Notes under the pieces: model-generated
The model's database searches: none
What the model saw: the letters and a program-made list of their open reading frames with translations, nothing else
What the model was told of the DNA's origin: nothing
Part shown: positions 1-64,000 of the stretch, piece by piece
How the letters are laid out: each line of letters opens with the position of its first letter
Position numbering within the stretch: the first letter of the stretch is position 1
Translations under genes and position numbers: made by a program
Assembly (NCBI RefSeq): GCF_050320075.1
Contig: NZ_CP190018.1
Source of the DNA: Escherichia coli
GTDB taxonomy: Bacteria > Pseudomonadota > Gammaproteobacteria > Enterobacterales > Enterobacteriaceae
Direction: 5' to 3' (one strand)
Length of the DNA stretch: 64,000 nt

Positions 1-112
1 AAAGCGCATAAAAATAACAACATAAAACACTTTACCACCACCAAAAAATTCTCTATTGCATTGTTTTTTAATGAAAAAACATTATTCTCGTAATATTTCA
101 CGATAAATAACA

Positions 113-132
113 TTAGGATTTTGTTATTTAAA
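113..132 (+). promoter_or_regulatory. GAD box (GadE-binding site) of the gadBC promoter
   Basis: The 20-mer TTAGGATTTTGTTATTTAAA lies about 80 nt upstream of the gadB ATG. It matches the published GAD box of the gadA/gadBC promoters (from memory). Confidence 0.8.
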
Positions 133-211
133 CCCGAGTCCTTTGCACTTGCTTACTTTATCGATAAATCCTACTTTTTTAATGCGATCCAATCATTTTA
201 AGGAGTTTAAA

Positions 212-1612
212 ATGGATAAGAAGCAAGTAACGGATTTAAGGTCGGAACTACTCGATTCACGTTTTGGTGCGAAGTCTATTTCCACTATCGCAGAATCAAA
301 ACGATTTCCGCTGCACGAAATGCGCGATGATGTCGCATTCCAGATTATCAATGACGAATTATATCTTGATGGCAACGCTCGTCAGAACCTGGCCACTTTC
401 TGCCAGACCTGGGACGACGAAAATGTCCATAAGTTGATGGATTTATCCATTAACAAAAACTGGATCGACAAAGAAGAATATCCGCAATCCGCTGCAATCG
501 ACCTGCGTTGCGTAAACATGGTTGCCGATCTGTGGCATGCGCCTGCGCCGAAAAATGGTCAGGCCGTTGGCACCAACACCATTGGTTCTTCCGAGGCCTG
601 TATGCTCGGCGGGATGGCGATGAAATGGCGTTGGCGCAAGCGTATGGAAGCTGCAGGCAAACCAACGGATAAACCAAACCTGGTGTGCGGTCCGGTGCAA
701 ATCTGCTGGCATAAATTCGCCCGCTACTGGGATGTGGAGCTGCGTGAGATCCCTATGCGCCCCGGTCAGTTGTTTATGGACCCGAAACGCATGATTGAAG
801 CCTGCGACGAAAACACCATCGGCGTGGTGCCGACTTTCGGCGTGACCTACACCGGTAACTATGAGTTCCCGCAGCCGCTGCACGATGCGCTGGATAAATT
901 CCAGGCCGACACCGGTATCGACATCGACATGCACATCGACGCCGCCAGCGGTGGCTTCCTGGCACCGTTCGTCGCCCCGGATATCGTCTGGGACTTCCGC
1001 CTGCCGCGTGTGAAATCGATCAGTGCTTCAGGCCATAAATTCGGTCTGGCTCCGCTGGGCTGCGGCTGGGTTATCTGGCGTGATGAAGAAGCGCTGCCGC
1101 AGGAACTGGTGTTCAACGTTGACTACCTCGGTGGTCAGATTGGGACTTTCGCCATCAACTTCTCCCGCCCGGCGGGTCAGGTAATTGCACAGTACTATGA
1201 ATTCCTGCGCCTCGGTCGTGAAGGCTATACCAAAGTACAGAACGCCTCTTACCAGGTTGCCGCTTATCTGGCGGATGAAATCGCCAAACTGGGGCCGTAT
1301 GAGTTCATCTGTACCGGTCGCCCGGACGAAGGCATCCCGGCGGTTTGCTTCAAACTGAAAGAGGGTGAAGATCCGGGATACACCCTCTACGACCTCTCTG
1401 AACGTCTGCGTCTGCGCGGCTGGCAGGTTCCGGCCTTCACTCTCGGCGGTGAAGCCACCGACATCGTGGTGATGCGCATTATGTGTCGTCGCGGCTTCGA
1501 AATGGACTTTGCTGAACTGTTGCTGGAAGACTACAAAGCCTCCCTGAAATATCTCAGCGACCACCCGAAACTGCAGGGTATTGCCCAGCAGAACAGCTTT
1601 AAACATACCTGA
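212..1612 (+). CDS. gadB: Glutamate decarboxylase beta (PLP-dependent)
   Basis: ORF 143..1612 was trimmed to ATG 212, which has AAGGAG upstream. The 466-aa product starts [19 protein letters not shown] and contains the SGHKF PLP-lysine motif. gadC follows. Confidence 0.96.
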
Positions 1613-1767
1613 TAACGTTTAACGGTAACGGTGTCCCGAAACACACCCGTTTCGGGACAATTTCCAAAGTCTGTTCACTGGCATTAGCAACGGAAAATAT
1701 TGTTCTGAATACGTTTCAGAACAAAACAGGTGCGGTTCCGACAGGAATACCGTTTTAGGGGGATAAT

Positions 1768-3303
1768 ATGGCTACATCAGTACAGACAGGTAAAGCTAAG
1801 CAGCTCACATTACTCGGATTTTTTGCCATAACGGCATCGATGGTAATGGCTGTTTATGAATACCCTACCTTCGCAACATCGGGCTTTTCATTAGTCTTCT
1901 TCCTGCTATTAGGCGGGATTTTATGGTTTATTCCCGTGGGACTTTGTGCTGCGGAAATGGCTACCGTCGACGGCTGGGAAGAAGGTGGTGTCTTCGCCTG
2001 GGTATCAAATACTCTGGGGCCGAGATGGGGATTTGCAGCGATCTCATTTGGCTATCTGCAAATCGCCATTGGTTTTATTCCGATGCTCTATTTCGTGTTA
2101 GGGGCACTCTCCTACATCCTGAAATGGCCAGCGCTGAATGAAGACCCCATTACCAAAACTATTGCAGCACTCATCATTCTTTGGGCGCTGGCATTAACGC
2201 AGTTTGGTGGCACGAAATACACGGCGCGAATTGCTAAAGTTGGCTTCTTCGCCGGTATCCTGTTACCTGCATTTATTTTGATCGCATTAGCGGCTATTTA
2301 TCTGCACTCCGGTGCCCCCGTTGCTATCGAAATGGATTCGAAGACCTTCTTCCCTGACTTCTCTAAAGTGGGCACCCTGGTTGTATTTGTTGCCTTCATT
2401 TTGAGTTATATGGGGGTAGAAGCATCTGCAACCCACGTCAATGAAATGAGCAACCCAGGGCGCGACTATCCGTTGGCTATGTTATTGCTGATGGTGGCGG
2501 CAATCTGCTTAAGCTCTGTTGGCGGTTTGTCTATTGCGATGGTCATTCCGGGTAATGAAATCAACCTCTCCGCAGGGGTAATGCAAACCTTTACCGTTCT
2601 GATGTCCCATGTGGCACCGGAAATTGAGTGGACGGTTCGCGTGATCTCCGCACTGCTGTTGCTGGGTGTTCTGGCGGAAATCGCTTCCTGGATTGTTGGT
2701 CCTTCTCGCGGGATGTATGTCACAGCGCAGAAAAACCTGCTGCCAGCAGCATTCGCTAAAATGAACAAAAATGGCGTACCGGTAACGCTGGTCATTTCGC
2801 AGCTGGTGATTACTTCTATCGCGTTGATCATCCTCACCAATACCGGTGGCGGTAACAACATGTCCTTCCTGATCGCACTGGCGCTGACGGTGGTGATTTA
2901 TCTGTGTGCTTATTTCATGCTGTTTATTGGCTACATTGTGTTGGTTCTTAAACATCCTGACTTAAAACGCACATTTAATATCCCTGGTGGTAAAGGGGTG
3001 AAACTGGTCGTGGCTGTTGTCGGTCTGCTGACTTCAATTATGGCGTTTATTGTTTCCTTCCTGCCGCCGGATAACATCCAGGGTGACTCTACCGATATGT
3101 ATGTTGAATTACTGGTCGTGAGTTTCCTGGTGGTACTTGCCCTGCCCTTTATTCTCTATGCTGTTCATGATCGTAAAGGCAAAGGGAATACCGGCGTCAC
3201 TCTGGAGCCAATCAACAGTCAGAACGCACCAAAAGGTCACTTCTTCCTGCACCCGCGTGCACGTTCACCACACTATATTGTGATGAATGACAAGAAACAC
3301 TAA
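1768..3303 (+). CDS. gadC: Glutamate:GABA antiporter (APC family)
   Basis: A 511-aa polytopic membrane protein starting [19 protein letters not shown], directly downstream of gadB. Confidence 0.96.
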
Positions 3304-3328
3304 CCATGTCTGAATGGTTATAAGATAA

Positions 3329-3356
3329 GGGAGCGATAATTCATCGCTCCCTTTTT
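3329..3356 (+). terminator. Rho-independent terminator after gadC
   Basis: GGGAGCGAtaattcaTCGCTCCC followed by TTTTT. Confidence 0.8.
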
Positions 3357-3433
3357 CGTGCTTGCTGTCGTATTGACTTAACCGGGATAAGTACGAGAAT
3401 GAGCGCACATCTGTTTACCGGAAACCAGCACAT

Positions 3434-4753
3434 ATGGATATCTGCTCCCGAAACGAGAAATTAGCGATTAGAAGACCAGCGATACTGGTTGCACTGGCAC
3501 TTTTACTGTGTAGTTGTAAAAGCACGCCTCCAGAGTCCATGGTGACACCACCAGCGGGTTCAAAGCCACCAGCCACGACGCAACAATCGTCACAACCGAT
3601 GCGTGGCATCTGGCTGGCTACGGTGTCTCGCCTCGACTGGCCACCGGTTTCCTCGGTTAACATTAGTAACCCCACCAGCCGGGCCCGTGTACAACAACAG
3701 GCGATGATCGACAAACTGGATCATCTGCAACGTCTCGGCATAAACACGGTCTTTTTCCAGGTCAAGCCGGACGGTACCGCCCTGTGGCCATCAAAAATTT
3801 TGCCGTGGTCCGATCTTATGACCGGAAAGATTGGTGAAAATCCAGGTTACGATCCGCTGCAATTTATGCTCGACGAAGCCCACAAGCGTGGGATGAAAGT
3901 ACACGCCTGGTTTAACCCCTATCGCGTATCGGTTAATACGAAGCCCGGTACTATCAGGGAACTGAATAGCACTCTGTCTCAACAACCAGCGAGCGTCTAT
4001 GTGCAACACCGCGACTGGATCAGAACGTCCGGCGATCGCTTTGTCCTCGACCCGGGCATCCCTGAAGTTCAGGACTGGATCACATCAATAGTCGCGGAAG
4101 TGGTTTCCCGCTATCCGGTAGATGGCGTGCAGTTTGACGACTATTTCTATACTGAGTCACCAGCTTCACGGCTAAATGATAACGAAACGTACCGCAAATA
4201 CGGAGGCGCATTTGCGTCAAAAGCAGACTGGCGGCGCAACAATACTCAGCAGTTAATTGCGAAGGTATCGCACACCATTAAAAGCATTAAGCCGGAAGTC
4301 GAATTTGGCGTTAGCCCGGCAGGCGTGTGGCGTAACCGATCACACGATCCGCTCGGTTCCGATACCCGAGGCGCGGCAGCCTATGACGAATCCTACGCTG
4401 ACACCCGTCGATGGGTGGAACAAGGATTGCTGGATTACATTGCTCCCCAAATTTACTGGCCGTTCTCACGGAGTGCCGCACGTTATGACGTTTTGGCAAA
4501 ATGGTGGGCAGATGTCGTTAAACCGACCAGGACCCGCCTGTATATCGGTATCGCCTTCTATAAAGTGGGTGAACCTTCAAAGATAGAGCCAGACTGGATG
4601 ATTAACGGCGGCGTACCGGAACTGAAAAAACAGCTCGATCTTAACGATGCCGTGCCAGAAATTAGCGGCACAATCTTGTTCCGTGAGGACTATCTGAATA
4701 AACCGCAGACTCAACAAGCGGTTAGCTATCTGCAAAGTCGTTGGGGCAGTTAA
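3434..4753 (+). CDS. yddW: Glycosyl-hydrolase-like (GHL10) lipoprotein
   Basis: A 439-aa ORF with a signal/lipobox-like N-terminus (ALALLLCSCKS), in the K-12 yddW position next to gadC. Confidence 0.9.
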   Translation: MDICSRNEKLAIRRPAILVALALLLCSCKSTPPESMVTPPAGSKPPATTQQSSQPMRGIWLATVSRLDWPPVSSVNISNPTSRARVQQQAMIDKLDHLQRLGINTVFFQVKPDGTALWPSKILPWSDLMTGKIGENPGYDPLQFMLDEAHKRGMKVHAWFNPYRVSVNTKPGTIRELNSTLSQQPASVYVQHRDWIRTSGDRFVLDPGIPEVQDWITSIVAEVVSRYPVDGVQFDDYFYTESPASRLNDNETYRKYGGAFASKADWRRNNTQQLIAKVSHTIKSIKPEVEFGVSPAGVWRNRSHDPLGSDTRGAAAYDESYADTRRWVEQGLLDYIAPQIYWPFSRSAARYDVLAKWWADVVKPTRTRLYIGIAFYKVGEPSKIEPDWMINGGVPELKKQLDLNDAVPEISGTILFREDYLNKPQTQQAVSYLQSRWGS

Positions 4754-4775
4754 ACTCCCATTCATACTTTGTGAC

Positions 4776-4800
4776 AAGCCGGTGGTTTACCCACCGGCTT
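4776..4800 (+). terminator. Hairpin terminator after yddW
   Basis: AAGCCGGTGGtttacCCACCGGCTT. The T-run is weak. Confidence 0.55.
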
Positions 4801-5129
4801 GCTACCCTCTTGAAATATCCCACTAGTAATCATGCTTACTTAAGTCAAATTAACTACGCAATTAACCACACTTAGTTAAACAGTCATAAATCCCCTAATA
4901 AAAATGTATGAACATGAAAAAACATACGATATTCGCTGTCACCGAAAAATAATTACGATGGGCTATACTCTTCTGAAGAACAGTAGCGTAGATTGAAACT
5001 GTCCTAAGTCGCTTATTTCTTTTCAGTATATCTTCATATTTCAGGAGAATATGGTGCAGTTAGTCGATCTCGCACGTTGCGTTTCGTTTTGATTCCGTCT
5101 GCTTTCCCAGCCTTATAAGGGTGTGAATT

Positions 5130-5467
5130 ATGGAGATGTATTTTAAAAGAATGAAAGATGAGTGGACCGGGCTTGTCGAACAAGCAGATCCGCTCATTCG
5201 TGCTAAAGCCGCGGAAATTGCCGTTGCGCATGCCCATTATCTGAGTATTGAGTTTTACCGAATTGTCCGTATCGACCCGCATGCCGAAGAATTCTTGAGT
5301 AATGAACAAGTTGAGCGGCAGTTGAAAAGTGCGATGGAACGCTGGATTATTAACGTGCTTTCTGCCCAGGTGGACGATGTCGAAAGGCTAATACAAATCC
5401 AGCATACCGTTGCGGAAGTGCATGCCCGCATAGGAATTCCGGTAGAAATTGTCGAGATGGGGTTTCG
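5130..5467 (+). pseudogene. dosC: dosC 5' fragment (globin-sensor domain only), truncated by IS1
   Basis: MEMYFKRMKDEWTGLVEQADPL... matches the DosC N-terminus for about 112 codons. It then runs into the IS1 left inverted repeat at 5468, and the ORF ends in IS1 sequence at 5489. No GGDEF domain follows. Confidence 0.92.
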
Positions 5468-5522
5468 GGTGATGCTGCCAACTTACTGATTTAGTGTATG
5501 ATGGTGTTTTTGAGGTGCTCCA

Positions 5523-5798
5523 GTGGCTTCTGTTTCTATCAGCTGTCCCTCCTGTTCAGCTACTGACGGGGTGGTGCGTAACGGCAAAAGCACCGCCGGA
5601 CATCAGCGCTATCTCTGCTCTCACTGCCGTAAAACATGGCAACTGCAGTTCACTTACACCGCTTCTCAACCCGGTACGCACCAGAAAATCATTGATATGG
5701 CCATGAATGGCGTTGGATGCCGGGCAACCGCCCGCATTATGGGCGTTGGCCTCAACACGATTTTCCGCCATTTAAAAAACTCAGGCCGCAGTCGGTAA
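5523..5798 (+). CDS. insA: IS1 InsA
   Basis: A 91-aa zinc-finger/HTH protein, [32 protein letters not shown]... Confidence 0.95.
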
Positions 5799-6220
5799 CC
5801 TCGCGCATACAGCCGGGCAGTGACGTCATCGTCTGCGCGGAAATGGACGAACAGTGGGGATACGTCGGGGCTAAATCGCGCCAGCGCTGGCTGTTTTACG
5901 CGTATGACAGGCTCCGGAAGACGGTTGTTGCGCACGTATTCGGTGAACGCACTCTGGCCACACTGGAGCGTCTTCTAAGCCTGCTGTCGGCCTTTGAGGT
6001 CGTGGTATGGATGACGGATGGCTGGCCGCTGTATGAATCCCGCCTGAAGGGAAAGCTGCACGTAATCAGCAAGCGTTACACTCAGCGAATTGAGCGGCAT
6101 AACCTGAATCTGAGACAACATCTGGCAAGGCTGGGACGGAAGTCACTGTCGTTCTCAAAATCGGTGGAGCTGCATGACAAGGTCATCGGGCATTATCTGA
6201 ACATAAAACACTATCAGTAA
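5717..6220 (+). CDS. insB: IS1 InsB frame (expressed as InsAB' transposase by -1 frameshift)
   Basis: A 167-aa ORF overlapping insA. The AAAAAAC slippery site is at 5774..5780. Confidence 0.93.
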
Positions 6221-6235
6221 GTTGGAGTCATTACC

Positions 6236-6430
6236 GAAAATTCAACAGCAGAACCCGCTCTGGTTAATGCCATTGAGCAAGGCCTTCGGGCAGAGCACGG
6301 TGTTGTCACTGAAGATGACATTCTCATGGAGCTGACCAAATGGGTGGAAGCTTCTGATAACGACATCCTCAGTGATATCTACCAGCAAACGATCAATTAT
6401 GTGGTCAGTGGCCAGCACCCTACGCTTTAA
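6236..6430 (+). pseudogene. bdm: bdm lacking its promoter and first 7 codons
   Basis: The frame starting immediately after IS1 reads ENSTAEPALVNAIEQGLRAEHGVVTEDDILMELTKWVEASDNDILSDIYQQTINYVVSGQHPTL*. This is Bdm residues 8-71, with no start codon. Confidence 0.88.
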
Positions 6431-6531
6431 GGTGCTATGCTTGATCGGCAACCTAATTTAGGGGTTTAGCACGTGTTTCTTCGCTACGGCGATGTTGTCC
6501 TTAAAACTAGCAACAGGATTGAGGAGTTAAA

Positions 6532-6669
6532 ATGAAATCGAACCGTCAGGCACGTCATATTCTTGGACTGGACCATAAAATTTCTAACCAGCGCAAAATA
6601 GTTACCGAAGGTGACAAATCCAGCGTGGTAAATAACCCAACCGGCAGAAAACGCCCCGCTGAAAAGTAA
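6532..6669 (+). CDS. sra: Stationary-phase ribosome-associated protein (S22)
   Basis: A 45-aa ORF not in the track, [45 protein letters not shown], with GAGGAG upstream. Confidence 0.92.
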
Positions 6670-6825
6670 TTCATAACCATCAGTCCTCAATGACGATTAA
6701 ACACCATTGCCTGCGCAATGGTGTTTTTGTTTTTATCTGCTTTATACTTGGGGCCGACGCCCTGGCGGTAAAGCAAAGACGATAAAAGCGTGCCAGGGTT
6801 GGATATTCAAAAAAGAGTGAGTGAC

Positions 6826-8523
6826 ATGGAACCAAAAACAAAAAAACAGCGTTCGCTTTATATTCCTTACGCTGGCCCTGTACTGCTGGAATTTCCGTTG
6901 TTGAATAAAGGCAGTGCCTTCAGCATGGAAGAACGCCGTAACTTCAACCTGCTGGGGTTACTGCCGGAAGTGGTCGAAACCATCGAAGAGCAAGCGGAAC
7001 GAGCATGGATCCAGTATCAGGGATTCAAAACCGAAATCGACAAACACATCTACCTGCGTAACATCCAGGACACTAACGAAACCCTCTTCTACCGTCTGGT
7101 AAACAATCATCTTGATGAGATGATGCCTGTTATTTATACCCCAACCGTTGGCGCAGCCTGTGAGCGTTTTTCTGAGATCTACCGCCGTTCACGCGGCGTG
7201 TTTATCTCTTACCAGAACCGCCACAATATGGACGATATTCTGCAAAACGTGCCGAACCATAATATTAAAGTGATTGTGGTGACTGACGGCGAACGTATTC
7301 TGGGGCTTGGTGACCAGGGCATCGGCGGGATGGGCATTCCGATCGGTAAACTGTCGCTCTATACCGCTTGTGGCGGCATCAGCCCAGCGTATACCCTTCC
7401 GGTGGTGCTGGATGTCGGGACGAATAACCAACAGCTGCTTAACGATCCGCTGTATATGGGCTGGCGTAATCCGCGTATCACTGACGACGAATACTATGAA
7501 TTCGTTGATGAATTTATCCAGGCTGTGAAACAACGCTGGCCGGACGTACTGTTGCAGTTTGAAGACTTCGCACAAAAAAATGCGATGCCGTTACTTAACC
7601 GCTATCGCAATGAAATTTGTTCTTTTAACGATGACATTCAGGGCACCGCGGCGGTAACGGTCGGCACACTGATCGCAGCCAGCCGCGCGGCAGGTGGTCA
7701 GTTAAGCGAGAAAAAAATCGTCTTCCTTGGCGCAGGTTCAGCGGGATGCGGCATTGCCGAAATGATCATTGCCCAGACTCAGCGCGAAGGATTAAGCGAG
7801 GAAACGGCGCGGCAGAAAGTCTTTATGGTCGATCGCTTTGGCCTGCTGACCGACAAGATGCCGAACCTGCTGCCTTTCCAGACCAAACTGGTGCAGAAAC
7901 GCGAAAACCTCAGTGACTGGGATACCGACAGCGATGTGCTGTCACTGCTGGATGTGGTGCGTAATGTAAAACCAGATATTCTGATTGGCGTCTCAGGACA
8001 GACCGGGCTGTTTACGGAAGAGATCATCCGTGAGATGCATAAACACTGTCCGCGTCCGATCGTGATGCCGTTGTCTAACCCGACTTCACGCGTGGAAGCC
8101 ACACCGCAGGACATTATCGCCTGGACTGAAGGTAACGCGCTGGTCGCCACTGGCAGTCCGTTTAACCCAGTGGTATGGAAAGATAAAATCTACCCTATCG
8201 CCCAGTGTAACAACGCCTTTATTTTCCCGGGCATCGGGCTGGGCGTTATTGCTTCCGGCGCGTCACGTATCACCGATGAGATGCTGATGTCGGCAAGTGA
8301 AACGCTTGCTCAGTATTCGCCACTGGTGCTGAACGGCGAAGGTCTGGTACTGCCGGAACTGAAAGATATTCAGAAAGTCTCCCGCGCAATTGCCTTTGCG
8401 GTTGGCAAAATGGCGCAGCAGCAAGGCGTGGCGGTGAAAACCTCCGCCGAAGCTCTGCAACAGGCCATTGATGATAATTTCTGGCAAGCCGAATACCGCG
8501 ACTACCGCCGTACCTCCATCTAA
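6826..8523 (+). CDS. maeA: NAD-dependent malic enzyme
   Basis: ORF 6790..8523 trimmed to [23 protein letters not shown] (565 aa). Confidence 0.96.
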
Positions 8524-8656
8524 GCCTGCGCCCGGTAGTCAAGGCTACCGGGCAATTTCCCTCTCCCTTTTTCAGATCTCATCCATACTGGGTAGTGGCG
8601 AATAAATCTCATTTGCCTCACCTGCTATGCAGAACATCATCCGAAAAGGAGGAACT

Positions 8657-9667
8657 ATGAAGGCTGCAGTTGTTACGAAGGATCATCATGTTGACGTTAC
8701 GGATAAAACACTGCGCTCACTGAAACATGGCGAAGCCCTGCTGAAAATGGAGTGTTGTGGTGTATGTCATACCGATCTTCATGTGAAGAATGGCGATTTT
8801 GGTGACAAAACCGGCGTAATTCTGGGCCATGAAGGCATCGGTGTGGTGGCAGAAGTTGGCCCAGGTGTCACCTCATTAAAACCAGGCGATCGTGCCAGCG
8901 TGGCGTGGTTTTACGAAGGATGCGGTCATTGCGAATACTGTAACAGTGGTAACGAAACGCTCTGCCGTTCAGTTAAAAATGCCGGATACAGCGTTGATGG
9001 AGGGATGGCGGAAGAGTGCATCGTGGTCGCCGATTACGCGGTAAAAGTGCCAGATGGTCTGGACTCGGCGGCGGCCAGCAGCATTACCTGTGCGGGGGTC
9101 ACCACCTACAAAGCCGTTAAGCTGTCAAAAATTCGTCCAGGGCAGTGGATTGCTATCTACGGTCTTGGCGGTCTGGGTAACCTCGCCCTGCAATACGCGA
9201 AGAATGTCTTTAACGCCAAAGTGATCGCCATTGATGTCAATGATGAGCAGTTAAAACTGGCAACCGAAATGGGCGCAGATTTAGCGATTAACTCACGCAG
9301 CGAAGACGCCGCCAAAATTGTGCAGGAGAAAACTAGTGGCGCTCACGCTGCGGTGGTAACAGCGGTAGCTAAAGCTGCGTTTAACTCGGCAGTTGATGCT
9401 GTCCGTGCAGGTGGGCGTGTTGTGGCAGTCGGTCTGCCGCCGGAGTCTATGAGCCTGGATATCCCACGCCTTGTGCTGGATGGCATTGAAGTGGTCGGTT
9501 CTCTGGTCGGCACGCGCCAGGATCTAACCGAAGCCTTCCAGTTTGCCGCCGAAGGCAAAGTGGTGCCGAAAGTCGCCCTGCGTCCGTTAGCGGACATCAA
9601 CACCATCTTTACCGAGATGGAAGAAGGCAAAATCCGTGGCCGTATGGTGATTGATTTCCGCCGCTAA
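8657..9667 (+). CDS. adhP: Zn-dependent alcohol dehydrogenase, propanol-preferring
   Basis: ORF trimmed to [14 protein letters not shown] (336 aa), with AAGGAGG upstream. It carries the GHEGIG and CGHCEYC zinc motifs. Confidence 0.96.
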
Positions 9668-9783
9668 GAGGCCTTTGCTGCGACTGCCATGTTCGGGTCG
9701 CAGCATCGCACACTCTCCAACATGAAATGGCTAAATGGATTATTGTTGCGTAGGAAGGAACGCTACTGAGAGTAAAGACACTA

Positions 9784-10068
9784 ATGAAAATGGCCAATCA
9801 TCCCCGCCCGGGGGACATTATTCAGGAATCACTGGACGAACTTAATGTCAGCCTGCGCGAGTTTGCCAGAGCAATGGAAATTGCGCCCTCAACGGCAAGC
9901 CGATTGCTGACCGGAAAAGCAGCTTTGACACCAGAAATGGCGATTAAACTTTCCGTGGTGATCGGCAGTTCGCCGCAAATGTGGCTGAATCTGCAAAACG
10001 CCTGGAGTCTGGCAGAGGCAGAAAAAACGGTGGATGTGTCGCGATTACGCCGTCTGGTTACGCAATAA
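9784..10068 (+). CDS. yddM: HigA-like XRE-HTH antitoxin homolog (orphan)
   Basis: A 94-aa protein, [45 protein letters not shown]... No toxin ORF is adjacent. Confidence 0.9.
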
Positions 10069-10779
10069 TAAATATCCTCCGGCATAGCCGGAGGTTTTTC
10101 AAATGCGCCTGTAAGGCTCTGTTACCAGCCGCGCCCTAACAGGCGCATACGATCTGACATTTGCATTCAACTTCGTTACTTACGGCCCGTAAACGGGCTG
10201 CCCGGATATGGAATCGATAACTGCTCCCCCATTTTATCCTCTTCAAGCTGGTGCTTTATGTAGTCCTGTATCTTCGCCGTGTTCTTACCCACCGTATCGA
10301 CATAGTACCCTCGGCACCAGAACTCCCTGTTTCTGTATTTGAATTTCAAATCCCCAAACTGCTCGTAAAGCATCAGACTGCTTTTCCCTTTCAGATATCC
10401 CATAAAGCCGGATACGCTCATTTTGGGTGGGATTTCCACAAGCATATGGATATGATCTGCGCAGCACTCTGCTTCCAGAATCCGTACGCTTTTCCACTCA
10501 CACAGCTTTCTCAAAATACTGCCTATCGCCCTACGCTTCTCTCCGTAAAACGCCAGTCTTCGGTATTTCGGCGCAAAAACTATGTGATATTTACAGTTCC
10601 AGCGGGTGTGCGCTAAGCTCTTTTCGTCCCCCATTGGGACCCCCTTTTGATTTCTTGTTTGACACTTGCAGTTGCCAGACCGCAAGGTGTTTTAACAAAT
10701 CAAAAGGGGTTTTAATAACTGGCTCAAAGCTGAAAGCTTTCCGGAACCCCCAGCCTAGCTGGGGGTTTTCTGTGCACAA
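10067..10779 (-). mobile_element. IS200 (about 713 bp), copy 1
   Basis: The extent was defined by comparison with the inverted second copy at 49966..50678. It has a left-end hairpin (CCCCCAGCctaGCTGGGGG), tnpA, and a right-end hairpin CCTCCGGCataGCCGGAGG plus T5. No terminal inverted repeats and no target duplication are present, as expected for IS200/IS605. Confidence 0.9.
10176..10634 (-). CDS. tnpA: IS200 TnpA (Y1/HUH transposase)
   Basis: ORF trimmed to MGDEKSLAHTRWNCKYHIVFAPKYRR... (152 aa). It has the HUH motif (HIHMLV) and a C-terminal catalytic-Tyr region. Confidence 0.93.
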   Translation of the reverse strand: MGDEKSLAHTRWNCKYHIVFAPKYRRLAFYGEKRRAIGSILRKLCEWKSVRILEAECCADHIHMLVEIPPKMSVSGFMGYLKGKSSLMLYEQFGDLKFKYRNREFWCRGYYVDTVGKNTAKIQDYIKHQLEEDKMGEQLSIPYPGSPFTGRK

Positions 10780-10781
10780 AA

Positions 10782-21728: not shown

Positions 21729-23117
21729 ATGGCACTGCAAAATGAGAAAACTAGTCGTTATCTTTTGCGCGACTGGAAACCAGAAAATCCGGCCTTCTGG
21801 GAAAATAAAGGAAAACATATTGCTCGAAGAAACCTCTGGATATCAGTCAGTTGTCTACTTCTTGCCTTCTGTGTCTGGATGCTATTTAGCGCAGTTACTG
21901 TTAATCTCAATAAAATCGGTTTTAATTTCACTACCGATCAACTCTTTTTATTAACCGCATTACCCTCCGTTTCTGGCGCATTATTGCGTGTCCCCTACTC
22001 CTTTATGGTGCCTATATTTGGTGGACGCCGATGGACGGTTTTTAGTACTGCAATCCTGATTATTCCTTGCGTCTGGCTCGGAATTGCCGTGCAGAATCCG
22101 AATACTCCTTTTGGGATATTTATCGTTATCGCTTTGCTATGCGGTTTTGCAGGTGCGAACTTTGCTTCGAGCATGGGCAATATCAGTTTCTTCTTCCCAA
22201 AAGCCAAACAAGGGAGCGCACTTGGGATTAATGGCGGGTTAGGAAACTTAGGTGTAAGTGTGATGCAGCTGGTTGCACCGCTGGTCATTTTTGTACCCGT
22301 ATTTGCCTTTCTCGGCGTCAATGGCGTACCGCAGGCCGACGGTTCGGTGATGTCGCTGGCGAATGCCGCATGGATTTGGGTGCCATTACTGGCGATTGCC
22401 ACGATCGCCGCCTGGTCAGGGATGAATGATATCGCCAGTTCACGCGCGTCAATTGCCGACCAGCTGCCAGTGTTACAACGCCTGCATCTCTGGCTGCTGA
22501 GCCTGCTTTACCTTGCCACCTTCGGTTCGTTTATCGGTTTTTCTGCGGGTTTTGCCATGCTGGCGAAAACTCAGTTCCCTGATGTGAATATTCTGCGCCT
22601 GGCGTTCTTTGGCCCATTTATTGGTGCCATCGCGCGGTCGGTTGGTGGTGCTATTTCCGATAAATTCGGCGGCGTGCGGGTGACGTTGATCAACTTCATT
22701 TTTATGGCGATTTTCAGCGCCCTGCTGTTCCTTACCTTACCGGGCACAGGCTCCGGTAATTTCATCGCATTTTACGCCGTATTTATGGGGTTGTTTCTGA
22801 CCGCAGGTCTGGGAAGTGGTTCTACTTTCCAGATGATCGCCGTCATCTTTCGCCAGATAACCATTTATCGGGTGAAGATGAAAGGCGGTAGTGATGAGCA
22901 AGCTCAGAAAGAAGCCGTCACCGAAACGGCGGCGGCTCTGGGCTTTATCTCAGCCATTGGCGCAGTGGGCGGCTTTTTCATTCCGCAGGCGTTTGGCATG
23001 TCGCTCAATATGACCGGCTCTCCGGTAGGCGCGATGAAAGTGTTTTTAATCTTCTACATCGTTTGTGTGCTGCTGACCTGGCTGGTTTATGGTCGGCGGA
23101 AGTTCAGCCAAAAATAA
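21729..23117 (+). CDS. narU: Nitrate/nitrite transporter (MFS)
   Basis: ORF trimmed to MALQNEKTSRYLLRDWKPENPAFW (462 aa). Confidence 0.95.
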   Translation: MALQNEKTSRYLLRDWKPENPAFWENKGKHIARRNLWISVSCLLLAFCVWMLFSAVTVNLNKIGFNFTTDQLFLLTALPSVSGALLRVPYSFMVPIFGGRRWTVFSTAILIIPCVWLGIAVQNPNTPFGIFIVIALLCGFAGANFASSMGNISFFFPKAKQGSALGINGGLGNLGVSVMQLVAPLVIFVPVFAFLGVNGVPQADGSVMSLANAAWIWVPLLAIATIAAWSGMNDIASSRASIADQLPVLQRLHLWLLSLLYLATFGSFIGFSAGFAMLAKTQFPDVNILRLAFFGPFIGAIARSVGGAISDKFGGVRVTLINFIFMAIFSALLFLTLPGTGSGNFIAFYAVFMGLFLTAGLGSGSTFQMIAVIFRQITIYRVKMKGGSDEQAQKEAVTETAAALGFISAIGAVGGFFIPQAFGMSLNMTGSPVGAMKVFLIFYIVCVLLTWLVYGRRKFSQK

Positions 23118-23123
23118 GAGATC

Positions 23124-23176
23124 GATGCCTGACACGTCTTATCAGGCTACAACCGTGTCGCATCCGACAAGGCATC
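23124..23176. repeat. REP-like inverted pair (BIME-like)
   Basis: GATGCCTGACACGTCTTATCAGGCTAC...GTGTCGCATCCGACAAGGCATC, which resembles the CTTATCAGGCCTAC-type REP. Confidence 0.5.
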
Positions 23177-23211
23177 AGATCCCAATTCATTCCTGGAACA
23201 GGAGTTATGTC

Positions 23212-26200
23212 ATGAGTAAACTTTTGGATCGCTTTCGCTACTTCAAACAAAAGGGCGAAACCTTTGCCGATGGTCACGGACAGGTGATGCATAGCAACCG
23301 CGACTGGGAGGACAGCTATCGCCAGCGTTGGCAGTTCGACAAAATCGTGCGTTCCACCCACGGTGTTAACTGTACAGGCTCCTGTAGCTGGAAAATCTAC
23401 GTTAAAAATGGTCTGGTGACCTGGGAAATCCAACAGACCGACTACCCGCGCACTCGCCCTGACCTGCCCAATCATGAACCTCGCGGCTGCCCGCGCGGCG
23501 CAAGTTACTCCTGGTATCTCTACAGCGCTAACCGCCTGAAATACCCTCTCATTCGTAAACGACTGATTGAACTGTGGCGCGAAGCCCTCAAGCAACACAG
23601 CGATCCGGTACTGGCGTGGGCATCGATTATGAACGATCCGCAAAAGTGCCTAAGCTACAAACAAGTACGTGGACGCGGCGGCTTTATCCGCTCCAACTGG
23701 CAGGAGCTAAACCAGCTGATTGCCGCTGCTAACGTCTGGACCATCAAAACTTACGGCCCGGATCGCGTTGCCGGTTTCTCGCCGATCCCGGCGATGTCGA
23801 TGGTTTCTTACGCCGCCGGAACACGTTATCTTTCACTATTAGGTGGCACCTGTTTAAGCTTCTACGACTGGTATTGCGACCTGCCGCCCGCCTCGCCGAT
23901 GACCTGGGGCGAACAAACCGACGTGCCGGAATCTGCCGACTGGTATAACTCCAGTTACATCATCGCCTGGGGGTCTAACGTACCGCAGACACGTACGCCG
24001 GACGCCCATTTCTTTACCGAAGTACGCTACAAAGGCACTAAAACCATCGCCATTACCCCTGACTACTCTGAAGTGGCCAAATTGTGCGACCAGTGGCTGG
24101 CACCGAAACAAGGCACTGATAGTGCCCTGGCAATGGCAATGGGCCATGTCATTTTAAAAGAGTTTCATCTCGATAATCCCAGCGATTATTTTATCAACTA
24201 CTGCCGCCGCTACAGCGACATGCCGATGCTGGTAATGCTGGAACCTCGCGACGACGGCAGCTACGTTCCCGGGCGCATGGTCCGCGCATCTGACCTGGTG
24301 GATGGACTGGGCGAAAGCAACAATCCGCAGTGGAAAACCGTGGCGGTTAATACCGCAGGTGAACTGGTGGTGCCGAACGGTTCGATTGGTTTTCGCTGGG
24401 GAGAAAAAGGCAAATGGAATCTGGAATCCATTGCCGCCGGTACGGAAACCGAATTGTCGTTAACTCTGCTCGGTCAACATGATGCCGTTGCAGGCGTGGC
24501 CTTCCCCTACTTTGGCGGCATTGAAAATCCGCATTTTCGCAGCGTAAAAAACAATCCTGTCCTGGTGCGTCAATTACCCGTTAAAAACCTGACATTAGCC
24601 GATGGCAGCACCTGTCCGGTGGTCAGCGTTTATGATTTGGTACTGGCGAATTACGGCCTCGATCGCGGGCTGGAAGATGAAAACAGCGCGAAAGATTACG
24701 CTGAAATCAAACCGTACACCCCAGCCTGGGGTGAGCAAATTACCGGTGTGCCGCGCCAGTATATTGAAACCATCGCTCGTGAATTTGCCGATACTGCCCA
24801 TAAAACGCATGGGCGCTCGATGATTATCCTCGGCGCAGGTGTTAACCACTGGTACCACATGGACATGCACTACCGTGGGATGATCAACATGCTGATCTTC
24901 TGCGGTTGTGTCGGGCAAAGCGGTGGCGGATGGGCACACTATGTCGGTCAGGAAAAACTGCGCCCACAAACCGGCTGGTTGCCGCTGGCCTTTGCGCTCG
25001 ACTGGAACCGCCCACCGCGCCAGATGAACAGCACCTCGTTTTTCTACAATCATTCCAGCCAATGGCGCTATGAAAAAATCTCTGCTCAGGAGTTACTTTC
25101 ACCGCTCGCCGATGCCAGTAAGTACAGCGGTCATCTGATTGATTTCAACGTTCGTGCCGAACGTATGGGCTGGCTACCTTCTGCGCCGCAGCTGGGGCGT
25201 AACCCGCTCGGGATTAAAGCTGAAGCCGACAAGGCCGGATTATCCCCCACAGAATTTACCGCCCAGGCGCTGAAATCGGGCGATTTACGCATGGCCTGCG
25301 AACAACCAGATAGCGGCAGCAATCATCCGCGTAATTTGTTTGTCTGGCGTTCTAACCTGCTTGGCTCCTCCGGCAAAGGCCACGAGTATATGCAGAAGTA
25401 TCTGCTGGGAACCGAAAGTGGGATTCAGGGTCAGGAACTCGGTGCCAGCGACGGGATCAAACCAGAAGAAGTCGAGTGGCAAACTGCGGCGATTGAAGGC
25501 AAGCTCGACCTGCTGGTGACGCTCGACTTCCGTATGTCCAGTACCTGCCTGTTCTCCGATATCGTTCTGCCCACCGCCACCTGGTACGAAAAAGACGATA
25601 TGAACACCTCGGATATGCATCCGTTTATTCATCCGCTTTCTGCGGCGGTCGATCCGGCGTGGGAATCACGCAGCGACTGGGAAATCTACAAAGGTATTGC
25701 CAAAGCCTTTTCGCAAGTGTGCGTGGGCCATCTTGGCAAAGAAACCGACGTGGTATTACAACCACTGCTGCATGACTCTCCGGCAGAACTCTCACAGCCG
25801 TGTGAAGTGCTCGACTGGCGCAAAGGCGAATGTGATCTGATTCCAGGTAAAACTGCGCCCAATATTGTGGCGGTGGAACGCGACTACCCTGCTACCTATG
25901 AACGCTTTACCTCGCTCGGGCCATTGATGGACAAACTTGGCAACGGCGGTAAAGGGATTTCGTGGAATACCCAGGATGAAATCGATTTCCTCGGCAAACT
26001 CAACTACACCAAGCGTGAAGGCCCGGCACAGGGGCGTCCGCTGATTGACACCGCCATTGACGCATCAGAAGTGATTCTGGCTCTGGCACCGGAAACCAAC
26101 GGTCATGTTGCAGTCAAAGCGTGGCAGGCGCTGGGCGAGATCACCGGACGCGAACATACCCATCTGGCGCTGCACAAAGAGGACGAGAAGATTCGCTTTC

Positions 26201-26952
26201 GCGATATTCAGGCGCAGCCACGTAAAATTATCTCCAGCCCCACATGGTCTGGTCTGGAAAGCGATCACGTCTCCTATAACGCGGGATACACCAACGTTCA
26301 TGAGTTAATTCCGTGGCGCACGCTGTCGGGACGCCAGCAACTCTATCAGGATCATCCGTGGATGCGTGCTTTTGGTGAAAGCCTGGTGGCTTATCGCCCG
26401 CCTATCGACACCCGTAGCGTCAGTGAGATGCGCCAGATCCCGCCAAACGGCTTCCCGGAAAAAGCACTTAACTTCCTGACGCCGCACCAGAAATGGGGCA
26501 TTCACTCAACCTACAGTGAAAACCTGCTAATGCTGACGCTCTCTCGCGGTGGACCGATTGTCTGGATCAGCGAAACCGATGCCCGAGAACTGACCATTGT
26601 CGATAACGACTGGGTGGAAGTATTTAACGCCAACGGCGCGCTGACGGCCCGCGCGGTGGTCAGCCAACGTGTACCGCCGGGCATGACCATGATGTATCAC
26701 GCCCAGGAACGCATTATGAATATTCCTGGTTCGGAAGTAACTGGCATGCGCGGCGGCATTCATAACTCGGTCACCCGCGTTTGCCCGAAACCAACGCATA
26801 TGATTGGCGGTTACGCGCAGCTGGCCTGGGGCTTTAACTACTACGGTACCGTCGGCTCGAACCGTGACGAGTTCATCATGATCCGCAAGATGAAGAACGT
26901 TAACTGGCTGGATGATGAAGGTCGCGATCAGGTACAGGAGGCGAAAAAATGA
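23212..26952 (+). CDS. narZ: Respiratory nitrate reductase Z alpha subunit
   Basis: ORF trimmed to MSKLLDRFRYFKQKGETFADGHGQ (1246 aa). Confidence 0.96.
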   Translation: MSKLLDRFRYFKQKGETFADGHGQVMHSNRDWEDSYRQRWQFDKIVRSTHGVNCTGSCSWKIYVKNGLVTWEIQQTDYPRTRPDLPNHEPRGCPRGASYSWYLYSANRLKYPLIRKRLIELWREALKQHSDPVLAWASIMNDPQKCLSYKQVRGRGGFIRSNWQELNQLIAAANVWTIKTYGPDRVAGFSPIPAMSMVSYAAGTRYLSLLGGTCLSFYDWYCDLPPASPMTWGEQTDVPESADWYNSSYIIAWGSNVPQTRTPDAHFFTEVRYKGTKTIAITPDYSEVAKLCDQWLAPKQGTDSALAMAMGHVILKEFHLDNPSDYFINYCRRYSDMPMLVMLEPRDDGSYVPGRMVRASDLVDGLGESNNPQWKTVAVNTAGELVVPNGSIGFRWGEKGKWNLESIAAGTETELSLTLLGQHDAVAGVAFPYFGGIENPHFRSVKNNPVLVRQLPVKNLTLADGSTCPVVSVYDLVLANYGLDRGLEDENSAKDYAEIKPYTPAWGEQITGVPRQYIETIAREFADTAHKTHGRSMIILGAGVNHWYHMDMHYRGMINMLIFCGCVGQSGGGWAHYVGQEKLRPQTGWLPLAFALDWNRPPRQMNSTSFFYNHSSQWRYEKISAQELLSPLADASKYSGHLIDFNVRAERMGWLPSAPQLGRNPLGIKAEADKAGLSPTEFTAQALKSGDLRMACEQPDSGSNHPRNLFVWRSNLLGSSGKGHEYMQKYLLGTESGIQGQELGASDGIKPEEVEWQTAAIEGKLDLLVTLDFRMSSTCLFSDIVLPTATWYEKDDMNTSDMHPFIHPLSAAVDPAWESRSDWEIYKGIAKAFSQVCVGHLGKETDVVLQPLLHDSPAELSQPCEVLDWRKGECDLIPGKTAPNIVAVERDYPATYERFTSLGPLMDKLGNGGKGISWNTQDEIDFLGKLNYTKREGPAQGRPLIDTAIDASEVILALAPETNGHVAVKAWQALGEITGREHTHLALHKEDEKIRFRDIQAQPRKIISSPTWSGLESDHVSYNAGYTNVHELIPWRTLSGRQQLYQDHPWMRAFGESLVAYRPPIDTRSVSEMRQIPPNGFPEKALNFLTPHQKWGIHSTYSENLLMLTLSRGGPIVWISETDARELTIVDNDWVEVFNANGALTARAVVSQRVPPGMTMMYHAQERIMNIPGSEVTGMRGGIHNSVTRVCPKPTHMIGGYAQLAWGFNYYGTVGSNRDEFIMIRKMKNVNWLDDEGRDQVQEAKK

Positions 26953-28493
26953 AAATACGTTCGCAAGTCGGCATGGTGCTTAATCTCGATAAATGTATCG
27001 GCTGCCATACCTGTTCGGTGACCTGTAAAAACGTCTGGACCGGTCGCGAAGGCATGGAGTACGCATGGTTTAACAACGTCGAAACCAAACCGGGCATTGG
27101 TTATCCGAAAAACTGGGAAGATCAGGAAGAGTGGCAAGGCGGCTGGGTGCGTGATGTGAATGGCAAGATCCGCCCGCGTCTGGGCAGCAAGATGGGCGTA
27201 ATAACCAAAATCTTCGCCAACCCGGTGGTGCCGCAGATTGATGATTACTACGAACCTTTCACCTTCGACTACGAACATTTGCATAGCGCACCGGAAGGCA
27301 AACATATCCCTACTGCTCGCCCGCGTTCACTGATTGACGGCAAACGGATGGACAAAGTGATCTGGGGGCCAAACTGGGAAGAATTGTTGGGCGGCGAATT
27401 CGAAAAACGCGCCCATGACCGCAACTTCGAGGCCATGCAAAAGGAGATGTACGGGCAGTTTGAAAACACCTTCATGATGTACCTGCCGCGCTTGTGCGAA
27501 CACTGCCTCAATCCCAGTTGCGTGGCGACCTGCCCAAGCGGCGCTATCTACAAACGCGAAGAAGACGGCATTGTGCTGATCGATCAGGATAAATGCCGTG
27601 GCTGGCGTTTGTGCATTAGCGGTTGTCCGTACAAAAAAATCTACTTCAACTGGAAAAGCGGCAAGTCAGAAAAATGTATCTTCTGTTACCCACGAATTGA
27701 GTCAGGCCAACCCACCGTGTGCTCAGAAACCTGCGTGGGTCGCATCCGGTATCTGGGCGTGCTGCTTTACGACGCCGACCGCATCGAGGAAGCGGCGAGC
27801 ACCGAGCGCGAAGTTGACCTCTATGAACGCCAGTGCGAAGTGTTCCTCGATCCGCACGATCCCTCAGTGATCGAAGAAGCCCTGAAACAAGGTATTCCAC
27901 AAAATGTGATTGACGCTGCCCAGCGTTCGCCAGTCTACAAAATGGCGATGGACTGGAAACTGGCGTTACCGCTGCACCCTGAATACCGCACCCTGCCGAT
28001 GGTCTGGTACGTTCCTCCGCTGTCACCGATTCAGTCCTACGCAGATGCGGGCGGTTTGCCGAAAAGCGAAGGCGTGCTGCCCGCCATCGAAAGCCTGCGT
28101 ATTCCGGTGCAATATCTCGCCAATATGTTGAGTGCCGGCGATACCGGTCCGGTACTGCGGGCGCTGAAACGGATGATGGCGATGCGCCACTATATGCGTT
28201 CACAAACCGTGGAAGGCGTTACTGATACTCGTGCCATCGACGAAGTAGGCCTGAGCGTCGCCCAGGTCGAAGAAATGTATCGCTATCTCGCCATTGCCAA
28301 CTATGAAGATCGTTTTGTTATCCCGACCAGCCATCGGGAAATGGCGGGCGATGCCTTCGCAGAACGCAATGGCTGCGGTTTTACCTTTGGCGACGGTTGC
28401 CACGGTTCGGACAGTAAATTCAACCTGTTCAACAGTAGCCGTATCGATGCCATCAACATCACCGAAGTGCGCGACAAAGCGGAGGGCGAATAA
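26949..28493 (+). CDS. narY: Nitrate reductase Z beta subunit (Fe-S)
   Basis: A 514-aa protein, MKIRSQVGMVLNLDKCIGCHTCSVTCK. Its start overlaps the narZ stop. Confidence 0.96.
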   Translation: MKIRSQVGMVLNLDKCIGCHTCSVTCKNVWTGREGMEYAWFNNVETKPGIGYPKNWEDQEEWQGGWVRDVNGKIRPRLGSKMGVITKIFANPVVPQIDDYYEPFTFDYEHLHSAPEGKHIPTARPRSLIDGKRMDKVIWGPNWEELLGGEFEKRAHDRNFEAMQKEMYGQFENTFMMYLPRLCEHCLNPSCVATCPSGAIYKREEDGIVLIDQDKCRGWRLCISGCPYKKIYFNWKSGKSEKCIFCYPRIESGQPTVCSETCVGRIRYLGVLLYDADRIEEAASTEREVDLYERQCEVFLDPHDPSVIEEALKQGIPQNVIDAAQRSPVYKMAMDWKLALPLHPEYRTLPMVWYVPPLSPIQSYADAGGLPKSEGVLPAIESLRIPVQYLANMLSAGDTGPVLRALKRMMAMRHYMRSQTVEGVTDTRAIDEVGLSVAQVEEMYRYLAIANYEDRFVIPTSHREMAGDAFAERNGCGFTFGDGCHGSDSKFNLFNSSRIDAINITEVRDKAEGE

Positions 28494-29188
28494 TGCAGAT
28501 CCTCAAAGTGATCGGCCTGCTGATGGAGTATCCAGACGAGCTGTTGTGGGAATGTAAGGAGGACGCGCTGGCGTTGATCCGCCGCGACGCACCGATGCTT
28601 ACGGATTTTACCCGCAACCTGCTTAACGCGCCGCTGCTGGATAAACAGGCCGAATGGTGCGAAGTGTTTGACCGTGGACGTACCACATCGCTGCTGCTGT
28701 TCGAACATGTTCATGCCGAGTCCCGCGATCGCGGCCAGGCAATGGTGGACCTGCTGGCGGAGTATGAAAAGGTCGGCCTGCAGTTGGATTGTCGAGAACT
28801 GCCCGATTATCTACCGCTGTATCTGGAGTACTTAAGCGTACTGCCGGACGATCAGGCGAAAGAAGGCTTGCTCAACGTTGCGCCGATCCTCGCCCTGCTT
28901 GGCGGACGCTTAAAACAACGCGAGGCATCGTGGTACGCGTTATTTGACACCCTGTTGCAACTGGCAGGAAGTACACTTTCAAGTGACAGTGTCACAAAAC
29001 AGGTGAACAGTGAGGAGCGCGATGACACCCGCCAGGCACTGGATGCGGTGTGGGAAGAGGAACAGGTGAAGTTTATTGAAGATAACGCCACGGCGTGTGA
29101 CAGCTCGCCGCTTAATCAATATCAGCGACGCTTTAGCCAGGATGTCGCGCCGCAGTATGTCGACATCAGTGCGGGAGGTGGGAAATGA
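28493..29188 (+). CDS. narW: Nitrate reductase Z assembly chaperone
   Basis: A 231-aa protein of the NarJ family. Its start overlaps the narY stop. Confidence 0.94.
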
Positions 29189-29865
29189 TTCAGTATCTGA
29201 ACGTCTTTTTTTACGATATCTACCCGTACATTTGTGCGACGGTGTTTTTCCTCGGCAGCTGGCTGCGCTACGACTACGGGCAGTATACCTGGCGCGCCTC
29301 CTCGAGTCAGATGCTCGATAAACGCGGGATGGTGATATGGTCGAATCTGTTCCATATCGGCATTTTGGGGATTTTCTTCGGGCACCTGTTCGGCATGTTA
29401 ACGCCGCACTGGATGTACGCGTGGTTTCTGCCGGTGGCGGTAAAACAGCAGATGGCGATGGTGCTCGGTGGTATTTGCGGTGTATTGACGCTGATTGGCG
29501 GCGCAGGACTGCTGTGGCGCAGGCTGACAAATCAGCGCGTGCGTGCCACTTCCACTACGCCGGATATTATCATCATGATCATTTTGCTGATTCAGTGTCT
29601 GCTGGGGCTAAGTACCATACCGTTTTCAGCACAGTATCCTGATGGTAGCGAAATGATGAAGCTGGTGGGTTGGGCGCAAAGCATTGTCACTTTCCGTGGT
29701 GGATCGTCAGAAATGCTTAACGGCGTAGCGTTCGTTTTCCGCCTGCATCTGGTGTTGGGAATGACCATCTTCCTGCTCTTCCCGTTCACCCGACTGGTGC
29801 ATGTGTGGAGCGCGCCGTTTGAGTACTTTACTCGTCGGTATCAGATTGTGCGCTCGCGGCGATAA
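29185..29865 (+). CDS. narV: Nitrate reductase Z gamma subunit (cytochrome b)
   Basis: A 226-aa membrane protein. Its start overlaps the narW stop. Confidence 0.95.
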
Positions 29866-29943
29866 TTTCACCCTGGCCGGATAGCCCTTCGCTCTCCGGC
29901 CACTTGCAGGCTATGATAGTTCTCCAGCCACAGGAGAACGTTA

Positions 29944-30837
29944 ATGAAACCGCAGGTGTACCACGTCGATGCTTTTACCTCACAACCGTTTCGCGGCAAT
30001 TCTGCCGGTGTTGTTTTCCCCGCCGATAATCTCAGTGAAGCGCAAATGCAGCTTATCGCCCGCGAATTAGGTCATTCGGAAACTGCTTTTCTGCTGCACA
30101 GCGACGACAGCGATGTACGCATCCGCTACTTTACGCCAACGGTTGAAGTGCCGATTTGCGGTCACGCGACAGTAGCTGCGCACTATGTACGTGCGAAGGT
30201 GTTAGGTTTAGGAAATTGCACGATCTGGCAAACGTCACTGGCAGGAAAACATCGCGTGACTATCGAAAAGCACAACGATGATTATCGTATTTCGCTGGAA
30301 CAAGGTCCGCCGGGCTTTGAACCGCCGCTGGAAGGTGAAACACGTGCGGCGATTATCAACGCGCTTCATCTCACTGAAGACGATATTCTGCCAGGCTTGC
30401 CAATTCAGGTGGCAACCACAGGACACTCAAAAGTGATGATCCCACTGAAACCGGAAGTGGATATCGACGCCCTTTCGCCTGACCTTAATGCGCTGACCGC
30501 TATCAGCAAACAGATTGGCTGCAATGGTTTCTTCCCGTTCCAGATCCGCCCAGGCAAAAACGAAACCGACGGTCGTATGTTCTCGCCTGCCATTGGTATT
30601 GTGGAAGATCCGGTGACCGGCAATGCCAATGGCCCGATGGGTGCATGGTTGGTACATCACAACGTATTGCCCCACGATGGCAACGTGTTGCATGTTAAAG
30701 GCCATCAGGGGCGCGCATTAGGGCGTGACGGCGTGATTGAAGTGACGGTGACAATTCGCGATAACCAACCGGAGAAAGTCACCATTTCTGGCACAGCGGT
30801 GATTTTGTTTCATGCCGAATGGGCAATTGAATTCTGA
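29944..30837 (+). CDS. yddE: PhzF-family isomerase-like protein
   Basis: A 297-aa protein, MKPQVYHVDAFTSQPFRGNSAGVV. Confidence 0.92.
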   Translation: MKPQVYHVDAFTSQPFRGNSAGVVFPADNLSEAQMQLIARELGHSETAFLLHSDDSDVRIRYFTPTVEVPICGHATVAAHYVRAKVLGLGNCTIWQTSLAGKHRVTIEKHNDDYRISLEQGPPGFEPPLEGETRAAIINALHLTEDDILPGLPIQVATTGHSKVMIPLKPEVDIDALSPDLNALTAISKQIGCNGFFPFQIRPGKNETDGRMFSPAIGIVEDPVTGNANGPMGAWLVHHNVLPHDGNVLHVKGHQGRALGRDGVIEVTVTIRDNQPEKVTISGTAVILFHAEWAIEF

Positions 30838-30843
30838 AACCGT

Positions 30844-30909
30844 TGCCTGATGCGCTTCGCTTATCAGGTCTATGTATGCCGGATAAGGCGTTTACGCCGC
30901 ATCCGGCAA
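30844..30909. repeat. BIME (two REP units)
   Basis: TGCCTGATGCGCTTCGCTTATCAGGTCTA and TGCCGGATAAGGCGTTTACGCCGCATCCGGCA. Confidence 0.8.
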
Positions 30910-30920
30910 CCTGACATAAA

Positions 30921-31766
30921 TTATTTTCCCGCCTCCGGGTGCGTATCAAACGCAGCCATCACCAGCGCTAACTCATCCACAGTAAAGCCATGTTTCACAT
31001 CATCCACGCCCAGACCAAACTGTTCCTGCATCACGGCATATAACGACGCCACATCTGGTAGATTTCGCTGCTCCACCGTGTGCCCATTTTCATAATGGGT
31101 AAAATGAAAATTGGTCAGTGTCAGCTTGCCGCCGTCCGGCAAATGGCGGCACATCAGCAAATGATGGCGAAAATGCGACTGCGGCCAGTGCGCAGACCAG
31201 AAATTGCCCATTACATAATCGCTTTGTTGCTGCTCGCAGAGATCAAAACGGTACATCGACTGCCAGTGCTGATGATGATTAAATTGCAACACCCAATCAT
31301 CACCCTCCTGCAACAACCGATACTCTCCGTGTGGCGTGGTCTGCACGAGCTCGGGAACTAATCGAATCGGCGCGGTTAGCGTCTGTCCACCGAAACCGAC
31401 ATCAGCAATCCATTTTTCCCCTTCCACTTCCACCAACAACAAACGATGGGTGCGCGGCGGTAATGCTGGCGGATTTGATAACACTACGCGCCCTAACAAG
31501 CTGCGAACGTTAAACCCCAGCTCGCGTAACACCCGCTCAAACACGCCATTCTGCTCAAAACAGTAACCACCACGACGGGCTGTCACCAGTTTCTCTTCCA
31601 GCGATTGATCATCAAGCTGTATTTCCCTCGGCAGCAAAACGTCGAGGTTTTCAAACGGAATGGTGCAATTGTGTTTCAGGTGCAATGCACGCAGCGTATC
31701 TATATTGACCGCAGCAGCTCCCAACCAGTTAATACGGGCAAAATAGTGATTCAGAATGGGCGTCAT
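30921..31766 (-). CDS. nhoA: Arylamine N-acetyltransferase
   Basis: A 281-aa protein, MTPILNHYFARINW..., with RGGYCFE around the active-site Cys. Confidence 0.94.
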   Translation of the reverse strand: MTPILNHYFARINWLGAAAVNIDTLRALHLKHNCTIPFENLDVLLPREIQLDDQSLEEKLVTARRGGYCFEQNGVFERVLRELGFNVRSLLGRVVLSNPPALPPRTHRLLLVEVEGEKWIADVGFGGQTLTAPIRLVPELVQTTPHGEYRLLQEGDDWVLQFNHHQHWQSMYRFDLCEQQQSDYVMGNFWSAHWPQSHFRHHLLMCRHLPDGGKLTLTNFHFTHYENGHTVEQRNLPDVASLYAVMQEQFGLGVDDVKHGFTVDELALVMAAFDTHPEAGK

Positions 31767-31940
31767 CAGGCGTTTCCCTTAGTGGTTTTCTCAACTTATA
31801 ACCTGGAATAGACGCTGCACCGGCTATTTTGTGCGATCGCGGACATGCATCACGTTCGCAAATCGCCAATCCCGTTAATTTCGTTACTTATTGCGTTACG
31901 AGCTACGCTTTTAAAACACCCTTCATAGCGAGGCGATACC

Positions 31941-32510
31941 GTGAGCCGATTCATCCCTGTCGAATTACACCATGCCAGCCGTCTGTTAAATCATGGCCCA
32001 ACTGTCTTGATCACCAGTTTCGATGAGCAATCCCAGCGGCGTAACATTATGGCAGCCGCCTGGTCAATGCCGGTGGAGTTTGAACCGCCACGCGTGGCGA
32101 TTGTGGTAGATAAATCGACATGGACCAGGGAGTTGATTGAACGTAATGGTAAGTTTGGCATCGTTATCCCGGGTGTTGCAGCAACTAACTGGACGTGGGC
32201 GGTGGGAAGTGTGTCGGGGCGTGATGAAGATAAGTTTAATTGCTATGGTATTCCGGTTGTGAAAGGTCCGGTGCTTGGTTTGCCGCTGGTCGAGGAAAAA
32301 TGTCTGGCGTGGATGGAGTGTCGCCTGCTACCTGCAACTTCCGCGCAAGAAAAATACGATACGCTATTTGGCGAAGTGGTATCTGCAGCGGCAGACGCAC
32401 GAGTATTTGTCGAAGGCCGCTGGCAGTTTGATGATGACAAACTCAATACGTTGCATCATTTAGGTGCTGGCACGTTTGTTACCAGCGGCAAGCGTGTTAC
32501 GGCAGGTTAA
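31941..32510 (+). CDS. yddH: Flavin reductase-like domain protein
   Basis: A 189-aa ORF with a GTG start, MSRFIPVELHHASRLLNHGPTVLITS. Confidence 0.88.
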   Translation: MSRFIPVELHHASRLLNHGPTVLITSFDEQSQRRNIMAAAWSMPVEFEPPRVAIVVDKSTWTRELIERNGKFGIVIPGVAATNWTWAVGSVSGRDEDKFNCYGIPVVKGPVLGLPLVEEKCLAWMECRLLPATSAQEKYDTLFGEVVSAAADARVFVEGRWQFDDDKLNTLHHLGAGTFVTSGKRVTAG

Positions 32511-32513
32511 GCA

Positions 32514-32741
32514 TTACATGCTGTAACCGGGTTTCTTTATCAAAGCCTCCATTTGGGGCGCGATTTCGGCATCCCAGATAGCTTGCCAAGATTCTGGTTG
32601 AATCTGCTGTAGAGAAATGCTTATCGAGCTATCTTTACTGTTCAGATGGCGAATAATAACGTCGGTAATATCTGCAGCAAGTGCTGCTTTTTGTTGTTCG
32701 TCCAGTTCACGCGGAAAACATTTAATGTCTATGTGCGGCAT
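32514..32741 (-). CDS. pptA: Tautomerase (4-OT family)
   Basis: ORF trimmed to [21 protein letters not shown] (catalytic Pro after Met), 75 aa. Confidence 0.9.
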
Positions 32742-33046
32742 GATTGTGCTCCTTTTGAAAGATGTCAGTAAAATTAACACACGTTGTGAATGTCGTGTGT
32801 CCGGTAATGCGTTTTTACGGCAATAATGCCTACTTGAAATTGTACATATTTGTACTACACACTTTTAAATAAAGCGCCAATGAAAACGTTAACTTGCAGA
32901 ATATATTCTTCGCCAACATGCCATTAAGAAAACATCAATTTCCCGGCTTGCCAATTTGTTAACGCCCATTATAGTTATTCTTGCCCTCACTAAAAATTTT
33001 CATCCGTAATTACCCCCAATAAAAATCCATTCTGGAGACGCTTAAG

Positions 33047-35023
33047 ATGCAGCTTAATCATATCGTTAAAAGTCTGCTAATAACGGGATTATTCACCACC
33101 AGTTCTTTACCTCTCCTCGCGGCGGAAGCTCCTAAAGACGCCACCGCAGCCACGCAACAAGCAAACAATTTACTCTACAACCAGTTGCCGTTTGCCGATA
33201 ACACTGACTTTACTGATGCCCATAAAGGTTTTATTGCCCCTATCCCTCAAGACGTGATTAAGGGCGAACAAGGGAATGTTATCTGGGATCCACAACATTA
33301 CGCTTTTATCAAAGAAGGCGATAAAGCCCCTGATACGGTGAATCCGAGTTTATGGCGTCAGGCGCAACTGATAAATATCAGCGGGTTATTCGAAGTAACT
33401 GAAGGTGTCTATCAGATTCGCAATCTCGATCTATCAAATATGACCATCATTGAAGGCAAAGAGGGTATTACCGTCGTTGATCCCCTTGTTTCAGCAGAAA
33501 CAGCCAAAGTGGGTATGGATCTCTATTACAAAAATCGCGGCAAAAAACCGGTAGTGGCGGTTATCTATACACACAGTCATGTCGATCACTACGGTGGTGT
33601 TCGTGGCGTAATTGATGAAGCTGACGTTAAATCAGGCAAAGTTAAAATCTATGCGCCAGCCGGATTTTTGGAGGAAGCCGTTTCCGAAAACATCATGGCT
33701 GGCAATGTTATGAGCCGACGAGCCAGTTATATGTATGGCAACTTATTGAAACCTGATGTTAAAGGCCAGGTGGGGGCTGGACTGGGAACGACTACTTCAG
33801 CAGGAACAGTCACGTTGATTGCTCCTACTAACTACATCACCAAAACCGGACAAATAGAAACTATTGACGGGTTGACTTATGATTTCCTGATGGCGCCAGG
33901 TTCTGAAGCGCCTTCTGAAATGCTGTGGTTTATTGAAGAAAAGAAACTGATCGAAACCGCTGAAGATGTCACGCACACCCTTCATAACACCTATTCGCTG
34001 CGTGGGGCTAAAATTCGCCAACCGCTGCCGTGGTCAAAATATATTAATGAAGCTCTCAATTTGTGGGGTGATAAAGCCGAGATTATTCTCGCTCAACATC
34101 ACTGGCCAACCTGGGGCAACGATAACGTGGTCAAACTGCTTAAAAGCCAGCGTGATTTGTATCGTTACATCAATGATCAAACTCTGCGCATGGCTAATCA
34201 AGGGATGACCCGTGATGAAATTGCCGCAAACTTTAAACTGCCCTCTTCACTGGCTAACACCTGGGCGAATCGCGGCTATTACGGTTCGGTAAGTCATGAC
34301 GTGAAAGCAACTTACGTGCTTTATCTCGGCTGGTTTGATGGTAACCCCGCGACGCTTGATGAACTGCCGCCAGAAGAAGGCGCAAAAAAATTCGTCGAGT
34401 ATATGGGCGGTGCTGATGCCATTTTACAGAAAGCCACACAGGATTATGACCAGGGTAATTTCCGCTGGGTTGCCCAAGTTGTTAGTAAGGTGGTGTTTGC
34501 CGATCCAAACAACCAGGCAGCGAGAGATCTGGAAGCTGATGCGCTTGAGCAGTTAGGCTATCAGGCTGAATCTGGGCCGTGGCGTAATTTCTATCTCACT
34601 GGTGCACAGGAATTGCGTAATGGCGTACAAAAATTACCAACACCAAATACTGCCAGCCCAGACACCGTGCGTGCGATGACGCCGGAGATGTTCTTTGATT
34701 ATCTTGCCGTCCATATTAATGGTGAGAAAGCGGCAGATGCCAAAACCGTGTTGAATTTCGATTTTGGTGAAGATGGCGGCACCTATAAAGTGGAGCTTGA
34801 AAATGGTGTTCTCAATCATACCGCTGGTGTAGAGGCTTCGGATGCTGATGCCACTATCACTCTGTCTCGTGATGTATTGAACAAAATTGTACTGAAAGAA
34901 GAGACGCTGAAAGAAGCCACGGCCAAAGGAGATGTCAAAATTACTGGCAATGAGGAAAAACTCAACGAGCTGTTAGGTTATATGGATAATTTTGAATTTT
35001 GGTTCAATATAGTGACACCATAA
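33047..35023 (+). CDS. Periplasmic alkyl/aryl-sulfatase, SdsA1/YjcS type (metallo-beta-lactamase fold plus SCP2-like C-terminus)
   Basis: A 658-aa ORF with GGAG upstream and signal peptide ...SSLPLLAAEAPKD. It has the HSHVDHYGG (HxHxDH) motif and the typical C-terminal tail ...GDVKITGNEEKLNELLGYMDNFEFWFNIVTP. As I recall the K-12 layout, it is not present at this locus there. Confidence 0.85.
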   Translation: MQLNHIVKSLLITGLFTTSSLPLLAAEAPKDATAATQQANNLLYNQLPFADNTDFTDAHKGFIAPIPQDVIKGEQGNVIWDPQHYAFIKEGDKAPDTVNPSLWRQAQLINISGLFEVTEGVYQIRNLDLSNMTIIEGKEGITVVDPLVSAETAKVGMDLYYKNRGKKPVVAVIYTHSHVDHYGGVRGVIDEADVKSGKVKIYAPAGFLEEAVSENIMAGNVMSRRASYMYGNLLKPDVKGQVGAGLGTTTSAGTVTLIAPTNYITKTGQIETIDGLTYDFLMAPGSEAPSEMLWFIEEKKLIETAEDVTHTLHNTYSLRGAKIRQPLPWSKYINEALNLWGDKAEIILAQHHWPTWGNDNVVKLLKSQRDLYRYINDQTLRMANQGMTRDEIAANFKLPSSLANTWANRGYYGSVSHDVKATYVLYLGWFDGNPATLDELPPEEGAKKFVEYMGGADAILQKATQDYDQGNFRWVAQVVSKVVFADPNNQAARDLEADALEQLGYQAESGPWRNFYLTGAQELRNGVQKLPTPNTASPDTVRAMTPEMFFDYLAVHINGEKAADAKTVLNFDFGEDGGTYKVELENGVLNHTAGVEASDADATITLSRDVLNKIVLKEETLKEATAKGDVKITGNEEKLNELLGYMDNFEFWFNIVTP

Positions 35024-35037
35024 ATTTACTGCATACC

Positions 35038-35060
35038 GGGCAGGTATCCTGCCCTTTTTT
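35038..35060 (+). terminator. Rho-independent terminator after the sulfatase gene
   Basis: GGGCAGGtatCCTGCCC followed by TTTTTT. Confidence 0.8.
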
Positions 35061-35069
35061 GGTTAAAAA

Positions 35070-36167
35070 ATGGCTGAACGAAGAAAAACTCATCACTCAT
35101 GGAAAACCCGCCGCGATATGGTTATTCGCGGCATGACGATTAGTTTGCCATGGTTTGCTTTTATCAATGTCAGTTTTGCATTGATAATTTTGCTGCGCCG
35201 TGTTCTGTTTAATGACCTTACTCCACCCTGGTTAAATGAAAAAAGCCTTATACATTCTATTGATATATCTGCAACGGGTATTCTGCTGATTTGCAGTGGT
35301 TTACTACTCATCCCTCGGCAAAAAACATTACCTATCCAGGTGCTATTAGTTGCCCTGAGCCTGCTATGGTCATGGTGTAGTTATCACTTTATTGCGTACT
35401 GGACGCTGCAGTTTGCTTATCCACTATGTGTATTATTAATGCTTAGTGGCGTTGTCGCACTTTATTTCCATACCCCATCATTGCTCGCATTTGTCATTCC
35501 CTTATGGTTCACCACTCCAATAGCGAGTCTTATGCTTAATCAACAGATCAATATTCATTTTGCTGTTGTATGGTGTATTTTTTCACTGGCGCTATATGGT
35601 GGGCGACTCATTTTGTTACGTTGGTTTGAAGAAGCATGGGTACAAAACAGTTATAACAACCAGTTAATTAATCGCCTTGATGCATTAGCACATCGTGATC
35701 CTTTAACTGGGATAGCAAACCGACGTGCAATGAACAGTATCTTACACGACGCGATGGATAACGGCGGGTCATTTGCTCTTATTATGCTGGATGTCGATTT
35801 TTTTAAACGTTACAACGACACTTACGGGCATCCTGCTGGGGATCGTTGTCTAATACAAGTTGCCGACGCTCTACAGCGTTCAACTCGCCAGTCGGAGGAT
35901 GTTGTTGTCCGTTATGGTGGCGAAGAGTTTGCCATCATACTTTTTAATGCAACATTGCCGGAAGCAGAGACGGTAGCAGCCAGAGTGAAGCAAGAACTTA
36001 AACTGGCAGCTATCCCACATCAGGCATCTGCTGTTAATGCATTTGTTACGGTTAGTCAGGGGATTACCTGTTCTGCTCCCGCAAAAACGGCTGAACAAAT
36101 TATTTCAGATGCCGACGCTGCGTTATACCGGGCGAAAGAAAGTGGGCGAAATCGATGGGCTTTATAA
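35070..36167 (+). CDS. Membrane-anchored diguanylate cyclase (about 6 TM N-terminal domain plus GGDEF domain, active-site GGEEF)
   Basis: A 365-aa ORF. The hydrophobic N-terminal half is followed by RDPLTGIANRRAM...DVDFFKRYNDTYGHPAGD...RYGGEEFAIILF. The start is uncertain: ATG 35070 lies only 10 nt after the terminator T-run, and in-frame alternative ATGs are at 35118 and 35133. Confidence 0.85.
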   Translation: MAERRKTHHSWKTRRDMVIRGMTISLPWFAFINVSFALIILLRRVLFNDLTPPWLNEKSLIHSIDISATGILLICSGLLLIPRQKTLPIQVLLVALSLLWSWCSYHFIAYWTLQFAYPLCVLLMLSGVVALYFHTPSLLAFVIPLWFTTPIASLMLNQQINIHFAVVWCIFSLALYGGRLILLRWFEEAWVQNSYNNQLINRLDALAHRDPLTGIANRRAMNSILHDAMDNGGSFALIMLDVDFFKRYNDTYGHPAGDRCLIQVADALQRSTRQSEDVVVRYGGEEFAIILFNATLPEAETVAARVKQELKLAAIPHQASAVNAFVTVSQGITCSAPAKTAEQIISDADAALYRAKESGRNRWAL

Positions 36168-36224
36168 GCATTAGGGGACTGGACAGATTACGTCTCTCCT
36201 CGCTTAACAAGGGCTGACGGAGGG

Positions 36225-37061
36225 TAATAATTGTCTATAGCTATCTTCTTAGCGATGTCTTTCTGGTATCACATTGGATCGGTGCAATTATTTTTCCTTT
36301 AATACCCATTATGTTAAGAAATTCAGAAACAGCTGTAATCTCATTGTTTTTTTCATTCGTCTTGATCTTCCAAGGAATCTGACTGTGCATTATTGAGAAC
36401 ACACTAATAACGTGAATCGCTCCCTTGCGACGACTCTTGTCATAAGAGTACCGGAGCGTTTTTCCATCAATTGCAATGACGTCTTTATCATCTGAAGAAT
36501 GGCAGTCAAGCATCCAGTTAATAAAGCACTCATAAAATTTTTCAGGACTGATACAGGATACAACTCTGGCAATGGTATCGTGAACAGGAATACCATTATC
36601 AAAATCACCATATTGCTTCAAAAAATCGAGATGTGTTTCCCCAAAATCCTCTATATCTTCCCAGCCTTCTGCACCCGAAATAACGGCACAAATAGTCAAC
36701 AGTAGAATATCCGATAATTTATGTTCCACTTTCCAGGCTTGTCTGTAATCGGGGATAATAGAAATATGTCCCATCAATTTTTTAAGTTCCATTTTGTTCT
36801 CCTTAATTATGTAAGGAGTATTTGATCATGTATACGCAATAAAAAACAGCTTCAGGTAATGAGGAATATCTCAATTGTTAAACATAAAATGCGAATTGTC
36901 TAGTACAAAAAAGCAGCGTTACGTGATCTTTCCGTGGATCGTCAAATTGTTCGAGAGAAAATACCAACATGATGGATTTTACTGTAAAAGTAATGTCGTA
37001 GTTTAAAAACTCATCATCCGGTAAAGCCTTGTGGGGCGTGGGCTTTCATACTTTTACCCTG
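36225..37061 (-). mobile_element. H-repeat / ISAs1-family element, 3'-truncated remnant
   Basis: The outer end ...GGGCTTTCATACTTTTACCCTG at 37061 matches the inverted repeat of the complete copy at 43800. The transposase frame degenerates after about residue 165, and homology (…QKDIAKKI in a shifted frame) stops near 36225. Confidence 0.75.
36241..36792 (-). pseudogene. ydcC: H-repeat (ISAs1-family, DDE) transposase N-terminal fragment
   Basis: [62 protein letters not shown]... The 183 aa compare with about 378 aa for a full-length H-rpt protein. The end is frameshifted. Confidence 0.8.
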
Positions 37062-37377
37062 ATGTCTGCTATACGCCGGACACCCTTTACGTAGCATTCG
37101 GAATTCACCCGTAAATTTATCACGGCGGTATCACGAAACCTCCGGTTCTGATGCCGCTTAGGACTAACGACACGTCAACACAGGTTCGGGTTTATTCATT
37201 TCACTGTATCTCATATAATCTGAGCACTCCCCCTGCGCTCGCTACTATGACTCTTTACCACAGCAACCGGGGTTGTTTGGGATCGGCTTTCAACAGCAGA
37301 TCCCGGTGGCTATTGCAAGTAAGTCTACTTTCCACATCAGTGTTACTGACACAGAAAATAATGAGTTATGATCCTTG

Positions 37378-37863
37378 TCATATTTTTAATATAGCCCCAT
37401 GAGCTATAGGATCAAAACCTTCTAACCATGAGGTGTTTTTATCGAATAATGCATCTGTTATATTTATATCGCCATATCTATCACATAATAAATTAGCGCC
37501 ACATAAGTCAGCACCAGAAAAATTTGAATCTTTAACGTCTGCATTGCAAAAGGTTGAATTAGTTAATATAGCACCCTCAAAGTTTGCACCTATTGACCTT
37601 GAATTACTAAAGTCACTTCCAGTGAAATCTGAGTTATTAAGAATAGCGTTCATCAGAGCCGCATTGCGAAAGACAGCATTTCTAGTTGATGTATGTTGAA
37701 TCATTACATTTCTTAAATGGGAATTTTCAAATTTCGCCCCATCAAGACAATAACCATTGAGGATGGCACGATGTAGATCCATCCCGCTAAAATCATATCC
37801 AGCAAGAGTGGTACTATCTATATCAAGAAATTTATTGGTTATTAAAAACGCGATTCTTATCAT
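37378..37863 (-). CDS. ydcD: Pentapeptide-repeat protein, candidate RhsE immunity protein
   Basis: A 161-aa ORF with about 20 consecutive A(D/N)LXX-type pentads ([30 protein letters not shown] ... [10 protein letters not shown]). Its ATG overlaps the rhsE stop (ATGA). Confidence 0.85.
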
Positions 37864-40800
37864 CTATTCCCCCAATCATCTAACTCCGGAAAAATTTGGC
37901 TAAACGGATATAGTGGTGCCGATAATGGACGCGTACCTGGCCGCTCAGGAGGAAGTTTATCACATAACAGACCCGCAACCATCCTGTGATTACCATTAAC
38001 AATCACATTCCCATCCATATCAACCGGTGGTGCTCCACTACCATCTTCCAGCATTTGTACGTAGTGAGCTACTACGGGTACTGAGACTTTTTGTTGTACT
38101 GTCAACAAGGGACTGTTGGCCACAACCATCCTGATGTTTTCAGGTGTCGTAGGTAAACATTTAGTCTTCTCTTGACTAAAGGTATCATCCCACAATTTTG
38201 TTAAACCCATCACTGCCTGTTGTCTGTATTTATCCATGGGGTCAGCAATCAACCAAGATGGACCTGACTGCTCTATGGAATCTTCTCCGGAGAGACCCAA
38301 CGGATCTATCTTAGTAGTTGGATTCAATGGATACTGATACAGGTTCCATGCACCTCTTAGCCCAATGGGATCCTGGGTGATATACCGCCCCTGCAACGGG
38401 TCATAGTACCGGTTGCGGTTATAGTACAGCCCCGACTCCTCATCATACTGCTGCCCCGGCAGACGGTACGGCTGTTGCAGTTGCTGCGCGCTGGTTTCGC
38501 CCAGCAGGTTTCCCCACTCGTCATACTCCCCCTGCCACGCCGTTTCCCCTTCCGGGCTGATGAGCGCCTGCGGCAGCCCCCGGTGGTCGCAGTGGTAAAG
38601 ATGAAGTGTCCTCTCCGGGATGTATTCCGCCTCCATCTGGTTTTTCATCTGTTCCGCCGTCAGCCCGCACTGCTGAAGCCATGCCTCACTCTCCGCACTC
38701 ACCGCACCCGCGCGCAGTTCCCGCTCCAGCCTCCCCAGCATCACCGACAGCTCCGCCGGTAGCGTCACCCCCGTGTCCTCCTGCAACACCTCCGCCAGAC
38801 TCCGGTGCCGCGCCTTCGCCTGTTCACCATTCTCTGTTTCGATTCTGATGAGCGGCGTGAAGCTCCCCGGCTGGTATACCGTCTGGATACGCGTGGTGCC
38901 GGTCTGTACCGTCGTCAGCCTGTCACCGTCCCACCCGTACCAGGTCTCCTCCGGTTTACGCGACAGCGACATCCACCCCGTCAGGTCACGCTCCCGCCGC
39001 CACACCCGTTTCCCCGTCCGGCGGCCCAGCGGGTCATAGAGGTAGCGGCTCTCCACCTGTGGCTCGCCGTGCTGTATCCGCGTGTAGAACACCAGGCGGT
39101 GCTGGCTGTCGTAATGGTAGTGGTGCGTCCGCTCGTCGTGCATCCGTATCACCCCTTCCGGGATACGGTCCGTCTTCTCCGCCAGCCTGCCGTATTCATC
39201 GTAGCGGTAGACATAGTGCGCATCTTCCGTGATGCGGTTATCCGGCCACGCCGTGAAGGTGCTGTCCGGGTGCAGTTCCGGGTCCGGCAGCCGGTTTCCT
39301 GCCGGGTCCGTCGCATACGGGATATCGATATCCAGGTTCGCCGCCGTGGTGTGAACGCCCGTCAGTCTTCCCGTGTCGCTGTAACGGTACTTCCGGCTCT
39401 CCTGCGGGCCGCTGATGCGCACCAGTTGCCCGTTATCGTTCCACGTATACTCACGGTCAAGCTGCGGAAGGTTCAGGTGCCTGCTCCGGAGCTGCCCTGT
39501 GAGGGTGTACGCCGTGGCCTGTTCGTACCCCGCTGTACTGCCCGCCCCGCCGAAGCTGCGGGCCGTCTCACGGTGCAGCCGGTCCCGCGTGTACTCGACC
39601 AGCGGCGTTCCGCCCAGCTTCATCCCCGCAAGATAACCGCTGCCATACGTCAGCCACTCCACCGGCGGCAGACCGTCCGGCTCCTGACGGGTCGCCAGCC
39701 CCTGTTCGCTGTAGACGTGCCTCGTCTCATGCTCCCACAGCATCTCCCCCGTCTCCTGGTTCTCCACCGTCTGCCGTTCGCCCGTCAGGCGGCCTTTATC
39801 GTCATAGCCGTAGTGGACCGCCACACGGTGGCCTTCGCTCAGGTGGCTGATTTCTGTCAGCCAGCCGTGGTCGTCATACTGCCACTGCTCCGCCGGGTCG
39901 CCGTTCACCGTCCGGTGCGTGATGCGCCCGGCGTCATCGTAGTACCACTGCGTGACCTGCCCCTCATCCTCGCTGCGGATGAGCTGCCCTGTGGCGCTGT
40001 ACCGGTAACGCTGTGTCCTGCCGTCAAAGCCGCGCTGCTCCGTCAGCCTGTCCACCGGGTCATACCGGAACGTGGACTGGCTGCCGTTCTCGTTGGTCAG
40101 CACGGTGATGCGCCCGGCGGCGTCATACTCCATGCTGCGCGTCAGTCCGCCCTGCGTGGTGCTGACGGCCTTTCCCCACGCATCATACTGTGTCTCACTC
40201 CGGCTGCCGTTCGGGGCAATGATAGCGGTGAGGTCGCCTGCGGCGCTGTACTCATAACGGGTTTCACGTCCCTGCGCATCCTTCTGACTGACCAGTTGAC
40301 CACGCGGGTTATAACTGCTGTAAGTGCTGATGCCTTCCTCCCGGTGAACCGCCGTCCTCTGACCGTACCGGTCGTATTCATACCGCGTCGTGTACCCTGA
40401 ACAGTCCGTAAATGCCTGAAGCTGACCGTACCGGTTTCGCGTTATTCTCCGCCTCACCCCGGTTCCGTCTTCCACCGCACAGGGCAGGCCACTGCGGGAA
40501 GAATCATAAAACCAGCGCGTAATGTTACCGTTGCGCGAGACCTCTTCCGCCAGCCTGCCCTGACGGTCATATTTCCGGCTGCGGCGCAGCCCGTCCGGGT
40601 ACGTCACTGACGTCAGTTGCAACTGGTTGTTGTAACCATACCGTACCGTCCTGCCGTCCGGCAGTATCACTGAAGTCAGCTTTCCCGACGCCATATGCAG
40701 CCGGTACTCCGTCCGCCGTCCCGCCGCATCCGTCTGCGCCTTCAGCCTCCCCGCCTCATCATACTCGCTGCGGGTGATGCTCCCGTCCCCATACTCCTTC

Positions 40801-42071
40801 TTCACCACCCGCTTCAGGCCGCCCTCGCCCTCCGTGTACAGCACCTCCCGCCGGTTCAGGCTGTCCGTGATGGTCACGCGGTCCTGCCCGTACTCAAAGC
40901 GGTAGTCCAGCCCCTCCGGGTTGACCTGCTCCGTCACCCGACCGGTATCATCATACCGGTAGCGGCTCTCCGGCCTCCCCGCATAATGGTGCGCCACCAT
41001 CCGCCCGGCGTGCTCCGCATCATAAGTAAACCCGCGCACCTGCGTCCCGCTGCGGTCATACACCGCCCGCAGTTCTCCGCTGGCCGTGTACGTGTAGCGC
41101 GCCAGCGGCGCAGTCGGCAGTTCATCCGGGTATGCCGGGTCGTGTGTCAGCCATACCGCCTCCAGCCGGATACCGTTATCGGCACCGTACTCTGTACCGG
41201 TGGGCAGCGTGTCGGGGAAAAACTGAGAAGAGGAAACAGAACGGGGACTGGCCGGAGAAGATAAAGAAGACTCGCGCTGTTTACGGAAGGCTTTCGCCCG
41301 CTGCGCCTGTGTGGTCAGCGCCAGATGAAAACGGCGGCCCGCGCCGTCCGTCACCCCCGTCACCGCGCCCGCCGCTTCCCCCTCTGCCGCCCGGTGGAAG
41401 GCCAGCGTCCGCCCGAAGCCGTCCACCACGCCCGTCAGCACCCGGTATGCGGGCGGCTCCGGCGGCAGCACCTCGTCCGCCTCCGGCACCCGCTCCGGCC
41501 AGCCGAGTATCCACCACGGCCCCTGAAGGCTGTTTGTCGCCAGGTACACATGCGGGCTTAAGCGGAGACTCTCCGGCAGCACCTGCCAGAGCGCGCTTAG
41601 CGGCTGCGAACTGTGCTGCTCCGCCACCCCGCCCCTTGCCAGCCAGAACGACTCGCTGCGGCTGTAGCTTATCTCGCCGGGAAACAGCGGCTCAAAGTGA
41701 ATGCTCCTGCCGCCACTGTCGTTGAGTATCAGTTCCCGCTCATGAACCTGTAAGCGGATATCGAAGGGCGCTTTCCAGCCGGGACCAAACACCCCCACCG
41801 GCGCGGGTGTCCTGGTCCGGTAGCTGCTGTAGGCGCGGGAAAGAATAAACGGCAACGGGCCGGGCAGCGCAAGATCCGTCTCGCCCGGCAGCACCTTCGC
41901 ACCCAGTAGCGGGTTCACCGGGTTACCCTTCTGCTCCTCCACCGGGCTGTTGGGACACACCGAGCAGGCCACTCCCGTCGGCGCACCTATCAGCACCCCC
42001 GCTGAACCCTGCACAATATCCAGTCCCTTGCGGGTCATATCGCCCTGTCGCGCCGCCGGTTTTCCGCTCAT
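37860..42071 (-). CDS. rhsE: Full-length Rhs polymorphic toxin (N-terminal PAAR-like domain, YD-repeat shell, variable C-terminal toxin tip)
   Basis: A 1403-aa protein starting [16 protein letters not shown]...[12 protein letters not shown]. It has many YD/RY repeats, and the core ends at ...[39 protein letters not shown]. The core is GC-rich, and the last roughly 430 nt are AT-rich. Confidence 0.93.
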
Positions 42072-42090
42072 GGTTTATTCCTTAAATTAT

Positions 42091-42282
42091 TTATGGTTTT
42101 ATTCTGAGTGCAATCCATACTGATTCATAACCAGTGAATAAGATTTCCCCGAATAATCTATATAAATTAGCGAAGTCCTCTTCACTAATTAACCGTAAAA
42201 TCCCGTACCAATGAAATATAAAAATAACCACCCACACAAATTTATTGCAAATATTATTTATTATTGTATATACATCATTCAC
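42091..42282 (-). CDS. yncH: Small hydrophobic protein upstream of rhsE
   Basis: A 63-aa ORF, MNDVYTIINNICNKFVWVVIFIFHWYGILRL..., ending 19 nt before the rhsE ATG. The K-12 positional equivalent is yncH. Whether it is really coding is uncertain. Confidence 0.55.
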   Translation of the reverse strand: MNDVYTIINNICNKFVWVVIFIFHWYGILRLISEEDFANLYRLFGEILFTGYESVWIALRIKP

Positions 42283-42482
42283 TGAACGTTCTCAAACTGC
42301 ATACCTTAGAACCATCAATTAAAGCCACAACAAAAAAAATCGATTACTTTATGTCGCATGACAAATATGAATTACATATTAATCAACCTTAAAAACAATC
42401 ATCTCTTATAATTAACAGCATACCATGAGAAACACAAAATCAATTTACCATGCATACCAGGAGCATAATTAACCTCTCACCG

Positions 42483-43800
42483 CAGGGCGAAATCATGAAG
42501 GCCCGCAGCCAGCAAGGATTAGAGAAAGGTATTCATTCTTACGTCCTGCCCGCTTTTGCTTGCGTTTAATACCCGCTTTAAAGCTATTCTCTGCGGTCAG
42601 TAAATTCATCGCGATATGTCGACAAACTGCCAGATTTTCTCCCGCTTCTCCACGAACAATCTGGCATTCATCTTCCCGCATCCCCATATCAAGTCGCCAG
42701 TGCAGTTGATTTTCTACCGACCAGTGTGCTCGTGTTGCTTCCAGGAGTTCTTTCGCCGTAAGCGTCACCGAACTTATGTAGTAGCGAAGAATACACTTCT
42801 CTGATTTCACCGCTGTTTCTCCTTCCTGTCTGCTCGCCAGCACTATTCCTATCGTGCTCAGCTCTGACCATTCATAAGCTAAATCACCCAGAGCGGTTAA
42901 ATCATGGCTCACAATGCAGCATCGTGTATCTTCCCGTCCATGCCCTTTTTCCTGCGTGCTGTAACTGTCATACCTCTCACCCAGCCACATTGTCGGCGAG
43001 TACCCGTTATCAAACGCCTCCGCTAATTTTCCCTGATTTCCTTTCAGCGCCAGCAGGTAACCGGCTTTCTTTTTCAGAATTTCACGGGCGATTATATGCT
43101 GGCAACCCATTGCATCCAGCGTGACCAGACACCCTTTTAATTCCAGCAACTGGAGCCGTTCCGGGATCGCCGTTATCTCATTCGATTTTGCCCCTGTTTT
43201 CACCTGCCCCAAAACCAGACGATTTTCTGCGCTAAAAGCACTGACCCTATGGATCACGGCATTACGTTTCGATTTATCGTAAGTACCCCGTAATGACTTA
43301 CCATCAATCGCCACAACAGAGCCTTCAGACAACGTGTGACAGTCCTTCATCTACTGGATAAAAAGGGGCTGTAATTGTTTTGCTGAAATCATTCCCATCA
43401 CTCGGGCAATCGTGTGATGGGAGGGGGTGCCATTTTCAAAATCACCATACAGGCGTAACCATTCCAGATGCTCCTCACCAAAATCAGCAATTTCTTCCCA
43501 TCCTTCAGCGCCACCGATAATGGCGGTGATCGTCAGAAAAAGGATATCCGCCAGGCTGTAACTGGTTTTCCAGGACTGGCGATAATCGTGAATAATTGAA
43601 ATTTGATCCAAAAGGCTTAGTCCGTTCATGGTGTGCTATCCATCAAAAAGAAAGGATAAGATCACACTGAAATAAGATGGTCAAATTGATCGAAAAAAAA
43701 GATCAACATGATGGGTTTTACGATAAAAGTAATGTCGCGATTTAAAAATTCATCATTCACCAAAGTCTTGTGGGGCGCGGGCTTTCATGCTTTTTCCCTG
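42483..43800 (-). mobile_element. Complete H-repeat / ISAs1-family element (1318 bp)
   Basis: It has imperfect 24-bp terminal inverted repeats. One is CAGGGCGAAATCATGAAGGCCCGC at 42483. The other, the reverse complement of 43777..43800, is CAGGGAAAAAGCATGAAAGCCCGC. No clear target duplication was found. Confidence 0.8.
42493..43629 (-). pseudogene. ISAs1-family transposase interrupted by one in-frame amber codon
   Basis: Track ORFs 43351..43629 and 42493..43350 are contiguous in one frame: ...QLQPLFIQ-TAG-MKDCHTLSEGSVVAIDGKSLRG. The remnant copy has W at the equivalent position (FINWMLDCH), which implies TGG to TAG. Confidence 0.85.
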
Positions 43801-44040
43801 ATACGCTACCGCTCTGCCCTGATAACATGATCTGCACGGCGCTATCATATCGACATATTTCTCTACATGCGAAAGGATGTTTTATTTTCGGATTATATTA
43901 AATTGATATTTCATATAAAAAACGAGATTACATAAATCATATAAATAATTGTACCAACTTTAATTACCATTCATAGCAAACAAATGGATGTCCAGTTAAC
44001 TACGCCAGTGATTTATTAACATTAATCTCCGGCATTATTG

Positions 44041-44647
44041 TTAAATAATGGCATTCCTTTTTAGTATTTCTTGTAACGTTGGTATCGGACATACAGCATC
44101 AGCAATCGCACTGATATTCGCGGCATTATCTTGAAACCATTCATGCCCCGGTCCCCATATGCGCATAACGCAGAGATAAGGGTAGCTGATCGCCAAACGC
44201 ATAAGGTTCAGCAGTGAGCTACGAATTCAACCAGATATAAAACGATTTTCGATATTCAATAACATTCTTCTTTAACTGTTCGGGTGCGTCAGGAGCCCAA
44301 CGCTCAGGGTAATCGGCGAAAGTGAATGTTGGATAGACATTAGCAACCAGCCAGACCAATAGCCGTTGAAACTGCTGACGTTCGGCGCGCCCAACCGGTG
44401 GCGCAAGGTCCGGGCGACGATCGAGAACCATCAATGCAATCGCCGCTGTCTCCGTCATAATCTCGTCATTTTCCAGCGCCAGTGTCGGAATCTGACACAA
44501 CGGGTTCAGGGTTTTCAATAACTCGCGTGAGGTTCCCTCGTGGTCAAAACCACTGACATCAACGAACTGATAAGGAATATCAGCCAGTGTTAGCATCAGC
44601 TCACTGATTGTAGAGCCCCATCCGGGTACGCCATACACCTTAATCAT
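44041..44647 (-). pseudogene. yncG: Glutathione S-transferase homolog, decayed (nonsense plus frameshift)
   Basis: The 142-aa ORF stops at TAG 44219..44221. The same frame continues LTAEPYAFGDQ..., and after a frame change reads WGPGHEWFQDNAANISAIADAVCPIPTLQEILKRNAII* ending at 44041. This is the missing GST C-terminal domain. Confidence 0.8.
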
Positions 44648-44913
44648 ATGCCCCTCACAATCTTTTAAAGATTAAGTGTAGGACAGTACACAGGTTAACC
44701 AGCAAAAGGATTTGTCATTTTTTCGTCAGTTGTATTATTCCCCTTCAGGATTGTAAGGGGATGTTTTGCATCGTTTATCGATAACGGGTAGGATGCTGCG
44801 CCGATAGTTTTATACCCATAAAGAATAATGGTGATAACTATCATCGCCAGGATGAATAAACATTGTTCATGGCAACTTATATGACTTTTTCATTAAAGCA
44901 ATCAGGGAGAGCA

Positions 44914-46413
44914 ATGAGTAAACACGACACCGACACTTCAGATCAACACGCCGCGAAACGCCGCTGGCTTAATGCCCACGAAGAGGGGTATCACAAAGCG
45001 ATGGGCAATCGCCAGGTACAGATGATCGCCATTGGCGGCGCGATTGGTACGGGTTTGTTTTTAGGCGCGGGAGCCCGACTGCAAATGGCGGGGCCAGCAC
45101 TGGCACTGGTCTATTTGATCTGCGGCCTGTTTTCATTTTTTATTCTGCGTGCATTGGGTGAGCTGGTGTTACACCGCCCTTCCAGTGGCAGTTTTGTCTC
45201 TTATGCCCGTGAGTTTTTAGGAGAGAAAGCCGCTTACGTTGCAGGCTGGATGTACTTCATCAACTGGGCGATGACGGGGATTGTCGATATTACCGCCGTC
45301 GCTCTGTATATGCATTACTGGGGTGCGTTTGGCGGCGTGCCGCAGTGGGTCTTTGCGCTCGCTGCGCTGACCATCGTTGGCACCATGAATATGATCGGTG
45401 TGAAATGGTTTGCCGAGATGGAGTTCTGGTTTGCGCTTATTAAAGTGCTCGCCATTGTTACCTTTTTGGTCGTGGGTACAGTGTTCCTCGGTAGTGGTCA
45501 GCCGCTGGATGGCAACACCACTGGTTTTCATTTAATTACCGATAACGGCGGCTTCTTCCCCCACGGTTTGCTGCCTGCGCTGGTGTTGATTCAGGGCGTA
45601 GTGTTTGCTTTTGCCTCCATTGAAATGGTGGGTACAGCTGCCGGAGAATGTAAAGATCCGCAGACCATGGTGCCTAAAGCCATTAACAGTGTGATTTGGC
45701 GTATTGGCCTGTTTTACGTCGGCTCCGTGGTGTTGCTGGTTATGTTATTGCCGTGGAGCGCATATCAGGCGGGGCAAAGTCCGTTCGTGACGTTTTTCTC
45801 TAAACTGGGTGTGCCATATATCGGCAGCATTATGAACATTGTGGTGCTGACCGCTGCCCTCTCCAGCCTGAACTCAGGTCTGTACTGCACCGGACGTATT
45901 CTGCGCTCAATGGCGATGGGCGGTTCCGCACCGAGTTTTATGGCGAAAATGAGTCGTCAGCATGTGCCGTATGCCGGGATTCTGGCGACACTGGTTGTGT
46001 ATGTCGTCGGCGTATTCCTCAACTATCTGGTGCCGTCGCGCGTATTTGAGATTGTGTTGAACTTCGCGTCGCTGGGAATTATCGCCTCATGGGCGTTTAT
46101 CATCGTGTGCCAGATGCGCCTGCGTAAAGCGATTAAAGAAGGCAAAGCCGCGGATGTCAGTTTTAAACTGCCTGGCGCGCCCTTCACTTCCTGGCTGACA
46201 TTACTGTTTTTGCTGAGCGTCCTGGTGCTGATGGCGTTCGATTACCCGAACGGGACTTATACCATCGCGGCGCTGCCGATTATCGGTATTCTGCTGGTTA
46301 TAGGCTGGTTTGGTGTGCGCAAACGCGTTGCTGAAATTCACAGCACTGCGCCAGTCGTCGAGGAAGATGAAGAACAACAGGAAATTGTGTTTAAGCCTGA
46401 AACGGCGAGTTAA
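44914..46413 (+). CDS. ansP: L-asparagine permease (APC family)
   Basis: ORF trimmed to MSKHDTDTSDQHAAKRRWLNAHEEGYHKAMGNRQVQMIAIGG (499 aa). Confidence 0.95.
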   Translation: MSKHDTDTSDQHAAKRRWLNAHEEGYHKAMGNRQVQMIAIGGAIGTGLFLGAGARLQMAGPALALVYLICGLFSFFILRALGELVLHRPSSGSFVSYAREFLGEKAAYVAGWMYFINWAMTGIVDITAVALYMHYWGAFGGVPQWVFALAALTIVGTMNMIGVKWFAEMEFWFALIKVLAIVTFLVVGTVFLGSGQPLDGNTTGFHLITDNGGFFPHGLLPALVLIQGVVFAFASIEMVGTAAGECKDPQTMVPKAINSVIWRIGLFYVGSVVLLVMLLPWSAYQAGQSPFVTFFSKLGVPYIGSIMNIVVLTAALSSLNSGLYCTGRILRSMAMGGSAPSFMAKMSRQHVPYAGILATLVVYVVGVFLNYLVPSRVFEIVLNFASLGIIASWAFIIVCQMRLRKAIKEGKAADVSFKLPGAPFTSWLTLLFLLSVLVLMAFDYPNGTYTIAALPIIGILLVIGWFGVRKRVAEIHSTAPVVEEDEEQQEIVFKPETAS

Positions 46414-46417
46414 TTGC

Positions 46418-46450
46418 AAAATTGCCCGGCTACGTGCCGGGCAAATTCAA
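46418..46450. terminator. Bidirectional terminator between ansP and yncE
   Basis: TTGCCCGGCtacgtGCCGGGCAA flanked by A/T runs. Confidence 0.75.
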
Positions 46451-46525
46451 ATTACTGACGAAGGTGCCGGATACGGCGTGATAAAAGTCAGGCAAGTCTC
46501 ACCGTTTTCACCCTCGCCATATCTA

Positions 46526-47587
46526 TTACAGCGCAATACGAATCACATCATCCGGCTGGGTTGCTTCCTGCTGTTTAGTGGATTTTTGTTTCACACTGAC
46601 ATACAGCGTTTTACCATCGGCAGACAGCGCCAGGCTGTTCGGATGAGTCGGCGTATCGAACGTTTTCACCACTTTATAGCTTTTCGCGTCAATCACACTG
46701 ACTTTACCTGCCTGACGATGCGTTACGTAGGCTTCATTACGCGCCGGGTTAAACAGCACAGCCAGTGATTCCGGTGCCGCAACCTTCGCCAGAATATTGC
46801 CATTACGGGTATCGACCACTAACACTTCTGCGGCTTTAGAATCGGTGATAAATGCACGCTGCCTGGCGGTATCAAGGCTAATGTTGATAAAGAAGTGCTC
46901 TTTGCCGTCATCCAGCAGCTTTTTACGGCTGAGGATTTTATTGTCGGCGGTGTCGATGGTAATCAATTCGCCGTCAGCGTTAGTGGTGTAAAGACGTTTG
47001 CCTTTGCTATCCAGCGCCAGACCGGTACTCATTTTACCGGTGTTCTGGATGGCGGTTTTCAGTTTGATATTCTCGCCATCAACGACCCAAATCACGCTCT
47101 CTTTACCAATACCACTGATGTAAACGGTGTTCGTGGCATCATCAGCTACCAGCTCACGCGGTTGCAGCGGGCGCACCTCTTCCGTGCGCTTACGATCATC
47201 CAGCACCAGACGGCCTTTCACTTCGCCCGTTTTGGCATCTATCGCCGTGACCGCGCTGTTTACAGTGTTACCAAACCACAACGTCTGAGTCGTGTTATTG
47301 ATGGTGGCACCAAACGGCTTGAGATCGTTATGGATCGCCTGCGTCACTTCCAGAGTAACCGGATCAAGACGATAAACCACGCCGCCTTTATCCAGTTTGC
47401 GGCTTTGCGAAGTGGCGAGCCACAGCGCGTTCTCCTGCTGGCTATAAGCCATTTCGTAGGCACCTTTACCTACCGCTTTACGCAGCATTTCTTCTGCAGC
47501 CTGCGTACTGAATGATGAAGCAACAAGCAATGAACCTAACAGTAATGAACCACGCAGGCGCGATGAAAACAGATGACGTAAATGCAT
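46526..47587 (-). CDS. yncE: Periplasmic seven-bladed beta-propeller protein
   Basis: A 353-aa protein with signal peptide MHLRHLFSSRLRGSLLLGSLLVASSFSTQA. Confidence 0.93.
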   Translation of the reverse strand: MHLRHLFSSRLRGSLLLGSLLVASSFSTQAAEEMLRKAVGKGAYEMAYSQQENALWLATSQSRKLDKGGVVYRLDPVTLEVTQAIHNDLKPFGATINNTTQTLWFGNTVNSAVTAIDAKTGEVKGRLVLDDRKRTEEVRPLQPRELVADDATNTVYISGIGKESVIWVVDGENIKLKTAIQNTGKMSTGLALDSKGKRLYTTNADGELITIDTADNKILSRKKLLDDGKEHFFINISLDTARQRAFITDSKAAEVLVVDTRNGNILAKVAAPESLAVLFNPARNEAYVTHRQAGKVSVIDAKSYKVVKTFDTPTHPNSLALSADGKTLYVSVKQKSTKQQEATQPDDVIRIAL

Positions 47588-47671
47588 GACGACTCCCTTT
47601 GATGAACCGATATTTTTGCTGCTTCACAATGCTTCGCTAAGCGTAATCATCGTTACGCTCTTGTTATAAAT

Positions 47672-47692
47672 GGGAATGGTAATCATTATTTT
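47672..47692. promoter_or_regulatory. Fur box in the yncE-yncD divergent promoter region
   Basis: GAATGGTAATCATTATT matches about 14 of 16 positions of AATGATAATCATTATC. Confidence 0.7.
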
Positions 47693-47828
47693 CTCAAATG
47701 TGGAGCATTTCTTGCCGTTACGACTACAATTTTCTCAATTACTTAACGTATCGTGCCGTTTCGTTTTCCATATATTTACAATTTTATTACCATGGCGGCG
47801 TTTTCCCATTCTTAACTTGGCTTTTTTC

Positions 47829-49931
47829 ATGAAGATTTTTTCCGTCCGACAGACCGTTTTGCCCGCACTGCTTGTCCTTTCCCCCGTTGTTTTTGCCGCT
47901 GATGAACAGACCATGATTGTCAGTGCCGCACCGCAGGTGGTTTCAGAACTGGATACCCCAGCAGCCGTGAGCGTGGTGGATGGCGAGGAGATGCGCCTGG
48001 CAACACCGCGCATTAACTTGTCCGAATCACTGACCAGCGTGCCTGGTTTGCAGGTACAAAACCGGCAGAACTATGCGCAAGATTTACAGCTGTCGATTCG
48101 CGGATTTGGCTCCCGCTCCACTTACGGAATTCGCGGTATTCGCCTGTATGTGGACGGTATTCCCGCCACCATGCCCGACGGACAAGGGCAAACATCCAAC
48201 ATCGATTTAAGCAGTGTACAAAATGTGGAAGTGCTGCGCGGCCCCTTCTCTGCTCTGTATGGCAACGCGTCTGGCGGTGTAATGAATGTCATCACCCAGA
48301 CCGGACAACAGCCACCAACCATTGAAGCCAGTAGTTACTACGGCAGTTTTGGCAGCTGGCGCTATGGGCTGAAAGCAACAGGCGCAATGGGCGACGGCAC
48401 TCAGCCTGGCGATGTCGATTACACCGTCTCAACCACGCGCTTTACGACCCACGGCTATCGTGATCATAGTGGCGCACAGAAAAATTTAGCCAATGCCAAA
48501 CTGGGCGTACGCATTGATGACGCCAGCAAATTAAGCCTGATTTTCAATAGTGTGGATATCAAAGCAGATGACCCAGGTGGGCTAACCGAAGCAGAATGGA
48601 AGGCGAATCCGCAACAAGCGCCACGCGCTGAACAGTACGACACGCGAAAAACCATCAAGCAAACTCAGGCTGGGTTGCGCTATGAACGTAGCCTGAGCGC
48701 ACAAGATGATATGAGTGTGATGATGTATGCCGGGGAGCGAGAAACGACCCAGTACCAGTCAATCCCGATGGCACCACAACTTAACCCGTCGCATGCGGGC
48801 GGCGTGATTACTCTGCAACGCCATTATCAGGGGATAGACAGCCGCTGGACACACCGTGGCGAGCTGGGCGTTCCGCTCACGTTCACTACCGGCCTGAACT
48901 ACGAAAACATGAGTGAAAATCGCAAAGGCTACAATAACTTCCGCCTGAATAGCGGCGTGCCGGAATACGGGCAAAAAGGTGAGTTGCGCCGTGACGAACG
49001 CAATCTGATGTGGAACGTCGATCCCTATTTGCAGACACAGTGGCAGCTGAGCGAAAAACTGTCGCTGGATGCTGGCGTGCGCTACAGCTCCGTATGGTTT
49101 GATTCCAACGACCATTACGTTACTTCGGGTAACGGCGATGACAGCGGTGATGCCAGTTATCACAAATGGCTACCTGCCGGTTCGTTAAAATATGCAATGA
49201 CCGATGCCTGGAATATCTATCTGGCAGCCGGGCGAGGTTTTGAAACGCCGACGATTAATGAGCTGTCTTATCGTGCTGACGGTCAAAGCGGTATGAACTT
49301 TGGTTTAAAACCATCCACCAACGATACAATTGAGATCGGCAGTAAAACGCGTATTGGTGATGGGCTGCTTAGTCTCGCATTGTTCCAGACCGACACCGAT
49401 GATGAAATTGTAGTCGATAGCAGTAGCGGTGGGCGTACGACTTACAAAAATGCCGGAAAGACCCGTCGTCAAGGCGCTGAGCTGGCATGGGATCAACGTT
49501 TCGCGGGAGATTTTCGTGTAAAAGCGTCCTGGACCTGGCTCGATGCGACCTATCGCAGCAATGTTTGCAATGAACAGGATTGTAACGGTAATCGGATGCC
49601 AGGGATCGCCCGTAATATGGGCTTTGCGTCGATAGGTTATGTACCGGAGGATGGCTGGTATGCAGGTACGGAAGCGCGTTATATGGGCGATATTATGGCA
49701 GATGATGAAAATACGGCCAAAGCGCCGTCTTATACTCTCGTCGGCTTATTCACCGGGTATAAATACAATTACCACAATTTAACTGTGGATTTATTTGGTC
49801 GTGTCGATAATTTATTCGATAAAGAATACGTTGGTTCTGTCATTGTCAATGAGTCAAACGGGCGATATTACGAACCTGCGCCCGGGCGAAATTATGGTGT
49901 CGGCATGAATATTGCATGGCGATTTGAGTAA
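47829..49931 (+). CDS. yncD: TonB-dependent outer-membrane receptor
   Basis: ORF trimmed to MKIFSVRQTVLPALLVLSPVVFA/ADEQTMIVSA (TonB box), 700 aa, with C-terminal ...NIAWRFE. Confidence 0.94.
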   Translation: MKIFSVRQTVLPALLVLSPVVFAADEQTMIVSAAPQVVSELDTPAAVSVVDGEEMRLATPRINLSESLTSVPGLQVQNRQNYAQDLQLSIRGFGSRSTYGIRGIRLYVDGIPATMPDGQGQTSNIDLSSVQNVEVLRGPFSALYGNASGGVMNVITQTGQQPPTIEASSYYGSFGSWRYGLKATGAMGDGTQPGDVDYTVSTTRFTTHGYRDHSGAQKNLANAKLGVRIDDASKLSLIFNSVDIKADDPGGLTEAEWKANPQQAPRAEQYDTRKTIKQTQAGLRYERSLSAQDDMSVMMYAGERETTQYQSIPMAPQLNPSHAGGVITLQRHYQGIDSRWTHRGELGVPLTFTTGLNYENMSENRKGYNNFRLNSGVPEYGQKGELRRDERNLMWNVDPYLQTQWQLSEKLSLDAGVRYSSVWFDSNDHYVTSGNGDDSGDASYHKWLPAGSLKYAMTDAWNIYLAAGRGFETPTINELSYRADGQSGMNFGLKPSTNDTIEIGSKTRIGDGLLSLALFQTDTDDEIVVDSSSGGRTTYKNAGKTRRQGAELAWDQRFAGDFRVKASWTWLDATYRSNVCNEQDCNGNRMPGIARNMGFASIGYVPEDGWYAGTEARYMGDIMADDENTAKAPSYTLVGLFTGYKYNYHNLTVDLFGRVDNLFDKEYVGSVIVNESNGRYYEPAPGRNYGVGMNIAWRFE

Positions 49932-49940
49932 TTACCTTGA

Positions 49941-49963
49941 TGCCCGGTATTTGCCGGGCATTT
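49941..49963. terminator. Terminator after yncD (formerly shared with mcbR)
   Basis: TGCCCGGtatttgCCGGGCA followed by TTT. Confidence 0.75.
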
Positions 49964-49965
49964 AA

Positions 49966-50678
49966 TTGTGCACAGAAAACCCCCAGCTAGGCTGGGGGTT
50001 CCGGAAAGCTTTCAGCTTTAAGCCAGTTATTAAAACCCCTTTTGATTTGTTAAAACACCTTGCGGTCTGGCAACTGCAAGTGTCAAACAAGAAATCAAAA
50101 GGGGGTCCCAATGGGGAACGAAAAGAGCTTAGCGCACACCCGATGGAACTGTAAATATCACATAGTTTTTGCGCCAAAATACCGAAGACAGGTGTTCTAC
50201 AGAGAGAAGCGTAGAGCAATAGGCAGTATTTTGAGAAAGCTGTGTGAGTGGAAAAGTGTACGGATTCTGGAAGCTGAATGCTGTGCAGATCATATCCATA
50301 TGCTTGTGGAGATCCCGCCCAAAATGAGCGTATCCGGCTTTATGGGATATCTGAAAGGGAAAAGCAGTCTGATGCTTTACGAGCAGTTTGGTGATTTGAA
50401 ATTCAAATACAGGAACAGGGAGTTCTGGTGCAGAGGGTACTACGTCGATACGGTGGGTAAGAACACGGCGAAGATACAGGATTACATAAAGCACCAGCTT
50501 GAAGAGGATAAAATGGGAGAGCAGTTATCGATTCCCTATCCGGGCAGCCCGTTTACGGGCCGTAAGTAACGAAGTTGGATGCAAATGTCAGATCGTGTGC
50601 GCCTGTTAGGGCGCGGCTGGTAAGAGAGCCTTATAGGCGCATTTGAAAAACCTCCGGCTATGCCGGAGGATATTTATT
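49966..50678 (+). mobile_element. IS200 (about 713 bp), copy 2
   Basis: It has the same ends as copy 1. The left-end hairpin is 49980..49998. The long 5'-UTR stem 50036..50105 (CCCCTTTTGATTTGTT...AACAAGAAATCAAAAGGGG) buries the Shine-Dalgarno sequence. The right-end hairpin is at 50651..50669. Confidence 0.9.
50111..50569 (+). CDS. tnpA: IS200 TnpA (Y1/HUH transposase)
   Basis: MGNEKSLAHTRWNCKYHIVFAPKYRRQVFYREKRRAIG... (152 aa). It differs from copy 1 at several residues (D3N, LAFYG vs QVFYR). Confidence 0.93.
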   Translation: MGNEKSLAHTRWNCKYHIVFAPKYRRQVFYREKRRAIGSILRKLCEWKSVRILEAECCADHIHMLVEIPPKMSVSGFMGYLKGKSSLMLYEQFGDLKFKYRNREFWCRGYYVDTVGKNTAKIQDYIKHQLEEDKMGEQLSIPYPGSPFTGRK

Positions 50679-51343
50679 TAACGATTGTATTGCTGGTATA
50701 AAATAGCAATATTTTGTTGCATAATTTCAGCAAGACAATGTCTGCATCCCTCTTTGTCTTTTGCTTTTAACGCGGCGAGTAATAGACGATAGTTTTCTAT
50801 ACGTTCCCGTAATTCCGCTGGATTAATCGCTTCATAAAGATAATGTAAACCAGGTCCCATCCTGACCCACAGTTGCTCAATCATCTCACACAGGATGGGC
50901 ATATTTGAACGATGATAAATTGCTAAGCGAAATAGCCTGTTCGCATTAATGATTTGTTCCATGTCGCCCTTTTCTTGCGCCTGCTGTAATTTCTCGAGCA
51001 ATTCCTCGAGTTCCGCCAGGTCTTGCGAGGTGAGGTTTTCAACAGCCAGAGTAACTGCCATTAATTCCAGCTCGTAGCGGATCCGATTGATTTCGTCTAA
51101 TTGACGTTTCCCCACTTCCGGAACTGTAAATGCTTGCGCTGGTGCGACAGAAAGCGCATTCACCGAAACCAGACGTAATAATGCTTCACGCACAGGTGTA
51201 ATACTCATACCTAATTGCTCCGCCAGATTTTTAGTAATCAGGCGTGCGCCAGGTTTTAGTGCGCCAATACTAAGCTGATGTTTCAGGTCATTCTCAACCT
51301 GCAGAGTCAAACTGACATGTTTCATTTTTTCCGTTCCAGGCAT
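50678..51343 (-). CDS. mcbR: GntR/FadR-family transcriptional regulator
   Basis: ORF trimmed to MPGTEKMKHVSLTLQVENDLKHQL (221 aa). Confidence 0.92.
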   Translation of the reverse strand: MPGTEKMKHVSLTLQVENDLKHQLSIGALKPGARLITKNLAEQLGMSITPVREALLRLVSVNALSVAPAQAFTVPEVGKRQLDEINRIRYELELMAVTLAVENLTSQDLAELEELLEKLQQAQEKGDMEQIINANRLFRLAIYHRSNMPILCEMIEQLWVRMGPGLHYLYEAINPAELRERIENYRLLLAALKAKDKEGCRHCLAEIMQQNIAILYQQYNR

Positions 51344-51540
51344 TTTAATTCCTTCGCGTGTTTTCTGTCCAACCCTGCCTGCATGGCAGAAGGAGTTCAC
51401 CTGGGGTATTAAAGTGAATAATCATAAACCACTCACCTTTATTGTTATTAGCAGCAGAACAATGACGTAGTTAGTTAATTAAAGCTGAAAATAAGCTTTT
51501 TGCCTGGATTTTTATGGCGGCTTACGCCGCCGTCGTATCT

Positions 51541-52578
51541 TTAATCATCACCCGCCACGCGGATCACCACTTTGCCGAAGTTTTTACCCTTCAGCAGGCC
51601 GATAAATGTCTGTGGCGCATTCTCTAAACCGTCAGTAATTTCTTCGCGGTAGTGGATTTTATCCTCTTTCACCCATTGCCCCATCTCCTTCTGAAACTCA
51701 TGGATGCGGTGACCATAATCCTGAGCGATAATAAATCCTTGCAAGCGAATACGTTTTTTCAGCACCGTAGCCATCAGCAGAGGTAAACGATCCGGGCCGG
51801 GTGGTAGCTCTGTAGCGTTATAGCTGCTCACTAAGCCGCAGACGGGAATGCGCGCAGATGTATTAAGTAACGGTAGCACCGCATCAAATACTTTACCGCC
51901 CACGTTTTCATAATAGATATCAACGCCTTTTGGGCACGCTTTCGCCAGTTGTTCGGCAAAATCATCCGCGTGATGGTCAAGACAAACATCGAAGCCCTGC
52001 ACCTCAGTAGCATGGCGGCATTTTTCCGCGCCACCGGCCACCCCAACCACTCTACAACCTTTAAGTTTGCCGATTTGACCCACCGTCGCCCCTACTGGTC
52101 CTGTCGCCGCAGCTACCACCAGCGTTTCGCCCTCTTTAGGCTGGCCGATATCCAGTAGGCCCATATAAGCAGTAAAGCCTGGCATCCCCAGCACACCCAG
52201 CGACCACGATGGATTTTGCGGATGATCGCCAAGTTTCACCAAATCATCACCACTGGATATGTCATAGTCCTGCCATCCACTGTAGCCCAGCACCCAGTCG
52301 CCAGGCTGATAATCAGGATGATTCGACTCCACGACACGGCTCACCGTGCCGCCGACCATCACGCCGCCAATATCAACAGGCGGTGAATAAGATGGCTCAT
52401 CGCTCATACGTCCACGCATATACGGGTCCAGGGACAAATAAACTGTGCGCAGTAACACCTGTCCTTCACCCGGTGTGGCGACATCATCTTCTTCAAGACG
52501 GAAATTCTCCGGAACCGGTGCGCCATGCGGACGCGAGGCCAGAACCCAACGGCGGTTACGCTGCTTTTGTTGCCCCAT
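51541..52578 (-). CDS. curA: NADPH-dependent curcumin/dihydrocurcumin reductase (MDR family)
   Basis: ORF trimmed to MGQQKQRNRRWVLASRPHGAPVPENF (345 aa). Confidence 0.93.
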   Translation of the reverse strand: MGQQKQRNRRWVLASRPHGAPVPENFRLEEDDVATPGEGQVLLRTVYLSLDPYMRGRMSDEPSYSPPVDIGGVMVGGTVSRVVESNHPDYQPGDWVLGYSGWQDYDISSGDDLVKLGDHPQNPSWSLGVLGMPGFTAYMGLLDIGQPKEGETLVVAAATGPVGATVGQIGKLKGCRVVGVAGGAEKCRHATEVQGFDVCLDHHADDFAEQLAKACPKGVDIYYENVGGKVFDAVLPLLNTSARIPVCGLVSSYNATELPPGPDRLPLLMATVLKKRIRLQGFIIAQDYGHRIHEFQKEMGQWVKEDKIHYREEITDGLENAPQTFIGLLKGKNFGKVVIRVAGDD

Positions 52579-52758
52579 AATGCTCTCCTGTGCTTTTGGC
52601 ATGAATCCATCAATAGTAGCAGGCTCACGGGATTGGTTTTGTTTGCAGCCGTCACATCCCCTCTGCAACACGCAATAATTTCATCGAGGAATCCGTTGCT
52701 TCGGGCTGTTTTCGATAGTATTGATAACATCATCATCATTATTTTATCGAGGCCAGAC

Positions 52759-64000: not shown

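Follow-up and report, generated by a model that had tools for sequence, protein, structure and literature searches.

A single IS1 copy joins truncated dosC and bdm genes in Escherichia coli: a probable adjacent deletion with a precursor allele on record

The joint between dosC and bdm

The window under study, a stretch of 64,000 nucleotides of Escherichia coli DNA, contains a joint at which the beginning of dosC is connected to the end of bdm by one complete copy of IS1 (Table 1). The neighboring genes are intact on both sides, with gadC and digH upstream of the joint and sra, followed by maeA and adhP, downstream of it. The dosC remnant leads directly into the left end of IS1, and because the first four bases of the element (GGTG, 5468-5471) are also the next four bases of dosC, codons 113 and 114 are kept as well, and the breakpoint is ambiguous by 4 nt. 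The resulting read-through frame is diagnostic for the dosC-IS1 junction. A Pfam analysis of the remnant yields only a Protoglobin match (24-110 of 158), which represents part of the globin sensor domain, and no GGDEF domain, the middle and GGDEF regions of the gene being located within the deleted block. The dosC gene of the window thus lacks the domain that defines a diguanylate cyclase, and its remnant should be regarded as a pseudogene. The dosC promoter region (4754-5129) is kept and, as judged from the gene content, would now read into IS1.

Table 1. Coordinates of the features around the joint and of the second IS1 copy in the window.
Feature	Coordinates	Strand	Remarks
digH (yddW)	3434..4753	+	Intact; last intact gene upstream of the joint
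dosC (dgcO) 5' remnant	5130..5467	+	Codons 1-112 plus 2 nt; ATG at 5130
Read-through ORF, DosC(1-114)+MLPTY and stop	5130..5489	+	Stop inside the left inverted repeat of IS1
Complete IS1	5468-6235	+	768 bp; same orientation as dosC and bdm
insA	5523-5798	+	Inside the IS1 at 5468-6235
A6C -1 frameshift motif	5774-5780	+	In the IS1 at 5468-6235
insB, stop codon	6218-6220	+	In the IS1 at 5468-6235
bdm 3' remnant	6236..6430	+	Codons 8-71; Pfam BDM 8-71 of 71; matches K-12 bdm from codon 8
Surviving right-hand duplication copy, GAAAATTC	6236..6243	+	Left-hand copy gone with the deletion
sra (rpsV)	6532..6669	+	Intact; first intact gene downstream of the joint
Second complete IS1, in yddG	16157-16924	-	768 bp; 8-bp duplication CGTTTATC at 16149-16156 and 16925-16932

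The assignment of the element to IS1 is based on a length of about 768 bp, on imperfect terminal inverted repeats that each measure some 23 bp (GGTGATGCTGCCAACTTACTGAT and ...ATCAGTAAGTTGGAGTCATTACC), and on insA and insB frames which are joined by the A6C site and code for a zinc-ribbon/HTH protein and a DDE transposase (Pfam matches Zn_ribbon_InsA, 3e-21; HTH_Tnp_IS1, 1.7e-30; DDE_Tnp_IS1, 3e-75). The left inverted repeat GGTGATGCTGCCAACTTACTGAT is present at 5468-5490 without any mismatch, with no occurrence expected by chance, and the 3' terminus ...GGAGTCATTACC at 6235, where the right inverted repeat was read directly, sets the length at 768 bp. This copy is intact and potentially active. 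Simple insertions of IS1 generate a target duplication of 8-9 bp, and an 8-bp duplication of this kind is found at the second IS1 of the window (CGTTTATC) and at the IS1 in bdm of the close relative YZLc1-3 (GAAAATTC). The 9 bases flanking the copy at the joint (GGGGTTTCG on the left, GAAAATTCA on the right) contain no target duplication, as is expected after a rearrangement.

On the right-hand side, the bdm remnant is devoid of a promoter and a start codon; the stop codon of insB is located in frame 15 nt upstream, and no canonical start codon occurs in frame before Met38 (6326). PGAP annotates the remnant as a 66-amino acid protein (P0031) with an ATT start inside the right end of IS1, and a look-up of the 34-amino acid Bdm remnant returned matches dominated by frameshifted bdm genes of other enterobacteria. 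A terminator-like hairpin (6699-6726) is located downstream of sra, a gene which, as judged from the gene content, may no longer be reached by any transcripts starting at the bdm promoter. The original prediction, made from the sequence of the window, had placed both ends of the joint correctly: the switch from dosC to the left end of IS1 at 5468 after about 112 readable codons is confirmed to the base, the beginning of bdm at codon 8 immediately after position 6235 agrees with the Pfam match and with K-12 bdm, and the claimed absence of an 8-9 bp direct repeat is borne out by the two flanks.

Several other mobile elements are present in the window. The second IS1, which also occurs in YZLc1-3, is a diverged variant identical to the copy at the joint in 732 of 768 positions. 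The two copies are inverted relative to each other and 9.9 kb apart, such that recombination between them could invert the segment bdm'-sra-maeA-adhP-fdnGHI; this inversion is not present in the window. Two copies of an IS200-type element (10067-10779 and 49966-50678) are 96% identical to each other and each contain an Rfam match to the Hfq-binding sRNA STnc490 (10644-10767 on the minus strand, 49978-50101 on the plus strand); the first of them is located between yddM and fdnI, where K-12 does not carry it. A further Rfam match, to group-II-D1D4-2 at 37202-37310 on the minus strand (48 bits; gathering score, 36), is flanked on one side by a remnant of an ISAs1 transposase and on the other by the pentapeptide-repeat gene that follows an Rhs core protein, and probably represents a fragment of a group II intron. 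Downstream of yddG, at about 17570-21400, the window carries intact genes for an OmpC-like porin and leucine-rich-repeat proteins, as judged from the YZLc1-3 annotation (L007 35171-39016), at a place occupied by the yddL/yddK region in K-12.

The missing block in comparison with K-12 and YZLc1-3

In the annotation of K-12 MG1655, the genes follow one another in the order digH, dosC, dosP, ddpX, ddpABCDF, osmC, bdm, and sra, which agrees with the order given in the original prediction. The alignment to MG1655 that had been proposed along with it matches the window on both sides of IS1 and leaves about 10,543 bp unmatched, corresponding roughly to NC_000913.3 1,556,260-1,566,802.

A much closer reference is available in E. 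coli YZLc1-3 (NZ_CP123240.1), a strain from chicken faeces in Yangzhou whose genome is the closest one to the window and also ranks first over 24 kb elsewhere in it; a literature search on this strain found nothing. A base-level comparison reveals that positions 1-5467 are identical in both, with the dosC remnant 100% identical to dosC of YZLc1-3 as far as the joint, while the 58,533 bases from 5468 to 64000 contain two differences (C versus A at 39474 in the Rhs core gene, G versus C at 52785 near the start of mnaT) and no indels. The source of the window is therefore a sibling of YZLc1-3, or the same clone sequenced differently. The sole structural difference consists of 10,551 bp which YZLc1-3 has in addition, directly to the left of IS1, and which contain dosC from codon 113, dosP, ddpX, ddpABCDF, osmC with the spacer that separates it from bdm, the first seven codons of bdm, and the left-hand GAAAATTC. 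A blastn search with this block against the rest of the 64-kb window gave no match; within the window, the block is lost rather than relocated.

In YZLc1-3, IS1 is present as a simple insertion at codon 8 of bdm, with the 8-bp duplication GAAAATTC on both sides. This copy has the same orientation as the one in the window and is identical to it in 768 of 768 positions, and the junction between IS1 and bdm is also the same (160 of 160 positions), YZLc1-3 being the one among 5,426 complete E. coli genomes that matches it perfectly over this length. The gap in the window begins at the first base of IS1, within the 4-nt ambiguity, and leaves the right junction unchanged, as is characteristic of an adjacent deletion, and both the simple-insertion parent and the identical IS copy are on record. 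The structures before and after the event are thus directly visible, as are the exact breakpoints and the identity between the two IS1 copies. The two alleles share IS1, the right junction, the second IS1 in yddG, and, apart from 2 SNPs over the 64 kb, the flanks, whereas YZLc1-3 retains the 10,551 bp with both copies of GAAAATTC and with dosC, dosP, ddpX, ddpABCDF, and osmC all annotated as intact. The duplicated GAAAATTC marks the YZLc1-3 allele as the earlier state, and the reverse relationship, with the window as the ancestor of YZLc1-3, was rejected on the same grounds. An inversion between the two oppositely oriented IS1 copies was rejected as well, since the window is collinear with YZLc1-3 and K-12.

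The original prediction of an IS1-associated deletion reaching from the remainder of dosC to the 5' end of bdm is therefore upheld by the comparison with YZLc1-3. Its further statement that the deletion silenced bdm needs correction, because the duplication in YZLc1-3 indicates that the gene had been split at codon 8, and hence inactivated, by the preceding insertion; what the deletion did remove are the promoter and codons 1-7. The exact 66-amino acid protein annotated for the bdm remnant is encoded on four NCBI contigs, including those of YZLc1-3 and of the draft sibling GCA_025583545.1, whose respective contig of 3,984 bp is common to six samples. The bdm::IS1 junction is therefore clonal within a small group of isolates.

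Recurrence of IS1 junctions and gene loss between digH and sra

Neither the whole dosC'-IS1-'bdm allele nor the dosC-IS1 left junction in one piece occurs in any of 5,426 complete E. coli genomes; five matches that seemed to cover the left junction were rejected, since they consisted of two pieces with IS1 located elsewhere in dosC. A 50-amino acid frame that spans the junction in antisense is likewise absent from the records. The exact DosC(1-114)+MLPTY frame is present on 14 short metagenome contigs, of which the five listed are from human gut (ERR525781 and ERR525782 of PRJEB6456, ERZ27239429, JGI 3300029073 and 3300039313). Five contigs that were compared with positions 1479-5592 of the window (L010-L014) end inside IS1 and are identical to it in nucleotide sequence at the dosC-IS1 junction, but their flanks differ from the window at 74-80 positions in 3.5-4.1 kb, the nearest about 55 bp from the joint. 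Moreover, the flank of L010 is 100% identical to a common haplotype with intact dosC, represented by WCHEC020031, AMA1167, and others. The same junction thus arose independently, at the same base, in an unrelated lineage.

Further N-terminal fragments of DosC (P0002, P0006, P0007, P0010, and P0013 were considered) point to additional breaks nearby. In P0002, residues 1-104 of DosC are followed by GDAANLLI and a stop, as encoded by an in-frame left end of IS1, which indicates an IS1 junction in the same orientation 27 nt upstream of the one in the window. P0010 ends with GFGC and a stop at codon 112 of DosC, and several partial DosC proteins, one of them from Shigella flexneri, end at codons 102-110 at contig edges. 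These sequences suggest a local hot spot for IS1 targeting in this stretch of dosC. On the other side of the block, CUWW10 has the identical IS1-bdm junction with a different IS1 variant and flanks diverged by 3%, and together with the diverged flanks of the metagenome junctions (74-80 sites per 4 kb) it might indicate that codon 113 of dosC and codon 8 of bdm are hot spots of nucleotide precision, with the same deletion or dosC truncation recurring independently in unrelated lineages of gut E. coli. We regard this wider proposition as tentative and rather improbable. If it were true, O2-sensing by the DosC/DosP c-di-GMP module would have been lost in parallel, perhaps under selection.

The interval between digH and sra has been hit in various other ways. 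Three strains (BDSF8-3, MLI110, and 65COLEC) have IS1 between digH and dosC, L1_E925 has it at another position within dosC, and 23 genomes carry IS1 near enough to the bdm junction to join it in one match. In NCTC9967, IS1 is located a few bases from the bdm site of the window, and osmC is intact on the left. Four other deletions were found at the locus, three of them bounded by IS1 (0.3 to tens of kb) and one free of IS elements. Apart from the 309-bp deletion of CUWW10, which extends leftward from the left end of IS1, they comprise a digH-IS1-'sra joint in MS20673, a joint in GD33 which connects a truncated ydeQ-like fimbrial gene via IS1B to the region upstream of bdm (tens of kb are missing, including gadBC), and the IS-free digH-'osmC joint of STEC1587, in which dosC through part of osmC is gone. 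Thirteen other genomes share the IS1-bdm match pattern of GD33, which was the only one of them inspected. As their breakpoints, IS1 variants, and lineages differ, MS20673, GD33, and STEC1587 represent independent events.

The complete 10.5-kb block (L007:12519-23069) is present in 4,209 of the 5,426 genomes and hence not in about 22%. In some 1,200 genomes (22%), roughly one third of it remains: dosP, osmC, and bdm are there and ddpXABCDF is missing. Another 13 of the 5,426 yielded no match to the block. The presence of the ddp operon thus varies within E. coli, and the repeated hits at the locus across strains indicate that loss of the genes of the block is common and evidently tolerated. The allele of the window is a further indication that IS1 repeatedly drives gene loss between digH and sra in E. 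coli.

Origin of the deletion and its relation to known IS1 events

The original prediction left two mechanisms side by side, an IS1 adjacent deletion and recombination between two IS1 copies. Their products would not differ; of the two, an adjacent deletion in one step, starting from the resident copy in bdm, is favored here, with a probability of roughly 0.65. According to this scenario, an ancestor resembling YZLc1-3 would have carried the simple IS1 insertion at codon 8 of bdm, and the IS1 transposase would have carried out one intramolecular transposition of the classical adjacent-deletion type, joining the left end of this resident copy to a target within dosC that lies after codons 112-114, at a distance of 10.5 kb on that chromosome. 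The intervening DNA would have been released as a non-replicating circle and lost. It comprised the left-hand duplication copy, the bdm promoter with codons 1-7, osmC, ddpFDCBA, ddpX, dosP, and the 3' three-quarters of dosC, whereas IS1 and its right junction with bdm would have been left untouched. The one-step route is preferred because neither IS1 nor its right junction differs from the precursor, and because no IS1 insertion at the dosC site was found in the complete genomes, metagenome contigs, and recorded reading frames that were searched. The involvement of transposase, although we infer it, is in keeping with a deletion end at the precise terminus of IS1, which is to be expected if transposase made the joint and improbable if the deletion was random. 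In addition, CUWW10 shares the right junction, and its deletion forms a series with the other two alleles, extending from one fixed end over 0 (YZLc1-3), 0.3 (CUWW10), and 10.55 kb (window). Deletions of varied length from one fixed end are the textbook pattern of IS1 adjacent deletions. Two observations count against the one-step route: transposition has no need of the four bases (GGTG) that dosC and IS1 share at the joint, and the occurrence of the same dosC-IS1 junction in an unrelated lineage makes a transient simple insertion at dosC plausible.

The latter point leads to a two-step course, in which a second IS1 would have inserted into codon 113 of dosC in direct orientation and then recombined with the bdm copy via RecA. 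This course is possible but clearly less probable. It yields exactly the observed product with a surviving IS1 lacking a duplication, base-identical to the present one if both copies were identical, and the dosC site is a demonstrated IS1 target, given the identical junction in the other lineage, the IS1 junction 27 nt upstream (P0002), and the several draft assemblies that break at dosC codons 102-110. However, it needs two rare events instead of one, and the expected intermediate was found in no genome or contig: a simple IS1 insertion at the dosC site is missing from the 5,426 complete genomes, YZLc1-3 as the closest relative has no IS1 in dosC, and a search for the right junction of such an insertion among JGI metagenome contigs gave four matches, all due to chance and located in non-E. 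coli DNA. Of the reading frames that a simple dosC insertion would generate, the diagnostic one of 355 amino acids is absent from the records; the one of 347 amino acids is present but merely reflects an old annotation of intact yddV (K-12, REL606) and is uninformative. The surviving IS1 equals the bdm copy in 768 of 768 positions without any chimerism, despite the presence of a 95%-identical IS1 variant in the genome.

Two further explanations appear far less probable, and even jointly they are very unlikely. An assembly artefact, in which direct IS1 copies in dosC and bdm were collapsed and the block between them dropped, would reflect a known failure of assemblers with direct repeats, but is very improbable here: a genuine insertion of IS1 at the dosC site would be needed all the same, a unique 10.5-kb block would normally persist as a contig of its own, and the same left junction was assembled independently in metagenomes. 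Besides, two IS1 and two IS200 copies are spanned cleanly with only 2 SNPs relative to YZLc1-3, which suggests long-read quality. Even less credible is an IS-independent illegitimate recombination by replication slippage between the GGTG repeats in dosC and at the IS1 terminus, which would account for the 4-bp identity at both breakpoints; four bases are very short for a deletion of 10.5 kb, the coincidence with the exact terminus of IS1 is left unexplained, and the deletion in CUWW10 starts from the same IS1 end without such microhomology.

The deletion predicts that eleven genes' worth of function were lost. As judged from the gene content and the established functions, the strain should lack the O2-sensing DosC/DosP module of c-di-GMP metabolism; the gene content likewise predicts the absence of D-Ala-D-Ala uptake and hydrolysis (the Ddp transporter and the DdpX dipeptidase) and of the peroxiredoxin OsmC, and an inactive bdm as before the deletion. 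The processes expected to be affected are the control of PNAG, curli, and RNA processing by c-di-GMP in response to oxygen, the scavenging of D-Ala-D-Ala, and the defence against organic peroxides. YZLc1-3 and the genome of the window, with 2 SNPs in 64 kb, constitute a natural near-isogenic pair for the respective phenotype tests.

Among the known alleles with losses at this locus, those of MS20673, the GD33 group, STEC1587, and S. flexneri 2457T resemble the window in lacking the same genes wholly or partly, mostly with IS1 at the joint; for the last one, dgcO is reported to carry a 'truncating deletion, no GGDEF' (PMC11327459). The first three differ from the window in breakpoints, IS1 variants, and lineages. 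The event at the joint is of a known kind and its mechanism is not new, but it provides a clean natural instance of an IS1 adjacent deletion whose precursor is documented, and only the identical junction in a second lineage is mildly surprising. Adjacent deletions by IS1 were reportedly first described at the gal locus, by Reif and Saedler in 1975. As in those deletions, IS1 remains anchored to its flank at one end, the missing segment begins exactly at the other terminus and extends to a nearby target, and IS1 is kept while the target duplication is lost. The differences are that the allele described here comes from a natural isolate instead of being selected in the laboratory and that the event is reconstructed after the fact, and none of them is mechanistic.

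Follow-up and report, generated by a model that had tools for sequence, protein, structure and literature searches.

The sulfatase-cyclase gene pair between pptA and an H-rpt copy in Escherichia coli is probably old chromosomal DNA lost from most lineages by H-rpt-bounded deletions

In the 64,000-nt stretch of E. coli DNA analysed here (the window), an alkyl sulfatase gene and a diguanylate cyclase gene lie between pptA and an H-rpt element. Our comparisons make it likely that this pair is old chromosomal DNA, beside which an island was later inserted, and that H-rpt-bounded deletions followed in most E. coli lineages. The two genes would have belonged to the Escherichia chromosome between pptA and yncG. 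A Rhs (or VgrG) effector island ending in H-rpt would then have inserted at the cyclase/yncG boundary, and deletions of varied length, running leftwards from that H-rpt, would have removed part or all of the pair and sometimes pptA as well. K-12 would belong to one of these deletion classes; the H-rpt next to the pair in the window appears itself to have lost ~ 0.5 kb and its transposase frame, with the pair left intact. Island-free genomes, outgroups, a divergence that tracks the flanks, relics and nested endpoints together point to the Rhs/H-rpt island as the intruder. This corrects a K-12-centred reading, as K-12 would carry the derived, deleted state at the RhsE locus, and the "accessory" DgcY would be a remnant of the original chromosome and not something brought in from outside.

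The sulfatase (658 aa; 33047-35023, plus strand) and the cyclase (365 aa; 35070-36167, plus strand) were delimited from the ORF list and Pfam, confirming the earlier note, which had placed a 658-aa SdsA1/YjcS-type sulfatase and a 365-aa GGEEF protein between pptA and the H-rpt. PGAP starts the cyclase at ATG 35118, giving 349 aa. The spacer between pptA and the sulfatase (32742..33046) has 36% GC, and several deletion endpoints fall within it or slightly past it. It holds a sigma-70-like -35/-10 pair at 32948-32975 on the plus strand (TTGCCA-16-TATAGT, 10/12), detected by a promoter scan whose matches are not enriched over shuffles. On the other side, the cyclase runs into the 82-nt edge of the Rhs/H-rpt island (36160..36241, minus strand). 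Next come a crippled H-rpt of the ISAs1 family (36242..36936, minus strand) and the remaining inserted island (36937..44043, minus strand), which reaches as far as the stop codon of a frameshifted yncG and was delimited by ORFs, Pfam, tblastn and the annotation of an identical locus. The latter includes a pentapeptide-repeat ORF (37378-37863), a Rhs core protein (37860-42071) and a second ISAs1 pseudogene (42493-43629). Mobile-element sequence or repeats bordering the module at both ends were not found, and ORFs and blastn revealed nothing IS-like in the pptA-sulfatase interval; in island-free genomes, the module has core genes to its left and right.

The gene order pptA, sulfatase, cyclase, yncG, ansP, with neither Rhs nor H-rpt, is displayed by WP2-W18-ESBL-08, SMS-3-5 and L016, the last of which is ~ 11% diverged and serves as the representative of a separate species. 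The same island-free junction between cyclase and yncG occurs in 87 complete E. coli genomes. With the module flush against yncG in these genomes, the initial proposal that it replaced the distal half of an H-rpt is not borne out. In E. whittamii, the pair occupies this locus as well (yddE-nhoA-yddH-pptA-sulfatase-cyclase). Among the matches listed, Citrobacter carries the sulfatase within the nhoA-yddH...pptA/yncG neighbourhood in eight species and lacks the cyclase at this locus; an older transfer may therefore have brought the cyclase next to the sulfatase. Against an ancestral pair, none of the 80 sulfatase loci among the matches listed comes from an Escherichia species beyond E. coli, E. 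whittamii and the L016 lineage, such as E. albertii, E. fergusonii, E. marmotae or E. ruysiae; some E. albertii strains do have the sulfatase.

A search for the module across E. coli genomes, of the kind that the earlier note had proposed, defined its presence, absence and junctions: 438-440 of 5426 complete genomes carry it (~ 8%). Both this low share and the GC content of the module (43-46%, compared with 52% for flanking core genes) are observations that speak against an ancestral reading. The K-12-type junction is found in 2266 of the 5426 genomes, and the window-type junction with the crippled H-rpt in 343, at 100% identity and in many hosts. Ancestry had earlier been linked to a universally present module with K-12 as its deletion variant; K-12 does come out as deleted, but the module is far from universal. 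On the pptA side of genomes that lack the module, we observe at least eight nested endpoints, at window positions 36064, 33116, 32974, 32830, 32791, 32570, ~ 32530 and 32473, and from these distinct endpoints alone we infer the number of independent deletion events. At five of them, the adjoining H-rpt is full length (1291 nt) and its right end is intact; at others it is truncated, and an H-rpt copy borders each junction that was inspected. Two of the classes have kept relics of the sulfatase, as the first 70 nt of its ORF in IMT16316 and as a 67-nt piece from its 3' end in F9792. The deletions could have arisen by transposase-driven adjacent deletion, by recombination between H-rpt copies or by exchange of whole-island alleles. 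To our knowledge, H-rpt activity in E. coli has so far been hard to demonstrate, and these H-rpt-bounded deletions form a clean natural series. It is conceivable, though improbable in our view, that the pair survives mainly where no active H-rpt lies alongside, either without the island or beside a crippled H-rpt unable to promote adjacent deletions.

Within E. coli, nucleotide identity reaches 94.7-96.2% for the flank and 97.1-97.8% for the sulfatase; against the outgroups it is 88.6-89.8% for the flank, 91.9-95.5% for the sulfatase and 93.6-94.2% for the cyclase. These values bear on the competing explanation that a horizontally acquired module entered via an H-rpt rearrangement, replacing the distal half of a K-12-like full H-rpt. 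Such an arrival would fit the patchy distribution (438/5426 genomes), the GC content below that of the flanks and the contact with a truncated mobile element. However, module divergence follows that of the flanks, the pptA side is free of IS or repeats, and the 87 genomes and the diverged outgroup harbor the module with no H-rpt nearby. E. whittamii and Citrobacter are syntenic at the locus, and module-less genomes have kept sulfatase fragments. Moreover, a single insertion cannot convert the K-12 state into that of the window, as ~ 220 nt of the spacer between pptA and the sulfatase are missing from K-12 too. We consider this explanation very improbable. From the earlier suggestion of an H-rpt-associated rearrangement, the tie of the polymorphism to H-rpt is retained, as seen at all inspected junctions, whereas arrival by this route conflicts with the island-free genomes, outgroups and relics.

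Across E. coli lineages with a flank divergence of 4-5%, the cyclase copies differ at 5-6 of 1042 nt (99.4-99.6% identity), a pattern that hints at recombinational spread or a sweep rather than simple vertical descent. The pair could accordingly be ancestral in the genus and yet owe much of its distribution in E. coli to homologous recombination via conserved flanks, re-introducing the pair or the island allele. Besides the near-identical cyclase, this would explain why the crippled-H-rpt junction is 100% identical in 343 genomes from many hosts and recurs in the divergent strain MEW with different island content. The adjoining sulfatase, though, shows an ordinary divergence of 2.2-2.9%. We regard a major role for recombination as possible but rather unlikely; it is compatible with, and not exclusive of, old chromosomal DNA later trimmed by H-rpt-bounded deletions.

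The H-rpt copy next to the cyclase is severely damaged. Its minus-strand ORF (36241-36792, 183 aa) carries the Pfam domain DDE_Tnp_1_assoc and matches K-12 YdcC in blastp with 86% identity through residue 169 only, after which the frame is lost; the decay had been noticed before and set at about residue 165. By blastn, the copy corresponds to K-12 H-rpt 8368..7673 (91% nt) and runs from the left terminus as far as position 696 out of 1291 nt, and PGAP describes the transposase as "frameshifted; incomplete". The window copy therefore falls short of a complete H-rpt/ISAs1, which has 1291 nt, its two termini and an unbroken transposase frame of ~ 378 aa. Clear nucleotide homology to the K-12 H-rpt stops at 36242, 74 nt from the cyclase stop, and so ends short of the cyclase as first described, when the limit was put near 36225 and the distance at about 60 nt. 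The segment 36160-36241 weakly resembles the H-rpt right terminus (local score 38 against K-12 H-rpt 8982..8899; shuffles 18.8 +/- 3.1, maximum 31), so that at most 82 nt of this terminus survive, in diverged form. The same segment is present in E. whittamii at 92%, and homology of the window to island-free genomes stops at 36159.

Both proteins belong to well-described families. The first is, judged by its sequence, a type III (MBL-fold) alkyl sulfatase of the SdsA1/YjcS family. Pfam detects Lactamase_B (69.8 bits), Alkyl_sulf_dimr (210.7), Alkyl_sulf_C (151.8) and SCP2 (28), that is, the three-domain architecture of a metallo-beta-lactamase core, a dimerisation domain and an SCP2-like C-terminal domain, and the protein aligns over its full length with 2CFU, 4PDX and 4NUR. 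Its best PDB matches are 7TL5 (1188 bits) and PSdsA 4NUR (1033 bits), along with YjcS 4PDX and SdsA1 2CFU. The binuclear zinc motif HxHxDH is present as THSHVDHYGG at residues 176-185 and aligns with 7TL5, 4NUR, 4PDX and 4AV7. The N-terminus, MQLNHIVKSLLITGLFTTSSLPLLA|AEAP, resembles a Sec leader with a putative signal peptide of ~ 25 residues, and the crystallised chains of 4NUR and 7TL5 begin at sulfatase residues 26-29. Going by homology, the enzyme would be exported to the periplasm, where its two-zinc centre would cleave primary alkyl sulfates, SDS among them, into alcohol and sulfate. Orthologues across Enterobacterales, among the matches listed, share 83-92% aa identity. K-12 YjcS was rejected as an orthologue; its 49% aa identity and different locus mark it as a paralogue.

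The cyclase comprises MASE5 (150.8 bits) and GGDEF (165.1 bits) domains in Pfam, with the GGEEF motif at residue 283. The active-site motif GG(D/E)EF is intact (RYGGEEF, residues 281-287) and invariant in 12 homologues. An RxxD I-site five residues ahead of GGEEF was not found in the cyclase, which reads R-Q-S-E-D-VVVRY-GGEEF instead; in RQSED the Arg stands four residues ahead of the Asp, not three, and the pattern R-x-x-E/D-D recurs in homologues. The protein is predicted to be held in the inner membrane by its MASE5 domain (about six helices) and to make c-di-GMP at the intact GGEEF site without canonical RxxD feedback. A conserved N-terminal extension suggests that the real product is the 365-aa form.

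Between the two genes, the terminator scan and RNA folding reveal a GC-rich hairpin followed by a T-run (35038..35064, plus strand; -13.5 kcal/mol, z = -2.4), terminator-like or attenuator-like, which occupies the same position 3' of the sulfatase stop in sulfatase-cyclase pairs of other genera. As the hairpin and T-run leave no space for a promoter, expression of the cyclase most likely depends on transcripts that start at the sulfatase promoter and in part read through the hairpin. A functional link between the two is at most tentative, since they are adjacent in several genera, yet not always. In principle, the pair might form one circuit, in which the MASE5 cyclase senses alkyl sulfates or the released fatty alcohol and drives a biofilm switch. 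In Escherichia, Enterobacter, Atlantibacter, Lelliottia, Leclercia and Pseudenterobacter, the cyclase lies directly downstream of the sulfatase on the same strand with the hairpin between; none of the probed Escherichia flank genes was seen at the non-Escherichia loci, and the arrangement recurs at two additional metagenome loci. Nevertheless, the cyclase occurs at only 13 of the 80 sulfatase loci among the matches listed, and of ~ 10 full-length cyclase homologues whose upstream DNA was long enough, only 2 adjoin the sulfatase, the others lying beside unrelated genes. The hairpin separating the genes is itself terminator-like, and the searchable literature yielded no experimental data on such a circuit. 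We therefore think the circuit unlikely. Its extension to a conserved surfactant-response unit of enteric bacteria, in which alkyl-sulfate hydrolysis or the membrane-active alcohol acts through MASE5 on c-di-GMP and biofilm, is doubtful, to the same degree as the idea of survival without an active H-rpt. As a neighbour, an alkyl sulfatase could still steer the hunt for the MASE5 signal. Overall, the significance is modest: the pair is real but ordinary and opens no long-standing question.

The comparison with known systems places the cyclase with DgcY, a name that reportedly comes from the Hengge/Povolotsky nomenclature and denotes an accessory diguanylate cyclase found in the E. coli pangenome. 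The reference entry for DgcY is ACB15888.1 of SMS-3-5 with 349 aa, and none of the K-12 cyclases in that table has 349 aa (PMC12355678). At the same locus, SMS-3-5 encodes a 349-aa GGDEF protein (WP_000236738.1) whose gene is 99.5% identical to that of the window, which is MASE5-GGDEF and equal in length as called by PGAP; on this locus match and length, the window cyclase is very probably DgcY. It ends in ...RWAL rather than the ...RWEK of island-free genomes, since its final two codons come from the island edge. DgcX of E. coli O104:H4 and EAEC is likewise an accessory membrane-bound GGDEF cyclase missing from K-12, but it has 443 aa, combines MASE4 with GGDEF, retains an intact RxxD I-site and always lies beside lambdoid prophage DNA, mostly at attB (PMC4287979, PMC10459773). 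DgcX was ruled out as the identity of the window cyclase, which has MASE5, 349/365 aa, RQSED, another locus and no adjoining prophage. Of the DgcX/DgcY type proposed by the earlier note, only the DgcY half thus probably holds.

The sulfatase shares its architecture and HxHxDH motif with SdsA1, YjcS and PSdsA (2CFU, 4PDX, 4NUR) and with the uncharacterised 7TL5, and putatively also an exported mature chain from about residue 26; it is nearest to 7TL5 and PSdsA rather than to YjcS. IS elements are known to cause adjacent deletions anchored at one terminus. The series described here is similar in that one end stays fixed at an intact IS terminus and the other varies in the neighbouring DNA, and differs in that some junctions carry truncated H-rpt copies. 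A further counterpart is the RhsE/H-rpt (ydcC) locus of K-12, which occupies the same yncG-pptA site, has an H-rpt of the same family (1291 nt; 91% nt) and carries a Rhs core upstream. There, in line with the layout given in the earlier note, ydcC is full length (1137 nt) and lies 99 nt from pptA with nothing intervening; the right end of the full H-rpt, 11 nt past the ydcC stop, meets the DNA upstream of pptA at the point that corresponds to window position 32830. The window, in contrast, has a crippled H-rpt against the cyclase and has kept 3.3 kb that K-12 lacks.

Ahead of the module, ORF analysis of the window gives the gene order narW, narV, yddE, nhoA (minus strand), yddH and pptA (32514-32741, minus strand). 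The module itself comprises two plus-strand ORFs, a 658-aa alkyl sulfatase (33047-35023) with the Pfam domains Lactamase_B, Alkyl_sulf_dimr and Alkyl_sulf_C, and a 365-aa diguanylate cyclase (35070-36167) with MASE5 and GGDEF. It is followed, all on the minus strand, by a 183-aa H-rpt transposase remnant (36241-36792) matching the N-terminal domain of ISAs1/H-rpt transposases in Pfam, a pentapeptide-repeat ORF (37378-37863; Pfam and ORF analysis), an ORF for a 1403-aa Rhs protein (37860-42071), and a second, distant ISAs1 copy (42493-43629; 50% amino acid identity to YdcC), the frame of which is split by an internal stop. A frameshifted yncG (44044-44647, minus strand), identified from annotation and sequence comparison, lies at the far edge of the island. 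RefSeq labels at an identical locus read 'alkyl/aryl-sulfatase', 'GGDEF domain-containing protein' (349 aa) and 'ISAs1 family transposase, frameshifted, incomplete'. ORFs, Pfam and alignment agree with the sulfatase, cyclase and decayed H-rpt described in the earlier note, with only small coordinate shifts. Scanned against Rfam, the stretch 32400-37400 yielded no riboswitch or other RNA element within the module or upstream of it.

The sulfatase-cyclase pair is the ancestral state, K-12 representing one among many H-rpt-bounded deletion variants. WP2-W18-ESBL-08 and SMS-3-5, the latter a group F strain, display the order pptA, sulfatase, cyclase, yncG and ansP, without Rhs, VgrG or H-rpt; in such island-free genomes, the cyclase stop codon abuts that of yncG, a junction present in 87 of 5426 complete E. 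coli genomes. The same island-free order is found in L016, a genome deposited as E. coli that is ~ 11% diverged in its flanking genes and served as a separate species representative. In E. whittamii the order is yddE-nhoA-yddH-pptA-sulfatase-cyclase, and at least eight Citrobacter species carry the sulfatase (87-92% amino acid identity) inside the nhoA-yddH...pptA/yncG neighbourhood, where the cyclase is absent. Divergence of the module rises with that of its flanks, both within E. coli and against the outgroups, and no IS-like sequence was found on the pptA side of the module. Together with the nested deletion endpoints, the H-rpt copies located at them and the relics left behind, these observations indicate that the pair is resident and that the Rhs/H-rpt island (36160-44043) was inserted. 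Arrival or retention of the module through an H-rpt-associated rearrangement had been proposed from the sequence alone. The polymorphism is indeed tied to H-rpt, which abuts deletion endpoints, but the direction is reversed, as the island-free genomes, outgroups and relics argue.

The Citrobacter loci (L010, L012-L015, L021, L022) have the order yddH, sulfatase, pptA, with pptA occupying the position of the Escherichia cyclase. This difference in pptA position points at a local rearrangement between the two genera.

In genomes lacking the module, pptA-side homology stops at window position 33116, 32974, 32830 (K-12 type), 32791, 32570, ~ 32530 or 32473, and in one class homology ends at 36064, within the cyclase gene. 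A full 1291-nt H-rpt with a complete right end abuts the retained DNA at five endpoints (K-12, L1PEag1, IMT16316, F9792 and A21), and a truncated copy is found at two others (LD91-1 and PU-1). K-12 has a full ydcC 99 nt from pptA, confirming the layout given in the earlier note, in which this H-rpt gene directly adjoins pptA. In IMT16316, the sulfatase ORF survives as its first 70 nt. In F9792 (locus L007, 7192-7258), 67 nt from the sulfatase 3' end (window 34902-34968, 88% identity) survive, flanked by the pptA-side endpoint and a full ISEc1/H-rpt, indicating at least two successive deletions in this lineage. The deletions could have occurred by transposase action, by recombination between H-rpt copies or by exchange of island alleles.

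The module is present in 438-440 of the 5426 complete genomes, 343 of them with the crippled-H-rpt junction of the window, 87 island-free and ~ 10 with other junctions. The K-12-type junction occurs in 2266 genomes. Shares of the remaining deletion classes rest on 60 records sampled at even spacing, from which these classes together are estimated at about half and the LD91-1-type junction at ~ 20%. Other insertion sequences occur at related loci: strain M21170 (search match H31, NZ_CP133919.1) harbors IS1A within its counterpart of window 32300-33400 (3' end of yddH through 5' end of the sulfatase gene), and WP2-W18-ESBL-08 harbors IS621 between yddE and nhoA (L004 3922-4902).

At the island edge, the window is homologous to island-free genomes only up to 36159, 8 bases ahead of the cyclase stop, and the last two cyclase codons come from the island, the protein ending in RWAL versus RWEK in island-free genomes. 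The next 82 nt display a weak likeness to the H-rpt right terminus (score 38 versus 18.8 ± 3.1 for shuffles). At the nucleotide level, the K-12 element is matched from its left terminus as far as element position 696, corresponding to window 36936 down to 36242, and the ORF matches K-12 YdcC at 86% through residue 169, after which the frame is lost, close to the residue 165 noted earlier. Given the resemblance of the 82 nt to the right terminus, the window element looks like an H-rpt that kept both ends and lost ~ 0.5 kb internally. E. whittamii (L028 9104-9362) shares the 82-nt edge and the H-rpt breakpoint at 92% identity, indicating that this junction is either old or exchanged between species; there, the H-rpt carries a further internal deletion and is followed by the start of another H-rpt copy.

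In the stretch separating the left end of H-rpt from the pentapeptide-repeat ORF, positions 37202-37310 (minus strand) match Rfam group-II-D1D4-2 (48 bits, gathering score 36, E 1e-7), covering domains 1-4 of a group II intron. As the scan of 32400-37400 gave no D5/D6 match nearby, this piece looks like an intron fragment within the Rhs island. The pentapeptide-repeat ORF overlaps the Rhs stop codon (37378-42071, minus strand), and Pfam gave no match for the C-terminal ~ 200 residues of the Rhs protein. The pentapeptide-repeat protein could plausibly confer immunity to an undescribed Rhs toxin tip.

Among solved structures, the sulfatase matches 7TL5 (1188 bits, residues 29-658) and 4NUR (PSdsA, 1033 bits), as well as 4PDX (YjcS), 4AV7/2YHE (Pisa1) and 2CFU (SdsA1). 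The zinc motif THSHVDHYGG is present, and the N-terminus is leader-like, with the chains of crystallised homologues starting just past it, at sulfatase residues 26-29. K-12 YjcS is only 49% identical and lies at a different locus, which rules out orthology and identifies the sulfatase as a paralogue. Orthologues with 83-92% amino acid identity are spread across Enterobacterales among the matches listed. Raoultella, Kluyvera, Pseudocitrobacter and another enterobacterium (loci L041, L054, L060, L065, L077) carry two copies within a few kb, at 78-81% and 84-85% amino acid identity to the query. Of the 902 module matches, one falls on a plasmid-classed record.

A hairpin followed by a T-run (35038-35064, -13.5 kcal/mol) separates the sulfatase and cyclase genes. 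The first possible cyclase start follows 6 nt later, leaving no room for a promoter in between, and other genera have a hairpin at the same position. Among the matches listed, the two genes are also adjacent in Enterobacter, Atlantibacter, Lelliottia, Leclercia and Pseudenterobacter, at loci where none of the Escherichia flank genes probed for was found. The cyclase is present at only 13 of the 80 sulfatase loci among these matches. In metagenomes, the sulfatase stands beside only 2 of ~ 10 full-length cyclase homologues with enough upstream DNA, the others adjoining unrelated genes (copper amine oxidase, LysR and GntR regulators, ABC transporter, amidase). An obligatory operon was set aside, as the majority of sulfatase homologues, and likewise of cyclase homologues, lack the partner gene. 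Since adjacency recurs and yet most homologues are unpaired, a functional link is possible at most; that alkyl sulfatases and MASE5 sensor cyclases are repeatedly found side by side is nevertheless the best lead left.

Between E. coli lineages, dgcY (window 35118-36159 versus L003, L004, L005 and L090) differs by 4-6 bases in ~ 1 kb, while the same lineages differ by 4-5% over yddE-pptA and by 2.2-2.9% in the sulfatase gene. Between species, the protein identity of the cyclase (93%) is similar to its DNA identity, unlike that of the sulfatase. The near-identity of dgcY may reflect a sweep or recombination.

The 16 codons before the annotated cyclase start (35070-35117) encode M..R..W-x-T-R..MV, a motif kept in 50%-identical homologues of Enterobacter, Lelliottia, Atlantibacter and Pseudenterobacter. 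This conservation suggests that the 349-aa annotation is 16 residues too short and that the true start is probably that of the 365-aa form. The GGEEF motif is intact, RQSED occupies the position of the RxxD feedback site, and the protein has ~ 6 hydrophobic segments; a PDB search gave no match to its first ~ 170 residues. A full-text literature search for MASE5 returned nothing relevant, and DgcY goes unmentioned in the supplement of PMC5635171. In a published table (PMC12355678), DgcY appears as ACB15888.1, with 349 aa, a length shared by none of the K-12 cyclases listed there. The window cyclase matches the 349-aa protein of SMS-3-5, and on this sequence comparison it is very likely DgcY. 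The earlier suspicion of a catalogued accessory cyclase of DgcX/DgcY type was right as to class: the cyclase is already catalogued, and both proteins of the module belong to known families. DgcX is ruled out, being a 443-aa MASE4 protein encoded beside prophages at attB, in contrast to the MASE5 cyclase of the window.

Follow-up and report, generated by a model that had tools for sequence, protein, structure and literature searches.

dgcY of Escherichia coli, a predicted MASE5-GGDEF diguanylate cyclase gene located behind an alkyl-sulfatase gene

Described relatives and identity of the gene

It is well documented that GGDEF and EAL gene content varies among strains of Escherichia coli. The name DgcY was reportedly given by Povolotsky and Hengge in 2016 (J Bacteriol 198:111). 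A table in PMC12355678 has the DgcY entry (ACB15888.1) at 349 aa and, according to a preprint (bioRxiv 10.1101/2021.12.20.473597), dgcY and the alkyl-sulfatase gene EcSMS35_1714 were first described together in strains SMS-3-5 and CE10. In the SMS-3-5 genome (NC_010498.1) the gene order is pptA, sulfatase, GGDEF, with dgcY located between that sulfatase gene and yncG. The same architecture, a MASE5 domain followed by a GGDEF domain, occurs in YreP from Salmonella, DGC3134 from Pantoea sp. YR343, and EL-703 from Enterobacter ludwigii. These proteins are 48-52% identical to DgcY and have in common with it the invariant motifs PW, RWFEEAW, R-x-x-x-D, and GGEEF. DGC3134 has been described as lacking the RxxD motif and as having a promoter that is more active in biofilm.

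To our knowledge, ImcA from Pseudomonas aeruginosa is the only 6TM-GGDEF enzyme with a solved structure (PDB 8wcn). Like DgcY, it joins six transmembrane helices to a GGEEF cyclase domain. ImcA forms a homodimer through its transmembrane domain, which is required for activity, and is under the control of the partner protein IsmP; no such partner is known for DgcY. PleD, WspR, and DgcZ contain GGDEF domains homologous to that of DgcY (31-38% identity), catalytic residues included; they differ from it in having an RxxD motif five residues before GGDEF, where DgcY has a glutamine in place of the arginine.

We analyzed a 64-kb stretch of E. coli DNA (64,000 nucleotides, here called the window). 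An open reading frame at 35070..36167 on the + strand, 365 codons plus stop in the list of translated reading frames, had been put forward as an accessory cyclase with an uncharacterised sensor. It is not a new cyclase gene but the previously known dgcY, predicted to encode a membrane-bound enzyme that makes c-di-GMP. Its product is identical to the SMS-3-5 protein from the same locus at 360 of 365 residues (98.6%, five substitutions), and the gene directly follows the same alkyl-sulfatase gene next to pptA. RefSeq annotates it as 349 aa long, as in SMS-3-5; this is also the length of ACB15888.1, which was compared by name and length alone, the identification being based on secondary citations and the SMS-3-5 genome. 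The locus differs from that of SMS-3-5 in that an ISAs1/RHS insertion parts dgcY from yncG. Homology to SMS-3-5-type genomes stops at approximately 36159 and the junction altered the last two codons of dgcY (AL* vs EK*). The edge of the inserted ISAs1/pentapeptide/RHS block, directly after dgcY, is an ISAs1-family transposase gene remnant (36242..36792, - strand; a RefSeq pseudogene with Pfam domain DDE_Tnp_1_assoc). Little here is new, since the gene, the MASE5 family, and the sulfatase pairing had all been recorded before.

The membrane domain and the catalytic domain

The N-terminal region had been described as a six-helix membrane sensor with no domain that could be named. The six helices held up, hydropathy placing six hydrophobic segments within residues 24-184, but the domain does have a name. 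Residues 25-206 (35142..35687, + strand) match MASE5 (PF17178) with 150.8 bits against a gathering cut-off of 25.2 (E = 5.3e-44), covering profile positions 2-192 of 192. A match to a MASE family with a defined signal had been named as evidence that would count against the original prediction; the family match was obtained, and no defined signal for MASE5 or for any MASE5-GGDEF member was found in the literature searched. As expected of MASE5 proteins, the GGDEF domain directly follows this integral-membrane, multi-helix region. The AlphaFold2 model of the full-length protein (mean pLDDT 87) places helices at residues 14-41, 58-80, 86-111, 116-131, 135-157, and 162-207, mostly with pLDDT above 85. 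In this model the last transmembrane helix (162-207) continues as a long cytoplasmic helix that bears the invariant RWFEEAW motif.

Comparison of a MASE5-only model with the PDB using Foldseek gave no match with E <=0.001. The 6TM domain of ImcA was the sole PDB chain whose transmembrane bundle superposed on the model (TM-score 0.53-0.58 over 200-205 columns, rmsd 4.4-5.0 Å), a match that is weak by E value (0.86-0.94), has 11-13% identity, and involves a model rather than a solved structure. G protein-coupled receptors at the top of the Foldseek list were dismissed since their TM-scores were <=0.30, as for every PDB match other than ImcA.

The C-terminal part of DgcY, residues 207-362 (35688..36155, + strand), is a GGDEF domain (PF00990, E = 1.4e-48; TIGR00254) with an intact GGEEF active-site motif at residues 283-287 (35916-35930). 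Its best solved relatives are ImcA, WspR, SiaD, and PleD, with ImcA giving the best sequence match (E = 8e-32). We mapped onto DgcY the residues that we take to be those of PleD for metal binding, GTP binding, and transition-state stabilization. All of them (D241, D243, K246, N249, D258, R281, K356, and R360) are found in DgcY and do not vary among 60 family members. Based on its motif and these residues, DgcY is predicted to be an active diguanylate cyclase.

The inhibitory site (I-site) is different. At its position (35886..35900, + strand) DgcY has R273-Q-S-E-D277, which is RxxxD in place of RxxD; residues 273-287 read RQSEDVVVRYGGEEF, or RQSED-VVVRY-GGEEF. In an ungapped HMMER alignment the RSSD of WspR lies over QSED of DgcY, so that a glutamine occupies the canonical arginine position and the arginine is one residue upstream. 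DgcY thus contains no RxxD at a spacing of exactly five residues from GG(D/E)EF, whereas ImcA has the canonical motif (RRPLD) where DgcY has RQSED. The original prediction that the canonical I-site is missing and that RxxxD stands in its place is borne out, but the motif is no peculiarity of this strain. R-x-x-x-D was found in 120 of the 120 closest homologues, which marks it as a trait of the family rather than damage in this strain. The absence of RxxD is also common among GGDEF domains (21 of 77 sampled) and therefore says nothing special about the strain. The unusual features of the dgcY sequence are genuine, but they are common to the whole protein family.

Whether this motif could be a working inhibitory site shifted by one residue, with c-di-GMP feedback retained, depends on how its conservation is read. 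None of 60 family members, the most distant at 48% identity, departs from R273 and D277, and a matching R(-10)...D(-6) pattern occurs in four of 72 unrelated GGDEF domains sampled. In the I-site complexes of PleD and WspR, however, the arginine is exactly three residues before the aspartate, and a one-residue shift should point the side chain away. An aspartate at -6 with a basic residue near -10 is common in GGDEF domains, inhibited or not, and the invariance may instead be structural. We regard a functional shifted site as unlikely and favor a cyclase without RxxD feedback.

The alkyl-sulfatase gene, the intergenic terminator, and the start of dgcY

Upstream of dgcY and on the same strand is a gene annotated by RefSeq as an alkyl/aryl-sulfatase (33047..35023, + strand; 658 aa; Lactamase_B, Alkyl_sulf_dimr, and Alkyl_sulf_C domains). 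The gap between the two genes is 46 nt, or 94 nt to the RefSeq start of dgcY. Judged by its match to yjcS of K-12, which is one 180-nt patch of approximately 71% identity, the sulfatase gene is a paralogue and not an orthologue of yjcS. Its product has 85% amino acid identity to sulfatases that adjoin MASE5 cyclases in Salmonella, where the neighbor is YreP, and in Enterobacter.

dgcY and the sulfatase gene co-occur in E. coli (439 vs 436-443 of 5,426 genomes). Tandem sulfatase-cyclase pairs were found in relatives of E. coli (loci L003 and L006), in Enterobacter sp. (L015), in Leclercia (L097), and in Lelliottia (L098). In Leclercia, Lelliottia, and one Enterobacter the order of sulfatase gene, GC-rich hairpin, short spacer, and MASE5 cyclase gene is repeated at a different chromosomal site. 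Across four genera and two chromosomal sites the spacer from hairpin to called start is 4-38 nt, where the 4-nt value is that of Leclercia measured to the short-form ATG. The gene order varies elsewhere. In Salmonella the two genes are divergent neighbors with 285 bp between them, which implies a separate promoter for the cyclase gene in that genus. E. cloacae, Hafnia, Pantoea, and a taxon at L007-L009 whose protein is 65% identical to E. coli DgcY have the cyclase without the sulfatase, indicating that the link is not obligatory. These adjacency figures come from approximately 15 contexts obtained by targeted contig look-ups and are not a census; a contig scan with the back-translated family alignment mostly returned generic GGDEF matches, five of the 80 loci listed being true family members. 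The two genes are on the same strand, are separated by a short gap, and are paired across genera, as is expected of an operon. dgcY forms the downstream member of a two-gene unit with the alkyl-sulfatase gene, and this unit is found again in several genera of enterobacteria. The co-occurrence and the recurrent tandem layout are comparative data that back the earlier proposal that dgcY expression is coupled to the sulfatase gene.

Between the genes is a putative intrinsic terminator (35038..35060, + strand) comprised of a 7-bp stem with six G-C pairs, a 3-nt loop, and T6. The hairpin, GGGCAGG-TAT-CCTGCCC (35038-35054; dG -13.5 kcal/mol), begins 15 nt past the sulfatase stop codon (35021-35023) and is immediately followed by the T-run (35055-35060). 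This places a GC-rich hairpin and U-run downstream of a stop codon, the arrangement of an intrinsic terminator. In a scan of 18 kb no terminator-like site scored better. As a class such sites were not enriched (15 found, 19.2 expected from shuffles), so the case for this hairpin is made by how good it is, where it lies, and its retention in relatives. It is conserved in the Escherichia relatives at L003-L006. In Enterobacter L015, Leclercia L097, and Lelliottia L098 the corresponding place is taken by GC-rich hairpins that are not homologous to it. We rejected the idea that it is a repeated element such as REP because it occurs once in the 64-kb window. Nothing in Rfam matched 32700-36500 with E values allowed up to 1, so that no riboswitch or known leader RNA was found between the genes.

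From the T-run to the ATG at 35070 there are nine bases, GGTTAAAAA, which is a shorter gap than in any T-run-bearing relative (38 nt in Enterobacter L015, 85 nt in E. cloacae). The original prediction of a terminator hard against the first ATG, with no space for a promoter, agrees with these findings: between the terminator and either start there is neither space for a sigma-70 promoter nor a sequence that fits one well. A leaderless transcript from 35070 was also rejected, there being no -10-like hexamer at 35057-63. The layout resembles that of operons in which an internal intrinsic terminator is partly read through. In these, too, the genes are on the same strand, a GC-rich hairpin and U-run lie just past the first stop codon, and the second gene begins too near for its own promoter, although here the resemblance is one of sequence layout alone.

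The strongest promoter candidate lies upstream of the sulfatase gene. TTGCCA-16-TATAGT (32948..32975, + strand) matches the sigma-70 consensus at 10 of 12 positions and, at 13.0 bits, is the top of a PWM scan of the whole 64-kb window; it is a candidate by consensus match alone. We propose it as the source of transcripts that reach dgcY. The same scan found no promoter match above background in the 500 bp scanned upstream of dgcY. The recurrent order of sulfatase gene, hairpin, spacer, and cyclase gene supports coupling to the sulfatase gene and favors leaky read-through from the sulfatase promoter into dgcY. With six G-C pairs and a perfect U6 the terminator looks efficient, and read-through could be very low.

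A different arrangement would have dgcY transcribed from its own weak promoter, located within the terminal 70 bp of the sulfatase gene or over its stop codon, with the hairpin acting as a leader attenuator or a stabilizing stem-loop. The best candidates for this, in the range of 7.7-8.6 bits, are TTGGTT-16-TAAATT (34999-35026, predicted start near 35034) and TGGATA-19-TATAGT (34983-35013), and sigma-S promoters with a poor -35 element are common among E. coli cyclase genes. Equal scores, however, arise about once per 800 bp per strand of the window, so that chance alone would supply approximately 0.6 of them in the 500 bp scanned, and any transcript that starts upstream of 35038 must still cross the hairpin and U6. 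TAAATT is also not kept, the stop region being CCGTAAACC in Leclercia and CCGTAACCT in Lelliottia. A promoter of this kind seems rather unlikely to us, and we continue to favor read-through from the sulfatase promoter.

The position of the start codon bears on the same question. The first ATG is present at 35070, as originally predicted, but RefSeq instead annotates an internal ATG at 35118 (349 aa). If 35118 were the true start, a promoter could overlie the terminator and first ATG and yield a short leader, and dgcY would be insulated from the sulfatase gene and uncoupled from it. The internal start was chosen by the NCBI pipeline, several homologues are called at the corresponding start, and Met17-Val18 is invariant in an alignment of 20 sequences and nearly invariant in one of 60. 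A 7-bp hairpin (35110-35132) holds its ATG in the loop, and E. cloacae has 85 nt between the upstream terminator and the gene, with a TTGATG-16-TATAGT match read by eye. By contrast, the top promoter match within 35061-35117 has just 5.4 bits (TTAAAA-16-AAAACT), and there is no Shine-Dalgarno sequence before 35118 or before 35070, where there is an A/U-rich stretch. The 16 codons that precede 35118 are open and ATG-initiated and have a dN/dS of 0.09-0.31, below 1. Most aligned homologues, those of Enterobacter among them, keep such an in-frame, ATG-initiated extension with its W-x-T-R-x-x-M-V motif, and the stretch MAERRKTHHSWK lies within it, in the N-terminus of the long form. The cyclase from Leclercia has a non-homologous N-terminal extension. 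In the AlphaFold2 model helix 1 begins at residue 14. Conservation thus favors 35070 without settling the matter and makes the RefSeq start doubtful; an uncoupled gene that starts at 35118 is distinctly improbable in our judgment.

Distribution, loss, and proposed role

dgcY is present in approximately 8% of complete E. coli genomes. Strains without the module keep a stump of the sulfatase gene adjoining an ISAs1 element, which indicates loss and not gain. The module therefore looks ancestral and repeatedly lost through ISAs1-linked deletions, not acquired, and the word "accessory" for this cyclase is misleading. Over the whole gene dN/dS is 0.18-0.20, and purifying selection of this order argues that dgcY is functional. 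This bears on the idea that dgcY is silent here, a decaying passenger of the sulfatase gene behind an efficient terminator and with no ribosome-binding site. The strong hairpin and U6, the lack of a Shine-Dalgarno sequence and of a promoter match, and the loss of dgcY from most E. coli lineages are in keeping with silence. Yet dN/dS is low in both domains, about 436 complete genomes carry an undamaged reading frame at >=99% identity, the layout is maintained across four genera, and the catalytic residues are invariant. We consider a silent gene highly improbable.

The original prediction had also combined dgcY with the loss of dosC and dosP from this genome. The loss itself is real. The dosC remnant (5130..5468, + strand) consists of codons 1-113 as read from the sequence and is cut by an IS1 copy (5469..6236, + strand), immediately upstream of bdm, whose terminal repeat at 5469 directly abuts codon 113, so that its left end is the junction. 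Compared by BLAST with the near-identical strain YZLc1-3, which has the same IS1 between osmC and bdm, 10,544 bp are missing; these contain the rest of dosC, dosP, ddpXABCDF, and osmC. A 401-bp query across the dosC::IS1 junction, searched against 5,426 complete genomes, had no single-piece match among the matches listed; the three matches that covered it were in two pieces spanning 630-940 bp. The deletion is a separate, strain-private event that took place 30 kb from dgcY and is unrelated to it.

Taken jointly, the best explanation, and one that we hold to be reasonably probable, is that dgcY encodes a MASE5-GGDEF cyclase within a sulfatase unit, is transcribed by read-through, and lacks RxxD feedback. 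Transcription would begin at the sulfatase promoter, with most polymerases halted at the terminator and dgcY transcribed by those that pass it. Lacking a Shine-Dalgarno sequence, the message would yield little cyclase, in amounts that follow the expression of the sulfatase gene. By analogy with ImcA, a likeness seen by TM-score only, DgcY may work as a membrane homodimer, its MASE5 bundle controlling the register between the two stalk helices and thereby whether both GGDEF domains can meet. The paired domains would then join two GTP into c-di-GMP. With no RxxD, output would probably be limited by expression and the membrane signal and not by classical product feedback. The earlier suggestions that the cyclase escapes product inhibition and that detergents induce it are conjecture.

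Our analysis adds several corrections. The sensor belongs to MASE5, absence of the I-site characterizes the whole family, the module appears to be ancestral, and the RefSeq start is doubtful. The thread worth following is the pairing of sulfatase and MASE5 cyclase, which recurs in at least five genera. Given that the literature searched gave no signal for MASE5, the sulfatase neighbor offers a concrete hypothesis on what that signal may be. Candidate ligands are the amphipathic substrate and product of the sulfatase in the bilayer, namely long-chain alkyl sulfates such as SDS-like surfactants and the fatty alcohols set free from them. As a long shot, the sulfatase and cyclase may form a sensing-and-response pair in which MASE5 senses alkyl sulfates or fatty alcohols, surfactant leads both to its breakdown and to biofilm protection through c-di-GMP, and the leaky terminator sets the ratio of enzyme to sensor.

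Identity and start codon of the cyclase gene

The open reading frame at 35070-36167 (+) has 365 codons from its first ATG and encodes a protein in which Pfam places two full-length domains, MASE5 (PF17178) at residues 25-206 (E = 5.3e-44; 150.8 bits versus a cut-off of 25.2) and GGDEF at residues 207-362 (E = 1.4e-48). The sequence-level statements of the original prediction were all correct when the window sequence was re-read; its view of the N-terminus as a six-helix sensor with no nameable domain did not survive, since MASE5 is a named Pfam family. The RefSeq entry for this gene (WP_000236740.1) is a GGDEF protein of 349 aa that starts at window position 35118. A table in PMC12355678 lists DgcY from E. 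coli as ACB15888.1, 349 aa long, and according to the SalmoNet2 preprint (bioRxiv 10.1101/2021.12.20.473597), SMS-3-5 and CE10 are the strains in which the alkyl-sulfatase EcSMS35_1714 and yreP, called dgcY in E. coli, received their joint first description. The gene order in SMS-3-5 is pptA, alkyl/aryl-sulfatase, a 349-aa GGDEF protein, and yncG. This GGDEF protein differs from the window protein at 5 of 365 positions, and the sulfatase-dgcY intergenic regions are identical, hairpin included. Based on this gene order and sequence identity, the window gene is dgcY, an already known gene with an already known domain.

Two ATGs, at 35070 and 35118, are candidate starts, and no Shine-Dalgarno sequence was read before either. 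In most aligned homologues (from Enterobacter, Lelliottia, Salmonella, and Hafnia) the 16-23 codons upstream of an invariant Met-Val are open and ATG-initiated, and most of these extensions carry a W-x-T/N-R-x-x-M-V pattern and a basic tail. Extension codons have dN/dS values of 0.09 and 0.29 against two Escherichia relatives, on small counts (4 synonymous and 2 non-synonymous changes; 5.5 synonymous and 10.5 non-synonymous), and in the AlphaFold2 model helix 1 begins at residue 14 in long-form numbering. These points argue for 35070. Arguing for 35118 are its choice by the NCBI pipeline, the conservation of Met17 (invariant in a 20-sequence alignment and nearly so in a 60-sequence alignment), and Leclercia, where the stretch upstream of the Met17 equivalent is non-homologous and encoded by the hairpin itself. 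We consider 35070 the likelier start, with 35118 keeping a substantial share of the probability. A 7-bp hairpin at 35110-35132, GCCGCGA-(UAUGGUUAU)-UCGCGGC, places the RefSeq ATG of 35118 within its loop.

Genomic history of the locus and the dosC/dosP deletion

We found dgcY in 443 of 5,426 complete E. coli genomes, with the match spanning at least 80% of the query in 436 and identity of at least 99% in 434; the sulfatase gene was complete in 439. The idea that this sulfatase gene is the orthologue of K-12 yjcS was rejected because similarity is limited to 180 nt at ~71% identity. In AR_0077, an E. coli strain that lacks the pair, pptA is followed by the first 70 nt of the sulfatase gene and then by an ISEc1/ISAs1 transposase gene (L095 3501-3570; window 32742-33116). 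The intergenic region and 70-nt stump are kept in 524 genomes, and most other pair-less genomes keep 50-89 nt beside pptA and nothing more. A taxon with a protein 65% identical to E. coli DgcY has its gene at the corresponding chromosomal position (nhoA-yddH-DGC-yncG), with the sulfatase absent. This shared place and the stumps point to a module that is old at the E. coli locus and has been lost repeatedly beside ISAs1 elements. The label "accessory" thus fits how the cyclase is distributed but not where it came from.

In the window strain, an ISAs1-remnant/pentapeptide-repeat/RHS block is inserted between dgcY and yncG (window 36155-36260; L101, the SMS-3-5 locus, 34360-34470), which abut in SMS-3-5. 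The match to SMS-type genomes ends at ~36159, and the junction alters the last two dgcY codons (..NRWAL-stop in the window versus ..NRWEK-stop in SMS-3-5).

For dgcY, dN/dS was 0.18 against a relative at 93% identity and 0.20 against one at 81%; in the same two comparisons the sulfatase gene gave 0.06 and 0.04. These values indicate that dgcY is under purifying selection, looser than that on the sulfatase gene, which implies that dgcY must be expressed. Synonymous divergence from the 81% relative (L006 2355-2930; window 35118-35687) reaches 0.84 in the MASE5 half, whereas the GGDEF half shows just 0.29 and the adjoining sulfatase gene 0.20; the MASE5 half seems to have its own history, by recombination or as a mosaic.

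The loss of dosC/dosP through IS1 was borne out within the 64-kb window. Window 950-5471 matches gadB...dosC of YZLc1-3, a near-identical strain, and from 5464 on the window follows YZLc1-3 again, beginning at the IS1 upstream of bdm; YZLc1-3 has 10,544 bp between these two matches that the window lacks. Only the first 113 codons of dosC remain, up to the IS1 terminal repeat (window 5130-6236); its 3' part, dosP, ddpXABCDF, and osmC are deleted from this locus. The event is a classic IS1-adjacent deletion. Among the 5,426 complete E. coli genomes, the dosC-IS1 junction had no listed single-piece match, suggesting that the deletion is probably recent and private to the window strain. Given this deletion, the c-di-GMP wiring does differ from that of K-12, as originally predicted, but the difference is ordinary and has no evident connection to dgcY. 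The same IS1 lies directly upstream of bdm, whose RefSeq version in YZLc1-3 is 5 codons short of the SMS-3-5 one. A second IS1 copy splits yddG (aromatic amino acid exporter; window ~15650-16930), as in YZLc1-3.

The I-site and the membrane domain

Across the I-site position and GGEEF, DgcY reads ...STRQSEDVVVRYGGEEF... In a HMMER alignment, ungapped around the motif, R-S-S-D of WspR falls on Q-S-E-D of DgcY, and the DgcY Arg lies one position upstream of WspR's I-site Arg. ImcA from P. aeruginosa has RRPLD at that place, a canonical RxxD, which DgcY lacks. The pattern R-x-x-x-D-x-x-x-R-Y-GGEEF occurs in all 120 of the closest homologues (at least 49% identity), and neither R273 nor D277 varies across a 60-sequence alignment. 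Among 77 GGDEF domains pulled in by a genome scan, 56 have canonical RxxD, 8 the shifted pattern alone (4 of them MASE5 proteins), and 13 neither. An I-site is likewise missing from several K-12 cyclases, DgcM among them, and Christen et al. (2006) reportedly saw RxxD in no more than about half of GGDEF proteins. The RxxxD predicted as a non-canonical I-site is present; judging from the 120 homologues and the 21 of 77 sampled domains without RxxD, lack of the canonical site is common and a family property.

The full-length AlphaFold2 model (mean pLDDT 86.8) has six membrane helices joined by very short loops. The sixth is unbroken over residues 162-207, running into the GGDEF domain, and this stalk bears an invariant RWFEEAW motif. 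When residues 1-212 were modeled separately (pLDDT 83.6) and compared with the PDB, no match was significant by E-value. This model superposed on the 6TM domain of ImcA (8wcn) with a TM-score of 0.53-0.58 and an rmsd of 4.4-5.0 Å, and all other PDB chains had TM-scores of at most 0.30. The catalytic half of DgcY, too, has ImcA as its best sequence match. The TM domain of ImcA joins two copies into a homodimer and is required for activity and regulator binding. On the pattern of ImcA, the most probable working form of DgcY is a membrane dimer; a signal within the membrane or a partner would shift the register of the stalk and so alter the pairing of the two GGDEF domains. The literature searched reports no signal for MASE5.

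Transcription of dgcY and its pairing with the sulfatase gene

The sulfatase gene (33047-35023, +) ends in TAA at 35021-35023, and 15 bases past this stop is the hairpin GGGCAGG-TAT-CCTGCCC (35038-35054, +), followed directly by T6 (35055-35060, +). Between T6 and the ATG at 35070 is GGTTAAAAA, confirming that the first ATG closely follows the T-run of a strong terminator-like element; the T-run is 9 nt from the start at 35070 and 57 nt from that at 35118. The hairpin has 7 pairs, 6 of them G-C, a folding energy of -13.5 kcal/mol, a single copy in the 64-kb window, and the top rank among terminator-like sites in an 18-kb scan. As a class, such sites were not enriched over shuffles in that scan (15 found versus 19.2 expected), so the case for the hairpin rests on its quality, its position just past the stop codon, and its conservation. 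An Rfam search of 32700-36500 found no known RNA element.

A sigma-70 scan of the + strand from 34000 to the dgcY start found no site. In a crude position-weight scan, the strongest sites in 34600-35117 scored 7.7-8.6 bits, all upstream of the hairpin; such sites occur about once per 800 bp in the window and are thus not above chance. The best site downstream of the T-run scored only 5.4 bits, in agreement with the predicted lack of promoter space before dgcY. The top score in the whole window was that of a candidate promoter upstream of the sulfatase gene, TTGCCA-16-TATAGT (32948-32975, +; 13.0 bits, 10 of 12 consensus positions).

Three Escherichia-like contigs (93% and 82% protein identity) keep the hairpin and its spacing, one with a stem mismatch and another with a changed loop and interrupted T-run. 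Enterobacter sp. UNJFSC 003, Leclercia, and Lelliottia have an 85%-identical sulfatase gene, a GC-rich hairpin, and a MASE5 cyclase gene on the same strand. The hairpins of Enterobacter (L015 3893-3975), Leclercia (L097 3461-3500), and Lelliottia (L098 3435-3500) differ in sequence and share their position; the Enterobacter hairpin is followed by a T-run and that of Lelliottia by a pyrimidine run, and the Leclercia one has neither. The called cyclase start comes 4-38 nt after the hairpin or its T-run, the 4-nt gap being that of Leclercia to the short-form ATG. Since the Leclercia hairpin, without a T-run, lies inside a possible N-terminal extension of the cyclase ORF, the hairpin may have a role beyond that of a simple terminator.

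The Leclercia and Lelliottia pairs lie between tynA and feaB, a chromosomal site unlike that in E. coli, and in Salmonella, at a third site, the two genes are divergent neighbours 285 bp apart. E. cloacae, a related metagenomic contig, Hafnia, and Pantoea have the cyclase but no sulfatase beside it. The E. cloacae cyclase gene lies 85 nt past the tynA terminator (L012 4886-5000), and by eye this spacer holds a plausible promoter of its own, TTGATG-16-TATAGT, indicating that the family is not always reliant on read-through. From these arrangements, the sulfatase-cyclase link is not obligatory; the frequent pairing suggests that it is functional, and the tandem form always appears in one compact layout. 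For these reasons we prefer leaky read-through from the sulfatase promoter as the source of dgcY transcription, an originally predicted reading that was reasonable and has comparative support from the tandem pairs in other genera. This recurrent sulfatase-MASE5 pairing is the sole lead with some promise, as a clue to what MASE5 senses.

Follow-up and report, generated by a model that had tools for sequence, protein, structure and literature searches.

The locus analysed here raises the question of what the C-terminal tip of an Escherichia coli Rhs protein does, and whether the small pentapeptide-repeat gene that follows it encodes the cognate immunity protein. Within the window, a stretch of 64,000 nucleotides, the ORF list, the translation and Pfam searches identified an intact Rhs polymorphic toxin gene on the minus strand (37860..42071), encoding 1403 amino acids plus the stop. 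Its Pfam domains were RHS_repeat (E = 1e-76, 13 stretches), DUF6531 (1e-18) and RHS (3.8e-14). The N-terminus, presumably PAAR-like as in E. coli Rhs proteins, gave no PAAR match in Pfam. The locus has the E. coli arrangement yncE-ansP-yncG ... Rhs. RefSeq annotation of the identical locus shows ISAs1-family sequences on either side, a transposase remnant on the downstream side of the module (36242..36792, minus strand) and a transposase pseudogene on the upstream side of the Rhs gene (42493..43629, minus strand), both given here as context only. No T6SS, VgrG or EagR genes adjoined the Rhs gene within the 64-kb window, and scans for promoters and terminators of the module returned counts at background level.

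The core-terminating motif PxxxxDPxGL was located by translation and coordinate calculation at residues 1251-1260 (38292..38321, minus strand) and marks the boundary between core and tip. GC content falls from this motif onward, being 0.61-0.68 in the Rhs core (38400-41900) versus 0.33-0.46 across the tip and the downstream ORF (37350-38400). An earlier note on this DNA had put the end of the core at about 38291, followed by a shift from GC-rich to AT-rich sequence and a 143-residue tip; the core indeed ends at residue 1260 (nucleotide 38292), and the shift was observed. The Rhs stop codon TGA overlaps the ATG of the downstream ORF in ATGA (37860-37863), also as previously described. Among 5426 complete E. 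coli genomes, 143 carry the tip and the ORF at 99% identity or more, while a query that included Rhs core sequence matched 1561. The combination of an RHS core, a distinct tip and an ATGA-linked, conserved partner gene agrees with the earlier proposal of an Rhs toxin/immunity-type module, and by its sequence organisation 37378..42071 is a putative Rhs-CT/immunity-type module. The pair currently carries only the RefSeq labels 'RHS element core protein' and 'pentapeptide repeat-containing protein'.

The tip comprises two parts. Residues 1261-1303 (43 aa; 38163..38291, minus strand) form a linker that is not conserved in the toxin family, since the matches of nearly all homologues start only at tip residues 40-48. 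Residues 1304-1403 (100 aa; 37863..38162, minus strand) constitute the predicted ParB/Srx-fold toxin domain, with a β-α-β-β-α core and a Pro-rich tail ending in DDWGNR. A word-indexed homology search with the tip alone retrieved only 2 fragments, and an exhaustive search was needed; it yielded 329 cluster representatives (50% identity) at E ≤ 1e-3, of which 117 reached E ≤ 1e-10. In all 329 the domain sits at the C-terminus, and the carriers are RHS, PT-HINT, DUF637 haemagglutinin and SpvB/TcdB proteins. The family has no Pfam or NCBIfam model.

Column counts over 136 family sequences revealed few near-invariant positions. The GNHR motif (G1360-N1361-H1362-R1363; 37983..37994, minus strand), placed by these counts and by the alignment register, is conserved at G in 135, N in 116 (H in 12), H in 135 and R in 131 sequences, so the ParB/Srx-like GNHR signature that had been pointed out in this tip is a true family feature. 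The residue before it is D, E or N across the family and N in this E. coli Rhs. In the segment QQKVS just before helix 1 (Q1326 to S1330; 38082..38096, minus strand), the polar residues Q1326 and S1330 are kept in 133 and 134 of the 136 sequences, respectively. No invariant acidic residue was present in the toxin domain in the same counts, which is unusual for a metal-dependent nuclease.

AlphaFold predicted the toxin domain with a pLDDT of 96.5 and a pTM of 0.89, whereas a prediction from the single sequence of the tip (pLDDT 37.6) was of no use. The secondary-structure order of the model is that of sulfiredoxin, and GNHR lies at the start of helix 2, within a ParB-like fold as the earlier reading implied. 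In the Foldseek comparison with the PDB that had been suggested, ParB/Srx entries also took ranks 2, 4 and 5, albeit with E-values that were not significant. With hhalign, the tip PPI...GNHR was brought into register with PPI...GCHR of sulfiredoxin (P = 1.4e-3, probability 17%) and GNHR with GERR of ParB (P about 1e-2, probability 4%); the probabilities are low because the templates were single sequences. Both reference sequences were confirmed against PDB 1yzs and 6sdk. One family member is named ParB/Sulfiredoxin domain-containing in UniRef. Profile searches gave a different picture: the Pfam ParB models matched none of 60 relatives at E ≤ 1, and the Pfam ParB clan gave nothing at E ≤ 1 on the tip but ddrB-ParB (E = 0.26). 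The tip alone had no match in Pfam, NCBIfam or the PDB (phmmer), and the family profile searched against PDB sequences produced chance matches only (CNOT4, SRP54; E > 0.1). The ParB-like character claimed for the tip is thus upheld by the fold model and the GNHR register but not by the Pfam models, and we assign the tip to the ParB/Srx fold as a modelled membership drawn from fold and motif only.

The downstream gene (37378..37863, minus strand) was picked out as the immunity candidate by the ORF list, Pfam and synteny. It encodes a 161-residue protein that matches Pfam Pentapeptide PF00805 at E = 1.4e-19 (69.7 bits against a cut-off of 20.2), as well as Pentapeptide_4 and Pentapeptide_3. Register analysis showed one unbroken run of ~25 pentapeptides at residues 18-142 in a single register (37438..37812, minus strand); the uninterrupted run noted before therefore stands, but its count of ~20 was slightly low. 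The family consensus has an N-cap MIxIxxETGE and a Pro/Gly-rich C-terminus T-x-W-P-x-G-F-D-P. Column counts in 53 members singled out three family-invariant, outward-facing basic residues within 37711..37773 on the minus strand, namely H31 (53/53) and R32 (49/53) at 37768-37773 and R51 (53/53) at 37711-37713. H31 and R51 are spaced exactly one coil (20 residues) apart, and the three residues may form a contact surface. The protein is acidic overall, with a net charge of about -6 (family median about -7, median pI 4.8), but its invariant surface residues are basic, which fits poorly with simple DNA mimicry. In NCBIfam it scored 34.3 bits with MfpA (cut-off 360), 33.2 with Qnr (240) and 33.4 with QnrB (460); this similarity is weak (E about 1e-8) and comes mostly from the generic repeat. 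The closest proteins are cyanobacterial pentapeptide proteins without assigned function. With the Qnr and MfpA cut-offs missed so widely and the invariant exposed residues basic, the earlier label 'DNA-mimic class' is weakened.

The coupling of this protein to the tip, proposed from the single locus, extends far beyond E. coli. In 61 of 76 toxin loci the next gene belongs to the same ~160-aa pentapeptide family, and the paired loci span Proteobacteria, Bacteroidota, Bacillota, Actinomycetota, Verrucomicrobiota, Cyanobacteria and others. The association was reciprocal. In the reverse search, the toxin lay directly upstream of a 155-170-aa partner-family protein in 21 metagenomic loci; partner-family members with a readable upstream ORF follow a ParB-like toxin, whereas generic pentapeptide proteins do not. 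The metagenome scan was keyed on the C-cap T[VIT]WPxGFDP, a motif common to many unrelated pentapeptide proteins, and only ~160-aa proteins matching from the N-terminus sat after the toxin. The partner family also adjoins orphan toxin fragments, and the E. coli rhsA orphan array contains a decayed copy with known immunity genes around it. The synteny in 61 of 76 loci and the reverse search thus argue that the tip and the pentapeptide protein are a genuine, conserved and unusual putative toxin/immunity pair. The identities of toxin and partner vary together (Mantel r = 0.69, a value reached in 0 of 999 permutations), which shows co-inheritance and fits direct binding and target protection alike.

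The toxin family also has other downstream partners. Subclades with a different C-terminal tail pair with HAD-like, DUF6896 or helical proteins, and LRR proteins were likewise found downstream. Toxins that have the pentapeptide protein as partner tend to carry a D-[WYF] tail (odds ratio 7.1, p = 0.003, uncorrected for phylogeny). This change of partner with the tail favours direct binding over generic protection.

Taking the locus as a whole, we lean slightly towards an Rhs module with a ParB/Srx-fold toxin that acts on a phosphate-containing substrate and is bound directly by the pentapeptide protein. The Rhs module would deliver the tip to the target cytoplasm, and the partner, as read from its sequence, lacks a signal peptide, so the target of the toxin should be cytoplasmic. 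The last 100 residues would be a minimal sulfiredoxin-like ParB/Srx domain that has kept a phosphate-binding GNHR together with the invariant Gln and Ser. Its predicted toxicity would come from binding the phosphate of a nucleotide or nucleic acid and damaging an essential phosphate-containing substrate, for which DNA or RNA is our leading guess. The co-translated 161-aa β-helix would protect the producer by direct, ~1:1 binding that blocks the substrate face of the toxin. Several chemistries are known for the ParB/Srx fold, nuclease activity being just one among them. The well-characterised members act as NTP-dependent switches or as phosphotransferases and not as nucleases (Zhang et al. 2012, PMC3482391).

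The strongest competitor, possible though clearly less probable, is that the tip is not a nuclease but an NTP-dependent phosphotransferase or NTPase (sulfiredoxin- or SerK/SbnI-like) that the pentapeptide protein still neutralises by binding. Such a tip might modify an essential protein or metabolite, for example by phosphorylation, or drain the nucleotide pool. The retained nucleotide-phosphate motif and the lack of an invariant acidic residue in the 136 sequences suit this chemistry, and Zhang et al. 2012 (PMC3482391) note that phosphotransfer is the only activity demonstrated convincingly in the superfamily. The HAD-like partners suit it as well, since a HAD-family phosphatase in sister clades could confer immunity by reversing the modification. 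In four loci from two phyla, the next gene encodes a HAD-like protein of 118-122 aa with all four motifs (DxDxT, S, K, DD) and a match to the TIGR01684 viral phosphatase (1.6e-6), and 2 of the 4 genes overlap the toxin stop by 4 nt. However, the HAD-linked loci number only four, and the mini-HAD family is very large (3149 matches), with all three sampled members in contexts without the toxin, so the protein could be a recruited binder and not an enzyme. The HAD-like partner is a lead, not evidence. In addition, 100 residues leave scant room for a specific second substrate site. The more specific version, in which a minimal sulfiredoxin-like phosphotransferase is countered by a pentapeptide clamp with its His-Arg/Arg ladder and, in sister clades, by a mini-HAD phosphatase, appears unlikely.

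Less likely again is target protection, in which the pentapeptide protein would shield DNA gyrase, topoisomerase IV or another DNA-binding target, as McbG, Qnr and MfpA do, without binding the toxin. Among small pentapeptide proteins, gyrase binding and protection is the one cellular role that has been studied well, and one such protein confers self-immunity in the microcin B17 operon (PMC10886550). The acidity of the partner and its weak similarity to MfpA and Qnr point the same way, and the persistence of the pairing in Gram-negative and Gram-positive hosts fits a universally conserved target. That similarity, however, is mainly to the generic repeat (33-34 bits against cut-offs of 240-360), and the invariant surface residues are basic. 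The Pro/Gly-rich C-terminus, judged from its consensus, is unlikely to be a dimerisation helix of the Qnr/MfpA type. Furthermore, the reverse search found this pentapeptide family essentially only beside the ParB-like toxin, and toxin subclades with the same catalytic motif and another tail use unrelated partners, as expected of toxin-specific binding.

Two further explanations are highly improbable. The pentapeptide protein could serve secretion as an accessory factor or chaperone and not immunity, in the manner of the DUF2169-linked ones of T6SS spike clusters, since T6SS accessory factors of the pentapeptide type are known (PMC7714669); yet its gene lies downstream in the usual, ATGA-coupled immunity position, accompanies the toxin on any carrier (Rhs, HINT, haemagglutinin) including in Gram-positive hosts, occurs beside orphan toxin fragments and as a decayed copy in the E. 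coli orphan-immunity array, and has no DUF2169 neighbour at this locus in the RefSeq annotation. A β-β-α-metal (His-Me finger, HNH-like) nuclease site at GNHR, as in GH-E Rhs toxins, was rejected: the model does show a β-hairpin followed by a helix starting at N-H-R, and GH-E His-Me finger toxins have neighbouring pentapeptide proteins (Jablonska et al. 2017, PMC5714182), but neither the tip nor any of 60 relatives matched GH-E or another HNH-type Pfam family at E ≤ 1.

ParB-fold toxin domains have stood on in-silico lists since 2012, and we found no experimental characterisation of them in the literature, nor any experimental study of this tip or of pentapeptide immunity to a ParB-like toxin; it is even disputed whether the ParB/Srx fold is capable of nuclease activity. 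The tip family offers a compact 100-aa domain, a mutational handle (H1362/R1363) and a tractable host, and toxin sequestration and target protection could be told apart directly with two small proteins. If confirmed, a pentapeptide protein as cognate immunity would be a new immunity family for polymorphic toxin systems and would supply a defined binding partner for a class of repeats that, gyrase protection aside, has mostly obscure functions. The clamp reading, if true, would add a new protein-inhibitor role for pentapeptide repeats. Annotation would gain too, as the pair now carries generic labels only.

We compared the pair with known systems. Tox-ParB and Tox-ParBL1 are ParB-fold polymorphic toxin domains predicted in silico (Zhang et al. 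2012, Biol Direct 7:18, PMC3482391), and the tip resembles them in lying at the C-terminus of RHS, haemagglutinin and HINT carriers and in a similarly broad phyletic spread; the tip family is, however, missed by the Pfam ParB models. Tox-ParB has a strongly conserved DGHHR motif and the immunity proteins Imm20, Imm27 and SuFu (PMC3482391), and, compared by published description only, our family has an equivalent D/E/N-G-N-H-R (H for N in 12/136), whereas its partners are pentapeptide, HAD-like, DUF6896, helical and LRR proteins. Tox-ParBL1 has a conserved N-terminal Ser/Thr, an [NT][RT][RT] motif and SUKH or Imm44 immunity (PMC3482391); again by description only, S1330 (134/136) resembles the former residue, while the tip motif is N-H-R. 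The downstream proteins scanned included neither SUKH nor Imm44, and the word 'pentapeptide' is absent from the main text of Zhang et al. 2012 (PMC3482391).

The tip and sulfiredoxin share the β-α-β-β-α order and a minimal ~100-aa domain, and PPI...G-x-H-R-Y-x-A of the tip aligns residue for residue with PPIDV...GGCHRYAAY, with Asn at the position of the catalytic Cys. The ATP ligands of sulfiredoxin are Lys61, Ser64 and Thr68, and these have no conserved equivalents in the tip in the hhalign register. A Pro-rich C-terminal tail with DWGN replaces the last sulfiredoxin helices, and sequence identity with sulfiredoxin and the free serine kinases SerK/SbnI, all phosphotransferases of the ParB/Srx fold, is only 9-19%. 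With the CTP-dependent DNA clamps ParB, Noc and KorB, the tip shares the fold of the N-terminal domain and the GxxR phosphate-binding motif (GERR on GNHR). ParB also has an HTH DNA-binding domain, an ENLQR-type hydrolysis motif and a dimerisation domain; the 100-aa toxin domain is too short for the HTH, the CTP-hydrolysis motif and the dimerisation domain, and it stands in a toxin context.

The partner resembles MfpA, Qnr, McbG and AlbG as a small, acidic, right-handed quadrilateral β-helix of A(D/N)LXX repeats, and its gene is placed like the self-immunity genes for McbG and AlbG, which lie beside the genes of the toxin. It differs in failing their family models, in its own N-cap and invariant H-R/R ladder, in an unbroken repeat register free of Qnr-type loops, and in its pairing with a protein toxin instead of a small-molecule gyrase poison. 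GH-E Rhs toxins, also polymorphic toxins followed by a pentapeptide-repeat gene, adjoin YjbI-like pentapeptide proteins; the tip differs from them in fold and Pfam family, and the pentapeptide gene there was not read as immunity by the authors, who found no conventional immunity gene (Jablonska et al. 2017, PMC5714182). In Stenotrophomonas rhizophila, a competition phenotype was attributed to the Rhs-Ct toxin Tse6, whose orthologues occur on several secretion carriers and whose putative immunity protein Tsi6a is described as resembling, in structure, a protein with the annotation pentapeptide repeat-containing (bioRxiv 10.64898/2026.07.13.738213). The Tse6 paper gives no ParB/Srx assignment and describes Tse6 as rare, with 37 strains and a centre in saline Actinomycetes and Planctomycetes (bioRxiv 10.64898/2026.07.13.738213); the tip family is broad. 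Compared by description only, the two systems share a Rhs C-terminal toxin, several carriers and a pentapeptide-like partner.

The Rhs gene lies on the minus strand at 37860..42071, and its 1403-aa translation carries 13 RHS repeats (1e-76) together with DUF6531 and the RHS core domain in Pfam. The core ends with a leucine at residue 1260 (nt 38292) and is followed by a tip of 143 residues. GC content was 0.61 to 0.68 over the core, as opposed to 0.33 to 0.46 over the tip and the downstream ORF at 37378..37863 (−), whose start shares the tetranucleotide ATGA with the Rhs stop. This partner ORF encodes 161 aa and scores 69.7 bits against Pfam Pentapeptide (cut-off 20.2), with residues 18 to 142 forming ~25 pentapeptides in a single unbroken register. 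The earlier note had described the core end, the GC drop, the tip length, the ATGA overlap and the pentapeptide ORF from the sequence, and all of these statements were borne out; it had also correctly read the region as an Rhs toxin/immunity-type module, which the tip and its partner very probably form. RefSeq gives the Rhs protein the name "RHS element core protein" and its partner the name "pentapeptide repeat-containing protein", with nothing more specific. The neighbours of the module are yncG and an ISAs1 remnant to one side, a second ISAs1 remnant and a GGDEF gene to the other; the bracketing ISAs1-family (H-repeat) transposase remnants lie at 36242-36792 and 42493-43629. The region immediately upstream of the Rhs start (42100-42450) is very AT-rich (GC 0.28), and the GC-rich core contains a 531-aa antisense ORF at 38805-40400 (+), which most likely reflects base composition and is no gene. 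The 64-kb window contains neither vgrG nor eagR nor any further T6SS gene, and the Rhs protein is therefore counted as "neighbourless". The tip is present at ≥99% identity in 143 of 5426 complete E. coli genomes, chromosomal in every case.

The tip had no match in Pfam, NCBIfam or PDB sequences. Run exhaustively against 1.84 billion cluster representatives, phmmer retrieved 329 homologues at E≤1e-3 and 117 at E≤1e-10. All matches covered tip residues ~44 to 143, a toxin domain corresponding to Rhs residues 1304-1403 (nt 37863..38162, −) that was C-terminal in every protein. Its carriers, with RHS repeats/core, pretoxin-HINT, haemagglutinin-associated DUF637 or SpvB/TcdB, are typical polymorphic-toxin carriers. 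In one of our family alignments (A2), one carrier also had an Ntox10 domain and thus two toxin domains, two others had AXH-like modules, and several had TPR N-terminal regions in place of RHS. When one genome was scanned per species, the domain turned up at 118 loci, in Enterobacterales, Neisseria, Pseudomonas, Burkholderiales, Rhizobiales, Myxococcota, Bacteroidota, Bacillota, Actinomycetota, Cyanobacteria, Verrucomicrobiota, Chloroflexota and others. The family consensus is T-x-Q-x-x-V-S-x-P-x-V-Q-x-Y-V-x-x-I-E-x-G-x-x-x-P-P-I-K-V-D-G-N-x-I-V-D-G-N-H-R-Y-I-A-G ... P-G-T ... D-x-x-D-W-G-N. Over 136 family sequences (Rhs numbering), Q1326 was conserved in 133, S1330 in 134, G1360 in 135, N1361 in 116 (His in 12), H1362 in 135 and R1363 in 131, and no acidic residue was invariant. 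In the E. coli protein of the window, the residue before GNHR is Asn, where the family usually has Asp.

AlphaFold gave no usable model of the tip without a family alignment; with a 60-sequence alignment, the model reached a pLDDT of 96.5 and a pTM of 0.89. All eight tabulated structural neighbours of this model have the ParB/Srx fold: SbnI (5ujd, score 5.4), Atu1540 (2hwj, 5.4), plant sulfiredoxin (6ky4, 5.4), Spo0J (1vz0, 5.3), free serine kinase (5x0b, 5.2), PadC (6ryk, 4.8), KorB (8qa8, 4.8) and human sulfiredoxin (1yzs, 4.8). In Foldseek, rank 2 went to 2hwj, rank 4 to a pNOB8 ParB-N domain and rank 5 to sulfiredoxin, none of them significant. The modelled elements (strand 25-27, helix 28-39, strands 47-50 and 53-56, helix 58-66, strand 73-75) follow the same order as in sulfiredoxin. 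In profile-to-sequence alignments, with references identical to PDB 1yzs (sulfiredoxin) and 6sdk (Spo0J), AKVQSLV...PPI...GCHRYAA of sulfiredoxin matched PVVQxYV...PPI...GNHRY-A of the toxin (P=1.4e-3), and KGYDIVAGERRFRAAKL of Spo0J matched a 17-residue toxin-family segment (P about 1e-2). One family member is named "ParB/Sulfiredoxin domain-containing protein" in UniRef. The ParB/Srx signature proposed in the earlier note is supported by the fold model, its neighbours and the GNHR register, but the Pfam ParB-clan models were silent at E≤1 in 60 family members, except for ddrB-ParB on the E. coli tip (E=0.26). Judging from the model, a ParB/Srx fold is likely, and we read the toxin domain as a divergent, minimal, sulfiredoxin-sized branch that would retain the phosphate-binding G-x-H-R element. 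True ParB proteins contain HTH, CTP-hydrolysis box and dimerisation domains, for which the 100-aa toxin domain is too small.

The pentapeptide protein is a dedicated partner of the toxin domain. We searched 80 genomic loci for an ORF starting within ~250 nt of the toxin stop; 76 had one, and in 61 of these (80%) it encoded a homologue of the 161-aa protein. The partner family shares an N-cap (M-I-x-I-x-x-E-T-G-E), an LMNA coil, a C-cap (T-x-W-P-x-G-F-D-P) and the basic residues H31 (53/53), R32 (49/53) and R51 (53/53). H31/R32 and R51 face outward exactly one coil (20 residues) apart, and should therefore stack on a single edge of the beta-helix. Sequence identities of toxin and partner co-varied across 63 non-redundant pairs (r=0.69), a value reached by none of 999 permutations. 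A reverse search of metagenomes with the C-cap motif matched more than 600 stretches at the least (examples L097-L162, comparison loci outside the window). The motif T[VIT]WPxGFDP recurred in pentapeptide-repeat proteins of 170 to >1000 aa, hundreds of them and otherwise unrelated, and seems to cap the C-terminus of this repeat class in general. The ParB-like toxin lay directly upstream in at least 21 loci; the pentapeptide protein had 155-170 aa in all of them and matched the query from its first residues in all but one. None of the longer or generic pentapeptide proteins among the metagenome matches listed stood behind the ParB-like toxin. Three family-type proteins (L098-L100) had no toxin upstream, one of them standing after an IS-related ATPase gene. 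In Neisseria and Aggregatibacter (L003:615-1040, L005, L004:3580-4130, L059), the partners were divergent and Cys-rich, with repeats such as FxNCxF and a longer, helical-looking N-terminal extension; they still matched the pentapeptide family and kept an FHR motif where LHRA stands.

A decayed 281-nt partner copy with 95% identity was found in E. coli strain elppa4 (L082:7001-7362), in a stretch of immunity genes (NTF2-fold, DUF6258, Imm57) that lies downstream of rhsA, a position where orphan immunity genes accumulate. A further 132 E. coli genomes carry this remnant alone; in the 143 genomes with the toxin, there was a match at a second place.

We propose that the tip would be freed after DPLGL for delivery into neighbouring cells, where the Q/S/N-H-R site of the ParB/Srx-like domain would bind either a nucleotide or a phosphate of nucleic acid, and the bound domain would damage an essential substrate in the cytoplasm. 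The partner has no signal peptide, and the target should therefore be cytoplasmic. To our knowledge, the toxic chemistry of the ParB/Srx fold has never been demonstrated. The nuclease idea for ParB-fold toxins comes from Zhang et al. 2012 (PMC3482391); the same authors stress that the nuclease label of ParB goes back to a flawed study, and that phosphotransfer is the sole convincingly shown chemistry. Without presenting experiments, a 2025 preprint described Rhs tips of Pectobacterium as "DNase containing a ParB motif"; one toxin-family member is from P. parmentieri, so the preprint tip may be the same. For the present toxin, we regard nuclease activity as a tentative assignment. Immunity would arise from direct binding of the toxin by the pentapeptide beta-helix, a reading that we consider reasonably probable. 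The partner family is acidic (median pI 4.8, charge −7) and the toxin domains are near neutral (median pI 8.0), and such an acidic rod fits a nucleic-acid-shaped substrate site, if loosely. The invariant exposed partner residues are basic, however, and this conservation pattern is not that of the simple DNA mimicry considered in the earlier note.

Toxin subclades that end in ...L-x-I-Q-P and lack the D-W-G-N tail had other downstream genes. After LxIQP toxins, L006 and L050 encode a protein of 113-117 aa that lacks Pfam matches and was judged helical from its sequence. In L011, L038 (Paucibacter, 330-690) and L073, a 118-aa protein with all four HAD-phosphatase motifs (VDVDDT, WSSGG, LPKP, DDQ) follows the toxin, and the same HAD-like protein stands after a divergent toxin in L072 (118-122 aa over the four loci). 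The HAD-like protein matched the TIGR01684 viral phosphatase model at 1.6e-6, and in two copies the gene overlapped the toxin stop by 4 nt. It may be an enzymatic immunity protein, a possibility that would suggest a phosphoester as the product of the toxin. Together with the lack of an invariant acidic residue and the kinase and sulfiredoxin structural neighbours, these partners lean towards transferase chemistry; we hold activity as an NTP-dependent transferase or NTPase to be possible. The HAD lead is weaker than it seemed at first, because the mini-HAD family is very large (3149 matches) and its three sampled members stood in contexts without the ParB-like toxin. A DGHHR subclade is followed by DUF6896 proteins (L042:4180-4720, L070:4225-4770), and one toxin by an LRR protein (L047:4250-5050). 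The toxin family has therefore swapped immunity families several times. The D-[WYF] tail goes with the pentapeptide partner (49 to 11 versus 5 to 8, odds ratio 7.1, p=0.003, with loci that are phylogenetically non-independent). Shielding of a common target by the partner has a precedent in gyrase-protecting pentapeptide proteins, including one encoded in the microcin B17 operon (PMC10886550), but is improbable here and harder to reconcile with a partner type that follows the toxin subclade, as toxin-specific binding predicts.

The closest described kinds are Tox-ParB and Tox-ParBL1, whose listed immunity proteins (Imm20, Imm27, SuFu, SUKH, Imm44) do not include pentapeptide proteins; the word "pentapeptide" is absent from the main text of Zhang et al. 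2012 (PMC3482391). We found two mentions in the literature of pentapeptide genes beside polymorphic toxins. Adjacent pentapeptide genes were noted for GH-E His-Me finger toxins, where the authors concluded that an immunity gene was not evident (Jablonska et al. 2017, PMC5714182), and Tse6/Tsi6a of Stenotrophomonas are the subject of the second mention, in a preprint from July 2026 (bioRxiv 10.64898/2026.07.13.738213). Our literature search found no experimental work on the E. coli tip of the window. The partner also differs from Qnr and MfpA, falling below both models by an order of magnitude. The evidence overturns nothing in current understanding, and the Rhs toxin/immunity module itself is ordinary. 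Compared with the known systems, the toxin domain is a probable ParB/Srx branch that lacks a sequence model, and no catalogue so far includes the putative type of immunity protein to which the pentapeptide-repeat partner belongs. The pair offers a tractable system for learning how ParB-fold toxins act and which molecules pentapeptide repeats can bind.

Follow-up and report, generated by a model that had tools for sequence, protein, structure and literature searches.

The question raised by this locus is how a complete rhs gene comes to stand without a vgrG, and by what route its product could still be delivered. The whole 64-kb stretch of Escherichia coli DNA that was analysed is referred to as the window, and the genes and elements of the rhs locus described below lie on its minus strand. 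The reading that we prefer, at a probability of about 0.7, is that the locus is a rhsE-site element of one lineage, which encodes a complete T6SS effector with an aspV-type core, has lost vgrG and yncH via an IS block, depends on delivery in trans, and is preceded by a small ORF that arose by chance. The effector would be composed of a PAAR-like tip of ~48 residues, an Rhs cage, a DPxGL boundary and a C-terminal toxin of ~100 aa, with the immunity gene following. Overall, elements of this type are already known, and the combination of toxin and immunity protein is mildly novel.

The rhs gene and its core

The rhs gene (37860..42071) encodes a complete RHS element core protein with a toxin tip, 1403 aa in length from an ATG start, and an AAGGAA lies 6 nt 5′ of this ATG; both the complete ORF and the Shine-Dalgarno sequence that had been read from the DNA were therefore borne out. 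The NCBIfam model NF041261 (RHS_core) was matched end to end, with 2513 bits against a cut-off of 2000 and residues 1–1260 on model positions 1–1261. Pfam placed 11 RHS_repeat units (1e-76), DUF6531 at residues 49–126 and RHS at residues 1157–1191, and the TIGR03696 Rhs-associated core spanned residues 1183–1260. The motif DPLGL (residues 1256–1260; 38292..38306) was assigned as the boundary between core and variable tip based on its position, the end of homology and the GC content: similarity to other Rhs cores ended at residue 1260–1261, and the core, at 64% GC, is followed by a tip of 45% GC. Three features that characterise Rhs polymorphic toxins of the NF041261 type, namely a full core match, repeats with DPxGL, and a variable tip followed by a (predicted) immunity gene, were thus all present. 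What the window carries is a common type of E. coli Rhs toxin gene, complete and accompanied by its predicted immunity gene.

The core of the window Rhs shared 88.5% amino acid identity with the Sakai aspV Rhs vs. 72.9% with the Sakai rhsE-site Rhs, and DNA homology with the aspV rhs began 1 nt 5′ of the rhs ATG. Judged from these identities, the core belongs to the subfamily that adjoins vgrG in the aspV T6SS island and not to the rhsE type. The name rhsE given to the gene earlier consequently holds for the chromosomal site, but not for the core, which is closer to the aspV Rhs.

The rhsE site and the missing vgrG

The window locus is the classical rhsE site between yncG and pptA. In Sakai, the gene order at this site is yncG–yncH–vgrG–rhs, while K-12 rhsE is a 2049-nt pseudogene fragment, which agrees with the earlier statement that K-12 retains only a C-terminal fragment of it. 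The last conserved backbone gene in the window is a yncG pseudogene (44041..44647), as determined by comparison with K-12 and Sakai, and homology to both strains ended at the yncG stop codon (window 44043). When two VgrG and two Hcp proteins were used as tblastn queries on the 64-kb window at E ≤ 1, nothing was found; likewise, no T6SS or Eag genes were present in the annotation of collinear genomes, which covers nearly all 64 kb and leaves out one 768-bp insert (16157–16924), presumably an IS1. These searches, tblastn for VgrG and Hcp together with the collinear annotation, confirmed that VgrG and Hcp genes are missing from the window, with no Eag gene in the annotated part, so the arrangement that defines a vgrG island, a vgrG adjoining the effector gene, is not seen for the window Rhs. 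Instead, an ISAs1 copy and a lineage-specific leader stand in place of vgrG and yncH. By comparison across strains, the locus appears to have lost the vgrG that occupies the rhsE site elsewhere.

The upstream ISAs1-family element (42483..43800), a diverged H-rpt whose transposase is interrupted by an internal stop, was identified from Pfam (DDE_Tnp_1 and DDE_Tnp_1_assoc), the PGAP remark 'internal stop' and a comparison with ISEc1. Its inverted repeats start with CAGGG at 43800 and 42483, and the right end at 42483 reads ...TTCGCCCTG and lies 10 nt beyond the stop of the transposase, an arrangement shared with ISEc1 in Sakai and K-12. Because of the internal stop in the transposase, this copy is presumably inactive. 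The end at 42483, located 200 nt from a 63-codon ORF, was exactly as had been reported from the sequence, and the ISEc1-like structure of this end supported it. On the other side, 3′ of the immunity gene, a truncated ISEc1-like ISAs1 copy (36242..37061) points the same way as the upstream one, and between the immunity gene and this truncated copy a group II intron fragment (37202..37310; Rfam RF01999, 48 bits vs. a gathering score of 36, E 1.7e-7) was 89% identical to the sequence 3′ of Sakai rhsE.

The AT-rich leader (42072..42482; 411 nt, 31% GC) was assigned as lineage-specific by a genome survey, in which it was found in 144 of 5426 E. coli genomes, as a single copy with at least 99% identity, even when distant blastn was applied. 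It is unrelated to the vgrG–rhs spacer, and a consensus promoter scan of its coding strand detected no promoter-like site. As had been suggested, the ISAs1 copy may drive or disturb transcription of rhs. The ISAs1 copy, the leader and the toxin tip always co-occurred in the same 144 genomes, to which the 3′ end of the upstream ISAs1 is also unique, and no IS-free version that could serve for comparison was found among the 5426. These structures are consistent with an IS-bounded block, comprising the ISAs1 pseudo-element and the leader at the 5′ side and the truncated ISAs1 at the 3′ side, that would have replaced the older arrangement; we infer the order of the IS-mediated events from the end-point structures only. 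The locus would then be a clean example of how IS-bounded blocks move Rhs cores between sites and strip the spike gene.

Three aspects of the locus had been missed in the sequence-only reading, namely the vgrG present at the rhsE site in other strains, the different core subfamily, and the tip/immunity pair.

Proposed delivery in trans and the 63-codon ORF

Without a local vgrG, delivery had been proposed to depend on a T6SS encoded elsewhere. The presence of a T6SS beyond the 64-kb window was judged in related genomes that are 99–100% identical at the locus, and the suggested search for T6SS and vgrG found both in all sampled genomes: the Sakai-type tssC in 60 of 60 and two vgrG copies in 40 of 40 that carry the window locus. 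A T6SS and a presumably compatible VgrG thus exist in the sampled related genomes. Strain C1, which matches the window with 99.9% identity across 33 kb, carries a full aspV T6SS that includes hcp, vgrG and a neighbouring rhs. This aspV rhs is frameshifted, so that island need not be active, and the EHEC-type T6SS is reported to be H-NS-silenced (PMC13141884).

The short PAAR-like tip (residues 1–48, ending with GVACSVCP; 41928..42071) was recognized by a sub-threshold PAAR_motif match and by identity with the aspV Rhs. The PAAR-like N-terminus claimed earlier was upheld in part: a literal PAAR motif is present at residues 5–8, whereas only ~48 residues lie ahead of the Rhs shell and the Pfam PAAR_motif (PF05488) scored only 16.3 bits against a threshold of 27, aligning residues 2–29 with profile positions 21–51 of 70, and the full-length Rhs did not match the Pfam PAAR domain. 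Residues 3–40 (38 residues) were identical to those of the vgrG-adjacent aspV Rhs of Sakai and C1, while the rhsE-type tip differed at five of these positions. Correspondingly, the last 120 aa of VgrG were 100% identical between the C1 and Sakai aspV copies, vs. 69% to the rhsE-site VgrG, which is consistent with matched VgrG/tip pairs. Further, residues 51–172 aligned to the shell fragment of Tse5, beginning at residue 1 of that fragment (PVNP..., E 9e-16), and residues 1–47 of Tse5 have been described as a PAAR-like fold (PMC9637101). By analogy, residues 1–48 of the window Rhs are presumed to be the VgrG-docking piece. The window Rhs does not conform to the prePAAR class of Eag-dependent effectors, which have N-terminal transmembrane helices and a neighbouring DUF1795 chaperone gene: in the pattern AARxxDxxxH it has K where H is expected, it lacks a hydrophobic domain ahead of DUF6531 (residue 49), and the annotation shows no Eag gene for the window (collinear genomes) or for the aspV island.

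Taken together, the tssC and vgrG counts, the C1 island and the identical tip support the proposed delivery via a T6SS encoded elsewhere. The window Rhs would most likely be loaded in trans onto the aspV T6SS VgrG, whose neighbouring Rhs has the identical tip, and this suggests that the VgrG partner of an orphan Rhs can be predicted by the tip sequence rather than by gene adjacency. A full-length Rhs without a nearby vgrG is routine in E. coli and needs no new biology, as other strains have vgrG at the same site and the carrier genomes keep a T6SS whose own Rhs shares the tip.

The 63-codon ORF (42091..42282) starts with GTG without a clear Shine-Dalgarno sequence and ends 19 nt 5′ of the rhs ATG, the position at which it had been noticed before. 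Family searches, conservation and length indicated that it is not yncH and probably not a gene. Neither Pfam nor NCBIfam contained a matching family, and nothing was found in Pfam even at E ≤ 10, DUF5445 included; the K-12 and Sakai YncH proteins (70 aa, DUF5445) have no counterpart in the window, where tblastn with Sakai YncH produced one spurious match (E 0.49) away from the ORF. The designation 'yncH-like' was thus abandoned. The accompanying proposal, that the ORF product resembles YncH and assists the window Rhs as an accessory factor, either chaperone or adaptor, draws on its location on the same strand directly 5′ of rhs and on one hydrophobic stretch at residues 14–33. However, AT-rich DNA tends to encode hydrophobic residues, and the ORF is no longer than expected by chance in a 421-nt sequence with a GC content of 31% (P about 0.08–0.13). 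Its sole homologue among 5.8 billion clustered proteins was itself, and no relatives were detected in 185,579 species-representative genomes. It occurred as a single copy in 144 of 5426 E. coli genomes, carriers having a median of eight places that match a 9-kb rhs-containing query, and was absent from all other E. coli rhs loci; moreover, PGAP annotates no gene there, and Rhs proteins with the same tip that are linked to vgrG have no such gene. The accessory-factor proposal was refuted on conservation and is extremely improbable; most likely, the AT-rich leader contains this open frame by chance.

A different view of the whole locus is that this lineage does not use the gene as a secreted weapon; it would then be a silent relic or, alternatively, an internal module of the toxin/antitoxin kind. 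The lack of a local vgrG, a leader with no recognisable promoter and the flanking IS pseudogene would fit such a view, as would the intact rhs genes retained by K-12, which is not known to have a T6SS; in addition, Salmonella RHS elements are reported to behave as type II TA modules (PMC7043789). We consider this view unlikely, given that the 4.2-kb ORF and the immunity gene are intact in the sampled genomes, with 99–100% identity at the locus across 139–144 carriers, that the delivery tip is identical to that of the vgrG-linked paralogue, and that every sampled genome has a T6SS and two vgrG copies. The preferred reading remains a complete effector delivered in trans.

The toxin/immunity pair and comparison with known systems

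Of all parts of the locus, the toxin tip and its immunity partner are the least ordinary. The toxin domain at the C-terminus (residues about 1305–1403; 37863..38159) has the motifs GNHR at residues 1360–1363 and DWGNR at its end, and modelling suggests that it may adopt a ParB/sulfiredoxin-like fold. G-x-H-R is invariant in the toxin-domain family, and its likeness to the Srx/ParB phosphate-binding motif was judged by eye only. A comparison of 30 members with Pfam gave no ParBc or other match, and a profile search against PDB sequences found nothing; the tip is an uncurated domain. The predicted immunity gene (37378..37863), which shares its first 4 nt with the end of rhs, encodes a 161-aa pentapeptide-repeat protein (Pfam Pentapeptide, 69.7 bits vs. 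a threshold of 20.2, 1.4e-19). Its orthologues (159–162 aa, Pentapeptide 65–100 bits) were located directly 3′ of toxin-domain homologues in three distant genera: in orphan toxin cassettes of an array in Salmonella, after a CdiA gene in Pseudomonas, and in the Gram-positive Paenibacillus. These neighbourhoods indicate that the toxin domain is paired across phyla with a putative immunity protein of ~160 aa made of pentapeptide repeats.

The toxin may use nucleotide-dependent phosphotransfer or cleavage against DNA or a target bound to DNA, and the pentapeptide-repeat partner, a DNA-shaped protein, would block it by mimicry, which we infer from other pentapeptide-repeat proteins. Tentatively, and with more doubt than confidence, the pair could represent an undescribed, widespread family in Rhs, CdiA-type and Gram-positive contexts, in which an enzyme with a ParB/sulfiredoxin fold would attack DNA, or a target bound to it, and would be neutralised by a dedicated pentapeptide-repeat protein of ~160 aa that mimics DNA. 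If true, a pentapeptide-repeat protein would for the first time be shown to serve as the cognate immunity protein of a contact-dependent toxin. Within the locus, the toxin tip alone merits experimental work, and its pairing offers a testable case of immunity by DNA mimicry.

Two other roles for the pentapeptide-repeat protein were weighed. If the toxin targeted DNA gyrase or topoisomerase instead of attacking DNA itself, the protein might shield the target like Qnr, MfpA and McbG rather than bind the toxin; it has sub-threshold matches to MfpA (1.9e-8) and Qnr families (4e-8), and pentapeptide-repeat proteins are described as gyrase protectors (PMC7897471, PMC10886550). However, these matches are far under the family cut-offs and of a kind that any pentapeptide-repeat protein yields, the protein is shorter (161 aa vs. 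183–218), and immunity proteins that bind directly to their toxins typically show just such a tight one-to-one association across phyla, making target shielding improbable. Pentapeptide-repeat genes also occur in vgrG islands as T6SS accessories of the TagAB/TagB type (PMC3942780), a role that is highly unlikely here, given the canonical immunity position with a 4-nt overlap with rhs and the orthologues that follow orphan Salmonella cassettes and a Pseudomonas CdiA gene or reside in a Gram-positive bacterium.

Among known toxins, the predicted fold resembles Tox-ParB/Tox-ParBL1, in which a ParB-superfamily fold is found at the C-terminus of Rhs, haemagglutinin-type and other toxins (Zhang et al., 2012; PMC3482391). 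That paper lists Imm20, Imm27, SuFu, SUKH and Imm44 as the immunity families of Tox-ParB, and the word 'pentapeptide' is absent from it; this list, together with the lack of a Pfam match, may set the window toxin apart. Similar to the window Rhs, P. aeruginosa Tse5 (PA2684) has a PAAR-like piece of ~47 residues, a PVNP shell start and a C-terminal toxin, and it is VgrG-dependent without an Eag chaperone (PMC9637101). In contrast, the Tse5 gene adjoins its vgrG, and Tse5 has a pore-forming toxin with a membrane protein for immunity.

The orphan rhsA–D of K-12 and EDL933 are also full-length with a short tip and no adjoining vgrG, and they are presumed to use any VgrG (PMC7216683); unlike the window gene, they have another core subfamily and another tip variant (TQYGGP type). 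Sakai rhsE (yncH–vgrE–rhs, ECs_2059–2061) and the K-12 rhsE pseudogene share with the window the yncG–pptA site and a downstream ISEc1 remnant. However, the Sakai core is only 73% (aa) and 77–81% (nt) identical, and the window lacks vgrE and yncH, while K-12 has kept yncH and only the 3′ third of the core. The closest counterpart among the E. coli Rhs elements (RhsA-H; NF041261) is the Sakai aspV vgrG-linked Rhs (ECs_0237), with a full-length core (88% aa), an identical PAAR-like tip, a GC-rich core and AT-rich tip, DPxGL, a downstream immunity gene and flanking H-rpt/ISAs1 copies; the window Rhs differs from it in its rhsE location, the missing vgrG at the 5′ side, the lineage-specific leader and another toxin tip. 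Wang, Zhao and Hill reportedly mapped in 1998 an element of the RhsG/H subfamily, RhsH, adjoining RhsE, and the window element may be RhsH or a relative of it.

Locus layout and the small upstream ORF

The window covers the E. coli chromosome around the rhsE locus, and the 9-kb stretch centred on the rhs gene is 100% identical to many complete genomes, with at least 80% of it found in 139 of 5426 genomes. Gene order was taken from the annotation of strain C1, an E. coli with 99.9% identity to the window over 33 kb, together with our own ORF and Pfam scans. Read along the minus strand, it runs from ansP through a yncG pseudogene (44647-44041), an ISAs1 element whose transposase carries an internal stop (43800-42483), a leader of 411 nt with 31% GC, the 1403-aa rhs gene (42071-37860), a 161-aa gene overlapping the rhs stop by 4 nt (37863-37378), a spacer and a truncated ISEc1-like copy (37061-36242), to a GGDEF gene, a sulfatase gene and pptA. 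The alkyl/aryl-sulfatase and GGDEF genes occupy 33047-36167, between the downstream ISAs1 fragment and pptA, where K-12 and the O157 reference Sakai have no counterpart.

The sequence-only reading had described a complete PAAR-Rhs gene without T6SS genes nearby, and this observation was mostly correct. The rhs gene starts with ATG at 42071, with AAGGAA 6 nt upstream, and is complete, as NCBIfam RHS_core matches it end to end over residues 1-1260 (2513 bits). The small ORF before it has 63 codons from a GTG (42282-42091) and ends 19 nt before the rhs start, and the ISAs1 right end indeed falls at 42483, ten bases past the transposase stop, a distance also seen in the ISEc1 copies of Sakai and K-12. 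K-12 rhsE is a 2-kb pseudogene fragment, as stated. A tblastn search of the window with two VgrG and two Hcp proteins gave no match, and the annotation of collinear genomes, which covers nearly all of the 64 kb, held no T6SS genes, only housekeeping genes and IS copies. The sole stretch outside that annotation is a 768-bp insertion relative to strain C1 (16157-16924), which has the length of IS1 and is presumably one. Also relative to C1, at about 1-6236, an IS1-associated junction joins gadBC/digH to bdm, and the ddp-dosP segment is absent.

The small ORF had been called yncH-like and proposed as an accessory factor, neither of which held up. YncH of K-12 and Sakai is a 70-aa DUF5445 protein with a sequence unrelated to the 63-aa ORF, so the yncH identity was rejected; furthermore, homology of the window to K-12 and Sakai ends exactly at the yncG stop codon, indicating that the true yncH is absent from the window. 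No match to the 63-aa ORF was found among Pfam, NCBIfam and PADLOC models, its sole relative among 5.8 billion clustered proteins was itself, the back-translated product had 0 relatives in 185,579 species-representative genomes, and an exact 22-mer spanning the leader/ATG junction gave 0 matches outside E. coli. The whole leader, in which PGAP annotates nothing, occurs in only 144 of 5426 E. coli genomes, as a single copy of at least 99% identity even by sensitive blastn, so the ORF is not a companion of the many other rhs genes of those genomes. ORFs of at least 63 codons arose in 8-13% of shuffles of 421 nt, close to chance for this length, and the hydrophobic stretch is a typical product of AT-rich DNA. 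The 63-codon ORF is most likely not a gene. Separately, promoter and terminator counts in the leader were at shuffle level, which speaks neither for nor against such signals.

Proposed origin of the rhs core and its IS-bounded block

At the rhsE site Sakai has the order ansP-yncG-yncH-(820 nt)-vgrG('vgrE')-rhs-...-ISEc1 fragment-pptA, and an in-silico survey of EDL933 likewise placed rhsE downstream of a vgrG (PMC7216683). The window core shares 72.9% aa and 76.7% nt identity with the rhs at the rhsE site of Sakai, and its nt identity to the K-12 rhsE fragment is about 81%. By contrast, it reaches 88.5% aa and about 90% nt identity with the Rhs encoded directly after vgrG in the T6SS islands at aspV in Sakai and C1. 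By these sequence comparisons the window core is not of rhsE type. DNA homology to the aspV rhs genes starts one base before the ATG, and the leader shows no relation to the spacer between vgrG and rhs. On the 3′ side of the immunity gene the match to the Sakai rhsE element is renewed over 91 nt plus the ISEc1 fragment (89-91%). A group II intron fragment lies here, between the immunity gene and the truncated ISAs1 (37202-37310, minus strand; Rfam RF01999, 48 bits vs. gathering 36, E 1.7e-7), and the same 91 nt of it are found downstream of Sakai rhsE at 89% identity.

The upstream ISAs1 copy (42483-43800), the ends of which were read from inverted repeats, is confined to the same 144 genomes as the leader, thus offering no reference copies elsewhere in E. 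coli; megablast found no other copy in 5426 E. coli genomes, and identity to the K-12 H-rpt sequences is only about 67%. The lack of other E. coli copies and this low identity suggest that the element was imported from outside the species together with the rhs block. On the simplest reading of the end-point structures, the vgrG-rhsE segment of an older element would have been replaced by an IS-bounded block that brought in the divergent ISAs1 and the leader together with an aspV-type core, its new tip and the immunity gene. Wang, Zhao and Hill (1998) reportedly placed RhsH, an element of the RhsG/H subfamily, at this map position.

Two further features were observed at the flanking IS copies. 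The 38 nt that border the upstream ISAs1 on its left (43801-43838; GTGCAGATCATGTTATCAGGG...GGTAGCGTAT) recur in K-12, where they have no IS beside them and precede the truncated rhsE by about 310 nt (about 7578-7615 of the K-12 locus L002); they may be a relic of the element's older upstream region. A direct repeat of 127 nt with 83% identity (36937-37063 and 43676-43802) opens with the left inverted repeat of ISAs1 (CAGGG.AAAAG.ATGAAAGCCC). In the truncated downstream IS it falls beyond the left end annotated for ISEc1, which gives this copy a composite appearance.

The toxin tip and its pentapeptide-repeat partner

Likeness to other Rhs proteins stops after DPLGL (residues 1256-1260), and the GC content falls from 64% in the core to 45% in the tip and 34% in the next gene. 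The tip had no match in Pfam, NCBIfam, PADLOC or PDB sequences, and Foldseek of its model against PDB returned nothing significant; the AF2 model was usable only with a 60-sequence alignment (single-sequence pLDDT 36). A word-indexed search gave 2 homologues and an exhaustive HMMER search 326 cluster representatives, most of which carry a domain of roughly 100 aa at the extreme C-terminus of large Rhs, haemagglutinin-type and other polymorphic toxins, or are short orphan cassettes. By the numbering of the 115-aa tip in alignment A2, neither alignment shows any variation at G72, H74 or R75, and N73 is nearly invariant; these four residues form a G-N-H-R motif (Rhs residues 1360-1363). In the alignment of 30 sequences, Q38, S42 and the terminal D-W-G-N do not vary either, and with 60 sequences they remain at least 90% conserved.

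The product of the gene downstream of rhs belongs to the pentapeptide-repeat proteins (Pfam 1.4e-19). Tip homologues in an orphan Rhs cassette array of Salmonella, in Paenibacillus and, after a CdiA gene, in Pseudomonas are each directly followed by a 159-162-aa pentapeptide-repeat protein with 31-36% identity to that of the window, collinear over the full length. Such cassettes of a toxin domain plus a pentapeptide gene of about 160 aa were located at 4001-5052, 4001-4836 and 4001-4839 of three loci with tip homologues (L009, L011 and L012, respectively), and their pentapeptide genes scored 65-100 bits against Pfam Pentapeptide, even though the precomputed Pfam annotation left them blank. This pairing, conserved across three genera, identifies the 161-aa protein as the predicted cognate immunity protein. 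On the same ground the gene was judged unlikely to serve the T6SS as an accessory, and a TagAB-like function was rejected. As other pentapeptide-repeat proteins are known to imitate DNA, we infer that the tip would be a DNA-directed toxin, blocked by its partner through mimicry. The main alternative is that the pentapeptide-repeat protein protects gyrase.

Delivery and comparison with known systems

The proposed dependence on a T6SS encoded elsewhere was evaluated with chimeric queries in which the unique leader (421 nt) was fused to a 400-nt piece of tssC or vgrG from Sakai, and the readout was the number of matching places per genome. Among sampled genomes carrying the locus, tssC was present in 60/60 and two vgrG copies in 40/40, and the aspV island of strain C1 is complete, with tssA-M genes, two hcp, vgrG and rhs. 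These data support the proposal that delivery would need a T6SS encoded elsewhere, leaving the earlier interpretation half right, since its yncH accessory factor was not supported.

Over residues 3-40 the window Rhs does not differ from the Rhs next to vgrG in C1 and Sakai, vs. five differences in the rhsE-type tip. The aspV VgrGs of C1 and Sakai share 100% identity across their last 120 aa, a stretch in which they have only 69% identity to the VgrG of the rhsE site. Such a pattern is consistent with matched VgrG/tip pairs and suggests the aspV VgrG as the likely carrier of the window Rhs. The vgrG-adjacent rhs of C1 (26081-30581 of its aspV island, L007) is frameshifted near codon 501, so in that strain the rhsE-site gene with the same tip may be the intact cargo for the aspV VgrG.

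Of the PAAR-like N-terminus, the literal PAAR motif at residues 5-8 stood, but the Pfam PAAR_motif score (16.3 bits) fell below the cut-off of 27. The prePAAR/Eag-dependent class was rejected because the Rhs has no transmembrane region and no Eag gene. The fragment of the P. aeruginosa Tse5 shell whose structure is solved aligns with residues 51-172 (E 9e-16), beginning at the fragment's first residue (PVNP). Tse5 has a predicted PAAR-like fold at residues 1-47 and is delivered by its VgrG (PMC9637101), and the window Rhs resembles it in having a short PAAR-like tip followed by the Rhs cage.

Full-length rhs genes that stand as orphans are a common and already described feature of E. coli, and the locus is of this known kind; the EDL933 survey termed rhsA-D orphans that presumably use any VgrG (PMC7216683). 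The novelty is modest and lies in the aspV-type core at the rhsE site, within an IS-bounded block, and in an uncurated pair of a putative ParB-like tip and pentapeptide-repeat immunity, a pairing of which the open-access texts searched gave no description. Polymorphic systems are already known to include toxins with a ParB fold, catalogued alongside immunity families of other kinds in a paper from which the word 'pentapeptide' is absent (PMC3482391), whereas the partner here is a pentapeptide-repeat protein.
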